DNA of 64,000 nt from an uncultured Gemmatimonadota bacterium (GCA_964490075.1 CAZBBK010000027.1:1-64000); one strand, 5' to 3'; shown: positions 1-64,000, counted from the first letter of the stretch. A program made the numbers and translations. Notes: generated by a model not told the origin, from the letters alone.

Positions 1-33
1 GGCCGGCGACTGTCCTGAGTTTTCGGACGGTAG

Positions 34-237
34 GTGGTTGACAACCGCACCTACCTCCCCCACCCGAAGCGCTCGCCCTGCATCGACGCCGGCGATCCTC
101 TGATCCTCGACGGCATCTACGACCGGCACCCGTTCTGGCCCGAGCGCTGTCCCAACTCCAGTCGCTCCGATATGGGCGCCTATGGTGGTCCGGGCAACGC
201 GGGGTGGTCGCCCCACTGGAGGCTACTCCCTCGTTGA
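34..237 (+). pseudogene. C-terminal fragment of a beta-helix-family secreted protein (5' truncated)
   Basis: Encodes SPCIDAGDP...HPxWP...RSDMGAYGGPGN, the family C-terminus. In-frame TAG at 31-33 and TGA at 16-18; the expected GNIDADPLF is absent upstream. Confidence 0.75.
50..237 (+). repeat. 188-bp direct repeat of 4627-4814
   Basis: Hand alignment gives 16 mismatches in 188 nt, ungapped; both copies end at TGA. Confidence 0.95.
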
Positions 238-339
238 TCCTACGCGTCTCCCGCCGGTGCCGCGAAAGCCGATCCGCGCCAGGTGGCGGGTTGGTTGGCA
301 ACTCGGTTATCCTGAGACCATGCCCGATAGGAGGGAACC

Positions 340-3147
340 ATGACTCACCGAAACGGCACCGCCCAGATCGCATGCACCATCGCTCTCAGCCTCGGTGCCC
401 AGGCCGCGATCGTCCTGGTGCCGCAGGACCAGCCCACCATTCAGGCGGGCCTGGATGCCGCCGCCGCGGGGGATACCGTGCTGGTCGCCGCCGGCACCTA
501 CAGCGGGGTGGGCAACAAGAACCTCGACTTCGGCGGGATCGATCGCGTGCTGCTCTCGACGGCGGGGGCCGAGGCCACGGTGATCGACGGCCAGGCGGAT
601 GGGCGCGGATTCGACTTCCACGGCGGCGAGACCGAGTCCTCGGTGGTGCGCGGCTTCACCATCACCGGGGGCCGGGTCTGGTCGCAGGCCGGCGGGGGCG
701 TTCGCTGCGTCGCCTCTTCGCCGAGCTTGATCGAATGCGTGATCTCGGGGAATGAGGCCGACGGCCCGGACGTCACCAGCGGCGGCGGGCTGGGCTGCTC
801 CGAAGGTGCCTCGCCGACTCTGTACCAATGCCGAGTCGTCGACAACTGGGTCGAGGGCAAAGAGGCGCGCGGCGGCGGTCTGGCCTGCGCCGGCCTCTCG
901 TCTCCGACCCTGTCCCGCTGTGCGGTGGCCCGCAATGAAGCAGAAGCCGACGGCTCTGCTCTCGGAGGTGGACTCTACTGCTCAGAGGACTCCGCCCCTG
1001 CACTGCGTGAATGTGTTGTCTCGAACAACGGTGTCCGAGGTGGGAGCGGTGGATCCGGTGGGGGGATCTACTGCAGCTCTTCTCTGCCCACGCTGACCGA
1101 CTGTGCAGTCTCGGACAACTTCGCGCGGGGCGAAGGGAATTACTCCGGCGCCGCATTCTACTGCGCCGAGTCGTCGCCAGTATTGACCCGCTGCACGATT
1201 TCCCGCAATTGGGGCCGAGGTTACCTATTCGGCGGTGGATTCTACTGTTACCGTTCCTCGCCGGTTCTGCACCGTTGCACGATTTCCGAAAATCACAGCA
1301 CCGGGCTCTGGTGCCGCGGTTCTTCCTCTCCGACCTTGATTGACTGCACTATCACCAGGAATTCCAGCTACTACGGCGGCGGTCTGAAGTGCCTGGAGGA
1401 CTGCGCCCCCGTATTGACCAACTGCACGGTGGTCGGCAACTCGGCGCCGAGCGGCGCCGGAATGTACTGCAGTGGCGACTGCTTTCCGATCCTGACCAGC
1501 TGCATCCTTCGCAACCATGGCTCCAACGAAATCGACCTCAACGAGAGCACCGTGACCGCCACCTACTCGAACATCCGTGGTGGCTGGGACGGCGAAGGCA
1601 ATATCGATGCCGATCCGCGTTTCTGCGACGGCGCCTGCTGGCAGCTCACCGACCTGGGGCTTGCGGCCGACTCCCCCTGCGCCGGCACCGGCTTCGGGGG
1701 AGGCGATATGGGAGCCCGGCCAGTAGCCTGCGACGCTCCACTCGATCAGACGCCGACTCTCTTCGAGATTCCCGGCGACTTCCCGACGCTGCGAGCTGCA
1801 TTCGACGTTTCGTGCGACGGAGACACTATCGTCGTCGCTCCGGGCACCCACCAAGCGCAGTGACTGGAGGTCCCCTGGTTGAACCTGGAGATCCGGGGAT
1901 CCGATCCCCTCGCTCCCGAGATCGTCGACGCCACGGTGATCGACGGCGCGGGTGCGGATGTGCTGCGCTTCGCGGCGACCCTGCCAGAAGTAGCTACGCG
2001 GATGTCCGGGCTGACCATCACTGGCGGCGGCACAGGAATCGTCTGCAGCGATGCATCGCCAACGATCGACTTTTGCGTGATCCGCGACAACTCGGGCGAC
2101 GAGGGACGGGGGATATACTGCCAATCCTGCGCTCCCGCATTCACGAGCTGCACCATTCGCGACAACTCGGTCAGAGGCGGAGGGGGCGGACTGCACTGTT
2201 ACAAAGCATCACCGATCTTGCGAGGCTGTACGATCTCGGGCAACGAGGCCCGTGACGCCTCGATATGGGTGAGTGGGCAAGGGGGGGGACTCGACTGCTT
2301 CGACTCTTCGCCCCTGCTGCTCGGCTGCTCGATCGTTCGCAACATCGCGGATTACGGTGGCGGCCTAAGCTGCTCCGGAGGCAGCTCGGCGATTCTCGCC
2401 AACTGCGTGATCAAGGAGAACTCTGCGCCGTACGGTGGTGGCGGTGCCTACTGTATCGAGGCCTCGCCAGAGTTTATCCACTGCACGATTTCTGGCAACA
2501 AGAGCAACAGCGGGACTGGCGGAGGAATCCGTTGTTTCCAGGCTTCTCCGACATTGAGAAGATGCACGATCTGCAACAACACAGCCCGCAGCAACGGCGG
2601 CGGCCTCGAATGTACTACCGGCTCTTCGCCTGAGCTCACGGGCTGCATCATCAGCCACAACGAGACACGCGTCGATGGCGGGGGAGGCCTCTACTGTGGC
2701 TTGCGTTCGTCGCCGACCCTGGCAAACTGCGTCATCTCAGCAAATCGCAGCACAGGGTCCTGGGGCCGCGGCGGCGGAATCGTCTGCACAGATTACTGCT
2801 CCCCGAAGCTGACCAACTGCATCATCTGGAACAACAACCCGACCCAGGTCTACGACAGTCCCGACAGTCCGGGAACACTGGTGTTGCGCTACTGCGACAT
2901 CGAAGGCGACTATCCAGGCCAGTGCAACATCGATGCCGACCCGATCTTCCACACTCGGGGGCGCATCGACTATCTGCTCGGCCCCTACTCTCCGTGCATC
3001 GATGCCGGAGATCCGGCCCTGAACGACGCGCTCTCGGACTGGCACCCGCGCTGGCCCGAGTGGTATTCCGACGGCCCACGCTCCGACATCGGCGCCTTCG
3101 GAGGTCCCGGCAACGATGGCTGGATCGGTCAGAGGACCGTGCCGTGA
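340..3147 (+). pseudogene. Two-module right-handed beta-helix secreted protein (~935 aa) with internal in-frame TGA at 1861-1863
   Basis: ORFs 340-1863 and 1879-3147 share one frame: VVAPGTHQAQ*LEVPWLNLEIRGSDP. Signal peptide, VPxDxxTIQ..APGTY head, GGGxxC/SPxLxxC/IxxN repeats, conserved C-terminus. Confidence 0.85.
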
Positions 3148-4814
3148 GACCGTGCCCCACCGAGCTCGCCGCTGCCCTCGCCGCCTGTGTCTTGACGGTC
3201 GCGGGCGCCCCTGCGGATCGAATCGACGTGCCCGGGGACTTCGCCTCGATCCAGTCCGCCATCGACGCCGCCGAGGATGGGGACCTGGTGCTGATTCAGC
3301 CCGGCACCTACCTCGAGCGGATCGACTTTCGCGGCAAGGCGATCGTGGTCAGCGGCAGCGATCCGCGGGATTCGGTGCTGGTGGCGGGGACGGTGATCGA
3401 TGCTTCCGCCTGTGCGGGGGGCTCGTGCAGCGTGGTGAGCTTCGTTTCGGGCGAAGGGCCGCGGTCGGTGTTGGCGGGGGTGACGGTGACGGGGGGCTCG
3501 GGGACGGTTGACAGATCCGCGCCCCTCACAACCACTGGCGGCGGAGGCATCTGTTGTGTCAGAAGTGCTCCGACGATTCGCGACTGTCATGTCCGCGAGA
3601 ACCGACCACTGGGGTTCAAAGTCAAGGGCGGCGGTCTTTGCTGCGATCGCGCGGCGGTAACGCTGACACGCTGTCGCATCGTCGACAACTTGTGCGATGA
3701 ATCGAAGGACACGTCTCGCGATCGAGGAGGAGGGATCTTCGCACGGGACTCCGAGCTGACGATCGAGGCCAGTACGATCAGCGCCAATTCCGCGGAAGAT
3801 GGTGGAGGCATGTGGCTCGTTGGCAGCTCCGCGCGCATTCTTGGTACCCGTGTGGTGCGAAACATCGCGATCAAGGGTGATGCCTACGCGGGAGGGATCG
3901 GACTCGATCGCTCCACTGTGATGTTGCGACGGTGCACGATCTCCGGCAACCGCACCAAAGGACCGTTGTCGATTGGTGGCGCGATATACAGCGAAGGCAG
4001 CAGCTTGTCGGTTCTCCACTGTGAGATCGCCGACAACACAATCGGTGGCGTGCGCACCTACTGGGGATCCGTGGAGATCCGCAACAGCGCGTTCTTGCGA
4101 AATGTCTGTATTGGTACCTGGGTGGGTGGAGGACTGACCATCGAAGGCCCCGATCGAGCGTTGGTGTCACGCTGCCTCTTCTATGGCAACCGGGCTGAGG
4201 ACGGTGGTGGTGTACACCTGGGTGAAACCTACCGCGAGGGTAGGGTCGAGAATTGCAGGATCGTGTGCAACACAGCAACTGGGAATGGCGGTGGCATCTA
4301 CATCGATGGGGATCAATGGGATATCACCAACTGTGTCGTCTCTCGAAACACAGGCAGACACGGCTCAGGCATATACACAGTCCTATACGATGCGATCATC
4401 ACGAACACCACCATCGTGGCCAACGAGTCGCCGATGGGCGGAGGATTCCACGCGCACCGGTTCTCCGTGCCGACGCTGACCAACTGTATCATCCGGGACA
4501 ACGTGCCGACGCAAGTCGCGCACACCGAGGATAGCCCCACCATCACCTACTCCAACGTCCAAGACGGCTGGCCCGGCACCGGCAACATCGACGCCGATCC
4601 CCTCTTCCTCACCATCGAGCACGACGCCTACCTCCCCCACCCGAAGCACTCGCCCTGCATCGACGCCGGCGATCCCCTGATCCTCGACGGCGTCTACGAC
4701 CGGCACCCGCTCTGGCCCGAGCGCTTTCCCAACTCCAGTCGCTCCGATATGGGCGCCTATGGTGGCCCGGGCAACACGGGATGGTTGCCTCTCTGGGGGT
4801 TACCCTTTCGTTGA
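3144..4814 (+). CDS. Right-handed parallel beta-helix repeat secreted protein
   Basis: GTGA overlap with upstream gene; signal peptide; VPGDFASIQSAIDAA..QPGTY; GGG(I/L) repeats; PCIDAGDP..SDMGAYGG tail. Confidence 0.9.
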   Translation: MRPCPTELAAALAACVLTVAGAPADRIDVPGDFASIQSAIDAAEDGDLVLIQPGTYLERIDFRGKAIVVSGSDPRDSVLVAGTVIDASACAGGSCSVVSFVSGEGPRSVLAGVTVTGGSGTVDRSAPLTTTGGGGICCVRSAPTIRDCHVRENRPLGFKVKGGGLCCDRAAVTLTRCRIVDNLCDESKDTSRDRGGGIFARDSELTIEASTISANSAEDGGGMWLVGSSARILGTRVVRNIAIKGDAYAGGIGLDRSTVMLRRCTISGNRTKGPLSIGGAIYSEGSSLSVLHCEIADNTIGGVRTYWGSVEIRNSAFLRNVCIGTWVGGGLTIEGPDRALVSRCLFYGNRAEDGGGVHLGETYREGRVENCRIVCNTATGNGGGIYIDGDQWDITNCVVSRNTGRHGSGIYTVLYDAIITNTTIVANESPMGGGFHAHRFSVPTLTNCIIRDNVPTQVAHTEDSPTITYSNVQDGWPGTGNIDADPLFLTIEHDAYLPHPKHSPCIDAGDPLILDGVYDRHPLWPERFPNSSRSDMGAYGGPGNTGWLPLWGLPFR

Positions 4815-4843
4815 TCACCCGCACCCCCCGTCGGAGATCCGAT

Positions 4844-7147
4844 ATGCAGCGTGCCGCTCACGCCCTGCTCCTCGCCGCCTTTGCGACCAGCTCATCGATC
4901 TCGAGTCCCGCCACCCGCACTCCGGCCGGCGGTCGCAGCTCCCTCGTTCCTCTGCCACGCAGCCCGATCGAGCACCGCGCCCTGCCGGATTTCAGCCTGA
5001 TCGTCCTTCCCGACACCCAGTACTACACTCAGCAGCCCGACGATCCCGACAATCCCTACTACCTGCAGGCGCAGTGGATCGTCGACAACCAAGAGACTCT
5101 GAACATCCCCATCGTGCTGCACATGGGCGACATCACCCATACCAACGTCACTTCGGAATGGCGGATCGCCGATGCCGCCCATGAGATCCTCGAGAGCGGC
5201 GCGGTGCCCTACTCCATGGTGCCCGGCAACCACGACTACCCGCGCAGCGGTGGCTTCCAGCGCGATACGTCGCTCTACAACAGCTACTTCGGCCCCGACC
5301 GTTTCATCAGCGAGCCCTGGTATGGGGGGCACTTCGGCGGCACCAACGATTCCAACTACCTGCTCTTCGAGGTCGGCGCGCTGGAGTTCCTGGTGCTGAA
5401 CCTGGAGTTCGCGCCGCGTAAAGAAGCGCTGTGCTGGGCCAACGATGTGATCGCCGCCCATCCCGAGCGCCGGGTGATCGTGGTCACCCACTGCTATCAG
5501 GAACACGGCGGCGGTCACCGGCTCGACTGCGCTGACTACTACGACATCGAAGGCGGCAACGGCGACGTGATCTGGGACGAGGTGGCGAGCCGTCACAGCA
5601 ACGTCTTCCTGGTGCTCTCCGGACATGTCGGCGATTCCGAGCGCTATCTACGGCTCTCGCAGCCGGGCGAAGAGGTGCTGGAAATCTTGACCGACTACCA
5701 GTTCGAGATTCCCTGCGACGCCCATCCATGTGATTCCAACTGCGATATCTCCGGCTCCAGCCTTGGCAACGGCTGGCTGCGGGCGCTGCACTTCCAGCCC
5801 AAGCGCGACCGAATCGTGGTAGAGACATTTTCGGTGTCGGCGGGCAACCCCGACTACTTCCCCGGCGGCGATCCGGAGCTCTACTGCGCGGCCTACGACC
5901 CCGATCCGCTCTCCGACGATCACGCCTACCAGCTCGACTACGACATGAGCGGCGAGCTCCCTCCCTACAGCTACCAGGACGGCGGCGGCTTCGCCTTCCA
6001 CGACCGCACCGTCAACACCGACGGTTCCGGCCAGCAGCAGGCACCCGCGGTGGCACTGGCCGACGAGGGCAGCAGCGTGATCGTCTGGCAGGACGACCAG
6101 GACGACAACGGCTATTACGATATCTACGCGCGCGGCCTGGCCGCGGGCGGCTGCGAGAGCTTCGCCGACATCGTGGTTTGCGAGGACTGCGACCACCAGC
6201 AGACCAGCCCGCGGGTCGCGGCCGACGGCAGCGGCAACTTCGTCGTCACCTGGGAGGACGACCGCGACGACAACGGTCTCTACCAGATCTACGCGCGCGG
6301 CTTCACGGCCGGCGGCATCGAGCGCTTCGCGGCGCTGACCGTGAACAGCGTGGACGACGGACAGCAACGCCGCCCCGATATCGCCATGGGTGCCGACGGC
6401 CGCTTCGTGGTCGTCTGGGAGGACGACCAAGACAACAACGACTACTACCAGATCAAGGCGCGAATGCTGAGCGCGCTCGGGACCGAGCTGGTGGCGGACT
6501 TCACCGTCAACAGCCTGGAGGACGGCCAGCAGTACCGCCCATCGGTGGCGATGGACGCCACGGGGGGATTCGTCGTCGCCTGGGAAGACGATTCCGACGA
6601 CAACGGCTACTTCCAGATCTACGCCCGCGGCTTCGAAACCGACGGCAGCCAACGTTTCGCCGACTTCACGGTCAACTCCACCGCCACTGGGCAGCAGTAC
6701 CGGCCTGCGGTGGCGATCGATCCCCAGGGAGCATTCGTGGTCGCCTTCGAGGACGACCAGGACAAGGACGGCAACTTCGATGTGCGCTGCCGCGGCTTCG
6801 ATGCGACGGGAAGCGAGAGATTCTCCGACCGCCTGGTGAACGCCAGCGTCGGCGGCGAGCACCGCGCTCCGGCGATCGCTGCCGATGCGGCGGGCGCCTT
6901 CGTGATCGCCTGGGAGGACGACCAGGACAACAACGGCTGGTGGCAGATCTGGGCCCGTGGCTTCGAAGCGACCGGCGCAGAGCGTTTCGGCTCGTTCAAC
7001 GTCAACTACGACGACGAGGGGCAACAATTCGCTCCTTCGCTCGCCCTCGACGCGGACGGCGACTTCGTGGTGGCGTGGGAGGACGACCGGGACAAGAACG
7101 ACTACTACGAGGTGGTGGCGAGAGGGGTGGACGCCGAGGGGCCTTGA
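4844..7147 (+). CDS. Secreted calcineurin-like metallophosphoesterase with C-terminal 7-repeat (probable beta-propeller) domain
   Basis: GGAG RBS; motifs PDTQ, HMGD, GNHD, TH, SGH; seven 55-aa repeats. Confidence 0.85.
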   Translation: MQRAAHALLLAAFATSSSISSPATRTPAGGRSSLVPLPRSPIEHRALPDFSLIVLPDTQYYTQQPDDPDNPYYLQAQWIVDNQETLNIPIVLHMGDITHTNVTSEWRIADAAHEILESGAVPYSMVPGNHDYPRSGGFQRDTSLYNSYFGPDRFISEPWYGGHFGGTNDSNYLLFEVGALEFLVLNLEFAPRKEALCWANDVIAAHPERRVIVVTHCYQEHGGGHRLDCADYYDIEGGNGDVIWDEVASRHSNVFLVLSGHVGDSERYLRLSQPGEEVLEILTDYQFEIPCDAHPCDSNCDISGSSLGNGWLRALHFQPKRDRIVVETFSVSAGNPDYFPGGDPELYCAAYDPDPLSDDHAYQLDYDMSGELPPYSYQDGGGFAFHDRTVNTDGSGQQQAPAVALADEGSSVIVWQDDQDDNGYYDIYARGLAAGGCESFADIVVCEDCDHQQTSPRVAADGSGNFVVTWEDDRDDNGLYQIYARGFTAGGIERFAALTVNSVDDGQQRRPDIAMGADGRFVVVWEDDQDNNDYYQIKARMLSALGTELVADFTVNSLEDGQQYRPSVAMDATGGFVVAWEDDSDDNGYFQIYARGFETDGSQRFADFTVNSTATGQQYRPAVAIDPQGAFVVAFEDDQDKDGNFDVRCRGFDATGSERFSDRLVNASVGGEHRAPAIAADAAGAFVIAWEDDQDNNGWWQIWARGFEATGAERFGSFNVNYDDEGQQFAPSLALDADGDFVVAWEDDRDKNDYYEVVARGVDAEGP
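6011..7140 (+). repeat. Seven tandem ~165-nt (55-aa) coding repeats
   Basis: VNx4-5GQQxxPxVAxDxxGxFVVxWEDDxDxNGxYQIxARGF consensus, seven copies in the translation. Confidence 0.9.
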
Positions 7148-7152
7148 CTCCT

Positions 7153-7328
7153 CCGTCATCCGCCATCTTGTCTGTGGCCATGTCGTGCGAATCTCGCCCT
7201 TGGTCGCTGCGCCGCGCCAACTTGAGCGCAGACCTGGTGGACGTAGGTCGAACATCAAATCGGCGCGAGCAACGAACGATCGGGCCAAGAGGCGCATGGC
7301 GAATCGCGAATCGGGTGGCGGATCATGG
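7153..7328. mobile_element. MITE-like palindromic element, family A (degenerate copy)
   Basis: Colinear with 38413-38587; shares CATCAAATCGGCGCGAGCAACGAA and CAAGAGGCGCATGGCGAATCGCGAATC; begins just after the 7147 stop. Confidence 0.8.
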
Positions 7329-7425
7329 CCTCCGCAATCGATTGAACCGAAAGGCGCAAGCGCGTAGACTCCGGGTTTTGGTCGGCAACCCCCGCGGGCC
7401 GATCGGCCCGCCTTCGGAGAAGCCC

Positions 7426-8788
7426 ATGTTCCGTTCGGTTCTGGTCGCGAACCGTGGAGAGATCGCGCTGCGGATCATCCGCGCGCTGCGCGAGCTCTCG
7501 ATCCGCTCGGTGGCCGCCTACTCGGAGGCCGATCGGGAGTCGCCCCACCTCGAGCAGGCCGACGATCGGGTGTGCATCGGCGGCGCACGCAGCGGCGACA
7601 GCTATCTGAAGATGGAGGCGCTGCTGCAGGCGGCGCTGCAGAAGGACTGCCAGGCGGTCCATCCCGGCTTCGGATTCCTGGCCGAGAACGCTCGTTTCGC
7701 GGCGATGTGCGAGCAGGCACGGGTGACCTTCATCGGGCCGGGGCCGGCGGCGATCCGGCAGATGGGGGTGAAAGCGCAGGCGCGCGAGACGATGCGCGCG
7801 GCGGGCCTCGACCCGATCCCGGGGTCGCGCGGCGTGGTCGGTACCTTGGACGAGGCGCGGCGGGTGGCTGTCGAGATCGGCTATCCGGTGCTGCTCAAGG
7901 CCAGCGCGGGGGGCGGCGGGCGCGGCATGCGGGTGGCCGACGACGAGGCGGGGCTCGATGCTGCTTTTTCGGAAGCGCGGATGGAGGCCGAGAAGGCATT
8001 TGGGGACGGCAGCCTCTACCTCGAGAAGTTCATCCGCGGCGGGCGCCACATCGAGTTTCAGATTCTGGCGGATGTCTACGGCAACGCGGTGCATCTGGGC
8101 GAGCGGGAGTGCTCGGTGCAGCGCCACCACCAGAAACTGATCGAGGAGTCGCCTTCGCCGGTGATTTCGGGGCTCGATCGGGCCGAGATCGGGGCGCGGG
8201 TGGCGGCGGCAGTGGCCAAGATCGGCTACGTAAACGCCGGCACCATCGAGTTCTTGCGCGACGACGACGGCAGTCTCTACTTCATGGAGATGAATACACG
8301 TTTGCAGGTGGAGCATCCGGTCACCGAGATGGTCACCGGCGTCGACATCGTCAAGGAGCAGATCGCGATCGCGGCAAACCGGCCGCTGTCGCTGACGCAG
8401 AGCGATGTGTCGCTCACCGGCCATGCGATCGAAGTGCGGATCAACGCCGAAGATCCGGCCCAGGGCTTCCAGCCGACGCCGGGCACGATCACCCGCTTCG
8501 ACGCCCCCGACACCGGGGCGGAGCTCAGGATCGACACGCACGTGCGACAGGGGTACACCGTTCCCCCCTTCTACGACTCGATGATCGCCAAGCTGATCGG
8601 CTATGGCGCCGACCGCGACGCTGCGATCGGCGTGGTGGCGGGAGCGCTACGGGAGTTCCGGATCGAGGGGGTGAAGACGACGATTCCGATGCACCTCGAG
8701 ACGCTGGCGTCGGCGGAGTTCAGGAGCGGTCAGTACGATACGCGGCTGATCGAAGAGCTGCTGGCGAATGGGGACGGAGGTCCCGACC

Positions 8789-8796
<8 letters not shown>
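7426..8796 (+). CDS. accC: Biotin carboxylase subunit of an acyl-CoA carboxylase
   Basis: [60 protein letters not shown]. Confidence 0.95.
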
Positions 8797-10513
<1,717 letters not shown>

Positions 10514-10517
10514 GCCG

Positions 10518-11120
10518 ATGAAAGAGACGATTGTCGCGCTGCACGCCGATGGCGAAGGACCGGAGGACCGTTTGATCCTGGCACCGGCGGTGGGACGCTA
10601 CCTGCACGCGCCGCCGGTCGGCACGCACTTGACGCCGGGAGCGGCGGCGGGAGTGTTGCGGGTGCTGACCACGACCCGGCGCGTGGTGGTGCCGCGCGGT
10701 GGGGGCGGCTTGGTGCAAGAGGTGCTGGTGGAGGACCGGGCGACGGCGGTCGACTATGGGCAACCGTTGCTTTCGCTCACCTTGGCGGCAGGGGGTGTGG
10801 CGCTCGAAGGGGAACGCCAGGGAGAGGGCGGAGACACCGGCGACGACAGCATTCCCGAGGGGATGGTGGCGGTGCGGGCTCCGACCGACGGCATATTCTA
10901 CCGGCGCCCGGCGCCGGAGGAGCCGGCCTACGTGGAGGTCGGCGACGTGGTGCAGCGCGGCAAGGTGCTGGGCCTGGTCGAGGTGATGAAGTGCTTCAAC
11001 CAGGTCGGCTACGGCGCCGAGAACGACGTGCCGGACCAGGCGCGGGTGCGACGCATCGTGCCCGAGGACGCGGCCGAGGTGAAGGTGGGGCAGCCGCTTT
11101 TCCTGTTGGAGCCGGTCTGA
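10518..11120 (+). CDS. accB: Biotin carboxyl carrier protein with an extra degenerate N-terminal biotinyl-like domain
   Basis: APTDGIFYRRP..EVMKC biotin-Lys motif..GQPLF; N-terminal half APAVGRY..DYGQPL lacks MK. Confidence 0.85.
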   Translation: MKETIVALHADGEGPEDRLILAPAVGRYLHAPPVGTHLTPGAAAGVLRVLTTTRRVVVPRGGGGLVQEVLVEDRATAVDYGQPLLSLTLAAGGVALEGERQGEGGDTGDDSIPEGMVAVRAPTDGIFYRRPAPEEPAYVEVGDVVQRGKVLGLVEVMKCFNQVGYGAENDVPDQARVRRIVPEDAAEVKVGQPLFLLEPV

Positions 11121-11128
11121 CCCGATGA

Positions 11129-12418
11129 CTACAAGAAGCGCTCCATGAAGCGGTAGTCGGGGGTCAGCTCGCCGTGGTGGAGGATGGTGGCGCGCTTGAT
11201 CGGCGCCGGCAGGTCGAGGCTGTCGAAGGGGCGGCTCCAGTCGGCGGCGACAAGGGCGGGCAAGAAGGGTGAAAGCGCCGCGCTGAAGGTCTCGGAGCTC
11301 TCACGGGGGATCTCGCAGGGCAGGTTGTCGACCGCCATGATCACCGGACCGTCGCCGGCCACTCCATCGGTCGCGACGCCGGAACGCGGATCGTAGACGT
11401 AGCAGGGCTGGTCGCTCTCGGTGGCCTTCACGCTGCACTCGATCGCGCCCTCGATGTCGATGGAGATGTCGCCGATCACCTTCAGCCGGGCCAGGTCGCC
11501 GGCCGGCCAGGCGCGGCGCAGGTAGTCCTTGGTGACCAGGCGCGGGCAGCGGTCGTTCCAAAAAATGGCGTTGACCAGGATCGACAGATGCGGCAGGAAA
11601 CGCTCGAAGCAGGACCGGTAGAGCTCGGGGTGATCGAAGTAGTCCTGCAGCTCGAACTCGCCGCCGTCGGCGCGCTGGAACATGTGCTTCTCGTAAAACA
11701 CCACTTTGTGGATGCGGTCGGGGCGCAGCCGGCGGCGGCGCTCGGGATCGAGCAGAGAGGCCGGGTCGAGCTCTTCGGTGGGCAGGAGATCGAGGATCGA
11801 CTGTGCTCCCTGCGACACATTTCCGTAGCCGGTGAAGCCGACGATGACCGGTTCGGGACGGTCCTCGGCGCCGAGCGCTCCGAGTTCGGCGCGGGCGTGC
11901 TCCAGTGAACGATACTCATGGGCCGAGCGGATGGCGCTGAAGATGCTCTCGTGGCCTTCCCAGCGCAGGCGATCGCCGTAGGCCGTCAGCGTATCGATCA
12001 TTCCGGCGTAGCCAGCGTGACGCCCGAAAAAGACCAGGCGCCGCCCCTGGTCATCGGCGATGCACTCGTAGTCGACCAGGGTGACCTTGCGCTCGATCAT
12101 GCGGCGCAGCAAAGGCATGTTGTAGGACTGGCCCTTGATGGTGTGGGAGAAGAGCAGGTAGCGACGCCCTTCTTCGATCAGCTCGATCGGGATCTCCTTG
12201 ACGGCGAAGATCAGCTCGGCGCTCGACAGATCATCCTCGATACGCGCGCCGGCGGCGGCATAGGAGGCATCGTCGAAGATCCGCGTCGTGGAAGGCTGGA
12301 CGAGGACCTCGACGGCGTGCGCGTCGACGACCGAGCGCACGGCGTCGGGGCTCAGCGCTACGCGCCGCTCCCAGTGGTTCTTGTCTTCGCGGCGGATGCC
12401 GAGGCGGACCGGGGGCAT
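11129..12418 (-). CDS. Lysine-2-oxoglutarate reductase / saccharopine dehydrogenase (AlaDh/PNT fold)
   Basis: GIRREDKNHWERR, VKEIP, FSHTIKGQ, DYECI, FFGRHAGYAG, GYGNVSQGA, AVDNLPCE; AGGAG RBS. Confidence 0.9.
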   Translation of the reverse strand: MPPVRLGIRREDKNHWERRVALSPDAVRSVVDAHAVEVLVQPSTTRIFDDASYAAAGARIEDDLSSAELIFAVKEIPIELIEEGRRYLLFSHTIKGQSYNMPLLRRMIERKVTLVDYECIADDQGRRLVFFGRHAGYAGMIDTLTAYGDRLRWEGHESIFSAIRSAHEYRSLEHARAELGALGAEDRPEPVIVGFTGYGNVSQGAQSILDLLPTEELDPASLLDPERRRRLRPDRIHKVVFYEKHMFQRADGGEFELQDYFDHPELYRSCFERFLPHLSILVNAIFWNDRCPRLVTKDYLRRAWPAGDLARLKVIGDISIDIEGAIECSVKATESDQPCYVYDPRSGVATDGVAGDGPVIMAVDNLPCEIPRESSETFSAALSPFLPALVAADWSRPFDSLDLPAPIKRATILHHGELTPDYRFMERFL

Positions 12419-12469
12419 CGGAGCTCCTGCTGGCTGATGGATGGGACGAATCGCACGGAATGGAACTTG

Positions 12470-12567
12470 GGGTCGGCGAAGAAACAACTCCCGTGTTTGC
12501 ATCCCATCTGCACCGCGTCTCCGGCACATCTGGGCGCAAACCCGGGGAGCTATTTCTTCGCCGACCC
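12470..12567. mobile_element. 98-bp palindromic MITE-like element (family B)
   Basis: GGGTCGGCGAAGAAA ... TTTCTTCGCCGACCC perfect 15-bp terminal IR, extending to 21/23, with further internal pairing; intergenic. Confidence 0.7.
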
Positions 12568-12676
12568 GTACGAGAATATCTCGCACCCCACGGACAGCGT
12601 GAGGGAAATCGCCGCGCGCTGACGGGAGTGCCGGGTTCGCGATAACCCTTCGCGCCGACAAGATCCCGGCACCGCA

Positions 12677-12685
12677 TGGTATAGT
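12677..12685 (+). promoter_or_regulatory. Candidate extended -10 promoter (TGGTATAGT)
   Basis: TGn-TATAGT about 48 nt upstream of ATG 12733. Confidence 0.4.
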
Positions 12686-12732
12686 CCGCCGAAGCTCGAA
12701 CCCCAACGCGAAGCAGCCAGCTCGAGATTCCC

Positions 12733-13797
12733 ATGTCCCCACGGTCCGAGAGCAGTCGAGGTCGGCACTTTGTCTTGGGCGCGCTGTGCTGTACGGCCCT
12801 CGCGCCCGGGCAGGCCGAGACAGACTCGCTCGTGGACGGAATGGAACGCGGTGGCGCACCGAGCTTCCATCTCGGCGAAGGGATCCAGTTTGGCGACTCC
12901 GGCCTGCACATCGGTGGCTTTACCACCGTCGAGCTGATCACCCAGGCCGGGGAGCCGACGGAAGTCGAGGTCGAGGGCTTGAACCTGCTCGTCCTCTATC
13001 AGCCTCACCAAGCCTTGCGGGCCTTCCTGGAGCTCGAAATCGGACCGCTGCTCGTCCTCGATTCCGAGAGCTGGGAGGTCACCACCGACATCTCTACCAC
13101 CGTCGATCGGCTCTTCGCCGATTGGGGCATCCTCGACGCCCTCAATCTGCGCCTCGGGAAGTTCCGCACTCCGATCGGCCGCTGGAACCTGGTTTCCGCC
13201 GAGCCTTTCGTCTGGACCGCGTCGGAACCGGTGCTCGTCGCCCGGGCCTTCGACGAGATGCAAAACGGATGCATGCTCTTCGGCACTCTCTACCCTGCAT
13301 CCAAGGTGCTGGGGTACACCGTTTACGGCCAGCTCTTCGATCCCCTGCAACCCGACAGCACCCCTCCCCCCGCCGATCGCGGCATCGGGGCGCGTGCGGA
13401 GATCGGCACCACCCTCGACGAATGGTCGCTGGCCGGCTCGGTGCTGGCGTCGAAGCGCGGTGCCGACCGGCATCTGCTGCTCGGGATCGATGGACGTTGG
13501 CGCGACGGGAAGACCGAGATCACGGGTGAACTGGCCTGGGCCAATGGCCAGATCGAAGAGCGAAGACTCTGGGGAGTCTATGTGCAAGGGGTGCGCGAGA
13601 TCGTGCCGCTGCTCAATGCTGTCGGTCGTTTCGAGCACTTTGCTCCTCGCGAGAGCACCCATTCGAACATCGTCGACTTCGGCTTCGCCTGGCAACCCAA
13701 ACCTTTCCTCCTCACCAAGATGAACTACCGCCTGGTGGATCACGCGGACGAGGAGGCGATGCGCGGACTCAATGGGTCGATCGCGCTGCTCTTTTGA
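12733..13797 (+). CDS. Outer-membrane porin-like beta-barrel protein
   Basis: Signal peptide, LRLGKFRTPIGRWN motif, alternating beta-strand pattern, C-terminal Phe. Confidence 0.75.
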   Translation: MSPRSESSRGRHFVLGALCCTALAPGQAETDSLVDGMERGGAPSFHLGEGIQFGDSGLHIGGFTTVELITQAGEPTEVEVEGLNLLVLYQPHQALRAFLELEIGPLLVLDSESWEVTTDISTTVDRLFADWGILDALNLRLGKFRTPIGRWNLVSAEPFVWTASEPVLVARAFDEMQNGCMLFGTLYPASKVLGYTVYGQLFDPLQPDSTPPPADRGIGARAEIGTTLDEWSLAGSVLASKRGADRHLLLGIDGRWRDGKTEITGELAWANGQIEERRLWGVYVQGVREIVPLLNAVGRFEHFAPRESTHSNIVDFGFAWQPKPFLLTKMNYRLVDHADEEAMRGLNGSIALLF

Positions 13798-13804
13798 AAC
13801 GCTG

Positions 13805-14230
13805 GTGCGACACCGAAGCGCCGCATTGGCGATCTGGCTCGGCTCGTGCCTGATGACCTCCGCGATCGCCGAGGAGCGCGTCGCGGTCATCGTCCATCCC
13901 GGGCGCGAGGTCGAGCTGAACGTTGCCGAGACCGCGCAAATCTACCTGCGAAAACGCCGGTTCTGGAGCCAGGGAGAGCCGCTGATCCCGGTCAATCGCA
14001 ACGCTGACAGCAAGGTACGCAAGCTCTTCTCGCGCGTGGTCTTCGGTGAGCAAGCCGGCCGTCTGCGGACCTACTGGAATCGTCAGTACTTCCACGGTGT
14101 GTTGCCCCCGGCCACGCTGGCCTCCGACCAGGCGGTCCGACGATTCGTCGCCAAGGAGCCGAACGCCATCGGCTATGTCGATGCCGCCAGCGTCGACTCC
14201 ACGGTGCGCGTGGTGCTCTACCTCGAGTAG
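13805..14230 (+). CDS. Small periplasmic phosphate-binding-protein-like (PBP2) protein
   Basis: VAVIVHP, IYLRKRRFW, YWNRQYFHG..PP, FVAKEPNAIGYV; typical partner of this porin type. Start approximate. Confidence 0.8.
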   Translation: MRHRSAALAIWLGSCLMTSAIAEERVAVIVHPGREVELNVAETAQIYLRKRRFWSQGEPLIPVNRNADSKVRKLFSRVVFGEQAGRLRTYWNRQYFHGVLPPATLASDQAVRRFVAKEPNAIGYVDAASVDSTVRVVLYLE

Positions 14231-15025
14231 AAGGCAATGGTTGCGCGCGAAAACCGTTGCGGCGGCGCGCGCGCGGGCAGCGCTCACATAGAGCCCACCG
14301 CCGTCTTTCGGGCCCGAGTTGTCGGTGATGACGCAGCGCAGCAGGGTCGGCGCCGCACCGTCCTCGGCGTGCACTCCGGCGCCGAAGTAGTCGGCGCGGT
14401 TGCGCGCCACTTCGACATCGATCAACCGCGGAGCCGATGCTCCAAAGGCGGCGACGCCGCCGCCGAACTGCGACGAGATGTTGTCGGTGATCCGGCAGTC
14501 GAACAGCAGGGGCGAGGCATCGTCGCAGTAGACCCCCGCTCCTTTGCCTCCATCCAGCCACAGGTGCGCGCCCCGCACCTGGTTGTCGCGCAGCACGCAG
14601 TGCTCGATGGTGGGCGCCGCCCCCGACACGAAGAGGCCCCCGCCAGCGGTGCTCTCGCCGCCCATCGGCCCCAGGTCGGTGACGGTGCCACCGCCTCCGG
14701 TCAGGGTGAGCCCGGCGAGCCGCGAGCCCGGCCCCTCGGCTCGAGCGAAGCTCACCACGCTGCCCCCGCCCGCGGCGTCGACCACGGTCGCGGCGACCAG
14801 CGCGGAGTCGCCGGGATCGGTCCCGGTCAGGGTGATCGCCTTGCCCAGGAAGTCGAGGGCTTCGAAGTAGGTGCCGGGGGCGACCAGCACGCTGTCGGCG
14901 GGGGCGGCGGCATCGATCGCCGCCTGAATCGCGGCGAAATCGCCCGGGACGTGGAGCGTGGCGGCTCGGGCGGCGGCCCCGGCGAACAGAGCCAGTCCCA
15001 TGTAGATCAACGGGTTGCGCATCAT
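14231..15025 (-). pseudogene. 3'-truncated beta-helix-family protein
   Basis: Signal peptide, VPGDFAAIQAAIDAA..APGTY, GTDPGDSA motif. Homology stops at VFARNH; the ORF then runs antisense through the PBP gene with no family C-terminus. Confidence 0.8.
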
Positions 15026-15162
15026 GGCGTGGCACTTTTCCCGGCGCCGAGCACCCCTCGCTCCCGACTTCCATCATAGCCCCGCCAACGCCCAGGCGCG
15101 CCACCTGCGTTAGACTTCGAGGTTCAGCAACCGATCCGAGAGCACCCACCGGAAAAAGCGTC

Positions 15163-16683
15163 ATGATCCGCGAGCAACTCGTCCCCGTCCTGCCCCTCGT
15201 CCTCTGCATCGCCCTGCCCTTCACCGCCAACGCCGACGGCACCTGGGAGATCTCCGCGAGCGTCAACGAACTACACATGCAAATCGACTTCCTCGACTAC
15301 GACCTGGGCATCTCCGGCGGCACCAAGGACGGCATCGGCGCCCGTGTCCTCAAGACCGAGAACGGCGGCTACGGCTGGCGCAACACCTTCGACGATCAAA
15401 CCGCTCTGGTCGGCATCACCGGAGCGGCCTGGGACGGGGCGCAGAATGCCTATGCCTCGGGCGCCGGCTGGGTGCTCGGCCCGCAATCGGTGTGGCGCTC
15501 GAACGACGGCGGCGAGAGTTGGAGCGGCGTCTGGGGCCAGAGCGCCTTTTCCTGGTGGACCACGCTGCAGGTACCCGAAAGTGACGTCGTGGTCGCGGTC
15601 GGCTACTGGACCCAGCTCTTGGTCACCAAGTACGGCATTCTCTACTCCAACAACGGCGGCAACTCCTGGACGAAGCGCAAGTGGAGCTTCAACAACTACC
15701 CCGACACCGCCTGGCCGACCTGTCTCGACTTCCTGAACCGCGACGAGGGCTTCATCGCCGGCGGTCGCTGGCCCTGGGACGCCGCGGCCACCCATCTCGG
15801 TCGTCCTTCCGGCAGCGAAATGCAGCCCGGCATGATGGCGCCGCTGACACCGGAGTGGGAGGCGATGGTCGAGGTCACCAGCAACGCCGGCCGCAACTGG
15901 ACCACACTTTTCCAGCAGGCCGGGTGGACCGTGACCGACATCGATTTCGTCAATCGCAACGAGGGCTGGATCGTCGGCTACTACAGCTACACGCCCGATC
16001 AGACCGGTCCCTATCTGGGCCATATCTTCCACACCACCAACGCCGGGCAGAGCTGGACCGAGCAGAGCTACGCCAACTCCAGCCAGGTGGCGCTCTTCAA
16101 CGTGCAGATGTTCAACCCTCGCGAAGGCTGGGCAGTGGGGCACAACGACGGCGCCGCCAACCAACGCGCTCAGCTCTACCACACCCTCGATGGCGGTGAG
16201 AACTGGAACCTCTCCACCTACCATGTCAACTGCGATCCACGCGGCATGGACTTCGTCGACGAGAGCGAAGGCTGGGTGAGCGGCTTCTACTCGTCGAGCC
16301 AGGGGCGCTACCTGCACTACTCCGATCCCGCCCGCCGGCCTACCCTGGCCCTCGATGTCACCGAGGACCACGTGAACGCGGCGCCGGGCTCGACCCTGAC
16401 CTATCATCTCGAGGTGGAAAGCCTGATCGGGCAGAACCAGACGGGCGACGTCTGGCTTTCCGTGACCAGCCCCGTGCTGCACGCCCTCTCCCCCTATCCG
16501 GTGCTGCTCCAGAGCAACACCACGATTCCGGGGGGCGCCCAGGCAACGGTGGCGATTTCGGTCGATCTGCCCCCCAACACACCCCCCGGGCTCTACAATT
16601 TCGAGACCATCGTCGGCCCCTTCGAGACCCAGGATCCGACCGCCCATCTTGGCTACGCCGGCTTCGACGTGAGCGTGCAATAG
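15163..16683 (+). CDS. Secreted YCF48/BNR (Asp-box) beta-propeller protein with C-terminal Ig-like domain
   Basis: Repeated (S/T)xD/NGGxxW boxes and DFxxxxEGW motifs; signal peptide. Confidence 0.85.
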   Translation: MIREQLVPVLPLVLCIALPFTANADGTWEISASVNELHMQIDFLDYDLGISGGTKDGIGARVLKTENGGYGWRNTFDDQTALVGITGAAWDGAQNAYASGAGWVLGPQSVWRSNDGGESWSGVWGQSAFSWWTTLQVPESDVVVAVGYWTQLLVTKYGILYSNNGGNSWTKRKWSFNNYPDTAWPTCLDFLNRDEGFIAGGRWPWDAAATHLGRPSGSEMQPGMMAPLTPEWEAMVEVTSNAGRNWTTLFQQAGWTVTDIDFVNRNEGWIVGYYSYTPDQTGPYLGHIFHTTNAGQSWTEQSYANSSQVALFNVQMFNPREGWAVGHNDGAANQRAQLYHTLDGGENWNLSTYHVNCDPRGMDFVDESEGWVSGFYSSSQGRYLHYSDPARRPTLALDVTEDHVNAAPGSTLTYHLEVESLIGQNQTGDVWLSVTSPVLHALSPYPVLLQSNTTIPGGAQATVAISVDLPPNTPPGLYNFETIVGPFETQDPTAHLGYAGFDVSVQ

Positions 16684-16726
16684 CCGCGCTCGGACCCACA
16701 ACACCACCATTACGGAGGAGACCTCC

Positions 16727-18382
16727 ATGGGTCGCAACGCAGGAATGGCGCCCGAGATGCGCGAAATGGTGCTGGAGACGCTCGACGGCGTGCTCGAGCG
16801 CGACTATCCGGACGAGCTCCGACTCGAGCTCGACGCCGGCGAGCAGTTTCCCGAGGCGCTGATCCGCAAGATGGTGTCGCCGGAGTTGGGCCTGCACCTG
16901 GTCTTTCTTCCCGAGTCGGTCGGGGGACTGGGCGGGGGAGCGCGCGACATTTGCGCCTTCGCGGAGCGCATGGCCACGGCCGACGTGGGGCTGGCGACGG
17001 CTTTTCTCGGCATCTCGCTGGGCACCGACCCGATCCTGGTTGGAGGCACCCAGGCGCAGAGTGAGCGCTGGCTCTCGCGAGTCGCGGAAGAAGGCTCGAT
17101 CGTGGCCTACGCGGTCACCGAGCCGGAAGCGGGCAGCAATCTCTCGGCCATGCGCATGACCGCCGATCCGATCACCGATGCCTCCGGCGTGGTAACCGGC
17201 TACTCCCTGAACGGCACCAAGCAGTTCATCACCAACGGCGGCGTCGCCGACCTCTACACGGTGCTGGCGCGGGCGCCGGGAGGTCCGAGCTTTTTCGTCG
17301 TCGAGAGGAGCGCGACCGGGCTCGAGATCGGCAAAAAGGAAGACAAGCACGGGATCCGGGTGTCGGACACTACGGCGCTGGTGTTCGAGAACGTCGAGGT
17401 TCCGACCGACAATCTTCTGGGCGGCGTCGAGGGGCAGGGACTGGCGCAGGCCAACAAGGTATTCGGCTACACGCGGCTGATGGTCGGGGCGTTCGGGCTC
17501 GGCGGGGGACGCGGCGCCCTGGAGCGTGCCGTCAACTACGCCAAGGTGCGGGTGCAGTCGGGCTCGACGCTGATCGAAAAGCAGGGCTACACCTTCAAGC
17601 TCCTGGTTCCGAACTGGATCGACCTGGCCGCGGGCCGGGCCTATATCGACGAGATCGCGGTCCGGCTGGACGCCGGCGAAAAGGCGTTGCAGGTCGAGGG
17701 CTCGATCGCCAAGCTGTGGGCCACCGAGGCGGCCAATCGTGCCGCCGACGCGGCGGTGCAGGCGCTCGGCGGCTACGGCTACATGCGCGAGTACATGGTC
17801 GAGAAGTACCGCCGCGACTGTCGCATCCTGACGATCTACGAGGGCACCAGCGAGATCCAGCAGCACATCATCGCGCTCTACCGCTGGAAGGAGACGGTGC
17901 GCTCCAAGGGCTCGTTCTACGAGGAGCAGGCGGACGCTGTCGGCGCCCTGCACGAGTCCCATCCCGAGGTCGGTGCCGATCTGACGGCGGCGGCGCTGCG
18001 CGGGCTGAACCGAACGATTCAATACTGTCACCGGTCGAAGCTGACTCGCCACCAGACGGTGATGCTTACTCTGGCCGACGTGATGGCGCTGAGCGAGGTG
18101 GCGGCGGCGTTCTGCCGGCACGCCGCCGCGCAGGCCGAGGGCGATGGGACGGAGGCCGGAGTCCTGGCGGCCGCCAGCCGAGTGCTGGCCCGGCGCGCGC
18201 TCTCGCAGATGATCACGGCCGCGTCGACCTGCGCCACGGGGTTTCTGGACGGAGAGGACGAGGGCGCTTCGGCGGGGGTCGAGGAGTTGCTGTGCTCGGT
18301 CCGCGAGGGCCACGATCCGGCGCGGCTCGCCGGGGCGCTGCTCGACATGGGAGCGATCGCGGAGCTGCTGCGTTCGGACTGA
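16727..18382 (+). CDS. Acyl-CoA dehydrogenase with C-terminal helical extension
   Basis: AVTEPEAGS, LNGTKQFITNG, KEDKHGIR, GGYGYMREY, IYEGTSEIQ; GGAGG RBS. Confidence 0.95.
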   Translation: MGRNAGMAPEMREMVLETLDGVLERDYPDELRLELDAGEQFPEALIRKMVSPELGLHLVFLPESVGGLGGGARDICAFAERMATADVGLATAFLGISLGTDPILVGGTQAQSERWLSRVAEEGSIVAYAVTEPEAGSNLSAMRMTADPITDASGVVTGYSLNGTKQFITNGGVADLYTVLARAPGGPSFFVVERSATGLEIGKKEDKHGIRVSDTTALVFENVEVPTDNLLGGVEGQGLAQANKVFGYTRLMVGAFGLGGGRGALERAVNYAKVRVQSGSTLIEKQGYTFKLLVPNWIDLAAGRAYIDEIAVRLDAGEKALQVEGSIAKLWATEAANRAADAAVQALGGYGYMREYMVEKYRRDCRILTIYEGTSEIQQHIIALYRWKETVRSKGSFYEEQADAVGALHESHPEVGADLTAAALRGLNRTIQYCHRSKLTRHQTVMLTLADVMALSEVAAAFCRHAAAQAEGDGTEAGVLAAASRVLARRALSQMITAASTCATGFLDGEDEGASAGVEELLCSVREGHDPARLAGALLDMGAIAELLRSD

Positions 18383-18394
18383 CTCGGGGACCCC

Positions 18395-20119
18395 ATGGCG
18401 CACTACGATCTCGACTGTCTCTTCGTCCACGTTCCCAAGGCCGACAACCACTATCTGCCTCTCGGCGACTTCTTCAACATCACCTACATGCCGATGGGCC
18501 TGCCGGCGCTGGCGCGGTGTATCGAGGACCACGGCCGGCGGGTGGAGATCTGCCACCTGGGGGTCGAGTGGCTGGCCGATCCGCGCAGCAACGTGGTCGA
18601 CATCTACCAGGGGCGACGCATCCGCGCCATCGGTCTGCCACTCTACTGGCACTACCAGGCATACGACACCATCCAGGTCGCGCAGGCCCTGGCCCGGGCC
18701 CACCCGGAGGCCTTCATCTTCCTCGGCGGGCTCAGCGCCGGTTATTTCGCCGCCGAGATCGTCGGCCGCTACCGCTTCGTCGACGCGCTGGTGCGCGGAC
18801 ACGGCGAGGGGCCGGTCGTGGATCTGGTCGAGGCACTTTGCGAGGGTGGTGATATCGGAGAGGTGGAGCACCTGGTGCTGCGCGATCCGGCGAGCGGCCG
18901 AGCGGTCGAGCCCGGGTCGAAGGGACGAGCTCCGGTGCCGCTGGACGAGCTGGTGTTCGCCGACCTGAGCACTCTGCGGCATGCCGAAATCTACGCCAAG
19001 AGCTTCGGCTTTCCGCTGGCCTATTCGCGCGAGCTCACGCCCGCCGAAAACCGCGCCATGCTCAGCATGGGCCGTCCCTTCTTCCCGCTCTTCGTCGGTC
19101 GCGGCTGTCCCTGGTCGTGCACCTTCTGCGGTGGCAACCGCGGCACTCTGGCGAGAGTGAACGGAACCGCGAAAGCAACCTGGCGCTCCCAGGATCGGGT
19201 GGTCGACGACATCGTTCGGGCGCGGGAGCTCGGCTACCGGACCATGGCGCTCTGCTTCGATCCGACTCCGACCCGCGACGACTACTACGTCGAGCTGTTC
19301 CGAAAGGTGCGCCGGGCACGGATCGACGTCGACCTCTACTTCGAGTGCTGGGGGTTGCCGACCGAGCGCTTCATGAACGAGTTCCGGCGCGCCTTCCCAT
19401 CGCCGGAGTCGTACGTGGCGCTTTCGCCCGACGCCGGCGACGAAGAGGTGCGAAAACGCAACAAGCAACCGTATTACAGCGACGCCGAGCTGTTCCGAGC
19501 TCTGGAGACACTCGACGCTTCCGAAGTGTCGGCGGATGTCTTCTTCACCATCGCGCTGCCGGGAGAGCGGCTGCCGCAGGCGAGACGGACCGCCGCGTTG
19601 AAGCATCGCATCGCTACGTCGTTCCGGCATGCACGGCGGGTCATGACCTGGACGGTGCAGCTCGAGCCGGGCTCGGCCCAGTTCGAGCGCCCGGCCGAGC
19701 TGGGCATGGTGACCGACCGGACCTGCTTCGACGACTTCTACCAGGCCCACGGCGGGCGCCGCGCCGACACTTACTCGTCGCTCGGATTCAAGATACTAGA
19801 TTATTTCGGTGACGAACGTGACCAGGGCGACATCGCCGACTTCGAGCGACATATTCAGCACCTGAAGTGCATGGAGCTCTGCTTCCTGGCCAAGGATCCG
19901 CGCCAGTGGAATGCCCCCGAGGCCGGGCGCCTTCACTGTCTGGAGCGGCGGGTCGATCTGGCGCGGCGTCGCGGGCACGACGCTCCGGTGCTGGAGATCG
20001 GCCGAGACGTCGACTACGAGTCGGCCTTGGCGGAGGAATCGAAGCTGCGCGGGACCCGGCCACGACAGCGCTGGGTCGCGGAACAGGATGTCTCGCGGGA
20101 GGGGGAAAGAAGGGCATGA
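18395..20119 (+). CDS. Cobalamin-binding-domain radical SAM enzyme
   Basis: GRGCPWSCTFC (CxxxCxxC); N-terminal PMGL..LGG..A..RGHGE B12-binding-type domain. Confidence 0.9.
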   Translation: MAHYDLDCLFVHVPKADNHYLPLGDFFNITYMPMGLPALARCIEDHGRRVEICHLGVEWLADPRSNVVDIYQGRRIRAIGLPLYWHYQAYDTIQVAQALARAHPEAFIFLGGLSAGYFAAEIVGRYRFVDALVRGHGEGPVVDLVEALCEGGDIGEVEHLVLRDPASGRAVEPGSKGRAPVPLDELVFADLSTLRHAEIYAKSFGFPLAYSRELTPAENRAMLSMGRPFFPLFVGRGCPWSCTFCGGNRGTLARVNGTAKATWRSQDRVVDDIVRARELGYRTMALCFDPTPTRDDYYVELFRKVRRARIDVDLYFECWGLPTERFMNEFRRAFPSPESYVALSPDAGDEEVRKRNKQPYYSDAELFRALETLDASEVSADVFFTIALPGERLPQARRTAALKHRIATSFRHARRVMTWTVQLEPGSAQFERPAELGMVTDRTCFDDFYQAHGGRRADTYSSLGFKILDYFGDERDQGDIADFERHIQHLKCMELCFLAKDPRQWNAPEAGRLHCLERRVDLARRRGHDAPVLEIGRDVDYESALAEESKLRGTRPRQRWVAEQDVSREGERRA

Positions 20120-21261
20120 AAGAGCGACTCTTCGTGGTCGACTGCACGCTGCGCGAGGGCGATCAGACTCCCGGTGTGGCGATGCGGCCCGATGCCAAGC
20201 TGCGCATCGCACATCTGCTCGACCGCGCCGGTGTGTCATTGGCCGATGCCGGCATGCCGGAGATCGGTTCCGAGGAGCGCGCCTTCCTGCGCGACGCGTC
20301 CCGTGGCTGCTCCTCGATGGTGGTGGGAGGATCGGTGCGCTGTCTGCCGCGCTCGGTCGAGCTGGCGCTCGGCTGCGAGCTGCGCGCGGTGTTCGTGATC
20401 TGTCCGATCAGTCGGCGCCACCTGGAGGGGCGCATAGGAGCCTCGCTCGATCGCCTGCTGGGCGACCTGGAGCGTTGCGCCGAGCTGGTCTCCGGCGCCG
20501 GCGCCAGTCTCGAGGTGGTGGCCGAGGACGCCACCCGCGCCGATCCCGACCAGCTCCGTGCGCTGGCCTCGGCGGCCGCCGACCTGGGTGCGGCGCGTGT
20601 CTACCTGGCCGACACGGTCGGCTGTCGCACTCCGGGGCAGATCGCGACGCTGGTGACGGATCTGAGCGAAGTGGTCACGGTGCCGCTGGGCATCCACTGT
20701 CACGACGATTTCGGGCTCGGGACGGCCAACACGCTGGCGGCGATCGAGGCCGGGGTGCGCTGGCCCACCGCCACCGTGAACGGCATCGGCGAGCGGGCCG
20801 GCAACGCGTCTCTGGAGGCGGTGGTGTGCGCGGCCGAGCGTCTGCTGGAGATCGACAGCGGAGTCGATCCGACGCTGCTGCCGGAGCTCTCCCGGGTCGT
20901 GGCGTCGGCCAGCGGCATGCCGGTCGCGTGGCAAGCGCCGATCGTCGGTCGCAACGCTTTTCGCCACGAGTCCGGAATCCACGTCGACGGAGTGCTGAAG
21001 GACCCAACGAGCTACGAGGCCTATCCGCCGGAGTGGGTGGGGCGCGGGCGCAGCTTGGTGCTCGGCAGACACAGCGGCCGCGCCCACCTGCGCGCGCTGC
21101 TCGCCGAAATGGGCTACGAGCCCGACGCGGTTCACGTGGAGGCGGTGCTGAGCGCGCTGCGCACCGAGGCGCTGGAGCGTGCCGCACGGGCGCCCGGCGA
21201 GGGGGTCTCGCTCGACCGGCTGCGGGAGATCGTGCGCGCCTGCGGCGAGGAGTGCGCGTGA
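20116..21261 (+). CDS. Homocitrate/isopropylmalate synthase-like DRE-TIM metallolyase, no regulatory domain
   Basis: DCTLREGDQ, HCHDDFG, GIGERAGN, HESGIH, LGRHSG; ATGA overlap with the rSAM gene. Confidence 0.9.
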   Translation: MKERLFVVDCTLREGDQTPGVAMRPDAKLRIAHLLDRAGVSLADAGMPEIGSEERAFLRDASRGCSSMVVGGSVRCLPRSVELALGCELRAVFVICPISRRHLEGRIGASLDRLLGDLERCAELVSGAGASLEVVAEDATRADPDQLRALASAAADLGAARVYLADTVGCRTPGQIATLVTDLSEVVTVPLGIHCHDDFGLGTANTLAAIEAGVRWPTATVNGIGERAGNASLEAVVCAAERLLEIDSGVDPTLLPELSRVVASASGMPVAWQAPIVGRNAFRHESGIHVDGVLKDPTSYEAYPPEWVGRGRSLVLGRHSGRAHLRALLAEMGYEPDAVHVEAVLSALRTEALERAARAPGEGVSLDRLREIVRACGEECA

Positions 21262-22529
21262 GCAGGGGGCGCACGCTGACCCGGCGCATTCTTGAGTCGC
21301 GCGCCACCGGCGAGGGCATCGCCGGCAGCGACTATTTCGAGGTCGAGCCCGACCTGGTGCTGGGCCACGACGCAACCATCGCCCTGATCGTCGACCGCAT
21401 CGCCGCGGCGGGAGGGCGGCTGCCAAATCCGGAGAAGCTCTTTCTGGTGGCCGATCATTTCGCCCCGCCCTCCACCGTCGACCGGGCCAACATCCTGCGC
21501 AAGTTCCTCGACTTCGCCGAGCAGACCGACTCCGGCGAGCTGCATCTTTTTCAGGGGATCTGTCACCAGCTCCTGGTCGAGAGCAAACGTTGCGTTCCGG
21601 GCACCCTGATCGTCGGCGCGGACTCCCACACCACCATGGCCGGCGCGCTGGGCGCCTTCGCCTGCGGCATGGGATCGACCGACATTTTGGCGGTGCTGCT
21701 CACCGGCCGCACCTGGCTGCGGGTGCCGGCGGCGCTGCGGGTGGTCTTCGGCGGCCGGATGCCGGCACATCTGCGCGGCAAAGACCTGGCATTGCGGTTG
21801 CTGGCGCTGCTCGGCGAGGGCGGTGCGGGCTACCGCTCGCTGGAGTTCGAGGACCGCAGCGAGGGGCATGGAATTCCGATGGACGGACGCCTCACTCTCT
21901 CGAACATGGCGGTCGAATGCGGGGCCAAGAACGGCATCTGGATCCCCGACCGGTGCACCCGCGACAGTTTCGAGGCGCTCGGGGGGATCTGGCCGGAGGG
22001 TATCGAGCTGCGCCCCGATGCCGATGCCGACTACGAGCGCGAGATCGAGGTCGGTCTCGGCGACCTGGAGCCGCAGATCGCCCGCCCCTGGTCTCCGGCC
22101 AACGTGACGCCGGTCGCGGGGGCGGCCGGCACCAAGGTGCACCAGGTCTTCATAGGCTCCTGCGCGGGCGGGCGGCTCGAGGAGCTCGAGGATGCCGCGA
22201 CAGTGCTGCGCGGGCGGCGCATCCCTCGGCTGCTGAAGGTCGTGATCACACCGGCCTCGGTCGCCGTCTACCGCGAGGCGCTGCGCCGCGGCTGGATCGG
22301 CGACCTGATCGACGCCGGAGCGGTGCTGACCAATCCCTCGTGCGGCGCGTGCGGCGGCATCGACAAAGGACTGGTCGCAGCCGGCGAGGTATGTGTGTCG
22401 ACCTCCAACCGCAACTTCCGCGGGCGGATGGGCGATGTCGATGCCGAGGTCTATCTCGCCAGCGGTTTGAGCGCCGCCGCCGCCGCTCTGACCGGGCGCA
22501 TCACCGATCCGCGCGAGGTGCTGCGATGA
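21258..22529 (+). CDS. leuC: 3-isopropylmalate dehydratase/homoaconitase family large subunit
   Basis: DH, GICHQ, GADSHT, IGSC, CGACGG, STSNRNFRGRMG; GTGA overlap. Symbol denotes family only. Confidence 0.9.
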   Translation: MSRGRTLTRRILESRATGEGIAGSDYFEVEPDLVLGHDATIALIVDRIAAAGGRLPNPEKLFLVADHFAPPSTVDRANILRKFLDFAEQTDSGELHLFQGICHQLLVESKRCVPGTLIVGADSHTTMAGALGAFACGMGSTDILAVLLTGRTWLRVPAALRVVFGGRMPAHLRGKDLALRLLALLGEGGAGYRSLEFEDRSEGHGIPMDGRLTLSNMAVECGAKNGIWIPDRCTRDSFEALGGIWPEGIELRPDADADYEREIEVGLGDLEPQIARPWSPANVTPVAGAAGTKVHQVFIGSCAGGRLEELEDAATVLRGRRIPRLLKVVITPASVAVYREALRRGWIGDLIDAGAVLTNPSCGACGGIDKGLVAAGEVCVSTSNRNFRGRMGDVDAEVYLASGLSAAAAALTGRITDPREVLR

Positions 22530-23035
22530 GGGGGGTGACGCGCGCCGAAGCGTTGGTATTCGGCGACGACGTCAACACCGATCTGTTGCACCCTTCGTAC
22601 TTCTACTCGCTGGATGGCGAAGTGGTGCGTTCGGGTTTCCTGCGGGCGGTGCCGGGGCGCGAGAGCGGGCCCGAGGAAGCGGCCACGCCACGGATCCTGG
22701 TGGCGGGGCGCAACTTCGGCTGCGGATCGTCGCGCGAGACGACGATTCAGGCGCTGAAGATGGGGGGCGTGGACGCGGTGGTGGCGGCCTCGTTCGGGCG
22801 CATCTTCTATCGCAACGCGTTGTCGTCGGGGCTGCCGGCGCTGTGCTGCGAACGCGCCGCGGAGAAGACGGAGAGCGGCGACCTGCTCACCCTCGATCTC
22901 GACCAACTGGTGGTGCGCAACGAGACCCGTTCGACCGAGACGGCCCTGGAGCCGCCCGACCCCTTCTGGCGCCAGGTGCTGGCTGCCGGCGGATTGATCC
23001 CCTTCCTGCGGGAGCGCGGAGAGCTCGAGGGATGA
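22526..23035 (+). CDS. leuD: 3-isopropylmalate dehydratase/homoaconitase family small subunit
   Basis: DDVNTD, GRNFGCGSSRE, SFGRIFYRN, GGLI; ATGA overlap. Symbol denotes family only. Confidence 0.9.
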   Translation: MRGVTRAEALVFGDDVNTDLLHPSYFYSLDGEVVRSGFLRAVPGRESGPEEAATPRILVAGRNFGCGSSRETTIQALKMGGVDAVVAASFGRIFYRNALSSGLPALCCERAAEKTESGDLLTLDLDQLVVRNETRSTETALEPPDPFWRQVLAAGGLIPFLRERGELEG

Positions 23036-24312
23036 AGCGCTACAGTCCGCTCCCGGCCGCGGCGGCGGCACCCTACGACGTCGACGTGGCGGTCGTCGGC
23101 GGCGGTCCGGCCGGAATGAGCGCGGCGATTCGCGTGCGTTGGACCAAGAGCTACCGCTCGGTGCCCTGCTCGGTGGCGGTGTTCGAGAGCGGGCGCCTGG
23201 GCGGTCTGGCGACCTGGCGCTCCTGCGCCCTGACCGGTCCCGGGTTCAAGTTCCGGGGCGACGGGTTGCTGCATCACCTGCTCGGGGATTTCGAGCGCTT
23301 CCATATTCCGGTGGTGAGGGAAGGGGCGGTGGCGCTGCGGCCGGGGTCGGACCATTTTGTCGTCAGCGGCGATGCAGGGACGGAGATCCGCGCCCTGAGC
23401 GTAATTGTCGCGACAGGGTTTCGCGCGCTCGCCAACGAGGCGGAGTTCATCGGGCGCGGTGTCTTCATCACCTACCTGGGCTACGAGCACTTCTCCGAGA
23501 TCTTCGAATCCGCGACCGCTGCCGCCGCCGGCCGCGGCCTGGTCATCGCCGGCAACGCCAAGTCGCGCCACCTGGCGGAGCTGGCGCGGAGTCGCGAAGA
23601 GCGTGCCGGCGGCATCACCTGGCTGATCGACGAAGGGGCCGGGGCGGCGCCCGAGCTGCCGGGAAGACAGCTTCGGGGGCGGGTCGTGAGGCTGCTCGGA
23701 GAGCGAGAAGATGAGGGCGAGTCGATCCTGCGCCGTCTGCGCATCCAGAACCCGGAGGGGGAGCGCTCGACCATCGATTGCGGCGCCCTGCTGCTCGATT
23801 ACAACGCCTTCGAGCTGGCGCCCTCGTTCGGTTGCGACCGGCTGGACCTGCGGCGCGACGAACGCGGCTTCGTCGCCGTCGATCGCCACTGCGCCACCAG
23901 TGTGCCGGGCGTCTTCGCCGCCGGCGACATCACGGGCCACTACGCCTCGACCGCCATGGCGCTGGGCGACGGCGTCAACGCCGGCTTTGGCGCCTACCGG
24001 TATGTGTTCCGCCGCAAATTCGGCCGCGAGCCGGAGCTCTTCGCCTATGCCCCGAGCGATCGGCCGATCGTGGAGGGCGAGCGCGACCTGCCGCCGATCA
24101 CCCCGGACATGATTCCGATCGCTTTGGCGCCTCCGGCGCAGGCCCACGAACGATCGGCGGTCCCCGAGGAGCTCGTCGCGTCTTTCGACGGGGCTCGATC
24201 GATCGACGAAGTCTGCCGGAGGGCGGGGATCGACGTTTCGCAAGGGTGTCGCTGGGTCGAGGGACTGATCGAGCGGAAGCTGGGGACGGTGCACAGGGTG
24301 GGTGGTGATTGA
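23032..24312 (+). CDS. Thioredoxin-reductase-fold FAD oxidoreductase lacking CxxC, with C-terminal winged-helix-like tail
   Basis: VVGGGPAG, IVATG, TSVPGVFAAGD; ATGA overlap; tail SFDGARSIDEV..LIERKL. Confidence 0.85.
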   Translation: MKRYSPLPAAAAAPYDVDVAVVGGGPAGMSAAIRVRWTKSYRSVPCSVAVFESGRLGGLATWRSCALTGPGFKFRGDGLLHHLLGDFERFHIPVVREGAVALRPGSDHFVVSGDAGTEIRALSVIVATGFRALANEAEFIGRGVFITYLGYEHFSEIFESATAAAAGRGLVIAGNAKSRHLAELARSREERAGGITWLIDEGAGAAPELPGRQLRGRVVRLLGEREDEGESILRRLRIQNPEGERSTIDCGALLLDYNAFELAPSFGCDRLDLRRDERGFVAVDRHCATSVPGVFAAGDITGHYASTAMALGDGVNAGFGAYRYVFRRKFGREPELFAYAPSDRPIVEGERDLPPITPDMIPIALAPPAQAHERSAVPEELVASFDGARSIDEVCRRAGIDVSQGCRWVEGLIERKLGTVHRVGGD

Positions 24313-24316
24313 GGGC

Positions 24317-25981
24317 TCAGGGCTCGGGCCCCCGCGCCACTGGCTGCCCCGGCGACCAGGCCACCAGCATCTCGATCTCCTCGATGTCCGACCCCTGGCT
24401 GACGCGCAAGAGATAGCGACCCGGCGCCAGCGTGGGCGGAACCGCCACCGTGACCTCGTCGTGCCAGGAGCCTCGGGGCGGGAAGTGGATCGGCCGGCGC
24501 CACTCGGCAACCGGCTCGCCAGCTGAATCGACGAGAACGATCAGCAGCTCGGGATCACGCGGCTGGTCAGCGAGATTCGCCACCAGCACTCGAAACACCG
24601 CCTCGCCTCCGGCGATCGCCCGCGTCGAATGTGGCACGACGTAGAGCAGATCGAAATCGCTCTGATCGAAAGGGATGGGACCGATATCGCGGCGCGTGCC
24701 GTCGGCGTCGAGCGAATCGATGCCGGCCGGGGGATCGGGATCGCCCGCGTCGATGCAGGGGGAGCCGGGTCGGAGACGATAATCGCCGAGATCGGGAGCG
24801 AAGAAGAGGGGATCGCCGCGAACCTCGAGCTGGACGTCGAAGGGGGCACCACCATAATCGCCATCGGGGTTCGCGTGGACCAGGTTGGCCACGATCGACT
24901 GGTTCGGGTAGAGCTGCACGATCGCCGGGCCGCCGCTGTTGTTGGTGAAGATGTTGGAGCCGACATAGCTGCCGGGACCCTGGATGTCGAGTGCGGAGCC
25001 CGACTTGTAGCCGTCGTTGGCCCACTCCACGGTGTTGCCGATGAAGAGGTTGTGGGTGACGATGGCGTCGTCCTGGAACTCGACCTGGAGCCCGCCGCCG
25101 GCACCGGAGAGGCCGGCTGAGTACATGGCGCGTGCGTGGTTTTCGATGAAGAGGTTGTCTTGGACCAGGTTTGGCTCCCGAATATCCGGCGTTACCGTCC
25201 CGCCTCCTTCCTTCGCTTCGTTGCCCTCGAAGACATTGCCGATCAGATCGAACTCTTGGCTCCTCGGTCCCCCCATGCTCAGGCCACCGCCCTTGGTGGC
25301 ACCGTGCTCCTCCTGGATACCGTTTTGCAGGAACACGCTTCCTTCTATGATCCCTGTGTCGCTGGCGTACGCGTTGGCGCCCGCACCGTACCAGTCGGCC
25401 CGGGTCAGTGTGTTGTTGGCGAACCAACTCCGACGCAACTCCAGGAATGCATATGCCGTGAGAATTGCGCCGCCACCGCTGAGATCCCCCTCGTTGCTCC
25501 AGCTCGAGTAGCCATTTACTCGCAAAGTGTCGCCACCTAGCTGGAGTGCGGTGCTCAAGCCGTCGTTCGCACTGTCGAAGTCATGGACCCAGCAGTCCGT
25601 GATCTCTACTTGGCTTCCATCCGCGCAGACCAATACCTGCACGCCCCTCGCCATCGGATCGGCTCGGGCTGCCTCCCCGGAGAAATCGATCCCTTCAAGC
25701 CGAACTCGCTGGCCACAGGCGTGAATGTGGAATAACCACGTTTCCGGATCGCTCCCGCGCCAGCGCGTCGCCGCCGGTCCCCCCTGACCGACGATACTCA
25801 GACCGCGCTCCGCCACGACATGCTCGCGGTATTCCCACGGAAGCAGTAAAACGGTATCGCCTTCGGCCGCCTGATCGACCGCATCCTGGATCTTCTCGAG
25901 CGGCTGTCCCGGACCCACCACCAGGGTGGCGGCGTGCGCCGACGCCGCCACCCAGAGTACCAGGCACGCGGCCGCGATCAC
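24317..25981 (-). CDS. Beta-helix secreted protein with C-terminal Ig-like domain
   Basis: Signal peptide, IQDAVD head, FxxN/GGG repeats, SPCIDAGDP..DIG, then PPTLAPGRY; GTGA overlap with upstream ORF. Confidence 0.85.
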   Translation of the reverse strand: MIAAACLVLWVAASAHAATLVVGPGQPLEKIQDAVDQAAEGDTVLLLPWEYREHVVAERGLSIVGQGGPAATRWRGSDPETWLFHIHACGQRVRLEGIDFSGEAARADPMARGVQVLVCADGSQVEITDCWVHDFDSANDGLSTALQLGGDTLRVNGYSSWSNEGDLSGGGAILTAYAFLELRRSWFANNTLTRADWYGAGANAYASDTGIIEGSVFLQNGIQEEHGATKGGGLSMGGPRSQEFDLIGNVFEGNEAKEGGGTVTPDIREPNLVQDNLFIENHARAMYSAGLSGAGGGLQVEFQDDAIVTHNLFIGNTVEWANDGYKSGSALDIQGPGSYVGSNIFTNNSGGPAIVQLYPNQSIVANLVHANPDGDYGGAPFDVQLEVRGDPLFFAPDLGDYRLRPGSPCIDAGDPDPPAGIDSLDADGTRRDIGPIPFDQSDFDLLYVVPHSTRAIAGGEAVFRVLVANLADQPRDPELLIVLVDSAGEPVAEWRRPIHFPPRGSWHDEVTVAVPPTLAPGRYLLRVSQGSDIEEIEMLVAWSPGQPVARGPEP

Positions 25982-26942
25982 TGCGGTGCGCCCTGGTTCA
26001 GGACCATCGTTCCGGAGGCCGCCGCATCGGGCCAGAAGGTCTCGCCGGTGATCGCGGTTTGTACGTCGGCGTTGGTCTGGCTCATCTCCAGCAGGAGCTT
26101 CTCGTAGGGCTTCAGGTAGGGGCGAACGGCGTTATGAAACTTGGTGTCGACCAATCCCCAGGTTTGGGAGAAGTTGGCATTCTCCGGGCCACCTGCTTCT
26201 AGGTTGGAGTCGAACGAGATATCCCAAAACCGATACCAGTTGTACCCAGTGACGATCCGATGCTTGTTCGGCTCGTTGCCATATGCCTTGGTGTTCATCA
26301 CCACGTTCACGTACCTGCGGAACTTGTCCGCGCGAGGCTGGAAGTGCCCCTCTTCGGGATAGTGCCATTGCTCCTGTTGGGTACAGATCCCAAGCAGGCC
26401 GATGCAGTCCGAGACGCCCGAATCCCAGCAACAGTCCCACGCCCGTTTGTTGTCCGCGTGATAGGTGAATTCGCTCATGATGATCGGGCGTGGATAGGCG
26501 AACGCGTTGTAGGCATTCTCGAGTTTGCCTGGAATGTCGTCCGGTGACGGCGAATAGTAGGTGATCGATATCACGTCGACGTATTCGGAGGCGATGCTGG
26601 GGATCTGCGGATATAGCACGTCGGCCGCGCTGAGAAACCGGTCGCTGATGATCATGTGAGCGTTCATGGATTTGCCGTCGAGCAAAACGACTCGGTCCTC
26701 AGAGATGATCTTGTCCCTGAAATCCGACATACGTCAGAAGCATGCGCGAAGTCGTTCATCTGGATCTTGTCGATCGCGGTGGGAGCGAAAGGCCTCCCCG
26801 CGGGGTCGTACCAGAGCCAGTCCTTGGTGGCCACGTCCTGCTCGACGAAGTAGAACCCCGTCGGCGTGCCCGGGTAGTCGGGGTAGCCGGCTGCGCCCGC
26901 TTTAGCGTACAGAGTCAGAGAGAGAGAATCATCCCTCGGCAA
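25978..26942 (-). pseudogene. Internally deleted GH50 (beta-agarase)-like glycoside hydrolase remnant
   Basis: Fragment 1 TGFYFVEQ..WLWYDPAGRPF resembles the GH50 TGFF..WWLVDPEG motif. Fragment 2 has DVIS, IIMSEF, GYNWY..D..EN..GLVD..PY. Different frames, middle missing. Confidence 0.6.
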
Positions 26943-27104
26943 GAATCTTGCTTGCTCAGGGCAATTGTTCCTCGATTGTGCGTGTTTGCCGTGCCTCGGT
27001 CGGCAATGTTCCGGACCGTTTCGGCACTGTCAACCGTTCTTTGGGCAAGGCGCGACCTCTCCTGCTTTACCCTGCCCCCCCTACCCGCTACCACCCCACC
27101 ACGC

Positions 27105-27110
27105 TACAGT
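27105..27110 (+). promoter_or_regulatory. -10 box TACAGT 6 nt before ATG (leaderless)
   Basis: TACAGT-CCCCCG-ATG; no SD. Confidence 0.5.
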
Positions 27111-27116
27111 CCCCCG

Positions 27117-27527
27117 ATGGACCCCTTGCTGCGAAGCGACCTGAGAGAGCTGATGGCCGAGCATCAGATCGGCGTGCTCGCGCTCTTCGGCTCGCGCGCC
27201 ACCGATTCGGCCGGTGCTCGGAGCGATGTCGATCTCGCGGCGCTGCGCGCTGATCGGCGGCGGATGTCTCACCGGCAGCTCGCAGATCTGCGTCTCGCCC
27301 TCGCCGACCGCAGCCGGGCCCCGGTCGATCTGGTCGATCTGGCGAGCGCCGACACCTTGCTGCGCTTCGATATCGTCTCCCATGGCCGTCTGCTGGGCTC
27401 TACCGATCGGTCGCTGTGGATCGAGTTCGTCGCCCGCACCCTGATCGATCACGACGAGATCGCCCCCTTCATCGACGATCTCGTCGCCGGCGTGGGTCGC
27501 GTGGCACGCAAGCGAGCCGCCCCATGA
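27117..27527 (+). CDS. mntA: Minimal nucleotidyltransferase antitoxin (MntA-like, type VII TA)
   Basis: LFGSRA..SDVDLA (GSx10DxD), VDLVDL; 136 aa. Confidence 0.85.
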   Translation: MDPLLRSDLRELMAEHQIGVLALFGSRATDSAGARSDVDLAALRADRRRMSHRQLADLRLALADRSRAPVDLVDLASADTLLRFDIVSHGRLLGSTDRSLWIEFVARTLIDHDEIAPFIDDLVAGVGRVARKRAAP

Positions 27528-27940
27528 GTCCCGCCGTCATCGCCCGCAAAATCGCCGAAATCGGCAAGCGGGTCGATCGGGTGCGCGCGCTGCTTCCAAC
27601 CTCGGCGCGGGTCTTTCGGCGCCAACAGACCGAGGCCGAGGCACTGATCCTTAATCTCTATCTGGCGCTGCAGGGCGCGGCCGATCTGGCGATGCACGTG
27701 GTCGCGACCCGTGGCCTGGGCGTTCCAGGAGAAGCAAGGGACGCCTACCAGCTCCTGGGAGATGCGGGGATTATCGACGCCCCCTTGGCCGAGCGCCTCG
27801 CGGCCTCGGTGGGCCTGCGCAACCGCATCGCGCACGAGTACGGCAAGCTCGATCTCGATCTCGTCTACCAGGCGGCGCTCGACGACTTGCACGACCTGGA
27901 GATTCTGAACGCGGCCGTAGCGACGGCCTTCGATCTCTGA
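27524..27940 (+). CDS. hepT: HEPN RNase toxin (DUF86/HepT-like)
   Basis: RNRIAHEY (Rx4HxY); ATGA overlap with MNT. Confidence 0.9.
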   Translation: MSPAVIARKIAEIGKRVDRVRALLPTSARVFRRQQTEAEALILNLYLALQGAADLAMHVVATRGLGVPGEARDAYQLLGDAGIIDAPLAERLAASVGLRNRIAHEYGKLDLDLVYQAALDDLHDLEILNAAVATAFDL

Positions 27941-27978
27941 GCGAGCACCACGATTCGCCACCCAATACACGCTTGGTC

Positions 27979-29066
<1,088 letters not shown>

Positions 29067-29070
<4 letters not shown>

Positions 29071-30494
29071 CGCGCGGCTGGTGGCTGCCGGCCGAGCTTC
29101 GGAACCTGGTGGACGATGTGGTGCCGCGGCGCTACCGCACACCGGAGCACGGCGACTTCGAGGTCGAGATGCCGCGCCTGACGCCGGTCGCGGTGGCCGA
29201 GGTCGCGGCTCGGTTACGGATGCGCGCGGAGCGCGTGCTGCGACGACGCCCGGTCAAGGAGATCGTGGAGCTGCTCGACCGCGCGGCCGCGCAGTGGCTC
29301 GACCCGGACTCCCCGCGCCGCGCCGCCGCCCTCGACGCGATCCCGAGAATCACCGGCTACTCGCGGCCGATGGTGGCCCACGCCATCGACCTGGAGCAGC
29401 GCTCGTCGCGCGCCGAGCACCTGCGGGCCTGCCTGCGCTCGGAGATCGGCGATCCGGCGCTGCTCGACGAATTCCACGCGTCGCCGCAACTGGCGCCGGG
29501 GGGGATGTGCCGCGCTCTCGGGCCGGGGTTGGTCGGCGGCGTGTTCAGCGCCAACATTCCCGCCCTGCCGCACCTGACGGTGATGCGTGCGCTCTTGGTC
29601 AAGGCGGCCTGCCTGGGACGGTCCTCGGCCGGAGAGCCGGCCTTCCTGCCGCTCTACCTCGAGGGATTGGCGGAGCTCGACGAGGAGCTGGCGTCGGCCC
29701 TCGGGGTGCTCTGGTGGGAGCGCGATGACGCGCGTCATTGGACCGCCTTCCTGGAGAGGATCGAGTTCCTGGTGGCCTACGGCGGGGCCGACGCGGAACG
29801 CGATCTTCGGGACCGGGCGCCGGCCGGACTGCCGCTCCTCTATCACGGCCACCGGCTGGGACTGTCGATCGTGGAGGCTCCCCGCGACGCCGCGGCGCGC
29901 CGCGATCTGGCAGCGCGCCTGGCCTACGACGCGACGGTCTTCGACCAGCACGCTTGCCTGTCGCCGCAGCTGGTGCTGGCGCTGGGCGACTTCGAGCGCG
30001 CGGCCGAGCTGGGCGGCGACGTGGCGCGCGAGATGGAGCGACTGCGGGGCAAGCTGCCGCCGCGGATCCTGGAGCCGGCCGCGGCGGCGAGATTGGCGCA
30101 GCTCCGCGGCGTGGCGGAGATCGCCGAGGCGCTGGGGGAAGCGGTGCGTCTGATCGTTCCGGAGGACGGCGGCGGCGCCTGGACGGTGCTGGTCGAGGCC
30201 GCCGAGGGCCTGCCGCCCTCGCCCCTCGACCGCTTCCTGCGCATCGTTCCCGAGGCTTCGGCCGACGCCGCGCTGGACCGCCTGCGGCCCTACCGCGGGC
30301 TGCTGCAGAACATCGCGGTGGAGGTCGCCTCCGACCAGGTCACGGTCCTGCAGGAGGCCTTGGCCCAGCTCGGCGCCAGCCGCATCTGCCCGCCCGGACA
30401 GATGGCGACGCCTTCGATGATGTGGCACCACGACGGCCAGGGGTGCGTGGGGACGATGGTGCGCTGGTGCGACTTCGAGGTGCAAAAACCATAG
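29067..30494 (+). CDS. LuxC-like acyl-CoA reductase
   Basis: FSANIP, AYGG, DQHACLSPQ catalytic Cys, RICPPGQM, WHHDG; ATGA overlap. Confidence 0.85.
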
Positions 30495-30735
30495 GCGCAC
30501 CCCCTTCCCGCCCGTCAATCTCCCCGCTATCCTCACCAAGCCCAAATCGGGGCAGATAATCGGCACGAATGGGATTCTCGTGTAATCCGACCGAGCGAAG
30601 GCGCATGCGGAGACGAGGCGGCGCCAAGCCCGCCGACGATAGGATGATGCGCGCTTCGCGACCGGAGTTAGGGGATCCCGCTCGCGCCGCCCACCCAAGC
30701 GCGCCGCTGGTGCGCAACGTGAAGGGACTCTAGAG

Positions 30736-31131
30736 ATGGCCAACTCCGATTGGACTCTCGACGTCATCGCCGTCAACAACTTCCAGGCCAAGACCAAGAT
30801 TCAGGAGCCGGTCGAGGTGGCGGCGGGAGGGACCGTGAATCTGCTCGGCAGTCTGGAGCGGGTGGCCGGCCAGCCGCCGATCGATCCGCCCTACGACGTC
30901 AAGCTCAAGACCGACTTCGAGCGCACCGACTCGGGCTACAGCGAGACGCGCACCGGCGACGGCCCGAACACCTACGGGGTCGACGCCGATCCCTACGAGA
31001 TCCAACACCCTCAGGGGATCGACTCCGACATGCCGGACGGCTCCAACTGGAACATCCGCATCTGGTTGAAGGATGGGGACGATCCGTGGGTGGTCAAGAG
31101 GACCGTCGCCATCTCGATCCCGAACGACTGA
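30736..31131 (+). CDS. Hypothetical beta-rich acidic protein
   Basis: 131-aa ORF with strong GC3 bias and protein-like composition; no family recognised. Confidence 0.7.
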   Translation: MANSDWTLDVIAVNNFQAKTKIQEPVEVAAGGTVNLLGSLERVAGQPPIDPPYDVKLKTDFERTDSGYSETRTGDGPNTYGVDADPYEIQHPQGIDSDMPDGSNWNIRIWLKDGDDPWVVKRTVAISIPND

Positions 31132-31150
31132 CTTGGAGCAGGTGATCGCG

Positions 31151-34100
31151 ATGCGTTCCCCCCGCCGCGACGCTGCCGCCAAAGAGACCCATCCGGTATA
31201 TCCCCGATTCTCGGCGAAGGCGCCCATTCCCCACTCCCGAGGGGTTTGGCAAGCTTTGGATGGAATCACTCGTCGCCCGGTCGTCATCAAGACGGCACGC
31301 GATGAGAGCGACCAGGCGCGGACCGACCTGCTGCGGGAGTACCGCGTGGCATGCGACGTGGGCGGGGGCGGTGTGGTGCGAGCGATCGACCTGCCGGAGG
31401 CGCTGCCGGCGTTGCCGGGCGGGCCTTTCCTGGTTCTGGAACAGGCGCCCGGCAACCCCTGGCCGCGCGGGCCGATCGAGAGCCCGCGCGCCGCCCGGCT
31501 CCTGATCGGCCTGCTCGATGCGCTGATCAGGATGCACGAGCACGGCTGGCTGCATCTGGACCTGACTCCCGCCAATATCCTGGTCGACGGCGACGAGGTC
31601 ACGCTGATCGACCTGGGCCACGCCCGGCGCCCGGCCGCCGCGGCCGCCCTGTGCTTCGTGCACGGCACCCGCGGGCACATCGCGCCGGAGATCTCTCGCC
31701 AGATCGATGGCGCGTCGGTGGCCGGCGACCGCATCGCCGCGACCGCCGATCTCTACCAGGTCGGGTTGCTCGCCGTGCGGCTCTTGAGCGGTGAGGAGCC
31801 GCCCGCCGTGGAGCAGCCACCACCATCCTGGTGGCGGGAGGGCGTGGAAAGGGTACTGGCGCAGCACCAGGGCGACGTTGAGCGCTGGTCATGGTGGATC
31901 GAATCGATGCTGGCCCCGCTGCCCATGCATCGTTACGACAGTGCGCGACTCGCGAGACTCCGACTTGGAAGCTGGCTTGGCCTGCGCGTCGGAGCAGAGC
32001 CGAGAGGCGATCCTTCCATCGGCTCTTCGATGCACCCGACCTTCCCCCGTCTCCTGCGGACCACTTCTCGCGGTTGTCGCTCTGGCAGACATCTGATCCG
32101 GCTCAACGGGCCCCCTGGCAGTGGCCAAAGCTGGCTTCTGCACCGACTGGCACGAGCGCTGCGATGTCGCCGCTCCGTAGCGTGCCGACTGGCTTGGACC
32201 AGCGCCGGGCACCAAGCCCCGCTCGGGGATACAGGCGACGATCGATCGCCCCTGGTGGTGCTGGCTGATGACCCGACCGAGGCGTGCTGGCGCGGCTTGC
32301 TAGCGCTCGACGATCTGCGATTTCCAGTCACCGTCGTCTTCACCGGCGGACCGGCACCCAGCCGATGCTGCGATCGAGAGTGGGAGCGAATCGAGCTGCC
32401 GATCGCACCCCTCGGACGCCGCGCGGGGTTGCGCATCGTACGCCCCGACCACCGGAGAGGCCTGCGCTCATCGCTCCACGGAGGACATCCCGGCCTGCTG
32501 CTGGCGCGCCACAGAGACGAGCGAGTGACACTCGCCGCCCGCGTGGCGGATTGGCTGGAAGCACGGGCCGACGATCGAGGCGCGCTGCGATCCACCGCAG
32601 CTCGCGCCATTCTCTCGCCGATGGCGCGGTGGCCTGAGCGGCGCCCCCCTGAAGCCGAGTGGCGGGCCATCGGCCGGCTCTCCGTCGATGTTGCCCGGGA
32701 ACTCGCCTCACGAATACCCCGTCGCGATCTCACGACGATCGAGGCGGCAGAGACGTGGCGCTCCAATGCCGCACTGGATCGCGGACGCGCAGCCGATCAT
32801 CTTGCGATCGAAGCCCATGCCGAGCTCGGCGATCCGTCGATCGCCAGGCGCAGGCTCTGGCGTGCGATCGCGAGACGTCGACGGGAGGGGGCGGAGATTG
32901 CGGAGAGGCACCTGATTCGACTCGGCGTCGACCTCGGCTTGCTGCCACGCGTTTGGGGCTTGCGCATGAGCCGTCTAGCCGAGGACCCCGCCGCCCCGCA
33001 AAGCTACCGCCCGGACGCGGAGCTGGCGCTCGACGCCCTCCCAGCCTGGTCCAGATCGGCCTCTCTGCTGCACGCACGGATCGCCAGAAGCATCACCAGC
33101 GCCGGCGATCGGCGAGAGGGGCGAGAGCGGGCACGGTTGTTATGCCGAATGGCGCGAAGCTGCGGCGATTCGGAGCGCGAAGCAATGGTACGCATCAAGA
33201 GCTGGCCGTGGACCATCACGACGGGCGGCGATCTGTCCCCCTATTGGGAAGAGCTGCGCGAAATCGAGGAGCTGGTGCCAGATGGCGAAAGCCCGATCGC
33301 GCGAACTTGGATTGCGATGGGGCACATCCTACTACGCATCCGCGAACTGTATTCGGCACACCATTCGGAGTCGGAGCCCAGAGAGCAGGAGATCCTGGAC
33401 CTCAGACGCCTGACTCTGGAAGCGCACAAGACCCACCGGACGGAGAGATCCGTCAAGAGCGCGGCGACCAGCGGTACGCTCTTGCTCGCCCTCCAGGTAC
33501 TGCTCGAAAGGCACTCTGACTCCGCCTTTATCACCCGCTTCCTGAGCCGCTTCGCACGCAGGCCCGCGGGGGTCGAGCCGGACGCGGCGTGTCTGATCAA
33601 CGAGCTGAATTGGAGTGACGGCCTGAATACTCGCAGCGTCGCAGAACTGGTGCGACGCAACGAGCCCCACGCACGGCGGCTCGAAGCGCTGCGACGATTC
33701 TCAGCGGCCGCGGATCTGAGCATCGCGCTCGGCTGTGCTGCGTTGAGCAACGGTCAATCCAAACGAGCCTTGGCCTATCTGGCGCGAGGCCTGGCCAGCG
33801 CGCCGCGCTCCAGTCACGAGCTCGCCTTCAACAACCAGATCATCGCCGCCGCCGACTGCGGCGAGCCGGTGATCGCCCGCGAGGCACACCGGCGCATGCA
33901 GTTGCTGCGGCCGGCTGGCACCGGCAACGAGACGACAAAATGGGAAGACCTCTGGGCGGAGCTGCTCTGCCTGAGCGCCGAGAAGCGACACTCAGAGCTG
34001 GACCAAAAGCTGGACGAAACCACCCGCCACCATTCCCTCATCCACCCCGATGACCAGTGGCTGATCTGGCGCCTGCGCATCGACTGCCGCCTCGCGGAGG

Positions 34101-34459
34101 GCGGGGCTGCTCTGCGGAAGGCGCTGGACATGCCCACCCCCTCTCCGCCGGACTCCGGCAACCGCGAAGTGCTGCCCGCCTGCCTGGCCGCCGCCCGGGG
34201 CCTCGCGCGACTGGGCAAGCTCGAGCGGCGCAGTCCCTTCCTCAAGAACCTGCTGCGCTGGTCGCCGATCTCACGCCTGGCCAACGCCTGCGGATCGGCC
34301 GCGGCCGGGGAGCTCTGCCTGCAAGAGGGCAACCAGGTGATGGCCTTGCGCCGCTTCACCCGCGCCGAGGAGCTCTTCGGTCTGCTCGGCTGGAAGCCCG
34401 AGGTGGCGCGCTGTGCGCGGCGGATCGCGGAGCTGCGCGGGGCTCGGGGTTCGGGCTAA
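31151..34459 (+). CDS. Ser/Thr protein kinase fused to a degenerate P-loop domain and helical-repeat region
   Basis: VVIK, HLDLTPANILV, IDLG, GTRGHIAPE, DLYQVG; GPPGSGQS Walker-A-like; LVVLADD. Start uncertain. Confidence 0.75.
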   Translation: MRSPRRDAAAKETHPVYPRFSAKAPIPHSRGVWQALDGITRRPVVIKTARDESDQARTDLLREYRVACDVGGGGVVRAIDLPEALPALPGGPFLVLEQAPGNPWPRGPIESPRAARLLIGLLDALIRMHEHGWLHLDLTPANILVDGDEVTLIDLGHARRPAAAAALCFVHGTRGHIAPEISRQIDGASVAGDRIAATADLYQVGLLAVRLLSGEEPPAVEQPPPSWWREGVERVLAQHQGDVERWSWWIESMLAPLPMHRYDSARLARLRLGSWLGLRVGAEPRGDPSIGSSMHPTFPRLLRTTSRGCRSGRHLIRLNGPPGSGQSWLLHRLARALRCRRSVACRLAWTSAGHQAPLGDTGDDRSPLVVLADDPTEACWRGLLALDDLRFPVTVVFTGGPAPSRCCDREWERIELPIAPLGRRAGLRIVRPDHRRGLRSSLHGGHPGLLLARHRDERVTLAARVADWLEARADDRGALRSTAARAILSPMARWPERRPPEAEWRAIGRLSVDVARELASRIPRRDLTTIEAAETWRSNAALDRGRAADHLAIEAHAELGDPSIARRRLWRAIARRRREGAEIAERHLIRLGVDLGLLPRVWGLRMSRLAEDPAAPQSYRPDAELALDALPAWSRSASLLHARIARSITSAGDRREGRERARLLCRMARSCGDSEREAMVRIKSWPWTITTGGDLSPYWEELREIEELVPDGESPIARTWIAMGHILLRIRELYSAHHSESEPREQEILDLRRLTLEAHKTHRTERSVKSAATSGTLLLALQVLLERHSDSAFITRFLSRFARRPAGVEPDAACLINELNWSDGLNTRSVAELVRRNEPHARRLEALRRFSAAADLSIALGCAALSNGQSKRALAYLARGLASAPRSSHELAFNNQIIAAADCGEPVIAREAHRRMQLLRPAGTGNETTKWEDLWAELLCLSAEKRHSELDQKLDETTRHHSLIHPDDQWLIWRLRIDCRLAEGGAALRKALDMPTPSPPDSGNREVLPACLAAARGLARLGKLERRSPFLKNLLRWSPISRLANACGSAAAGELCLQEGNQVMALRRFTRAEELFGLLGWKPEVARCARRIAELRGARGSG

Positions 34460-34588
34460 GTGCCGGCATCTGGCGCCGGAGCCGGCCTCACCGGCCCCAA
34501 CGCGAAGCGCCACCCCGGGGCGGCGATCCCATCGATCGCCGCCGGGGTGGCGCTTCTCATGCCGATGATGAGAAGCGATCCCTCCGGA

Positions 34589-36580
34589 TCACTGCTCGTC
34601 GAACGCTCCCCTTGTCGCGACCACCACGCCCACGTCGGATTGACGCAGACCGTTCACTCGCGTGCCCTCGACGTCGGTCATCCCGACCATGTAGCCGTTG
34701 TTGGAGATCTGCGCGATCAACCCACCGTTCGAGTCCATGAAGCCGATCAGGCCGCCGTTGCCGTTGAGCTGACCGATGAACCCGCCGTTGCCGTTCAGGA
34801 AGCCGACCAGCCCACCGTTGTCGCTGATGAACTGAATCAGCCCACCGTCCTGCGTCAGCAGCTCCTCGAGGGTCCAGCCCAAGAGCTCGTACTGGGCGAT
34901 ATCGCAGACCGACTCGAAGGTGGAATCGTCCTCCGCCTCGGCGGCAAAGTCGCGCGAATCGCATCCTGAGTCGATGAAGGCGAAGAGCCCAGTGTCGTCC
35001 TCCAGAATCAGCAGCAACCCCTCCGGAAGATCGAGCACCGCGCCGAAGAACTCCGAGGGGTAGATGATCGGAATGCCCGCGTAGTCCTCGATCTCGCCTC
35101 CCAGCGCGGTCGCGACACTGTCGCCGAGGGTCACCAGCTCGTCCAGAGATGCGTACGGATCGATGAGACCGTAGCCGGTTTCCGGGTTCCAGCAGCTGGT
35201 GCGGTCGGCCCAGGTGTTGTCGTCCACATCCCAGGCCGATCCGGTGGCGCAATCGGCACCGCTGCCGTCGATGTAGCGACATCCCGCGGCGACCAGCGAC
35301 GCAATCGTATCGTTGTCGTTGATGCCGTGGGACTTCAGCAGCGCGGCCAGTGCCGCCACCTGGGGTGCCGCCTGGCTGGTACCGACCCCGTACCAGTAGC
35401 CGAGCGACCGAAAGGGATCCTCGGGATCGAAGCTGAGCGACAGGATGCCGTCGACATCGCCGTCACCGTCCTCGTCCTCGGGCATCCCGCCCGGCGCCAT
35501 GACATCGAGTCCGGCGCCGAAGTTCGAATAGTCGGCGCGTTGCTGGAACTTGTCCAGAGCGCCCACCGCGATCACTTCGTTGTAGGCCGCCGGATAGGCA
35601 ACCACGCCAACACCGTCGTTGCCAGTGGAGGCGACCAGCACCACGCCGGCCGCGTGCGCCTCCTGGATCTTGTCGAGCAGCGTCTGCCCCGGATCGAAGC
35701 CCGGAGGAAACGACAGACTCATGTTGACGACGTCCGCGCCCTTCTGAATCGCCCAGTCGAGCCCTGCGAGCAGTGCGTCGAGCGATCCGATGCCCTCGGC
35801 GTCGAGGACCCGGACCGGCATCAGAGTGGTCTCGGGCGCCATGCCGGCGAGGCCGAAGTAGTTGTTGGAGCGCACGCCGATGATGCCGGCGGTGTGCGTG
35901 CCGTGACCGTTCAGATCGTCGGGCGTGTCATCGTTGTCGACGAAGTCCCAGGGATCGGCGATCGGGTTTTGGAAGGCCAGCCAGGTCCACAGGCCCCAAC
36001 GGATGCCGGTGTCGAGGACCGCGATCTTGACCTCTTCCTGCCCCCACTCGATCGCCCAGGCACCCTCCAGATCGGTTTCGAAGAAGTGCCACTGCTCGGG
36101 GTATTTCCAATCGTTGGGAGTGAAGCCCTTGCTGTGCATGACGGCGTTGGGCTCGGCGAAGCGCACGCGGCCGTCGGCGCGAATGGCGGCGATCGCGTTC
36201 TGCACCCGGTCGAGGTCGGCGCGATAGGCGAAGCCCCGCTGTCGCAGGCTGGCCGCCAAGGTACCGGCCGGCGGAACCTCGATCAGGTAGGTGCTGGAAT
36301 CGATCACCCGCCGCACCCGCAATCCGAAGGCGGACGCCAAGTCGGCGGCCTGCCTGCGATCGATGCCGGGCTCCAGCTTGACCACCACCTGGCCGTCGAC
36401 AATGGGAATCGACACGCCGCTGCGCTGGTCGCGGATCTTTGACAGGTCGAAGGCGTTCGCGGGCGCGGTTGCGCTCAGCGACACGAGCAGCGCGGCGGCG
36501 ATCGAAGTCGCGGCCAGACGCCTCCACTTTCGGTAGGGGAAGGGGACCGAGGGTTGTCTCTTCATCGACATGCTCCGCAT
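34589..36580 (-). CDS. Secreted S8 (subtilisin-like) serine peptidase with C-terminal decapeptide repeats
   Basis: AVLDTG, GHGTHTAG, STGND, GTSQAAP triad; propeptide VRFAEPN; signal peptide. Confidence 0.92.
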   Translation of the reverse strand: MRSMSMKRQPSVPFPYRKWRRLAATSIAAALLVSLSATAPANAFDLSKIRDQRSGVSIPIVDGQVVVKLEPGIDRRQAADLASAFGLRVRRVIDSSTYLIEVPPAGTLAASLRQRGFAYRADLDRVQNAIAAIRADGRVRFAEPNAVMHSKGFTPNDWKYPEQWHFFETDLEGAWAIEWGQEEVKIAVLDTGIRWGLWTWLAFQNPIADPWDFVDNDDTPDDLNGHGTHTAGIIGVRSNNYFGLAGMAPETTLMPVRVLDAEGIGSLDALLAGLDWAIQKGADVVNMSLSFPPGFDPGQTLLDKIQEAHAAGVVLVASTGNDGVGVVAYPAAYNEVIAVGALDKFQQRADYSNFGAGLDVMAPGGMPEDEDGDGDVDGILSLSFDPEDPFRSLGYWYGVGTSQAAPQVAALAALLKSHGINDNDTIASLVAAGCRYIDGSGADCATGSAWDVDDNTWADRTSCWNPETGYGLIDPYASLDELVTLGDSVATALGGEIEDYAGIPIIYPSEFFGAVLDLPEGLLLILEDDTGLFAFIDSGCDSRDFAAEAEDDSTFESVCDIAQYELLGWTLEELLTQDGGLIQFISDNGGLVGFLNGNGGFIGQLNGNGGLIGFMDSNGGLIAQISNNGYMVGMTDVEGTRVNGLRQSDVGVVVATRGAFDEQ
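34670..34850 (-). repeat. Six 30-nt (10-aa) tandem repeats
   Basis: DGGLIQFISD/NGGLVGFLNG/NGGFIGQLNG/NGGLIGFMDS/NGGLIAQISN/NGYMVGMTDV. Confidence 0.9.
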
Positions 36581-36620
36581 GAGTTGTGGCTACCTATGGA
36601 GCGAAGTGCGAGAGCTTCGA

Positions 36621-36636
36621 TGCAGGAGTCGTGCCG
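36621..36636 (-). promoter_or_regulatory. Candidate sigma-54 promoter for the S8 peptidase
   Basis: Minus strand CGGCACGACTCCTGCA = GG-N10-GC with GGCACG, 40 nt upstream of ATG 36580. Confidence 0.45.
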
Positions 36637-36917
36637 CTCTGGGTGTGGCGTTTTGCAATGTCGCAACAGATTGCGGATCAAGCACTTGAGCTGCGGGGAG
36701 CGGGGACTTGCAGAATGCAAAGGCGGCAAAGGGCCGCTCCTGCTCCACGGCTGAACAGCGCTGCTCAGAATCTGCGCGCGAGGACCTTTCGCCGCCGCGT
36801 TCGATCGCCAATGATGTCGTAGGCCGACGGTTGCAGCGCGCCGCGCGCCGATTCCGGCCGATCGCGGCCCCGCGCGCCGGCCCGACGCGCTAGTCTGGCC
36901 GGCGAGGAACCAGCTAG

Positions 36918-38363
36918 ATGAAAATCGTTTTCCTGCAAGATGACGGCATCAACGAGTCCCTGGCGTTGACCGAGGCGTCGGCCTGCCTGAGTCGAGCGGG
37001 GCACCAGACCCACCTCCTGATCGAGCGCAACGAGCGGCGCTTCTACCCGGCCCTGGCCGATCAGAAGCCCGACGCAGTGATCATCCCCGCCGACTTGGGC
37101 GGCGAGGACTGGGCCCTGGGGGCGGCGGAGCGGGCTCGGAAAGCGACCGGGCTGGAGCCCGTGCTCTGTGGCACCGCAGCCACCTTTCGACCCGACGCGT
37201 TGCTCGGCGACGGCCGCGCCGATGTGTTGATCCGCGGCGAAGCGGAAGGACCCTTCCTGGATCTGGCCGAGAGCGGTTTGGGAGGGAACGGTGCCTTGCC
37301 CTGGGAGCAGGTCGCCAACTTCTCCTTCCGGAGAGAGGACGGATCGATTCAGCACAATCCGATGCGCGCGCTGCTGAACGATCTCGACGCCCTGCCATTG
37401 CCGGATCGGCGCCTCTACTTCCATTACCCCCATCTGAACGCGCTCTCGATGAAGCGGGTCAGCACCGGGCGCGGCTGCGCCAACCATTGCTCGTACTGTT
37501 TTAACGAGGGACTGGTGCAGCTCTACCAGGGCCGCGGCACCTACGTGCGGCGCAAGTCGGTCGACCGTGTGATCGAGGAGGTGAACGAGCTAGCGAGCAT
37601 CACACCTCTGCGCCGCGTGCACTTCGCCGACGACCTCTTCGTGCATCATCGTCGCTGGCTCGAGGAGTTCTGCGGGCGTTTCCGCGCCGAGGCCGGCTTC
37701 GAATTCAGCGTCAACATCTCACCGGAGCGCGTCGACGAGGATGCGATTCGCATGCTGGCCGAAGCCGGATGCGTGGGCATCGCGCTGGGCGTGGAGAGTG
37801 GCGTGGAGTCGCGTCGCGAGAAGATCCTGGCCCGCAAGGTGACCGATCAGCACATCGAGAGCGCCGCAGCAGCGATCCGCGCGCGGGGAATGATGCTGAT
37901 CACCTTCAACTTCCTGGCCAGCCCGGGCGAGACCATCGCCGACGCTCTCCAGACCGTACGCATCAACCGTCGGATCGGGTCCCACTACCAACGGGTCTCC
38001 GTCGGCGACCCGATTCCCAAGACGCCCTTGACCGACCGGGCGCAGCGCGAGGGCCTGATCGAAAGGCCTCGCGTGGAAATCCGCAGCGGCGCTTTCATCC
38101 CGGCTTTTCGAGTCGATGATGCCCGCGCGTTCGCCAACCTCTTCGAGCTCTTCCGCCTGGCCACTCGTGGACCGCGCTGGGAAAGGCTGGTGCGCTGGCT
38201 GATCCGCATGCCTCCGAACCCCATCTTCCGCATGTTCCGCGTCCTGATGCCCCTGGGGGAGCGTCGCTTCTTCGGTCTGGGATGGATCGAGTCGATCCGC
38301 TACGGATTGAGCTCCGCCGGTCCCTTGCGGCGCACCAAGAACTACAACAACTACATTCCCTGA
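36918..38363 (+). CDS. Cobalamin-binding-domain radical SAM enzyme
   Basis: GRGCANHCSYC, RGEAE, FADDLF, GVESG, PGET. Confidence 0.9.
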   Translation: MKIVFLQDDGINESLALTEASACLSRAGHQTHLLIERNERRFYPALADQKPDAVIIPADLGGEDWALGAAERARKATGLEPVLCGTAATFRPDALLGDGRADVLIRGEAEGPFLDLAESGLGGNGALPWEQVANFSFRREDGSIQHNPMRALLNDLDALPLPDRRLYFHYPHLNALSMKRVSTGRGCANHCSYCFNEGLVQLYQGRGTYVRRKSVDRVIEEVNELASITPLRRVHFADDLFVHHRRWLEEFCGRFRAEAGFEFSVNISPERVDEDAIRMLAEAGCVGIALGVESGVESRREKILARKVTDQHIESAAAAIRARGMMLITFNFLASPGETIADALQTVRINRRIGSHYQRVSVGDPIPKTPLTDRAQREGLIERPRVEIRSGAFIPAFRVDDARAFANLFELFRLATRGPRWERLVRWLIRMPPNPIFRMFRVLMPLGERRFFGLGWIESIRYGLSSAGPLRRTKNYNNYIP

Positions 38364-38412
38364 GGGTCCGACGAGCGTGCGCGCCAAGGGCGGAGTCGTG
38401 GGATCCACGCCA

Positions 38413-38587
38413 CCATAATCCGCCACCTGATTCGTTACCGAGCCGTGCGAATCTTGGCCTTGGTCGAGGCGCCGCGCCGATTTGAGCGCAGGCGTAGTGG
38501 AGCTACGTTGAGCATCAAATCGGCGCGAGCAACGAAGGATGAGGCAAGAGGCGCATGGCGAATCGCGAATCAGGTGGCGGATTATGG
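38413..38587. mobile_element. 175-bp MITE-like palindromic element, family A (intact copy)
   Basis: Perfect 22-bp terminal IR CCATAATCCGCCACCTGATTCG (38413-38434 / 38566-38587); inner 13-bp IR CGCGCCGATTTGA; central CGTAG-n5-CTACG. Confidence 0.88.
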
Positions 38588-38810
38588 ACCATCGGACGGT
38601 GATTCCCGGCCGAGAATCGACTACTGTTCCGTTGATCGCGCCCGCAAAAACAGGGGCGCAGGCCAATCCGCCCCTTGCGCGGAAGCAGCGCGCAGGTATT
38701 ATGCGCCGACCTTCTCAACCCGCCTCGCATTCCAGCCCGCCGGCCACGGCGCCGCCTGGCACGCGAGTCGGGCCTCATCCACACCCCGTTCCCTCGGAGG
38801 GAGACAACCT

Positions 38811-39152
38811 GTGAGCAAGACCAAGACCACTGCGATCCAGGAGCGCTACAGCAAGACTCAGATGGTCGGCGAGATCGCCGAGAACACCGGCCTCAACCGC
38901 AAAGAGGTCGGAGCGGTGCTCGACGAGCTGAGCATTCTGATCCAGCGTCACATGAAGAAGCGTTCCGTGGGCGAGTTCGTGCTTCCCGGTCTCTTGAAGA
39001 TCGTGAAGGTGAAGAAGCCGGCCCGCAAGGCGCGCAAGAACGTCCCCAATCCTTTCAAGCCCGGGGAGGTGATGGACGTCGCCGCCAAGCCGGCCTCGAC
39101 CGCCGTCAAGATCCGCCCGCTCAAGGCGCTCAAGGACTTCGCGGCGACCTGA
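38811..39152 (+). CDS. HU-family DNA-binding protein
   Basis: KTQMVGEIAENTGL, FVLPGLLKI, ARK..NPF..GE, KPAS..VKIRPLKALKD; GGAGG RBS, GTG start. Confidence 0.9.
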   Translation: MSKTKTTAIQERYSKTQMVGEIAENTGLNRKEVGAVLDELSILIQRHMKKRSVGEFVLPGLLKIVKVKKPARKARKNVPNPFKPGEVMDVAAKPASTAVKIRPLKALKDFAAT

Positions 39153-39371
39153 CCCACGAGACCGCAAGGCTTCGCCGCCCCCCCGGCGCGGCCGCTCGCT
39201 CCGAATTCGACCGTTCGGCCCTAGGTCCCCATCCGCCCGCCTCCGCTTCGATCTGATCGGCCAGCTGGGACTGGCGGGACAGGGGATCGAGGGCACGAGC
39301 GGCGATTCGGGCGAGGTCTGATGGCCACCCGGCTCGGCAATCCCGCAACCGGGCGAAAGTCTACCCTTCCA

Positions 39372-39605
39372 ATGCTCGATCCAGAATTCGTCTCGATGCT
39401 CGCCTGCCCGGAAGACAAGGGCCCGCTGCTCTACTTCGCCAAGGATGCGTTTCTCTACAACCCGCGTCTCAAGCGTCGCTACGAGATCCAGGAAGACGTG
39501 CCGGTCATGCTGGTGGACGAGTCGACCACCGTGCCCGACGCGGAGCACGAGAGGATCATGGCGCGCGCCGCGGAGCAGGGAATTGAGCCCAACTTCGAGG
39601 AGTAG
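39372..39605 (+). CDS. Trm112/YcaR-family protein
   Basis: LACPEDKGPL..RYEIQEDVPVMLVDE. Confidence 0.88.
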   Translation: MLDPEFVSMLACPEDKGPLLYFAKDAFLYNPRLKRRYEIQEDVPVMLVDESTTVPDAEHERIMARAAEQGIEPNFEE

Positions 39606-39673
39606 TCGGCCCCTCTGAAGGGCGCCCCGCCCGCCACGTCGCGTGCCTGTCCAGAGGATTGGGCGGCGTGAGC

Positions 39674-41791
39674 TCAGGCTTCGCCCGCCGGCCCGCGCCC
39701 GCGCCCTCGTATGCGCTCCGACCGACCGGAAACGTCTCCACGACGCGTCACCAATGAGCGCCTTCCGCGCCGTGAAACACCACCGCGGGCCGCACCGACC
39801 CTTCCCGCGCCGCGCCCCGCCGACGTGCGGCGAAAGCGCGCCTCGATGCTGCGCGGGGCGATCACGAAGAGCTCGGGAGGGATCTCGTCCAGGTAGCGGG
39901 ACAGCTGGGTCGGGCGCGACCTGCCCATGCGCGAACGAATCGCCGCCGCGCTGAGTAGCAACGATTCCTTCGCCCTGGTGATGCCCACGTAGAGCAGCCG
40001 CCGCTCCTCGTCCTCCGCCGCGGCCCCTTCTTCCAGCGCGCGCCAGCTCGGCAGCAACCCTTCCTCGAATCCGACCAGCACCACGTGCGGAAACTCCAAC
40101 CCCTTGGCCGAGTGCAGGGTCATGAGGGTGACGCCGGCGTCCTTGGAGCGGCCCCTCTCGGAGTCGGTCAGCAACGAAATCCGCTCCAGAAAGTCCGCCA
40201 GCGAAGGCGACTGCTTTCCGGATTCGAACTCGGCCAGCGCGGCGATCAGCTCCTGGGTGTTCTCGAGCCGTGCATGCGCCTCTTCCTCGCTCTTGGCCAA
40301 CGCCCGCAGCGCCGACTCGAACCCGATCTCGGAGATCAGAGCGCGCGCCGACCGAGCCAGCCCCGCGCCGCTGTCGAGCAGCATCCGATAGCGCTGGAGC
40401 AGATCGCGGAACTCCCGCACCCGGGCCCGCGCCGCGCCGCGGATCGAGGGCTCCTGCTCCGCCCGCGCCAGAGCCTGATCGAGCGACAGTCGGTGGCGCC
40501 GGCTCAGCTCGTCTATCGCCGCGACCACTTTCGGGCCGATGCCCCGCCGCGGCACGTTGACGATTCGCTCGAAGCTCACGCGGTCGTCGGGATTGCACAG
40601 CAGACGCAGATAGGCCAGAAGATCCCGCACTTCGCGCCGATCGTAGAACCCGTGTCCACCGACCAGCCGGTAAGGAATCGTCCGAGATCGCAACACATCT
40701 TCGAAGGCCCGCGACAGATGATTGGCGCGGTAGAGCAGCGCCATGTCGCTCCAGGGCACGCCCGCGCGCCTGCGTCTCTCGAGCCGGGCAACGACCCGCT
40801 GAGCCTCTTCGAGCGCCGTCGGCGCCAGGATGAAGTCGAGCTTCTCGCCGCCGACGATCTCGGCACGCAACAGCTTCGGCGCCCGGTCGCGATTGTGTGT
40901 GATCAGCGCGTTGGCCGCCGAGAGGATGATCGCGGTCGATCGGTAGTTCCGCTCCAGCTTCACTTCCGTGGCGTCGCTCCAGTCGGCGCGGAAGTCGAGG
41001 ATGTTGCGCACGTCGGCACCGCGCCAAGCGTAGATTGCCTGGTCGTCGTCCCCCACCACGCAGAGATTGCGGCCGTGCTCGGTCAGGGCGCGAACGATCT
41101 GGTACTGTACCCGATTGGTGTCTTGATACTCGTCCACCAGCACGTGCTGGTAGCGCCTTTGCAGCCTCCTGCCACATTCGTCGTCTCTGACCAGCAGCTG
41201 CAAGCAGAGCAGCAGAAGATCGTCGAGGTCGACCGCGTTGCGCCTCCGCAGGTGTTGCTGGTAGCAGGTGTAGACCGCCGCTACGCGCTGAGCGTGCGAA
41301 TCAGCCGCCTCCGCCCGGGCCCGCGCCGGGTGAACGCCCAGGCCTTTTAGCCGACCGATGGCGCCCAGCAGGAGCGGAATCGCCGCGGGGTCGCCGGCGC
41401 CACCCTCGAGCTCCACCGTGGCCGCGCGCAGGACCGTTAGCTGATCGTCGCGGTCGTAGATGCTGAAATGCCGGTCCAGGCCCAGGAGCGACGCATGCTC
41501 GCGGATGATCCGCGCACCCAGCGCGTGGAAGGTGGAAATCGTCGCGCTCTCGACCGCGGACCCGGCCAGCTCTCTGGTCCGAGTGCGCATCTCGCGGGCC
41601 GCCTTGTTGGTAAAGGTGACTGCCAGAATCCTGTTCGGCGCCACGCGCAGGTCGCGAATCAGGTGCGCGATCCGCGCGGTGATCACGCGGGTCTTGCCGC
41701 TGCCCGCTCCGGCCAACACCAGCAGCGGACCCTCCGGGTGGGTGACCGCGCGGCGTTGCTCCGGGTTGAGGGCGAGACCGGCGACGGTCAA
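39674..41791 (-). CDS. uvrD: UvrD/PcrA/Rep DNA helicase
   Basis: AGAGSGKT, TFTNKAA, VDEYQDTN, VGDDDQAIY, NYRST, TLHSAKGLEF, YVGITRA. Confidence 0.95.
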   Translation of the reverse strand: MTVAGLALNPEQRRAVTHPEGPLLVLAGAGSGKTRVITARIAHLIRDLRVAPNRILAVTFTNKAAREMRTRTRELAGSAVESATISTFHALGARIIREHASLLGLDRHFSIYDRDDQLTVLRAATVELEGGAGDPAAIPLLLGAIGRLKGLGVHPARARAEAADSHAQRVAAVYTCYQQHLRRRNAVDLDDLLLLCLQLLVRDDECGRRLQRRYQHVLVDEYQDTNRVQYQIVRALTEHGRNLCVVGDDDQAIYAWRGADVRNILDFRADWSDATEVKLERNYRSTAIILSAANALITHNRDRAPKLLRAEIVGGEKLDFILAPTALEEAQRVVARLERRRRAGVPWSDMALLYRANHLSRAFEDVLRSRTIPYRLVGGHGFYDRREVRDLLAYLRLLCNPDDRVSFERIVNVPRRGIGPKVVAAIDELSRRHRLSLDQALARAEQEPSIRGAARARVREFRDLLQRYRMLLDSGAGLARSARALISEIGFESALRALAKSEEEAHARLENTQELIAALAEFESGKQSPSLADFLERISLLTDSERGRSKDAGVTLMTLHSAKGLEFPHVVLVGFEEGLLPSWRALEEGAAAEDEERRLLYVGITRAKESLLLSAAAIRSRMGRSRPTQLSRYLDEIPPELFVIAPRSIEARFRRTSAGRGAGRVGAARGGVSRRGRRSLVTRRGDVSGRSERIRGRGRGPAGEA

Positions 41792-42816
41792 CGCTTGCCC
41801 GCGACGAACTCTTCGTAGTCCTTGACGTTGTGGGCGCAGCCGATAATCAGCGGAACCCGCTGGTGCAGATCGGTCGGGTCGATTTCCATGACCCGCTCAC
41901 GGCCGGTCGACGCCGCCCCACCCGCCTGCTCGGCGATGAAGGCCAGCGGATTGGCCTCGTAGAGCAGGCGCAGCTTCCCGCGCGGTTGCTTCGGGCTTTT
42001 GGTGTCTTCGGGATAGAGGAAGATGCCGCCATAGAGCAGGTTGCGATGGAAATCCGACACCAGGGAGCCGATGTAGCGCGACGAGTAGGGCCGCTTGCTC
42101 TCCTTGTCGATCGACTTGACCCAGTCGATGTAGCGACGGGTGTGATCGTGCCAGAAATGGTAGTTCTGCTCGTTGACCGAGTAGATCTTGCCCCGCGTCG
42201 GCATCTGGATGTTGCGGTGCGAGAGCAAGAACTCGCCGACCGAAGGATCGAGCGTGAAGCCGTTGACGCCGCCGCCCGCGGTGTAGACGAAGATGCTGGA
42301 GGATCCGTAGAGGATGTAGCCGGAGGCGACCTGCTCGGTTCCCGGCCGCAGCACGTCGGCGGAGATCCCGGGGCCTTCCTCGTCTTCGCGACGAAAAATC
42401 GAGAAGATCGTACCGATCGAGACGTTGGCGTCGATGTTGGAGGAACCGTCGAGCGGATCGAAGCACACCGCGTATTTGCCGGCGACCAGATCGTCGTCGA
42501 CCGGGATCACGTCGGCCACCTCTTCGGAGGCCATCACGCACACTCGTTGCGACCTGCTCAGCACGCGAATCATGACGTTGTTGGCCCAGTCGTCGAGCTT
42601 CTGCACCTCCTCGCCCTGGACGTTCGACTCGCCGGTCAGGCCGAGCAGTTGGGTGAGCCCGGCCTTGTTGACCTCGCGGTTGATGATCTTGCCGGCCAGG
42701 GCGATGTGGTTCAGCAGGTCGGAGAACTCCCCGGTCGCGAAGGGGAAGTGCTTCTGGGTCTCCATGATGTGCCGCGTGAGCGTCATGGAGCTCAGGGTCA
42801 TGCGTGTCGGGCTCAT
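41788..42816 (-). CDS. fbp: Class I fructose-1,6-bisphosphatase
   Basis: NVQGEEVQKLD, SEE, DPLDGSSN, RYIGSLVSD, GKLRLLYE; AGGAG RBS. Confidence 0.97.
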   Translation of the reverse strand: MSPTRMTLSSMTLTRHIMETQKHFPFATGEFSDLLNHIALAGKIINREVNKAGLTQLLGLTGESNVQGEEVQKLDDWANNVMIRVLSRSQRVCVMASEEVADVIPVDDDLVAGKYAVCFDPLDGSSNIDANVSIGTIFSIFRREDEEGPGISADVLRPGTEQVASGYILYGSSSIFVYTAGGGVNGFTLDPSVGEFLLSHRNIQMPTRGKIYSVNEQNYHFWHDHTRRYIDWVKSIDKESKRPYSSRYIGSLVSDFHRNLLYGGIFLYPEDTKSPKQPRGKLRLLYEANPLAFIAEQAGGAASTGRERVMEIDPTDLHQRVPLIIGCAHNVKDYEEFVAGKR

Positions 42817-42976
42817 GGCTTCTCCTGAGGTTTCGCGAGCGAATGCGGATCGACACTCCCATTGTGGCCCAAGAAAGAGACGCCGCGCAATCGCTCCCGG
42901 TCCTGATCGCGAGCTTATCCTCGTCGGCGTAGGCGCCCCGAACAGCTCCCCGCGACATGCCCCGGAGAGAGCTCCG

Positions 42977-43801
42977 ATGACCACCCCCGCCCTCGCGACC
43001 GCCACGATCCTGCTCGCCGCGAGCTCCGCGTTCGGCTTCGCTCCGAAGCCGGGCACCGAGAAGAGGCCGACCGCTTTGAGCGGCACCAGCTTCCAGGTCG
43101 CCACCCGGCCCGCCGATCGGTTCTGGCAGGCGTGGATCGGCGCCGAGATCGGGGCGGTGGAGCAGGTGCGATGGAACCCGCACACCAGTCTGCCCTCCAG
43201 GATCTACCCCAGCGAGCTCGAACTGGCTCCGGGCGAGCGGCTTCGCGACTGGCTGGGTTCCACGCTGCTCTCGCCCGCCGACGACTTCGAGACGCTCTCC
43301 CATCACACCGACATCCGGGGACTCGAGATCATCGCCGGAGCGATGTGGGACACCCGACTGGCTCTGGGAACCGAAGCCGCTGACGACATCTTCCACTTCG
43401 CACGCTATCTCAAGGCCAAGAAGATGGATGTCTACGCGCTCGACGTGCTGGTCACCGACGACGACGGCAATCTCGACAACGGCACGCCGAACGGATCACG
43501 CATCCACCAGGCGTTCGGGCACCACGGATTGCTCGATCCGCTCGACATCACTCTCGATGTGCCGAGCCCGCCCGATCCCGTGTCGCCGGGAGATGCGATC
43601 TTGTGGCAGGTCGAGCTGACCAACGGCGAGAGCTGGGATCAACAGGTCGACCTCTGGGTCGAGGCAGGTGTGTTCGTGGTCGACATCGACTCCGACTTGG
43701 TGCTCGCACCCGGAACGGCTACCGTCTCGGTATCGGGGACCGTCCCCGCGGGCGCTCCGCTGGGCCCGCTGTCCGCGGCCACCGACCGTCGGACTGGTTG
43801 A
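42977..43801 (+). pseudogene. Internally deleted M36/M4-like secreted metalloprotease remnant with Ig-like tail
   Basis: Signal peptide and RWNPHT propeptide-like start joined to EIIAGAMWD..DDDGNLDNGTPN..AFGHHG; no HExxH; Ig-like domain cut at PAGAPLG. Confidence 0.55.
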
Positions 43802-44184
43802 CGGTCGGCGAGAGCGAAGTTCATTTCTGCCCCTGGTTCAGCTACACCAAAGAGCCGATCGTGGTGGCGGCGGACTTCGCGCGCTTCGAGGCGCGTATCT
43901 CGCTGAGCAAGAACCGTCTCTACGCGGGTTGGATCACCGAGCAAGAGGTGAACGCGACCCATTTCGAGGTGCAGATCAGCGTGCAAGCCGAGCCGGTCGA
44001 CTTCGAGACTGTGGCAACGGTGCCGGCACGTGGCGCTGTCGCCGGGCGCCGCTACGGAAGAATCGTGCGTTTCCCGATCGGCGAGATCGAAGCCGGCGAC
44101 GTGCGCTACTGCCGAATCAAGTGCAGCGATGACCAGCACTCCTACGTATACTCGGACGTGAGAGATTTCTGGTTCGACGAGTAG
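43802..44184 (+). pseudogene. Orphan C-terminal Ig-like domain fragment
   Basis: WITEQEVNATHFEVQIS..YCRIK..YS resembles the WxTxxExxNxxFEVxRS..YYRLK..YS domain of FCB-group secreted proteins; no plausible start. Confidence 0.55.
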
Positions 44185-44324
44185 CAGGGAGGACTGCGTG
44201 GGGAACATGGAGAATCTGACGCTCGGATTGGCCCGCGCGACACTGGCCCAGGCCGGCACCATCGATAGCGCCATCGGCGCCGACGCCTGGCTGCTCCCCA
44301 CCGATCGCCCACAATAGACCTAGG

Positions 44325-44350
44325 TAAACCGGGCAGCCGCGCCGAACGTC
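44325..44350 (+). promoter_or_regulatory. Candidate ECF-sigma promoter (TAAACC-N16-CGTC)
   Basis: AAC/CGT-type ECF motif 22 nt upstream of the ECF gene; ECFs are often autoregulated. Confidence 0.5.
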
Positions 44351-44372
44351 CAAGAGGGCGGAATCGGAGACC

Positions 44373-44945
44373 ATGCCCGTGACGCAACCCAAGCCAAAAA
44401 CCGCATCCGCGCCCGTGACCGACGAGCGCTTCGGCGAATTCGTCGAGCATCATCGAGCCCGGGCCCTGCGGCTGGCGTGGCGGCTGGTGGGGGGCGACGA
44501 CGCCCTGGCCGAAGACGTTGCCCAGGAAGCCTTTATCAAGGCCTATCGGGCCCTGCCGCGTTTTCGCCGGGACGCCGAGCTCTCGACCTGGTTCTACCGC
44601 ATTCTGGTTCACCAAGCCCACAGCACGACCCGCAAGCGCGCGACACGACGCCGGCTGCTCGAGCTCTTCCGCCGCGGCGGCGGAATCGAGTCCGAAATCG
44701 CCCCGTCGTGGCCCGACCCCGGCCTCAGGCGACGCATCGCCCAGGCCCTGACCAGGCTCACGCACGCACAACGCGAGGCATTCGTCCTCGTCCACATGGA
44801 GGGGTACAGCGTGAACGAAACGGCCCGCATCGTGCAGCGGGCCCCGGGGACAGTGAAGAGCCACCTGCACCGAGCATTGACCAAGCTACGTCTGGAGCTC
44901 GCCGATCTGGCCCCCGCCTCCGCATCGAAGGGAGCGCGACTATGA
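44373..44945 (+). CDS. ECF RNA polymerase sigma-70 factor
   Basis: AEDVAQEAFIKAY, STWFYRI, QREAFVL, GTVKSHLHRA. Confidence 0.93.
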   Translation: MPVTQPKPKTASAPVTDERFGEFVEHHRARALRLAWRLVGGDDALAEDVAQEAFIKAYRALPRFRRDAELSTWFYRILVHQAHSTTRKRATRRRLLELFRRGGGIESEIAPSWPDPGLRRRIAQALTRLTHAQREAFVLVHMEGYSVNETARIVQRAPGTVKSHLHRALTKLRLELADLAPASASKGARL

Positions 44946-45349
44946 GCATCCATACCCCCTCACCCCAATCCGACGACGATTTCGCCGCGCTGCTGCGCGA
45001 GAGCTACCGGCCCGCCGCCGCCGACTCCGAGGCCTTCGACCGGCGGCTGCGGCAGCGCATCGTACGTTCCGAGCGTCGCCGAAGAGCTACCGCGATCAGC
45101 GCCTGCGTGCTGGGCGCCGGAGCGCTGATCACTGCGGCCTCGCTCCTTCGCGGCGATCTCGAGCGGCCGATGCTGGCCGGCCCCGCGCCGCTCGAAGAGA
45201 CGGCTCCGGCAGCCGCCGACAGCGTCGCCATCGATGAAGCAACAGCGTTTCTGCTGGCTCTCGATACATTCGAAGAGCCGGAGCAGTTGACCACATATCT
45301 GGGGGATGAGTACGCGGTGTTGGACGCGGTGCTCTTTGGGACCCTGTGA
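44942..45349 (+). CDS. Putative single-pass membrane anti-sigma factor
   Basis: ATGA overlap with the ECF gene; RRRR followed by one TM helix. Confidence 0.7.
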   Translation: MSIHTPSPQSDDDFAALLRESYRPAAADSEAFDRRLRQRIVRSERRRRATAISACVLGAGALITAASLLRGDLERPMLAGPAPLEETAPAAADSVAIDEATAFLLALDTFEEPEQLTTYLGDEYAVLDAVLFGTL

Positions 45350-45371
45350 CACGCAATACTTGGAGATCGCC

Positions 45372-45929
45372 ATGACATCCCGTGCACTGATCATCGCATC
45401 GACCCTGCTGGCTACCAGCGCCGGCGCTCAGGACTTCGGACAGAATCGGCTCTGCCAGGGCATGGGTCCCCCGCCCTCCACCGAGTGGGGACCCCCCGGA
45501 CCTCCGGGCGGGCGCGGACCGCAGGGCCCGCCGCCGGTGGTCGAGCCGCCCTTCTTGCTCGATCGTCTCGACCTCGATCCCCGGACGCGGGAGCAGATGG
45601 AGCGAATCCGTGCGGAAGCCGACGAGACCACGGAGTCGATCCAGGCTCGGGTCGCCGAGGAGCTGGACCGGCTGCAAGAGCTGATGGAGGAGGAGCCTTT
45701 CGACCGCGACGCGATCCTGGCACAGGCCGCGATCGTCGAGGATCTGCGCAAGGAGAGTCACCTTTTGCGGCTCGATGCCGTGCTGCGGGTGCGGGCCCTG
45801 CTGACGCCGGAGCAGCGCGAAGAGCTGCGCAAGATGCACCGGGAGCTGGCACCGCGCGGCCCCCGCCCGGGCGGTCCGCCACGGCGCGGCCCCGGGCCCC
45901 ACGGAGGACCGCCGCCGCGCGGGACCTGA
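45372..45929 (+). CDS. Spy/CpxP/periplasmic heavy-metal sensor family protein
   Basis: Signal peptide, helical body, LLTPEQR motif, G/P-rich ends. Confidence 0.85.
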   Translation: MTSRALIIASTLLATSAGAQDFGQNRLCQGMGPPPSTEWGPPGPPGGRGPQGPPPVVEPPFLLDRLDLDPRTREQMERIRAEADETTESIQARVAEELDRLQELMEEEPFDRDAILAQAAIVEDLRKESHLLRLDAVLRVRALLTPEQREELRKMHRELAPRGPRPGGPPRRGPGPHGGPPPRGT

Positions 45930-45935
45930 CGTAGA

Positions 45936-47396
45936 TCAGTAGCGCGACGGCCGCAGCGCGTCCTTGGCCAGATGCCAGGCGCCCGAGGCGAGCACGCCGA
46001 CCTCCCTCGGGCCGTCGAGCGACGCCAGGCGACGCGCCGCGTAGCGCGGGTTTCCGTAGGCGCTCAGGTAGGACTGGCGCACCCAGCGCCGCACCTGAGC
46101 CCGCGGCTGCCCGCCGAAGGCGATGTCACGGAAGGGGCCGTCGTCCTCGTCGAGGTAGAAGCGCTCAATGGCGCCCGCCTCGATCCGCCCTTCGCGCATC
46201 GCCTGGTGGGCCAGCGCCGAGTCGGGGTCGGGCAGAAGCTCGCCGAAGAGCACGAAGTCGGCGCCGGAAGAGCGCGCCAGGTCGCGAGTCTTGCGCACCG
46301 TCTGGTCGGTGTCGCCGGGGCAGCCGACCATGAAGTAGGCGATGGTGCGCATCCCGGCCGCCCGGGTCGCGGCGATCGCCGCCCGCGAGCGCTCCAGGTC
46401 GAGCCCCTTGCCGAGCAGCTCGAGCACGCCGGAGTCGCCCGATTCGAGACCGTAGGAAACCATGGTGCATCCGGCCGCCGCCATCTGCGCCAGGAGCGCC
46501 GGATCGACGCTGTCGGCGCGGGTCTTGCACGTCCATGAGAGGCGACCATCGGCGGCCCGGCCGATCGCCTCGCAGAGCAAGAGCGCCCGCTCGCGGTCGG
46601 CGCTGAAGGTGGGATCGACCAAGTGCAGCTCGCGCACGTCGTGCTGCTCGACCAGCCAGCGCACCTCTTCCGCGACGTGGTCCGCCGAGCGCGCACGCGA
46701 CACTCTGGGCAGAGTGCAAAAAGAGCAGCGGCTCTCGCAGCCGCGCGCGGTCTCGAGCAACGCCACCGGCCGCCGGCCACCGAAAGGCGGATGCATGCGA
46801 TAGCGCCCCATCGGCAAGAGATCGAGCGCCGGCGGCGGGTTGTGGTCGAGGTGGCGCCAGGAGGCGCGACGGTTGCGCAGCGGCCCTTGCTCTCCGCGCC
46901 GCACCAACCCCGGGACCGCGTCGAGGTCGCCCTCGCTCTTCAGCGCCGCGACCAGGGCCGGCAACCCCTCCTCCCCCTCACCTTGGATCAGGTAGTCGAC
47001 CGCGGGGAAACGACGCAGCAGCCCAGCTGCCGAGGCGACCCCGATCGGCCCTCCGAGCACGACCCGGGCATCGGGCCAGAGCGCCCGCGAGGCCCGCGAG
47101 ACCTCCTCCACGCCGGGAGCAGAGAAGAGGGTAGCGCCGATGGCCACCAGGTCGGGGGGCGGCCGATCGGCCAGCGCACGCGCCAGATCGGCGCCGCTCA
47201 GTCGCAGCGCCACCGGATCGAGCAACCACACCCGGTGCCCGGCCCCACGCAGCAGCTCTGCCAGCAGCGCCAGCCCCAAGGGCGGCAAGGGGTAGATGCC
47301 GGAGATGTTGAAGCGGATGCGGCGCGCCGGTGCGGCCACCAGAGCGACGGTCAGGGGGCCGCGCCCGGGGCGACCATTGGCGGAGGACGAGGGCAT
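45936..47396 (-). CDS. Cobalamin-binding-domain radical SAM enzyme
   Basis: PPLGL, GEGE, ARGCESRCSFC, GLESG, GCPGDT. Confidence 0.9.
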   Translation of the reverse strand: MPSSSANGRPGRGPLTVALVAAPARRIRFNISGIYPLPPLGLALLAELLRGAGHRVWLLDPVALRLSGADLARALADRPPPDLVAIGATLFSAPGVEEVSRASRALWPDARVVLGGPIGVASAAGLLRRFPAVDYLIQGEGEEGLPALVAALKSEGDLDAVPGLVRRGEQGPLRNRRASWRHLDHNPPPALDLLPMGRYRMHPPFGGRRPVALLETARGCESRCSFCTLPRVSRARSADHVAEEVRWLVEQHDVRELHLVDPTFSADRERALLLCEAIGRAADGRLSWTCKTRADSVDPALLAQMAAAGCTMVSYGLESGDSGVLELLGKGLDLERSRAAIAATRAAGMRTIAYFMVGCPGDTDQTVRKTRDLARSSGADFVLFGELLPDPDSALAHQAMREGRIEAGAIERFYLDEDDGPFRDIAFGGQPRAQVRRWVRQSYLSAYGNPRYAARRLASLDGPREVGVLASGAWHLAKDALRPSRY

Positions 47397-47402
47397 GGGA
47401 GA

Positions 47403-47408
47403 AGTATA
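47403..47408 (-). promoter_or_regulatory. -10 box TATACT 6 nt before ATG (leaderless)
   Basis: TATACT-TCTCCC-ATG on the minus strand. Confidence 0.55.
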
Positions 47409-47422
47409 GGCGCTCCCGCGGG

Positions 47423-48780
47423 TCAGCCAGAATCGGCCAGTGTATAGATGCGCAGGCCCAGGTCGGAAATCGTCACGTAGATATAGCCCTCGGAGTCGGC
47501 GAAGATGTCGCTGATGCCCGCCACGATCTCCGGCCCCAGCAGGATCTCGGGCGCCGCGGGGTCGGAGGCATCCAGGATCCAGAGGCGGTCGTCTCCCACG
47601 CCGTAGACGAAATCGTCCTCCACGTGGAGGCGGTCCATCTGCCCGCCGTCGAGATCGAGCTCTGCTTCGAGCTCGAAGCCGCCCAGGTGGTCTATGCGTA
47701 TTGCGCGGTAGCCGGCAATGCCCCAGTGGCCCGTTGCCTGATGCAGGATGTCGCCATCAGCGACCATTTCGGTGACCCGGGCTCCCCACCATTGAGAGAG
47801 GAGCTCCCGATCAAAGGGGTAAGTCACATCGATGCTCCAGAGATGGAAGGGCGTATTTTCGCAGTAGATCAGCTCTCCCTCCCCCTCCGGATCGACCGTC
47901 ACCGCCGACCAGTAGGTGCCGCTGGATCCCTGGTCCACGCCGCCGATGACGCGCGGCTCATCGATCTCCCGAATATCGTAGATCGAAACAGACCCATGGG
48001 TGGCCTCGTCGCCCCTACGACGCGAGAGATAGAGCCGATCTTCCGACGTGTCGAGCCCGGTCACGATCGTCGAGCTCGGCCCTCCGTCAGCCACCAGCAC
48101 CGGATCGGGACCGGCACCCACGTCGAGAATGCGGAAATCCAGCGCATCCTCCGGACTCCCCACTGCAATGACGTGGTCGCCGTACAGCACCAGGTCGTGC
48201 AGATAGACATCGGTTGAGAGAGGATCGTAGGCACCGATCTCCAGCGGCTGGGAACGATCGCCCACATCGACCACCCGCAGTCCGCCCGAGCCGCAGGCGA
48301 CGTAGGCACGGCCTTCGTCGACGACCAGGGCGCTGGCGGAACCCTCCAGCGGCAGCTCTGCGATCGGCACCAGCACCATCGCATGCCGCGCGTTGATCGG
48401 GTTTCCGGCGCGACCCCGCCGGCAGCGGTCACGGCCCTCACGTGGTCGCCATCGATCTCGACACCGACGACCTCGGCTCCGAGGTGGCGACGCCATAGCA
48501 GGGTCGGCTCCGACACATCCCAACGGTACAGCGAGACCCCTTCGCTGGCCTCCGCGATCGCCAGCAGATCCCCCTGCAAGTCGACCGCAACCGAGGCGTC
48601 CTTGGTCGGGATGGTGACGAATCCCGCGCCGAGATCCGGGTCGAAGCAATGGGTGCCCGCCCAGTCTGCGGCAACCACGAGGCGCGCCGCATCGATGTCG
48701 TGACCGTGCACGATGCCGTCTACCGGAGGCATGGACAATCCCTGGAGCATTGCCTGGAGGATCGCGAGTGCCGGTGTCAT
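47423..48780 (-). pseudogene. LVIVD-repeat protein, frameshifted near 48400
   Basis: AYVA..GLRVVDV, ILDASDP repeats; ORFs 48061-48780 and 47423-48856 switch frame near 48400; ATGA overlap with the upstream beta-helix gene. Confidence 0.75.
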
Positions 48781-51352
48781 CTGTTGCTCCTTTCGCGGTC
48801 CAACCAGCTACGGTTGCCGGGTCCGCCGTAGGCGCCCATGTCGGAGCGAGCCCCATCGGGAATCGCCCCCGGCCACCAGGGGTGCCAGTCGTAGAGATCG
48901 TCTTCCAGAGCCGGATCGCCCGAGTCGATGGCCGGCGACCCCGGCCCCGGCAAGAGCGACAGCCCGGCGCGGGCGAAGAAGCGCGGGTTGGCGGCGAGGT
49001 TTCCGGTGCCCGGCCAGCCGCCTTCGACGATCGAGTAGCTGATGGTCAGCGGCTCGCCGTCGGGACCGATCTCCGGTCCGTGATTGCCCCAAACAACCGT
49101 GTTGTTGATCTGCGCGCGGGACCACAGCCACCTGAGGAAGAGGCCGGCGCCCTCGTAAGCTCTGTTGTCCGCGAGCGTCGCGTTCTCGACTCGGTTCCAG
49201 CTATAGAGAAAGAGCCCCCCGCCGTTCTCAGCGGTGTTGCCGGCGATGCGGCACCCGACGACCTCGCTGTCGGTCAGATGCGCCCCTCCTCCCCCACTCG
49301 CCTGGTTGTCCTCGATCACGCAGTAGTCGAGCCACGCATTGCTGGCGATCAGCCCGCCGCCCGAGCCGAGCGTGGTGTTGTTCCGGAAGTCGCAGCGCTC
49401 GAAGAGCACTGCCGTGCCAAACGCGCCGCCGCCGCTCTCCTGCGCCGAGTTGCCGCGGAAGACACAGGATTGCACCCGAACGACGGGTGGCTCGGCAACT
49501 TCTCCGGCGAGCCAGCATCCGCCACCTTTCTCCGCCGCGATGTTGTCCGTGAAGCGACAGTTGATGATCGCCAGGCTCTCATCCTCGGCCACCGTGCCGC
49601 GCACCAGCACGCCGCCCCCCGAAGTCAGGCTCTCGTTGCCAACGATCTGGCACCATTCGATTCGCGGCCGTGCCCCGCGCTGCACCTCAACTCCGCCTCC
49701 GTACCAACCCAGGCCGCCGGTGAGGGTCAGGCCGGAGATGGTCGATTGCAGGCCGCTGTCGAACACCTCCAGAACCGGAGAGGAGCGCTCGGCGTCGATC
49801 ACCGTGGCGGCGACCGTCGCGGAGTCGCGCGGAGCGGTGCCGGTCAGAAAGACTTGCGGTTCGTCCAGACGGAGGCCGGCCTCGCGGTAGGTGCCGGGCG
49901 CGACCAGGACGGTATCCAGATCGCAGGCCACGGCGATCGCCTCCGCGATCGTGGCGTAGTCGCCCGGAACGCGAATCGTGTAGTCCTGCGCCGGGGTGTC
50001 GCAGCCGATCCCCTGGCTTCCCATGTCGCTTCCCCCCTCGCCGGTGCCCAGGCAAGGAGAGGAGGCCGCGAGCGAGACATCGTTGGGTTCTACGCATGTA
50101 GCATCACAGAATCTCGGATTGACCCGATATTGCCTTCACCGGGCCATCCACCGGCGATGTCACTGTGGTGGACGGTCACCGTAAAGAGGTAGCCCGCGGA
50201 TGCGAATCGGGGACCGTTGGCCCAGGCGATGCAGCTGGACAGGGTGGCGCTGCTATACGATCCCGACAACACGTCACCGCGATAGTCGGCGCGGTTGCCA
50301 GCGAGGCTGCAATGGTCCATCGAGATCCATCCGCCATTGTCGAACTCCCCGACAGAGGCGACGCCTCCCTCGGAAGCAGCATGGTTGGCGAGCAGCGTAC
50401 AGCGGGTCAACGTGACCGCCGCCAAGCAGAGCAGGGCTCCACCATCGTCCTCGGCGCGATTGCCGACCAGGCGGCTGTCGTCGATCACCGGGTTCCCGTC
50501 GTTGAAGTGGAACCCGCCCCCATCCTCCGCCGTGCACCCCACGATCTCGCAGTCGATGATCTCCGGTGAGGAATCGTAGCCGGCCCCCGCCCCTCCTTTC
50601 AGGGCCTGGTTGCCACGCAAGGAGCAGGCGAGCACCGACCCGGCGCTCTCGTAGGTCCACGCGATGCCGCCGCCCAGGCCGTCGGCGCGGTTGGAATCGA
50701 CCACGCAGCTCACCAGCTCGGGATCGGAGAGCCAGAACGAGGCGACTCCTCCCCCGGCAAAGGCCTCGTTGTCGTTGATCGCACAGCGGCGGATCGCGGG
50801 CGCCGACCAGTCGCAATGGATCCCGCCGCCCTCGTGGTCGGCGCTGTTACTCTCGATGCGGCAGTCCTCGATCAGCGGCGCCGCCAGGTAACACCGGATG
50901 CCGCCTCCGTGGGTGGCGGAGCGGTTGTCGCGAACGAAACAGCGGCGAATGCGCGGCAAGGAGTCGGGGCGGCAGGTGATGCCGCCGCCGCGCGCGGTGT
51001 AGAGCGCCGCGTGGCCACCGGTAATCGTGAGCCCGTCGAGAACGCTTGTGCTGTCCTCGAGCGCGTGGAAGTAGAACACGCTGCCCTCGCCCCCGGCATA
51101 AACCACGGTGGCGGCCACCACCGCGGAATCGCCCGGATCGGTGCCGGCGACGGCGATGGCGCGGCCCCCGAAGTCGATCTCGCGCTCGAAGTAAGTCCCC
51201 GGCTGCACCAGGACCGTGTCGCCGTCGGCGGAGGCGTCGATGGCGGCCTGGATCCGGTCATGGTCCCCCGGAACGTGGATCGTCTCCGCGACGCCCCTGC
51301 CCGGGACGACGATCATCAGCGTGGCGATGGCAGCGGCGGCCCCGAACCTCAT
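48777..51352 (-). pseudogene. Two-module beta-helix secreted protein (~858 aa) with a 1-nt frameshift at 50123-50125
   Basis: One added G restores GNIGVNPRFCDATC..LAASSPCLGTGEGGSDMG, matching GNIDADPRFCDGAC..LAADSPCAGTGFGGGDMG of 340-3147; AGGAG RBS. Confidence 0.85.
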
Positions 51353-51416
51353 CGCGATCTCCTTTCGCCGGTAGCGCTCGCGCCTGATGGTGCAAGGGTA
51401 ACTCGCCGGGCAGCAT

Positions 51417-51434
51417 CTGTACCGACCGGTACAG
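51417..51434. promoter_or_regulatory. Palindromic operator candidate CTGTACCG-AC-CGGTACAG
   Basis: Perfect 8-bp arms between divergent starts at 51352 and 51570. Confidence 0.5.
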
Positions 51435-51569
51435 CGATCGCCCCCCAGCGAACACCATCCCCCCCGGCGCCGCCGCCGCAACTCCCGCGGCCCGGCCAAG
51501 GGCGCCCAGGAACAGTACTTGCACGGCTATCTCTGTTGGCCCGATTCCACCCCTGCCTCGGAGAACCCG

Positions 51570-53018
51570 ATGAGACACCCGGCCTCGCACTCTGTGCCCC
51601 TCGCCTTCGTCGCCCTCCTCTCGTCCGCGCCCGCGCCCGCCCCGGCCAGCGAGCTGATCGACCTGCGCCTGCCCTCGCAGGCGACCGGCGGCGGTACCTT
51701 GGCGCTGCGGGTCTACACACCCGATCCCGGCGCCGAACGCTATCCCTCCGGCGCCCCGGTGCTGGTCAGCGTGCCGGGCGGCTGGGATAGCGGCAATCTG
51801 CGCGGCCTGGACGCGGTGCTGGAGCACGGTGTCGCGGTGGTGGCTTTCCTCTTCCCCGGCGGCTCCTGGAACGGCATCGAGTCGGACGGCGTCTACGACA
51901 CTCGCGGGCCCCTGTGCAACCAGGCGCTCGCCGAAGTGATCTCCTTCGCGCTGGGGACCAAGACCGAGTCCGGCGGCCAGACCATCGACGAGGTGGTCTC
52001 GGCCGAGTTCGACCTGAACGTGGTCGGCATCGGCGCATCGAGCAACGGCGGTCCGGTCACCGCCGCCGCGCTCGGCCGCTATGGAGATCAGCTCGACGGA
52101 CTCGGCTTTTTCGCCGGCTGGGAGAACCCGACCTCGGCGCAGGTGCTGGGGATGGACTTCGGTCCCCACGACTGCGACCCGCGCGACGGCGACGGCAACG
52201 GCAACGATGCCGACGACCACCGCACCGACGCCTATGTCGCCTACGGCTTCCCGACCTGCGAGTTCGATCTCGAGGGCCTGACCTGGGATCCGGACGTGAT
52301 CTGGCAGGACGGACGCCATGTGCGGCAGGGCGCGCTCTACCTGGAGCGTGGCGCCAACGGCTCCTACGACGTGGTCGACCGCTTCGGCTGCATCTCCGGC
52401 GATCTCGACGACTCCGGCGTGCTGGAGCCGGACGAGGACCAGGCCATCCCCGCCCTCTTCCACGACGACCAGGGCCAGCCCCAACCCTTGCGTTACTACT
52501 CCCCCACAGTGCTGCGCGCCGCCCTCGCCCAGGGCAGCTTCGACGCCACCGGCTGGCCGCCCTTCGTCGCCACCCTCGGCGAGGCGACCGGCTTCTGGTT
52601 CCACCGCGACGCCACCCAGCACTACGCCGCCATGGCCGCCAAACTGCCCGCGCTGGGGGGCATCCTGGTCTTCTCGGAGCAGGACCACGTGCAGATCACC
52701 CCCGACCGGGTGCATATCCACCACACCTACGACGGTTTCCGCGACGGCGGCCTGTGGTGTCGCCTGAACCCCGACGCGAACTATGTCGCCATCACCGCCC
52801 CCGGCGTACCCTTCGGCGATCTGCCCGACACCCCCGCCAACGCCGAGGTCGCCGACTGGACCGTCGGCGCCGGCTTCGCGCTGCCCGAGCACGCCGCGCT
52901 GAGCTCATCGGCGGCGCTGGCCGCGGCGGTGCTGGAGCTGGCCGACCGCACCCACCGCGGCGACTGGTCGGACGACCTGGGACGCGGCCGGCACGCGGTG
53001 GTGGGGCGGCGGCGCTAG
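51570..53018 (+). CDS. Secreted protein, probable alpha/beta-hydrolase fold
   Basis: Signal peptide, VSVPGG, GASSNGG nucleophile-elbow-like, late DH; Asp-rich loops DGDGNG and DLDDSG. Confidence 0.6.
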   Translation: MRHPASHSVPLAFVALLSSAPAPAPASELIDLRLPSQATGGGTLALRVYTPDPGAERYPSGAPVLVSVPGGWDSGNLRGLDAVLEHGVAVVAFLFPGGSWNGIESDGVYDTRGPLCNQALAEVISFALGTKTESGGQTIDEVVSAEFDLNVVGIGASSNGGPVTAAALGRYGDQLDGLGFFAGWENPTSAQVLGMDFGPHDCDPRDGDGNGNDADDHRTDAYVAYGFPTCEFDLEGLTWDPDVIWQDGRHVRQGALYLERGANGSYDVVDRFGCISGDLDDSGVLEPDEDQAIPALFHDDQGQPQPLRYYSPTVLRAALAQGSFDATGWPPFVATLGEATGFWFHRDATQHYAAMAAKLPALGGILVFSEQDHVQITPDRVHIHHTYDGFRDGGLWCRLNPDANYVAITAPGVPFGDLPDTPANAEVADWTVGAGFALPEHAALSSSAALAAAVLELADRTHRGDWSDDLGRGRHAVVGRRR

Positions 53019-53027
53019 CGGCGCGTC

Positions 53028-54357
53028 TCACTCCCGGGCCGTCAGCGGAATCGGGAGCGCGTGGGCCGCAAGGAGTCGCGCGGGGGCGGTCTGGCCGCTG
53101 AAGAAGGGAACGACCTGGAGGACCGACCGGCTGCCCTTCTTGCCGGTGAAGACCGCCGCCTCATGCCCCAGAAGGGCGGCGCCGCTCGCGAGCACTTCGT
53201 ACGAGGGCTCGCCCTCCATGCCGACCCCCGGCCCCAATCTCACCGGCTGCTCCGGCCGGGAAATATCGAGGATTCCCAACACCCCCCGGAGCGCGAGCAC
53301 CTGACCAGGCGCGAAGGGGAAGAACCGGGTGTCGGGCGAGCGACCGCGACCGGGTCTTTCCAGGTAGGCAAGCCGGCCGACGAGCTCAGTCTGGCCGGGG
53401 CCGAGAATCCGCCGAATCTCGGAGACACCGCTTCCGGAGCCGTGGTGGGGGTCCGAGCCGTAGGCGACGACGACGAGCGTATCCAGGATTGCCAGGTCGC
53501 GCGGAGTGTCGCGATAGATCAGCTCCTTCAGAACCGGCAGGGTCGGGTCACTGATGTCGAGAGACCACCGGCTGCCGGGCGCTCCCGACGGGTCGGCGGG
53601 ACACTGCCCGAGAACCCAGAGCGAGCCATCTCGAATGCGCAGACCATGACCACGACGTCGGAGGCGCACCATTCGGACGAGATGTCCAGCTCACCGATCT
53701 CGGGCCGCGGACCCGCGACGGCACTGAAGTCCAGTATCCGGATCCGCTCGTACTCGATTTCGTCCCATGGATGCTGTCCGCCACGAGATCGCACCACCGC
53801 GCGCCCGCCCGCGAGTGTCGCCACGCACGCCTCTCCCGGCTCGAGCCAGATCGACGAGACCGGGGTGTCGGATCCCGCGCCCCGGGCGCGCAGGATCTGC
53901 GACTGCATCGGCATCAAGTGATTGTGGTGGTCGGCCGAGATCAACAAGGGCGCACCGAGAGAAATCGTGCCGCGCCAGATGAAGTCCTCGAGTGAATCGT
54001 TGCGCACCGGAATGGGCGCGAGGGGTTCGGCGATGTCGAGCAGGTGGGGCTCCGGTGGGGTGCCTGTGCGAACAGCGATGTAGGGTCGCCGCGAATCGCG
54101 ACTGAGCGCGCCATCGGGACCGGCCGCCCGACGCTCGATCAGGGTCGCGGCGAGAAGGGGATCGGCCGGGTCGGAGCCGGATCGACCAGGGTCAACCCGC
54201 GAATTTCACTCGGTAGAGCGATCTCCGCCATCACGGGAAGATCCCGGGGAGTGTCGATATCCACGGCCAAGACACCGGCGGACGCGGCCATGTATGCCAG
54301 CCCGCCAACCACAGCGATCTCTGCGCCCTCTTGGCCTCTGAGGCCTCCGCGGTTCAT
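53028..54357 (-). pseudogene. Multiply frameshifted LVIVD-repeat protein remnant
   Basis: GLAYMA..AVDIDTP, LDIAEP, LDISDP, LDISRP motifs spread over several frames; no N-terminus. Confidence 0.65.
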
Positions 54358-54390
54358 TCCCCGTTGGTCGATGAAACCAAAAAAGTAGAG

Positions 54391-55746
54391 TCAGATATCG
54401 AGACGATAAAGGGCGAGTGGCAGCGGCTCCAGGGGGACTCCGCCGATCTTCCCGCTGTGCCGAGTGCGGGCCCAGATGCGGGCGTTGTCGTATTTGCGGA
54501 TCTGCTTCAGATCTTTGGGGCGGATCTGGTGGCTCCACTTGACCTCGATGGGCCAGAATCGTTCGTTTCGCACATAGGCCACGTCGACCTCTCCCTCCGC
54601 CTTGATGTAGTAGGTGGGGTGTAAGCGGCGAATGTGGGAGGCCACGGTGGCCTCGACGAGGACGGGTGATAGGGACGGATCATTGGCGGTGACGCCGGGC
54701 GCGCTCGATCGGCCGAGCCAGTCGGCGAGCGCATGGAAGATGAAGGGGTCGGTGAAGGCAACTTTTCGGGCCTTCTTGGGAGCACCTTGGAGCCTGTGCT
54801 CGAGCAGAGCCGGCTGAACAAACACGACGTCGAGGGCGACGAGTGCGTCGATGTAGTACGCGACGGTCTTGGGATGGTCGATGGAGAGCTCTCTCGCCAA
54901 GGCGTTCCAGGACACCTGGCTGCCCATGCGGCGAACGATCGCGCCGATCACTTCGCGCAGGTAGGGCTCGCTCTTGCCGCGTTTGAGCATGTCGCCGCGG
55001 ATCCAGTCGCTGTAGGTGGCGAGGGTCGAAGGCGTGATTCGGCCGGAACGGGCCATGTCGTTGATGGCGGTCAGGAAGCCGCCGTGCAGGAGGTAGCGAT
55101 CGAGCTCGCGGAAGAGGAGGTCCAGCAGAGGCGGCGAGGGGTTGGCGGAGGCGGGGTCTCCCGGAAGCCCGGTTCCGCTCGATGCCTTCAGATCGACCGC
55201 TTCTCTGAAGCTCAGCGGATGGAGCTCGAAGTCCACCCGGTCGGACGCGCCGCGTCGCCCGGGGAAGCGCATTCGAGCCTCTTTGACGTAGCCGAGATCG
55301 GAGCCGGTCAGCATCAGGGCGACGCGTTCGAGCAGGCCGGCGTCGGCTGCGTACTTGACGGCGCGATCCCAGTTCTTGATGTAGGTGACCTCGTCGATCA
55401 CGAGGAATGAAAGGGGGGCGAGCTCGAGACGCGACACCCAGTCCTGCAGCAGGCGCGCCAGGGTGTGGTGATCGTCGATCAACTCGCCGGTGAGATAGGC
55501 AATCGACTCGGCTGGAATGCCTCGCTCCAGCAGCGCCGCCATCCAGAGCTTCAGGAGGGTGGTCTTGCCGACCTGGCGGCCGCCGCCCAGGGTATAGATC
55601 CCAGGGATCGAGGCAGGGAGCTCTCGCAAGATGGCGGGTTGGTGAATGTGCTCCTGTGCGGCGAGGAGGCGGAGCTGGGGATCGTTTTCGCGGAATCGCC
55701 CGGGCTGGGTCAGGTGGGAATTGTGGGGGGCGAAGCGAGTGTCCAT
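54391..55746 (-). CDS. AAA_14 ATPase with DUF4143-type C-terminus
   Basis: GGRQVGKTT, IDEV, LTGS, YLLHGGF, EVD..PIEVK (PD-(D/E)xK-like). Confidence 0.9.
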   Translation of the reverse strand: MDTRFAPHNSHLTQPGRFRENDPQLRLLAAQEHIHQPAILRELPASIPGIYTLGGGRQVGKTTLLKLWMAALLERGIPAESIAYLTGELIDDHHTLARLLQDWVSRLELAPLSFLVIDEVTYIKNWDRAVKYAADAGLLERVALMLTGSDLGYVKEARMRFPGRRGASDRVDFELHPLSFREAVDLKASSGTGLPGDPASANPSPPLLDLLFRELDRYLLHGGFLTAINDMARSGRITPSTLATYSDWIRGDMLKRGKSEPYLREVIGAIVRRMGSQVSWNALARELSIDHPKTVAYYIDALVALDVVFVQPALLEHRLQGAPKKARKVAFTDPFIFHALADWLGRSSAPGVTANDPSLSPVLVEATVASHIRRLHPTYYIKAEGEVDVAYVRNERFWPIEVKWSHQIRPKDLKQIRKYDNARIWARTRHSGKIGGVPLEPLPLALYRLDI

Positions 55747-55752
55747 GGATGC

Positions 55753-55780
55753 ATAATAGCTATTGAATAAATTTGGTCAA
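55753..55780 (-). promoter_or_regulatory. Sigma-70 promoter TTGACC-N16-TATTAT, leaderless
   Basis: AT-rich island; -10 lies 6 nt before ATG 55746; -35 overlaps the upstream TGA. Confidence 0.65.
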
Positions 55781-56173
55781 TCGCCATTCCTGAGCCAACG
55801 CCAGTTGCCAAACCCTCCGTAGGCCCCCATATCCGAGCGGGGGCCGTTTGCACACCAGTGCGGCCAACGCGGAAAAGCGTCGGAGAGCCGATCCTGGACG
55901 CTGGGATCCCCCGCGTCGATACAGGGGGAGCCGGACCCGAGCAGATGATCGTGTCCCCAGCGCGTACGATGAAGCGGATCTGCGTCGATGTTGCCGGCTC
56001 CATGGTAGCCGCCCGCCACATTGCTGTAGATGATGAGGGGCTCGCCCGAGTAGGGGTGCTCGAGGAAGACCTCGCCCGGTTCGTTCCCCCAGAGGACGCA
56101 GTTCCGGAAGATCGGTGTCCCTCGCCAGTAGTCGTAGAGAGCTCCTCCCACGCTCTCCGCCACGTTTTCGGTC
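55777..56173 (-). pseudogene. C-terminal fragment of a beta-helix-family protein
   Basis: GGAL, NCVLWGN, GNIDADP, SPCIDAGDP, RSDMGAYGG; homology ends at the IR element. Confidence 0.8.
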
Positions 56174-56283
56174 AGGGACTCGGTTTGACAATGGGCGCTC
56201 AACTTGAAGCCCAAGCCCCCCGAAACCGGCCCCTTTCGGTCATCTGGCGCGCCGGGACCGGGGAGATGTCAAACCGAGTCCCT
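56174..56283. mobile_element. 110-bp MITE/IS remnant (family C)
   Basis: Perfect 17-bp terminal IR AGGGACTCGGTTTGACA (56174-56190) / TGTCAAACCGAGTCCCT (56267-56283). Confidence 0.8.
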
Positions 56284-56356
56284 CTCCGTGTGCGGAGTGT
56301 CAAATCCAACCGCTCTCCGCGTGAGGGAGGCGCGGCGGTGGCTCGCGCGCCCTCCT

Positions 56357-57688
56357 CTACTGCGAAACCCCCGCGAGCTGCAGCTCCTTCATCAGCTCCT
56401 CGAGGCGCTCGCCCTTGGCGCGGCCGTCCAGCTCGCCGCTGATCATCTGCACCCAGGCGAGCAGGAAGGGTGCGGCCGGCACCAGGCGCACCGCGTGCAT
56501 CGACTGCGGCGACTGGATGCTGGAGCTCAGGTGGATCGCCGGCAAGTGGCGCAGGTTCTCCGGGATCGCCTCTTTGCGGAAGCCGCGCCGGTCGCGCTCC
56601 AGAAGCACGAAGCCGCCGCGCTTGAGCTGCACCATCACGCAGCTGTTGGCCCGCCCCTTGACCGTCGCCCCCAGCCACTGGAAGAGCCGCCCCATCTCGG
56701 CGATCGGCGGATCGCCGGAGCGCGCCAGGTCGCCGGCGATGGCGCTCATCACCCACGAAGGAAGGCCGCTGGGACCGTCGTGCAACGCCACGCCGTGCAG
56801 GCGCCGCAGCACGTCCTGGGCATGGTCGAGATCGACCGCGCCGACCCGGCAGGCCACCGCCCCGCGCGCCACCGCGGTCCAGACCTGCGAGCGGGTCGCC
56901 TCGGTGAGCAGCAGGCCCACGGTGTGCGAGAGGCGCCCGCCGCGGCGCCGGTCGGGCAGCACCGCGTCGACGCCCGACTCCCAACCGGCCACGAAGGCGC
57001 AGACCAGCGAGGCCCGCCCCAGGGCGCGCGGCGAGTCGATGCGCCGCGCCCGCAGCCCGTGGTCGGTCGCCAGGTCGTCGATCAGCTCGGCGACGAAGGG
57101 GTCCTCGACCCACAGCGCCACCTGCGGCGACCCGTCGGAGCTGCCGGCCAGCGAGCGCCGCGAGGATTCCTTGACGACCGGGCCGCGCGCCTTCCGCCAC
57201 CGCTTCCAGCGCGACAGCGAGCTGCGGCCCAGCGCGTAGCCGAGCCCCAAGAAGGCGAGCGCGGCGATCGCCAGCAGCGGCCACCTGCTGCGCAGCTGCT
57301 CGGTGTAGGTGGTGGCACCCCGGTCGGGATCGAAATCTACGTCGAAAGGCAGATCGAGGGCGCTGCGCACGGCGGTGTCGGAGCGGGCGTGGGCGCGCAG
57401 CGCCGGGTCCTGGGGCTCCGCGACCGGCTCCGGCGGGGTGAGGTACTCGAGGCCCAGACGGCCGACCGGGTCCTCGTCGATGAAGCCGTCGAAGGTGGGG
57501 GCCGATTCGGAGTAGGGCGCGTGCGCGGTGGTCTCCTGTGCTGCGCAAGGTGCCGCCAGAGGCAGCATCACCAGCACCGGGGCTAAGCGCAAGAGCCGGC
57601 GGCGAAGGGCGGACCGCCCTCTATGCCAAGCGACTTCCCCAACAATCATTCCTCGGACTTTCTGGCGCACGAAATTGCTCACTCCCAA
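56357..57688 (-). CDS. Membrane protein with degenerate receiver-like and possible GGDEF-like domains
   Basis: Signal-like segment, TM helix (WPLLAIAALAFLGLGY), VALWVEDP, ALHDGPSGLP; start uncertain. Confidence 0.5.
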   Translation of the reverse strand: MGVSNFVRQKVRGMIVGEVAWHRGRSALRRRLLRLAPVLVMLPLAAPCAAQETTAHAPYSESAPTFDGFIDEDPVGRLGLEYLTPPEPVAEPQDPALRAHARSDTAVRSALDLPFDVDFDPDRGATTYTEQLRSRWPLLAIAALAFLGLGYALGRSSLSRWKRWRKARGPVVKESSRRSLAGSSDGSPQVALWVEDPFVAELIDDLATDHGLRARRIDSPRALGRASLVCAFVAGWESGVDAVLPDRRRGGRLSHTVGLLLTEATRSQVWTAVARGAVACRVGAVDLDHAQDVLRRLHGVALHDGPSGLPSWVMSAIAGDLARSGDPPIAEMGRLFQWLGATVKGRANSCVMVQLKRGGFVLLERDRRGFRKEAIPENLRHLPAIHLSSSIQSPQSMHAVRLVPAAPFLLAWVQMISGELDGRAKGERLEELMKELQLAGVSQ

Positions 57689-57691
57689 GGG

Positions 57692-59266
57692 TCACGCAAT
57701 CCGCGCGCGGTCGTCAACCGCGGCGCGCCGGGTCTGGTCGTCGCGGGCCAGAACGGCTCCAGGGATCTCGGCCAGGGGCACGCTCTCGCCCTCCCAACGG
57801 TAGAGCTGGGCGTGCACCCGGTCGTCCTGGTGCTCGATGATCAGGTGGGTGAAGGGCACGCCGTCGCCGGCCTCGCGGCCGTCGATCCAGGTGCCGGTGT
57901 TGAAATACCAACCGCCGTCTTCGAGGGGCACCTGCTGCGCGTCGTGGGTGTGACCGAAGACCACCAGGGGGACGCCGACCGATTCGCGGATCTTCTGCGC
58001 GGTCACGGGCAGCCAGCGGGCGGGATCGAGGTCGCGGCCGCCGCCGATCAGGCGAGCGCCGAGCAGCGCCGCGGCCAGCACGGCGGCGGCCAGGGGGGCG
58101 CCCCAGACGAAGGGCAGCACCAGCAGGGCGAGGGCGGCCAGGCCGGCGGCTCCGCCGAGCAGCAGCACGCGGTCGAGGCAGAGGGCGCGCAGCACTTCCA
58201 GGATCGACGCGGTGGCGGGGCGGCGGCGCAGGGCGTCGAGCTGCAGCACGACGTCGGCCGAGAGTCCGAAGCCCTCGGCGATCTCGTAGAGGCGGCGCAG
58301 GTGGGCGGCGCGGCGCTTGACACGGCCCTCGTGGCCGTACTGGCGCCACAGGCTGATCAGGCGCCAGGAGAGGAAGGCGTAGTGGTAGAAGATGCGCAGG
58401 CTGCGGCCGAAGCCCTGGTTGAGACTCCAGCCGACGAAGCGCCGGATGCCCCAGTCGGTCTTGCCGTGCGGATCCATGTGCGGGTTGAGGTTGATGAAGT
58501 AGCGGACACTGGCGGCCGAGAGGTTGAGCTCGAGCTCCTCGTCGGAGTGGCCGGTGCGGGGGTCGAGGAAGGAATCCCAGGAGGAGCTGGCGTCGTACTG
58601 GTGGCCGTGCTCGACGTAGACCAGGCCCTGCTCGCAGTAGAACCAGGGGTAGAAGGTAATGCCCTGGTAGACGCGCTCGCGGGCGGCGGGGTCGACCAGC
58701 TCGGCGAGGCGGGCGCGGAACTGCTCCTGGACTTGCGGCCAGTGGAATTCGACGTCGTGGTTGCCGATCACGACGACCAGCTCGTTGTCGGCTTCGACAA
58801 AGCGGGCGAGGCGCTCGAAGACGCCGGGATGGCGCTCCAGGATCCGCTCCAGCTTGCGGTCGACGGCGCGCGGGCCGGTGCCGATGCCGAAGCGGCGCTC
58901 GTCGCGGCGGCCGAGGTCGGGGTCGTCGCACCAGTCCTCGGGGACCAGGTGGACGTGCATGAAGTCGACCATGTCGCCGTTGATGACCAGGCGCCAGGGG
59001 CGGTCGCCGCGACGGTGGGTGGCGTAGTGCTCGAGGAAGGCGCCGAGCTTGCGCTCGAGGGTCACCAGGCGGCGCAGGAAGGCGATGTTGCGCACCGGCT
59101 TGAGGTCTTCGCCGAGGTGTAGGTCGCTGATCACCAGGAGGTTGGCGGGGCGCGGGCCGGGGGGGGCGGCGGAGGCGCGGCGGATGCGGCGCCGCAGGCG
59201 GTGGGCGGCGCGGCGCACGAGCACGCTGATGCGGCGAGCGGTCGGGTTGGAGGCGGACCTGGGCAT
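57692..59266 (-). CDS. Metallophosphoesterase (LpxH-like superfamily) with a membrane hairpin insertion
   Basis: SDLHLG, NGDMVD, GNHD, EHGH, FGHTH; two TM helices before the last motif. Confidence 0.85.
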   Translation of the reverse strand: MPRSASNPTARRISVLVRRAAHRLRRRIRRASAAPPGPRPANLLVISDLHLGEDLKPVRNIAFLRRLVTLERKLGAFLEHYATHRRGDRPWRLVINGDMVDFMHVHLVPEDWCDDPDLGRRDERRFGIGTGPRAVDRKLERILERHPGVFERLARFVEADNELVVVIGNHDVEFHWPQVQEQFRARLAELVDPAARERVYQGITFYPWFYCEQGLVYVEHGHQYDASSSWDSFLDPRTGHSDEELELNLSAASVRYFINLNPHMDPHGKTDWGIRRFVGWSLNQGFGRSLRIFYHYAFLSWRLISLWRQYGHEGRVKRRAAHLRRLYEIAEGFGLSADVVLQLDALRRRPATASILEVLRALCLDRVLLLGGAAGLAALALLVLPFVWGAPLAAAVLAAALLGARLIGGGRDLDPARWLPVTAQKIRESVGVPLVVFGHTHDAQQVPLEDGGWYFNTGTWIDGREAGDGVPFTHLIIEHQDDRVHAQLYRWEGESVPLAEIPGAVLARDDQTRRAAVDDRARIA

Positions 59267-59408
59267 GGGGATCGAGCCGGCGGCGGGTGGTCGGCTGCGC
59301 GGAGGCTGTCTGAAAGCTAACATTGGGCGGACGAGGGCCGAATGCCAACCGGACATTTGAGAGAATCGGCCGGCGCGCAGGAATGCTCCGCCCGATGAGA
59401 GGGTCAAG

Positions 59409-60308
59409 ATGAGCCGAACGAAAAGGCACGAGGGGTTGCGGAAGGTCGGGCCGCTGCTGGCGCTGCTCTGTTTGGTGGGGTGCGAATCCGGATCGACGGG
59501 GGCGCGGGCGCCCGGCGGGGCGGCGCGGGCCGGGGGGGACACGGAGGGGGCGGCGGGCGGCGAGTGCCGGCGCCGGGCCGAGCCGGTGGCGGTGACGCTG
59601 AGGACGGACGACGGGGTGGCGCTGGCGGCCGACTACTATCCGGGCGGGCGGCGCGGGGGGCCGGGAGTGGTGCTGCTGCACATGATCCCGCCGCACTGGA
59701 CCCACAAGTCGTATCCGAGCGACTTCATCTTCGCGCTGGTGGAGGGCGGTTTCAGCGTGGTCAACGTCAACCGGCGCGGGGCACCGGGGTCGGAGGGGGT
59801 GGCCGAGGAGGCCTACCGGGGGGATTCGGGCTGGCTCGACGCCAAGGCCGGGCGAGATTGGCTGGTGGCGGCGGGCTGCGCGGTTCCGAGCGAGGCGGTG
59901 GCGATGATCGGTGCCTCCAACGGCACCACGACGGTGCTCGACTACGCACTGCGGGCGGCGCGCACCGGGGGGATCGATCCGCCGGCGGCGATGGTGCTGC
60001 TGAGCGGAGGCCGCTACACCGAGGCCCAGCAATCGCTCGAGGAGGCGCTTGGGGTGCTGGGCGGGGTGCCGGCGCTGGTGGCCTACCCGGCGGCGGAGCG
60101 GGAGTGGAACGAGCGGGCGCGGGGGCTGGCGCGCGGGGCCGGGGGGGACTGGCGCTTCGTGGAGCTCGACCCCGGGGACCATGGGACCAAGCTCTTCGCG
60201 AGCGATCCGGAGATCGCGGGGCGGATCGTGGGGTTTCTAGGGGGGGTTGTGGGCACCGCTACCAGATCACCCGCACCCCATAGTTCCCGAGCGCCGGATC
60301 GGCGCTGA
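59409..60308 (+). CDS. Alpha/beta hydrolase lipoprotein
   Basis: Lipobox LVGC, TDDGVAL, LLH, GASNG, HGT. Confidence 0.8.
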   Translation: MSRTKRHEGLRKVGPLLALLCLVGCESGSTGARAPGGAARAGGDTEGAAGGECRRRAEPVAVTLRTDDGVALAADYYPGGRRGGPGVVLLHMIPPHWTHKSYPSDFIFALVEGGFSVVNVNRRGAPGSEGVAEEAYRGDSGWLDAKAGRDWLVAAGCAVPSEAVAMIGASNGTTTVLDYALRAARTGGIDPPAAMVLLSGGRYTEAQQSLEEALGVLGGVPALVAYPAAEREWNERARGLARGAGGDWRFVELDPGDHGTKLFASDPEIAGRIVGFLGGVVGTATRSPAPHSSRAPDRR

Positions 60309-60645
60309 TCAGCGGGATGGCTTCGACGATCGCTTGCGCGATCAGCAGGCGGTCGAAGGGGTCGCGATGGTGGATGGGGAGCGATTCCAGGGCGAGGGCG
60401 TGGGCGTCGGTCAGCGGCAGCGGGGTCAGCCCCAGCTGTTCGATGTGCCTTTCGAGGAAGTCGGGCAACGGCTTGGGCAGATGGAGCTTGCCGATGGAGG
60501 ACTTGATCGCCAGCTCGGCGGTCGAGACGGGGCTCCACAGTAGGGTGGTGCCGAGATCCTCGAGGGTGGCGCGAGCGTCCGGCGCCAAGCGTTGCGACGC
60601 CGCGGCCGCCCACAGCATCACGTGGGTGTCGAGCAGGGCTCTCAT
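60259..60645 (-). CDS. vapC: PIN-domain toxin (VapC-like)
   Basis: LLDTHVMLW, ELAIK, HRDPFDRLLIAQA, SAD. Confidence 0.92.
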   Translation of the reverse strand: MRALLDTHVMLWAAAASQRLAPDARATLEDLGTTLLWSPVSTAELAIKSSIGKLHLPKPLPDFLERHIEQLGLTPLPLTDAHALALESLPIHHRDPFDRLLIAQAIVEAIPLISADPALGNYGVRVIW

Positions 60646-60896
60646 GGGGAGCGCGGATCGAGCGGAGATCGGTACCAGGCGGCCAATTCGTCGTCGCCGA
60701 GCGGGGCGAAGAGATCGCCGACCTCGTAGGCCCCATCGTCGTAGCCGAGGCGCCTGCGCGCGGGCTTGCCGGCGTCGGGCACCAAGCGCGCGATCGGGTT
60801 TCCGCGGCGGGCGATGACGATCTCGGCGCCCGCCTCGACCTGCGCCAGCAGGCGGCTGAGCTGGGTCTTGGCCTGGTAGACGTTGACGATGAGCAT
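60642..60896 (-). CDS. Phd/YefM-family antitoxin
   Basis: VNVYQAKTQLSRLL..GAEIVIARRGNPIARLVP; ATGA overlap with the toxin. Confidence 0.92.
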   Translation of the reverse strand: MLIVNVYQAKTQLSRLLAQVEAGAEIVIARRGNPIARLVPDAGKPARRRLGYDDGAYEVGDLFAPLGDDELAAWYRSPLDPRSP

Positions 60897-60902
60897 GGGG
60901 AC

Positions 60903-60931
60903 AAGTTAGCCGACGGAGTGGATCTGGTCAA
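60903..60931 (-). promoter_or_regulatory. Sigma-70 promoter TTGACC-N17-TAACTT, leaderless
   Basis: -10 lies 6 nt before ATG 60896. Confidence 0.7.
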
Positions 60932-61018
60932 GTACTGTAATGACTAGACCATCTCGAAGGGCCAGGGAAAGCCCCGGGGGGCCGGGTTCGGCGGCGACGG
61001 GCCCGCGCCTCCGGCCGG

Positions 61019-61612
61019 CTACCCCAGCGTGCGCTCGAGCAGGGCCTCGAACTCCTCCACCCGTTCGGGCTCCTCGAGGGCCTCGGCGATGTCGGCTACC
61101 AGGCGGCGGAGACGGTCGACGTTCATCTCGGCACCGTGAACCGCGAGCAGTCGCTCCACGTCGCCCCGATCTTGCGGCCGCCAGGCGACCGCCTTGTAGA
61201 CGACGAGGTCTTCGGGCCGCACCATCGGCACCGTAGCTCCCGCCAGCGACACCTCGAGCGCCGCGGCGATCGCCTCTTCCTCGAAGGGGAGCCATGCGAG
61301 ACTGAGGTCCACCTCGATGCCCGATGGACCGTGCCGCAGCAGGAGTACGTTGCTCCGCCCGGCGAACTCGATCGAGCGCTCGATTCGGGGAACGATGCCG
61401 TGCTTCCCGAACACCCGCAGCAGCACGGCCAGGTCTGTGCCGGTGCCGGCGACGGCGAGGTCGATGTCGCGCGTGACGCGTGGCACACCGTGGGCGATGG
61501 CGGCCATGCCTCCAATCACCATCCCGGGTCGGCCGGAGTCGCGCAACGCCGCGGCCACCGCGGCCAGCGCCGCCTCGGGCCCGGGCCGCGGACCCTCGGT
61601 GCGGGGACTCAC
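61019..61612 (-). CDS. Nucleotidyltransferase (AbiEii-like fold), putative toxin
   Basis: IGGMA..HGVPRVTRDID, EDLVVYK..RPQDRGD; GTGA overlap with the upstream small ORF. Confidence 0.8.
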   Translation of the reverse strand: MSPRTEGPRPGPEAALAAVAAALRDSGRPGMVIGGMAAIAHGVPRVTRDIDLAVAGTGTDLAVLLRVFGKHGIVPRIERSIEFAGRSNVLLLRHGPSGIEVDLSLAWLPFEEEAIAAALEVSLAGATVPMVRPEDLVVYKAVAWRPQDRGDVERLLAVHGAEMNVDRLRRLVADIAEALEEPERVEEFEALLERTLG

Positions 61613-61848
61613 CTGCGCCACCGCTCCCGCAGTCGGCGCCAGCTCTCTCCTGCCGCGGCGTCCTCGCGCAGTCGCACCGCATCGCGCGGGGCAGCGAACA
61701 GGGCGGGGCGCAGGGCACGGAGCGCGAGCGCCTCCTCGAGCTGCGCCGCGGGATTCGATCGCGCGCCACGCAGCGATCGCAGGCTCTCTCTCGCGGCCAG
61801 CTCCTGACCGGCGACGAACCGGGCCAGTGCTCGCGGATCGATGGTCAT
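61609..61848 (-). CDS. Small helical protein, putative antitoxin partner
   Basis: 79 aa, coupled to the NTase; TAAGAT-N6-ATG upstream (61855-61860). Confidence 0.65.
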   Translation of the reverse strand: MTIDPRALARFVAGQELAARESLRSLRGARSNPAAQLEEALALRALRPALFAAPRDAVRLREDAAAGESWRRLRERWRR

Positions 61849-61862
61849 GGGGTCATCTTACC

Positions 61863-61906
61863 CCATATTCCGCCACCTGATTCGTGACCGAGCCCTGCGG
61901 ATCTTG
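61863..61906. repeat. Truncated left arm of MITE family A
   Basis: CCATATTCCGCCACCTGATTCGTGACCGAGCCCTGCGGATCTTG matches 38413-38456 with 4 mismatches. Confidence 0.85.
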
Positions 61907-61909
61907 CCA

Positions 61910-63553
61910 CTACTCCCCCTTCCGCACCACCACGATGCGCCGCGCCACCAGATCGCGGCGCTCCTCGCGCGTGCCGTCGGGCCATACGATGATGAGCCGG
62001 TCGACGCGCTCGACTCCCGGGCCCAGGCCGAAGTGCAGGCGCGGGTCGTCCTGGCCGAGGAAGGTGGTGGGGCAGCGGGCCTCCGCGACCTGGCGGCGGC
62101 CGCCGGCTTCGACGATGACGCGGGCGCCGAACGCGTCGCGATTCCGGCGTCCGACCAGGTCGAGGGTGATCCAGCCGGGGTTGCCGGGGGAATCGTTGCG
62201 CAGCAGCACCGGGGTGTCGTGCAGGGTGGTGATGAAGAGGTCCTGGTCGCCGTCGTTGTCGTAGTCGCCGGCGACCGAGCAACGGCCGGTGCGAGAGGTG
62301 GTGAAGTAGGGGCCGGCGCGGGGGGCGGCGTTGGTGAATACACCTTTTCCGGAGTTGAGGGCGAGCAGGTCGGGCTGCGGAAGGGGGCTGGTGAGCCCGC
62401 CGGTGACGGTGAAGATGTCGAGGTCGCCGTCGCGGTCGACGTCGAGCAGATTGTGGCTCCAGCCTACGCAGTCGCGCGTCAGCTCGATCATGCCGCTTTC
62501 GCCGGCGCGGTCGCGGTAGCGGCCCGGGGCGACACGGGTGAAGATCGATGCGGCCTGGTCGTCGGAAACGCTGACGTCGAGATGGCCGTCGCCGTCGAGA
62601 TCGCCGAAGCCGATCGCCATGGCGGCGGAGGCGCGGCCGCCGGCGCCCAGAGCCAGGCCGACGCGCCGCCCCGCCTCGACGAAGCGACCGGCACCGTCGT
62701 TGAGGAAGACGAAGCTGGGGGTGGCATCGTTGAGCACGTAGAGATCGGGATCGGTGTCGGAGTCGAGATCGGCGGCGGTGACGCTCATGGCGCGGCCGGC
62801 GAAGGCGCCGATGCCGGAGGGCCCGGTCACATCTTCGAAGCTGCCGTCGCCGCGATTGCGATAGAGGCGGTCGCGCTGGGCCGGCCAGGCCAGGGGACCC
62901 GGATAGGCGCCGGCGCGGAACTGAGCCGGGCGCCGGGGATCGAACTCGACGTAGTTGGCGACGTAGAGGTCGAGGTCGTGGTCGGCGTCGATGTCGAGGA
63001 ACACGGCGCCGACGCCGCAGCCGGGGTCGGCGACGCCGGCGGTGCTGCTGATGTCGCGCAGGACGCCCTCGCCGGTGTTCTCGAAGAGGCGGTTGGGGCC
63101 GTCGTCGACCAGGTAGAGGTCGCGGTCGCCGTCGCCGTCGATGTCGGCCGCCGCCCAGGCCACGCCGCTGCCCCGGGGCGGCAGACCCCAGCGCGCGGTG
63201 GCGTCTTCGAAGCGGCCCTGGCCCAGGCTGCGGAAGGCGCGCAGGCCGCCGTGACGGGAGGGATCGGCGCCGGGATCGGGGGAGCGGGGGCCGGCGGCAA
63301 AGAGCAGGTCGAGCCAGCCGTCGCCGTCCAGGTCGACGAAGGCGGCGCCGCCGCCGTTGCTGTCGACGATGTTGGTGAGACCGGCCGGCGGCAGGCGGTG
63401 GTGGGCGACGATGCCGGCGGCGGCGGTGACGTCGGTGAAGAGAATCTCGGGCTCGGGCGGAACGACCTCGCAACCGATCGCGAGCGGCAGCAGTGCGGCC
63501 AGCAGTGCGGCGCGGCGCGGTGGGCCGACCGGGGATGGGGTGTCGGAGTCCAT
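61910..63553 (-). CDS. CRTAC1/ASPIC-UnbV FG-GAP repeat lipoprotein
   Basis: Lipobox AIGC; repeated DxDGDGxxDL; NRDAFGARV..LHFGLG..WPDG. Confidence 0.9.
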   Translation of the reverse strand: MDSDTPSPVGPPRRAALLAALLPLAIGCEVVPPEPEILFTDVTAAAGIVAHHRLPPAGLTNIVDSNGGGAAFVDLDGDGWLDLLFAAGPRSPDPGADPSRHGGLRAFRSLGQGRFEDATARWGLPPRGSGVAWAAADIDGDGDRDLYLVDDGPNRLFENTGEGVLRDISSTAGVADPGCGVGAVFLDIDADHDLDLYVANYVEFDPRRPAQFRAGAYPGPLAWPAQRDRLYRNRGDGSFEDVTGPSGIGAFAGRAMSVTAADLDSDTDPDLYVLNDATPSFVFLNDGAGRFVEAGRRVGLALGAGGRASAAMAIGFGDLDGDGHLDVSVSDDQAASIFTRVAPGRYRDRAGESGMIELTRDCVGWSHNLLDVDRDGDLDIFTVTGGLTSPLPQPDLLALNSGKGVFTNAAPRAGPYFTTSRTGRCSVAGDYDNDGDQDLFITTLHDTPVLLRNDSPGNPGWITLDLVGRRNRDAFGARVIVEAGGRRQVAEARCPTTFLGQDDPRLHFGLGPGVERVDRLIIVWPDGTREERRDLVARRIVVVRKGE

Positions 63554-63713
63554 GGCGAAGCCATGATAGCTGGATCGGGAGCTCCCGGATGGCCGACCGA
63601 GAGGATGTGTTCCGGTCGAATCGCATCGTCCGATTGGGTCTAGAAGAGCGGTTATCCTTGCTGCGAAGCGAACGATCGACGGGCCCGCCGCCCGCCGGTC
63701 CCCCCCCGAACCC

Positions 63714-64000
63714 ATGGGAGGCCCCATCGATGCCCGGGGTAGCATCTTGACCCTCTTGCGAGCGCTGATTCTCACCCTGGCGGCCGCTCTCGGCGCGGCC
63801 GGCGCACCGGCCGGCGGCGACCGGATCACGCCCGAGCTGCGCGCGCGGATGGCGCGAGGCGGCGACGCGCCGATCCCGATCTCGATCCGCATGGCCGAGC
63901 AGTTCGACGCCTCCGCCTTCCTCGAGACCTGGCGCGAGCGTCCCAAGCAGGAGCGGCGCCGAGCGCTGATCGAAGAGGCGTCGGCCTTCGCGGCGGCCCA
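63714..64000 (+). CDS. Partial secreted protein, possibly a peptidase propeptide (runs off window)
   Basis: Open frame from ATG 63714 or TTG 63747: signal peptide LLRALILTLAAALG, then ITPELRA..ISIRMAEQFD. Confidence 0.55.
   Translation, partial: MGGPIDARGSILTLLRALILTLAAALGAAGAPAGGDRITPELRARMARGGDAPIPISIRMAEQFDASAFLETWRERPKQERRRALIEEASAFAAA

Follow-up and report, generated by a model that had tools for sequence, protein, structure and literature searches.

A conserved seven-gene module combining a cobalamin-binding radical SAM enzyme with a DRE-TIM synthase, LeuCD-like proteins, a flavoprotein and LuxE-LuxC

Why should a Claisen-condensing synthase and a LeuCD-type pair be encoded together with a cobalamin-binding radical SAM enzyme and a flavoprotein, with no LeuB beside them? 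The question is raised by a locus in an uncultured Gemmatimonadota bacterium, lying in a window of 64,000 nt (the whole stretch of DNA that was analyzed). An original prediction, made from the sequence alone, took six genes of this locus to be a unit serving a specialized pathway.

A conserved set of seven genes

The region of interest spans positions 16727-30494. ORF calls and a check of the junctions agree with the prediction of six co-oriented genes at 16727-24312, all on the plus strand, the last five of them coupled through four ATGA or GTGA overlaps. The gene for an acyl-CoA dehydrogenase (ACAD; 16727-18382; 551 aa, resembling FadE and extended at the C-terminus) is separated by a 12-nt spacer from that for a cobalamin-binding radical SAM enzyme (B12-rSAM; 18395-20119; 574 aa), core gene 1 of what follows. 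Then come genes for a short, predicted Claisen-condensing synthase of the DRE-TIM family, similar to HCS, IPMS and CMS (core gene 2; 20116-21261; 381 aa), the large subunit of a LeuC-type Fe-S dehydratase/isomerase (core gene 3; 21258-22529; 423 aa), a LeuD-type small subunit (core gene 4; 22526-23035; 169 aa) and a two-domain flavoprotein with the TrxR/FNR fold (core gene 5; 23032-24312; 426 aa). These families were assigned through Pfam, and in the case of the flavoprotein through an AF2 model as well. The junctions are ATGA overlaps at 20116-20119 (rSAM/synthase), 22526-22529 (LeuC/LeuD) and 23032-23035 (LeuD/flavoprotein) and a GTGA overlap at 21258-21261 (synthase/LeuC). Beyond a 3.7-kb insertion, considered at the end, lie two more genes on the plus strand: one for a LuxE-type adenylating acyl-protein synthetase (core gene 6; 27973-29070; PF04443), starting with either TTG at 27973 or ATG at 27979, and one for a LuxC-type, aldehyde-forming acyl reductase (core gene 7; 29067-30494; PF05893), the two sharing an ATGA overlap at 29067-29070.

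The conserved unit consists of B12-rSAM, synthase, LeuC, LeuD, flavoprotein, LuxE and LuxC. All seven genes are collinear in each of the seven genome loci with enough flanking sequence, and 12 of 80 fetched metagenome loci hold them as well, giving 19 complete sets besides that of the window, with LuxE collinear in every one. An rSAM of the module clade adjoins at least one other module gene in 35 of the 80 metagenome loci, and those of the 35 without a complete set are cut by contig ends. The modules occur in three gene orders, with the rSAM first, in the middle or last, and each order forms its own clade within a single 42-row clade of rSAM sequences (SH-like support 96); the set has therefore been kept together through rearrangements. 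One locus of gene order C (L079) has a non-homologous ORF of 565 aa in place of the synthase. An all-against-all comparison of ORFs from 27 module loci found no additional family common to the lineages. Distribution is patchy, with the module present in 3 of 5, 6 of 6 and 1 of 135 genomes of three GTDB phyla, and the carriers, nearly all of them uncultured MAGs, belong to several phyla.

ACAD, in contrast, has homologues next to the module only in two close relatives (L011 and L012). It has the domains Acyl-CoA_dh_N, _M and _1, reaches no equivalog cut-off (best NCBIfam score 230.9 bits, cut-off 640), and is a lineage-specific accessory outside the conserved module. The unit originally proposed thus stands as to rSAM, synthase, LeuCD and flavoprotein, whose linkage proves strongly conserved outside this genome, and is to be redrawn at both ends, without ACAD and with the LuxE-LuxC pair that lay outside the proposed boundaries. 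The literature searched contained no description of this gene combination, in keeping with the original impression that it was a new one.

Families of the encoded proteins

The synthase matches only PF00682 (HMGL-like, 210.2 bits) and PF22617 (HCS_D2) in Pfam; the LeuA_dimer regulatory domain is absent. The closest solved structure is a homocitrate synthase (6ktq, E 2.2e-53). The motif for metal and substrate binding (R13/E14), E137 and the H-x-H motif are all retained, and the segments LREGDQ, VAED and HCHDD line up with those of HCS and LeuA enzymes of solved structure, features that predict a Claisen-condensing DRE-TIM enzyme of the IPMS/HCS/CMS type. The protein falls well below the cut-off of each specific model: 335 bits on its best NCBIfam model, that of nifV (TIGR02660, cut-off 462.9), 249.6 bits on TIGR02146 (413.55), 260 bits on the best LeuA model (532) and 153 bits on that of CimA (TIGR00977, 450). 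On the nifV model (cut-off 463), all module synthases tested lie between 330 and 347 bits. Both the variant REGDQ motif and the lack of a regulatory domain, singled out in the original prediction, are indeed seen. Since the motif is confined to one sub-clade of module synthases, it is not a defining feature of them; among 127 aligned relatives the variable position is D in 28 and E in 97.

In the homocitrate synthase TtHCS, the distal carboxylate of 2-oxoglutarate is bound by His72, Arg133 and Ser135. The alignment places Ser73, Glu133 and Val135 of the present synthase at these positions, and the 127 relatives have Ser at the first in 116 cases and Asn, Glu or Asp at the second in 112, with the module synthase of locus L016 having Arg at the second. 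Identity with homocitrate synthase (NifV, LysS or TtHCS) was rejected because the equivalog cut-offs are missed and the Arg and His are absent. Identity with LeuA or CimA was rejected on account of the missed cut-offs, the lack of a regulatory domain and a place in the tree away from LeuA and CimA as encoded in genomes with the module: all 22 synthases known to be module-linked fall in one 64-row clade (SH-like support 90) separate from both. Because the three TtHCS positions are Ser, Glu and Val and the substrate loop of LeuD is aromatic and mostly lacks Arg, the substrate is likely a neutral 2-oxo acid, a reading that draws on a few aligned positions and on the roles of the TtHCS residues.

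The sequence of that loop is TD(L/I/Q)L(H/Q)P(S/P)x(F/Y)(F/Y)SL, and among seven module orthologues a single one (L017) has an Arg in it, at the variable position. The LeuC-like protein (Aconitase, PF00330) and the LeuD-like protein (Aconitase_C, PF00694) exceed the cut-offs of subfamily models (NF001614, 444.8 bits against 385, and TIGR02087, 126.4 against 108.95, respectively) and fall below those of equivalogs, LeuC on TIGR02083 (352.5 against 610.65) and NF040615 (347.8 against 550), LeuD on TIGR02084 (106.3 against 245.85) and NF040604 (99.4 against 230). With no equivalog cut-off reached, LeuC/LeuD or HacA/HacB proper were rejected as identities. Seven orthologues share the LeuC segments GADSHT and STSNRN as well as GSCAGGR and NPSCGACGG, which together supply the three Cys ligands of the 4Fe-4S cluster, and the pair is predicted to be a LeuCD/homoaconitase-type Fe-S dehydratase of the archaeal-type subfamily.

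The B12-rSAM has the domains PF02310 (37.2 bits, cut-off 32.1) and PF04055 (49.9 bits), and by these and its CxxxCxxC motif is predicted to be a class B (cobalamin-dependent) radical SAM enzyme. The three Cys of the motif (C238, C242 and C245) show no variation among 56 orthologues, nor do three more (C492, C496 and C515). About 104 of the 112 90%-identity clusters listed match it at E ≤ 1e-97, with 34-100% identity, and the module-linked copies form one clade. The best-scoring curated model is TIGR04190, an uncharacterized family of Ta0216-type B12-binding radical SAM proteins on which a literature search found no paper. Membership was rejected, the score over residues 31-453 being far under the cut-off (162.6 bits, cut-off 500), and the module rSAM differs also in being longer at the C-terminus, where the added region contains the three further invariant Cys. 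No sequence relative was found among solved structures. The enzyme stands outside every characterized family, and methylation may be ascribed to it as the default of its class.

The flavoprotein (Pyr_redox_2, PF07992) belongs to a small family (69 representatives/80 clusters at E ≤ 1e-30), with no match from the Nostocales genome; for several matches the length of the longest contig equals that given for a match of the rSAM or the synthase. Its AF2 model (pLDDT 93.8) has the two-domain FAD/NAD(P)-type fold of thioredoxin reductases and TrxR-type FNRs, the best Foldseek matches (E about 1e-20) being YcgT (5xhu), thioredoxin reductases such as 3f8p, and the FNRs 6gas (FNR2) and 3ab1. As in the FNR branch there is no CxxC, nor any conserved Cys in 50 family members. 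In this absence of a redox-active CxxC, and with a score of 76.2 bits on TIGR01292 (cut-off 343.45), identity with thioredoxin reductase was rejected. The protein differs from all these relatives in its low identity (18-25%), an additional helical domain at the C-terminus (about 65 aa), and a degenerate second dinucleotide motif, in which only one Gly (G174) is at least 90% conserved.

LuxE (PF04443, 50.2 bits) and LuxC (PF05893, 236.9 bits) each have a sole relative among solved structures, the corresponding subunit of 7xc6 (E 4.3e-14 and 1.5e-15). LuxC keeps the Cys of the DQxAC motif (DQHAC here), presumably the acylated active-site residue, in alignment with that of 7xc6, and the two proteins are predicted to form a carboxylate (fatty-acid) reductase of the LuxC/LuxE type.

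Known pathways and what the module may make

Pathways of 2-oxo-acid chain elongation, which include the AksA/AksDE/AksF set of methanogens and HphA/HphCD/HphB of cyanobacteria, resemble the module, as do LeuA/LeuCD/LeuB and CimA/LeuCD/LeuB, in having a DRE-TIM synthase followed by a two-subunit enzyme of the aconitase family, translationally coupled. They differ from it in having a beta-decarboxylating dehydrogenase. The absence of LeuB from the window, noted originally, is borne out and extends further: no match to PF00180 (Iso_dh) is found on the window's contig, and tblastn with this genome's own two Iso_dh proteins (E ≤ 1e-3) found no LeuB- or HICDH-like gene in 46 module loci totaling 594,102 nt, though such a dehydrogenase might be encoded elsewhere. 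Lacking it, the module cannot close the cycle in the known way. Further differences are that the module's synthase and LeuCD lie under the equivalog cut-offs and have the rSAM, the flavoprotein and LuxEC as obligate partners.

Other systems offer partial likenesses. The early steps of the phosphinothricin and FR-900098 pathways combine HCS-like enzymes (Pms/FrbC), aconitase-like enzymes (Pmi/FrbA) and the B12-rSAM P-methyltransferase PhpK, the same three types as in the module. Those pathways have phosphonate substrates, PEP mutase and a step resembling isocitrate dehydrogenase, whereas the module rSAM has no match to the PhpK family (TIGR04479) and no further family recurs. LuxC-LuxE of luminous bacteria (7xc6) are likewise encoded side by side, an adenylating LuxE with a Cys-acylated LuxC; the similarity to them is distant, however (E about 1e-14 to 1e-15), a plain fatty acid is not a likely substrate, and, unlike in the lux operon, neither LuxD nor LuxAB emerges as a recurrent companion family in the comparison of 27 module loci.

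Could the synthase and LeuCD be ordinary enzymes of leucine, isoleucine or AAA-lysine biosynthesis that lie beside unrelated genes by chance? This genome, 95% complete, has just two HMGL-like synthases, and a fungal-type homoaconitase and HICDH-like gene on contig C63 lack an obvious homocitrate synthase partner. Chance is nonetheless extremely improbable. Across phyla and in three gene orders, synthase and LeuCD stay together with rSAM, flavoprotein and LuxEC, and the missed cut-offs, the absent Arg and His and the separate clade of the synthases all oppose it. The look for a separate leuABCD that was suggested with the original prediction shows, elsewhere in the genome, another synthase adjoining LeuB and fused LeuCD-type enzymes; the genome's two Iso_dh matches lie on contigs C2 and C63. 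Moreover, genomes G008 and G009 encode, besides the module, canonical LeuA, scoring 715 and 765 bits against a cut-off of 532, and canonical CimA, scoring 701 and 776 bits against one of 450, and each of five host genomes scanned has 4-8 HMGL-like matches. The module is independent of leucine and isoleucine metabolism. The original prediction is supported in part: the linkage, the lack of LeuB and the separation from housekeeping leucine and lysine metabolism hold, and the boundaries do not.

Starting from what is observed (the genes, domains and catalytic residues, the conservation of the seven genes and this independence), I infer the substrate, the order of steps, methylation by the rSAM, the role of the flavoprotein and the product wholly from family chemistry. 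The seven genes probably build a small branched acid, modify it by radical chemistry and reduce it to an aldehyde. To the full sequence of condensation to an alkylmalate, isomerization or dehydration, radical modification (probably methylation) and conversion of a carboxyl to an aldehyde I assign a probability of about 0.5. The synthase would join acetyl-CoA to a neutral, non-dicarboxylic 2-oxo acid, likeliest pyruvate or a short aliphatic one, to give a 2-alkylmalate, which the Fe-S LeuCD would dehydrate to an alkylmaleate and/or isomerize to a 3-alkylmalate. The oxidative decarboxylation of the LeuB type would be skipped, and the rSAM would instead modify an unactivated carbon, C-methylation being the commonest chemistry of cobalamin radical SAM enzymes. 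The flavoprotein might feed electrons to this step or reduce a C=C bond. LuxE would then adenylate one carboxyl and LuxC, with NAD(P)H, produce the aldehyde, which might be the end product, give rise to a lactol or butenolide, or be handed to housekeeping enzymes. An aldehyde end product with no dedicated enzyme to consume it would be unusual, and this counts against the proposal.

A lipid might be the true target, LuxE-LuxC reducing a fatty acid and the rSAM methylating or cross-linking an acyl or isoprenoid chain, while synthase and LeuCD contribute no more than a starter, in the form of a branched 2-oxo acid, or a polar head piece to what would become a membrane lipid or a fatty aldehyde or alcohol. 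I consider this unlikely, with several neighborhoods in its favor. The rSAMs of the sister clade adjoin U32 proteins and in a few loci also an LpxL-like acyltransferase, an MMPL exporter and LuxE-LuxC, a hint that the substrate is a lipid and not a small acid: L091 and L093 hold LuxC (L093 also LuxE), SDR, U32, rSAM, MMPL and LpxL-like proteins, L094 and L097 only U32, rSAM and MMPL. The lineage of L013-L018 has, at a distance of 2-7 kb upstream, genes for a flippase-like protein, a GT2 and two B12-rSAMs, the FadE-like ACAD is 12 nt upstream in the present one, the fatty-acid reductase complex is the sole match of LuxC and LuxE among solved structures, and the rSAM, besides its best model TIGR04190, matches that of the hopanoid methylase HpnR at its N-terminus. 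Yet no such lipid gene recurs with the module across lineages, ACAD is missing outside one of them, none of the seven genes encodes an exporter, acyltransferase, ACP or thioesterase (LuxD), and lipid tailoring leaves unexplained why synthase, LeuCD and flavoprotein are invariant partners.

That the pathway serves instead to break down or salvage an imported branched organic acid is improbable. Condensations of the HCS/IPMS type, driven by thioester hydrolysis, are established as biosynthetic in every characterized member of the family, and a carboxylate reduction that consumes ATP and NADPH is an anabolic step. Sigma-54 two-component regulators do adjoin modules of order C and sister-clade rSAM loci, a Liv-type ABC importer lies beside the sister clade, and the distribution is patchy and accessory, but neither transporters nor regulators are among the module's recurrent neighbors. 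Highly improbable is a B12-dependent route to pantoate, in which pyruvate and acetyl-CoA would give citramalate, then 3-methylmalate, 3,3-dimethylmalate (by the rSAM), aldopantoate (by LuxE/LuxC) and finally pantoate, the reverse of the known sequence of pantoate catabolism. Its appeal lies in chemical logic, each step mapping to one module enzyme, and the pockets of the synthase and LeuD would fit a small neutral substrate. The module lacks a reductase from aldehyde to alcohol, however, and canonical PanB and PanC are encoded side by side in all ten module-bearing genomes examined, so there is no gap to fill.

The insertion

The 3.7-kb insertion (24317-27970) that parts the flavoprotein gene from LuxE-LuxC in this genome contains four ORFs on mixed strands, with families assigned by Pfam. 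A secreted beta-helix protein (24317-25981) and an ORF of 250 aa with no assigned family (25978-26730) are encoded on the minus strand, and a Pol-beta nucleotidyltransferase (26742-27527) and a HepT-like RNase (27416-27940), constituting a toxin-antitoxin pair of the HepT/MntA kind, on the plus strand. Its GC content is 0.62-0.65, as against 0.70 in the flanking bins of the operon. All four sequencing runs of a single study, among them a possible source of the window itself, yield contigs that bridge the left junction. In the related locus L011, the genes for flavoprotein and LuxE are adjacent, with no insertion between them.

Gene content and limits of the operon

The original prediction described a six-gene operon (16727-24312) for a specialised pathway that lacks LeuB and acts on an alkyl-malate or -citrate. 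Its core idea holds, and its limits of the operon and source of the reducing step needed correction. The six genes and their domains were confirmed by open reading frames, junctions, Pfam and NCBIfam, since gene calls, domains, motif and the placement of Iso_dh matches all agree. On the forward strand, an acyl-CoA dehydrogenase gene (ACAD; 16727-18382, from the ORF listing and inspection of junctions) is followed after a 12-nt spacer by the gene for a 574-aa protein with B12-binding and Radical_SAM domains (18395-20119; here the rSAM). The next gene encodes a synthase with HMGL-like and HCS_D2 domains (20116-21261), and the last three a LeuC-like protein (Aconitase; 21258-22529), a LeuD-like protein (Aconitase_C; 22526-23035) and a flavoprotein (Pyr_redox_2; 23032-24312). 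Each of the last four genes overlaps its predecessor by four bases, GTGA between the genes for synthase and LeuC and ATGA at the other junctions. The synthase carries the motif LREGDQ, and neither Pfam nor NCBIfam finds a regulatory domain in it. LeuB is indeed absent near the operon: the only two Iso_dh matches in the genome holding the window (G000) lie on other contigs.

The correction to the limits concerns both ends. ACAD does not belong to the conserved unit, for besides the window only L011 and L012, the closest relatives, have a homologue of it at the module. Downstream of the flavoprotein gene lie genes for LuxE (27973 or 27979 to 29070) and LuxC (29067-30494), joined by an ATGA overlap. 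In the window, a 3.7-kb stretch (24317-27970) parts the flavoprotein gene from luxE; the two are adjacent in the relative L011. The insertion has a GC content of 0.62-0.65, as compared to 0.70 in the flanking bins of the operon, and encodes a beta-helix protein, an unknown ORF, a Pol-beta nucleotidyltransferase and a HepT-like RNase. The window stretch is present in four sequencing runs, all of DNA and from one marine study, and contigs from all four (one of which may be the source) bridge the left junction of the insertion. No clean insertion-free joint was seen in the contigs of these runs; many of the joints listed have sides of 20-31 letters with 90% likeness and were treated as noise from other organisms. 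The last two genes of the insertion constitute a toxin-antitoxin pair (MntA-like nucleotidyltransferase and HepT-like RNase), co-oriented with luxE and ending 32-38 nt upstream of it. A HepT-like gene (15582-16001) also directly follows luxC in L076, an unrelated locus of gene order B.

Elsewhere in the window are two more radical SAM genes (36918-38363, forward; 45936-47756, reverse), one with a B12-binding domain, both below every NCBIfam cut-off (best HpnJ/BchE, 101-129 bits); nor do the other B12-rSAMs in the window and in locus L014 reach an equivalog cut-off. Upstream of the region (8750-11120) are genes for a carboxyltransferase (mmdA-like, 252 bits, below cut-off) and then a biotin-carrier protein, which are not conserved with the module. 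No Pfam family was found for the window ORFs at 12733-13797, 25978-26730 and 30643-31131, nor for ORFs in three other loci (L017, 8468-9889; L093, 4724-5197; L079, 1-1698, 9180-10595 and 11080-11871).

Conservation and distribution of the seven-gene module

The rSAM was used as the query over one genome per GTDB species, and the window proteins were then mapped on the loci obtained. Genes for the rSAM, synthase, LeuC, LeuD, flavoprotein, LuxE and LuxC are contiguous and in the same order in all seven loci with enough flanking sequence, from carriers labelled by NCBI as Gemmatimonadota, Hydrogenedentota, "Deltaproteobacteria" and "uncultured bacterium". When the most distant locus (L017) is taken as reference, the seven genes are the only ones in common. 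Among metagenome contigs, 80 loci were retrieved with an alignment of 56 rSAM orthologues as the query. The module-clade rSAM adjoins at least one other module gene in 35 of them, 12 with all seven genes and the rest cut by contig ends. The predicted linkage of rSAM, synthase, LeuCD and flavoprotein is thus conserved outside G000, in 7/7 genome loci and 12 further complete loci from metagenomes.

The module occurs in three gene orders, with the rSAM gene first (as in the window), between leuD and the flavoprotein gene, or last. The module-linked rSAMs form one clade of 42 rows (support 96; FastTree, SH-like supports), within which each gene order has its own clade (supports 99, 100 and 100). 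When all ORFs of 27 module loci were compared with one another, no further family proved common across lineages, and genes for transport, regulation or tailoring are not part of the module. The two Iso_dh proteins of G000 gave no tblastn match in a total of 594,102 nt from 46 module loci. A second B12-rSAM gene adjoins the synthase gene in loci of the two orders labelled B and C, and in one order-C locus (L079) the place expected for the synthase is occupied by a 565-aa ORF that is unrelated to it and belongs to no Pfam family. In another locus (L018, on contig C8 of genome G009) the rSAM gene lies in two or three frame-shifted pieces (10001-11678), while the other six genes look intact; this is either a decaying copy or an error of long-read assembly.

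The module is a real, conserved pathway unit, assembled from known enzyme families, resembling chain elongation and undescribed. The titles and abstract openings of the literature held no description of the seven-gene set, no literature was found under the names TIGR04190 or Ta0216, and none of relevance for BZZ01.

The rSAM is present in 3/5 species genomes of the GTDB phylum of G000, in 6/6 of that of L018, and in only 1/135 genomes of the phylum of L017. The closest relatives of G000 carry the NCBI label Gemmatimonadota, yet its GTDB phylum consists of five species genomes only; likewise the L018 lineage is labelled Deltaproteobacteria, yet belongs to a GTDB phylum of six genomes. Myxococcota, Alphaproteobacteria and Hyphomicrobiaceae also appear among the names of protein matches. 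Every rSAM carrier seen is a metagenome-assembled genome (MAG), and a collection of plasmids gave no tblastn match to the rSAM. The rSAM family comprises about 104 clusters among the matches listed (E ≤ 1e-97, 34-100% identity), and the flavoprotein family is similar in size (80 clusters, 69 representatives; E ≤ 1e-30).

The enzymes and their relation to leucine and lysine metabolism

G000 possesses other enzymes of the leucine type. On contig C2, a second HMGL-like synthase adjoins a LeuB that passes PRK03437 (426.7 bits against a cut-off of 393), and three fused LeuCD-type enzymes are encoded on other contigs, of which one, a homoaconitase, passes TIGR00139 (707 bits against 530). Against the nifV model the module synthases reach 330-347 bits, below its cut-off of 463. 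In a tree of synthases, all 22 sequences with known linkage to the module (taken from the loci, or from matches on contigs of identical length) fall within one clade of 64 rows (support 90), to which LeuA and CimA do not belong; a sister clade of 22 rows is without known linkage. Because of the separate leucine-type enzymes, the scores below cut-off and the separate clade, the module enzymes are neither the genome's only leucine or lysine enzymes nor grouped with the canonical ones; these results, with the conserved linkage, uphold the prediction of a specialised pathway rather than leucine or lysine housekeeping. LeuA and CimA are well above cut-off in two module-bearing genomes, G008 and G009 (LeuA, 715 and 765 bits, cut-off 532; CimA, 701 and 776 bits, cut-off 450), and five module-bearing genomes other than G000, these two among them, have 4-8 HMGL-like matches each.

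Only two HMGL-like synthases were found in G000, and the one beside LeuB (L001 and L004, on C2) scores poorly on every LeuA and homocitrate synthase model (193 bits at best). The homoaconitase that passes its cut-off, a fused enzyme of fungal type, is encoded on another contig of G000 (C63; L002 and L005), as is a homoisocitrate-dehydrogenase-like protein.

The best solved relatives of the synthase are the Sulfolobus homocitrate synthase (6ktq; 2.2e-53) and the Neisseria LeuA (3rmj). It keeps the Arg-Glu motif, the catalytic Glu and HxH. Three residues of the Thermus homocitrate synthase (3a9i), His72, Arg133 and Ser135, which I take to hold the distal carboxylate of 2-oxoglutarate, align with Ser73, Glu133 and Val135 of the window synthase, and the same columns in 127 relatives hold Ser (116), Asn, Glu or Asp (112) and Val (115); one module synthase, that of L016, carries Arg in the second of these columns. 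In LeuC the catalytic motifs are intact, as are all three cysteines of the cluster. The substrate loop of LeuD is aromatic (YFYSL or FFSL) and in 6/7 module orthologues contains no Arg, presumably the marker of homoaconitases; that of L017 has one, at a variable position. Taken together, these features of the three proteins point to a neutral 2-oxo acid as the substrate, small or hydrophobic.

In the rSAM, the CxxxCxxC motif and three further cysteines in the C-terminal region are invariant. Its closest curated model is the uncharacterised TIGR04190, with a score far below the cut-off; among solved structures it has no relative by sequence (best E-value 0.054, to an unrelated peptide), and in the ESM Atlas it meets generic B12-rSAM clusters only. 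The flavoprotein is predicted to adopt a two-domain TrxR/FNR fold (pLDDT 93.8), and the top Foldseek matches of the model are YcgT, several thioredoxin reductases, and the Bacillus and Chlorobaculum FNRs. None of its cysteines is conserved, its second nucleotide motif is degenerate, and it bears an extra helical domain at the C-terminus. A predicted complex of rSAM and flavoprotein, run without controls, scored 0.00, which speaks neither for nor against binding. The sole relatives of LuxE and LuxC among solved structures are the components of the Photobacterium LuxC-LuxE complex, and LuxC keeps the Cys that I assume to be the acylation site.

A proposed pathway and its alternatives

In the best-supported reading, acetyl-CoA would undergo Claisen condensation with a neutral 2-oxo acid, and the product would be dehydrated or isomerised by the Fe-S-dependent LeuCD, modified by the cobalamin-dependent rSAM (methylation being the default of the class), passed through a redox or electron-supply step that depends on the flavoprotein, and finally reduced at one carboxyl to an aldehyde at the expense of ATP and NAD(P)H. 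All of this beyond the action of the seven genes together I infer. The most specific form of the scheme, a widely transferred new route in which the rSAM methylates an alkylmalate or alkylmaleate (the methyl perhaps giving a quaternary carbon or another branch that is difficult to make) and LuxEC then forms the semialdehyde, I consider quite improbable.

Two other destinations may be weighed. The first is pantoate, which a B12-dependent route would reach by way of 3,3-dimethylmalate and aldopantoate; its odds are low: PanB and PanC are encoded in 10/10 module-bearing genomes examined (G000 and 9/9 others), and so there is no gap for such a route to fill. That the module is directed at lipids is unlikely, though several neighborhoods speak for it. 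The sister clade of the rSAM (34 rows, about 38% identical) is paired with genes of the peptidase U32 family, and two of its loci (L091, 3-10340; L093, 2188-14043) combine, in this order, LuxC, an SDR, U32, the rSAM and an exporter of the MMPL type; a gene for an LpxL-like acyltransferase lies close by. In L093, luxE precedes luxC and a further B12-rSAM is added; L091 adds an amine-oxidase/CrtI-like flavoprotein. This variant looks lipid-directed. The lineage-specific ACAD of the window could be read in the same way, as could the genes for a flippase-like protein, a GT2 and B12-rSAMs that lie upstream of the module in the lineage of L013-L018. Across lineages, the module is accompanied by none of these genes.

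The upstream genes in L013-L016 and L018, about 2-8 kb away and conserved within the lineage, encode an LPG_synthase_TM flippase-like protein, a GT2 glycosyltransferase and two B12-rSAMs, one of them HpnJ-like (259 bits, below cut-off), after which come fructose-1,6-bisphosphatase and a PilZ protein. In the sister clade (L089-L113, L115 and L119; for example L105, 6960-20880), U32 matches occur in 23 loci, most of which also contain a Liv-type ABC importer, a histidine kinase with a sigma-54 regulator, a further B12-rSAM and a CCG-domain protein; this set is another orphan cluster. L094 and L097 have U32, rSAM and MMPL only.

To return to the five-step scheme, seven well-understood enzyme families, kept together through three gene orders and distant phyla, fit no described pathway: the set begins like leucine or lysine chain elongation without its defining dehydrogenase, adds a B12 radical SAM enzyme and ends in a carboxylate reductase of the luciferase type. 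If the methylation route were true, it would provide a new small metabolite common to at least five bacterial phyla, perhaps a branched hydroxy-aldehyde acid or its cyclised form, a methyl-butenolide or lactol, with a possible role as signal, piece of a cofactor or compatible solute, and also the first class B rSAM C-methylation of a free metabolite in carbon metabolism of the central type. Knowledge of the pathway would give a function to several orphan families, namely a TIGR04190-like rSAM clade, a TrxR/FNR-like flavoprotein family and non-luminous LuxCE pairs, improving the annotation of many marine and wastewater MAGs, in which the genes are now named leuA, leuCD and trxB. Because the module is compact (about 10 kb, with no accessory genes), draws on central precursors and can feasibly be synthesized and expressed, its product and a new rSAM reaction are directly testable.

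A synthase (P0116; gene BZZ01_03730) 56% identical to that of the window and inside the module's synthase clade is encoded in the complete genome of the Nostocales cyanobacterium HT-58-2. This genome is absent among the rSAM and flavoprotein matches, and the strain, which would be a cultured carrier, may possess a reduced cluster or a different one.
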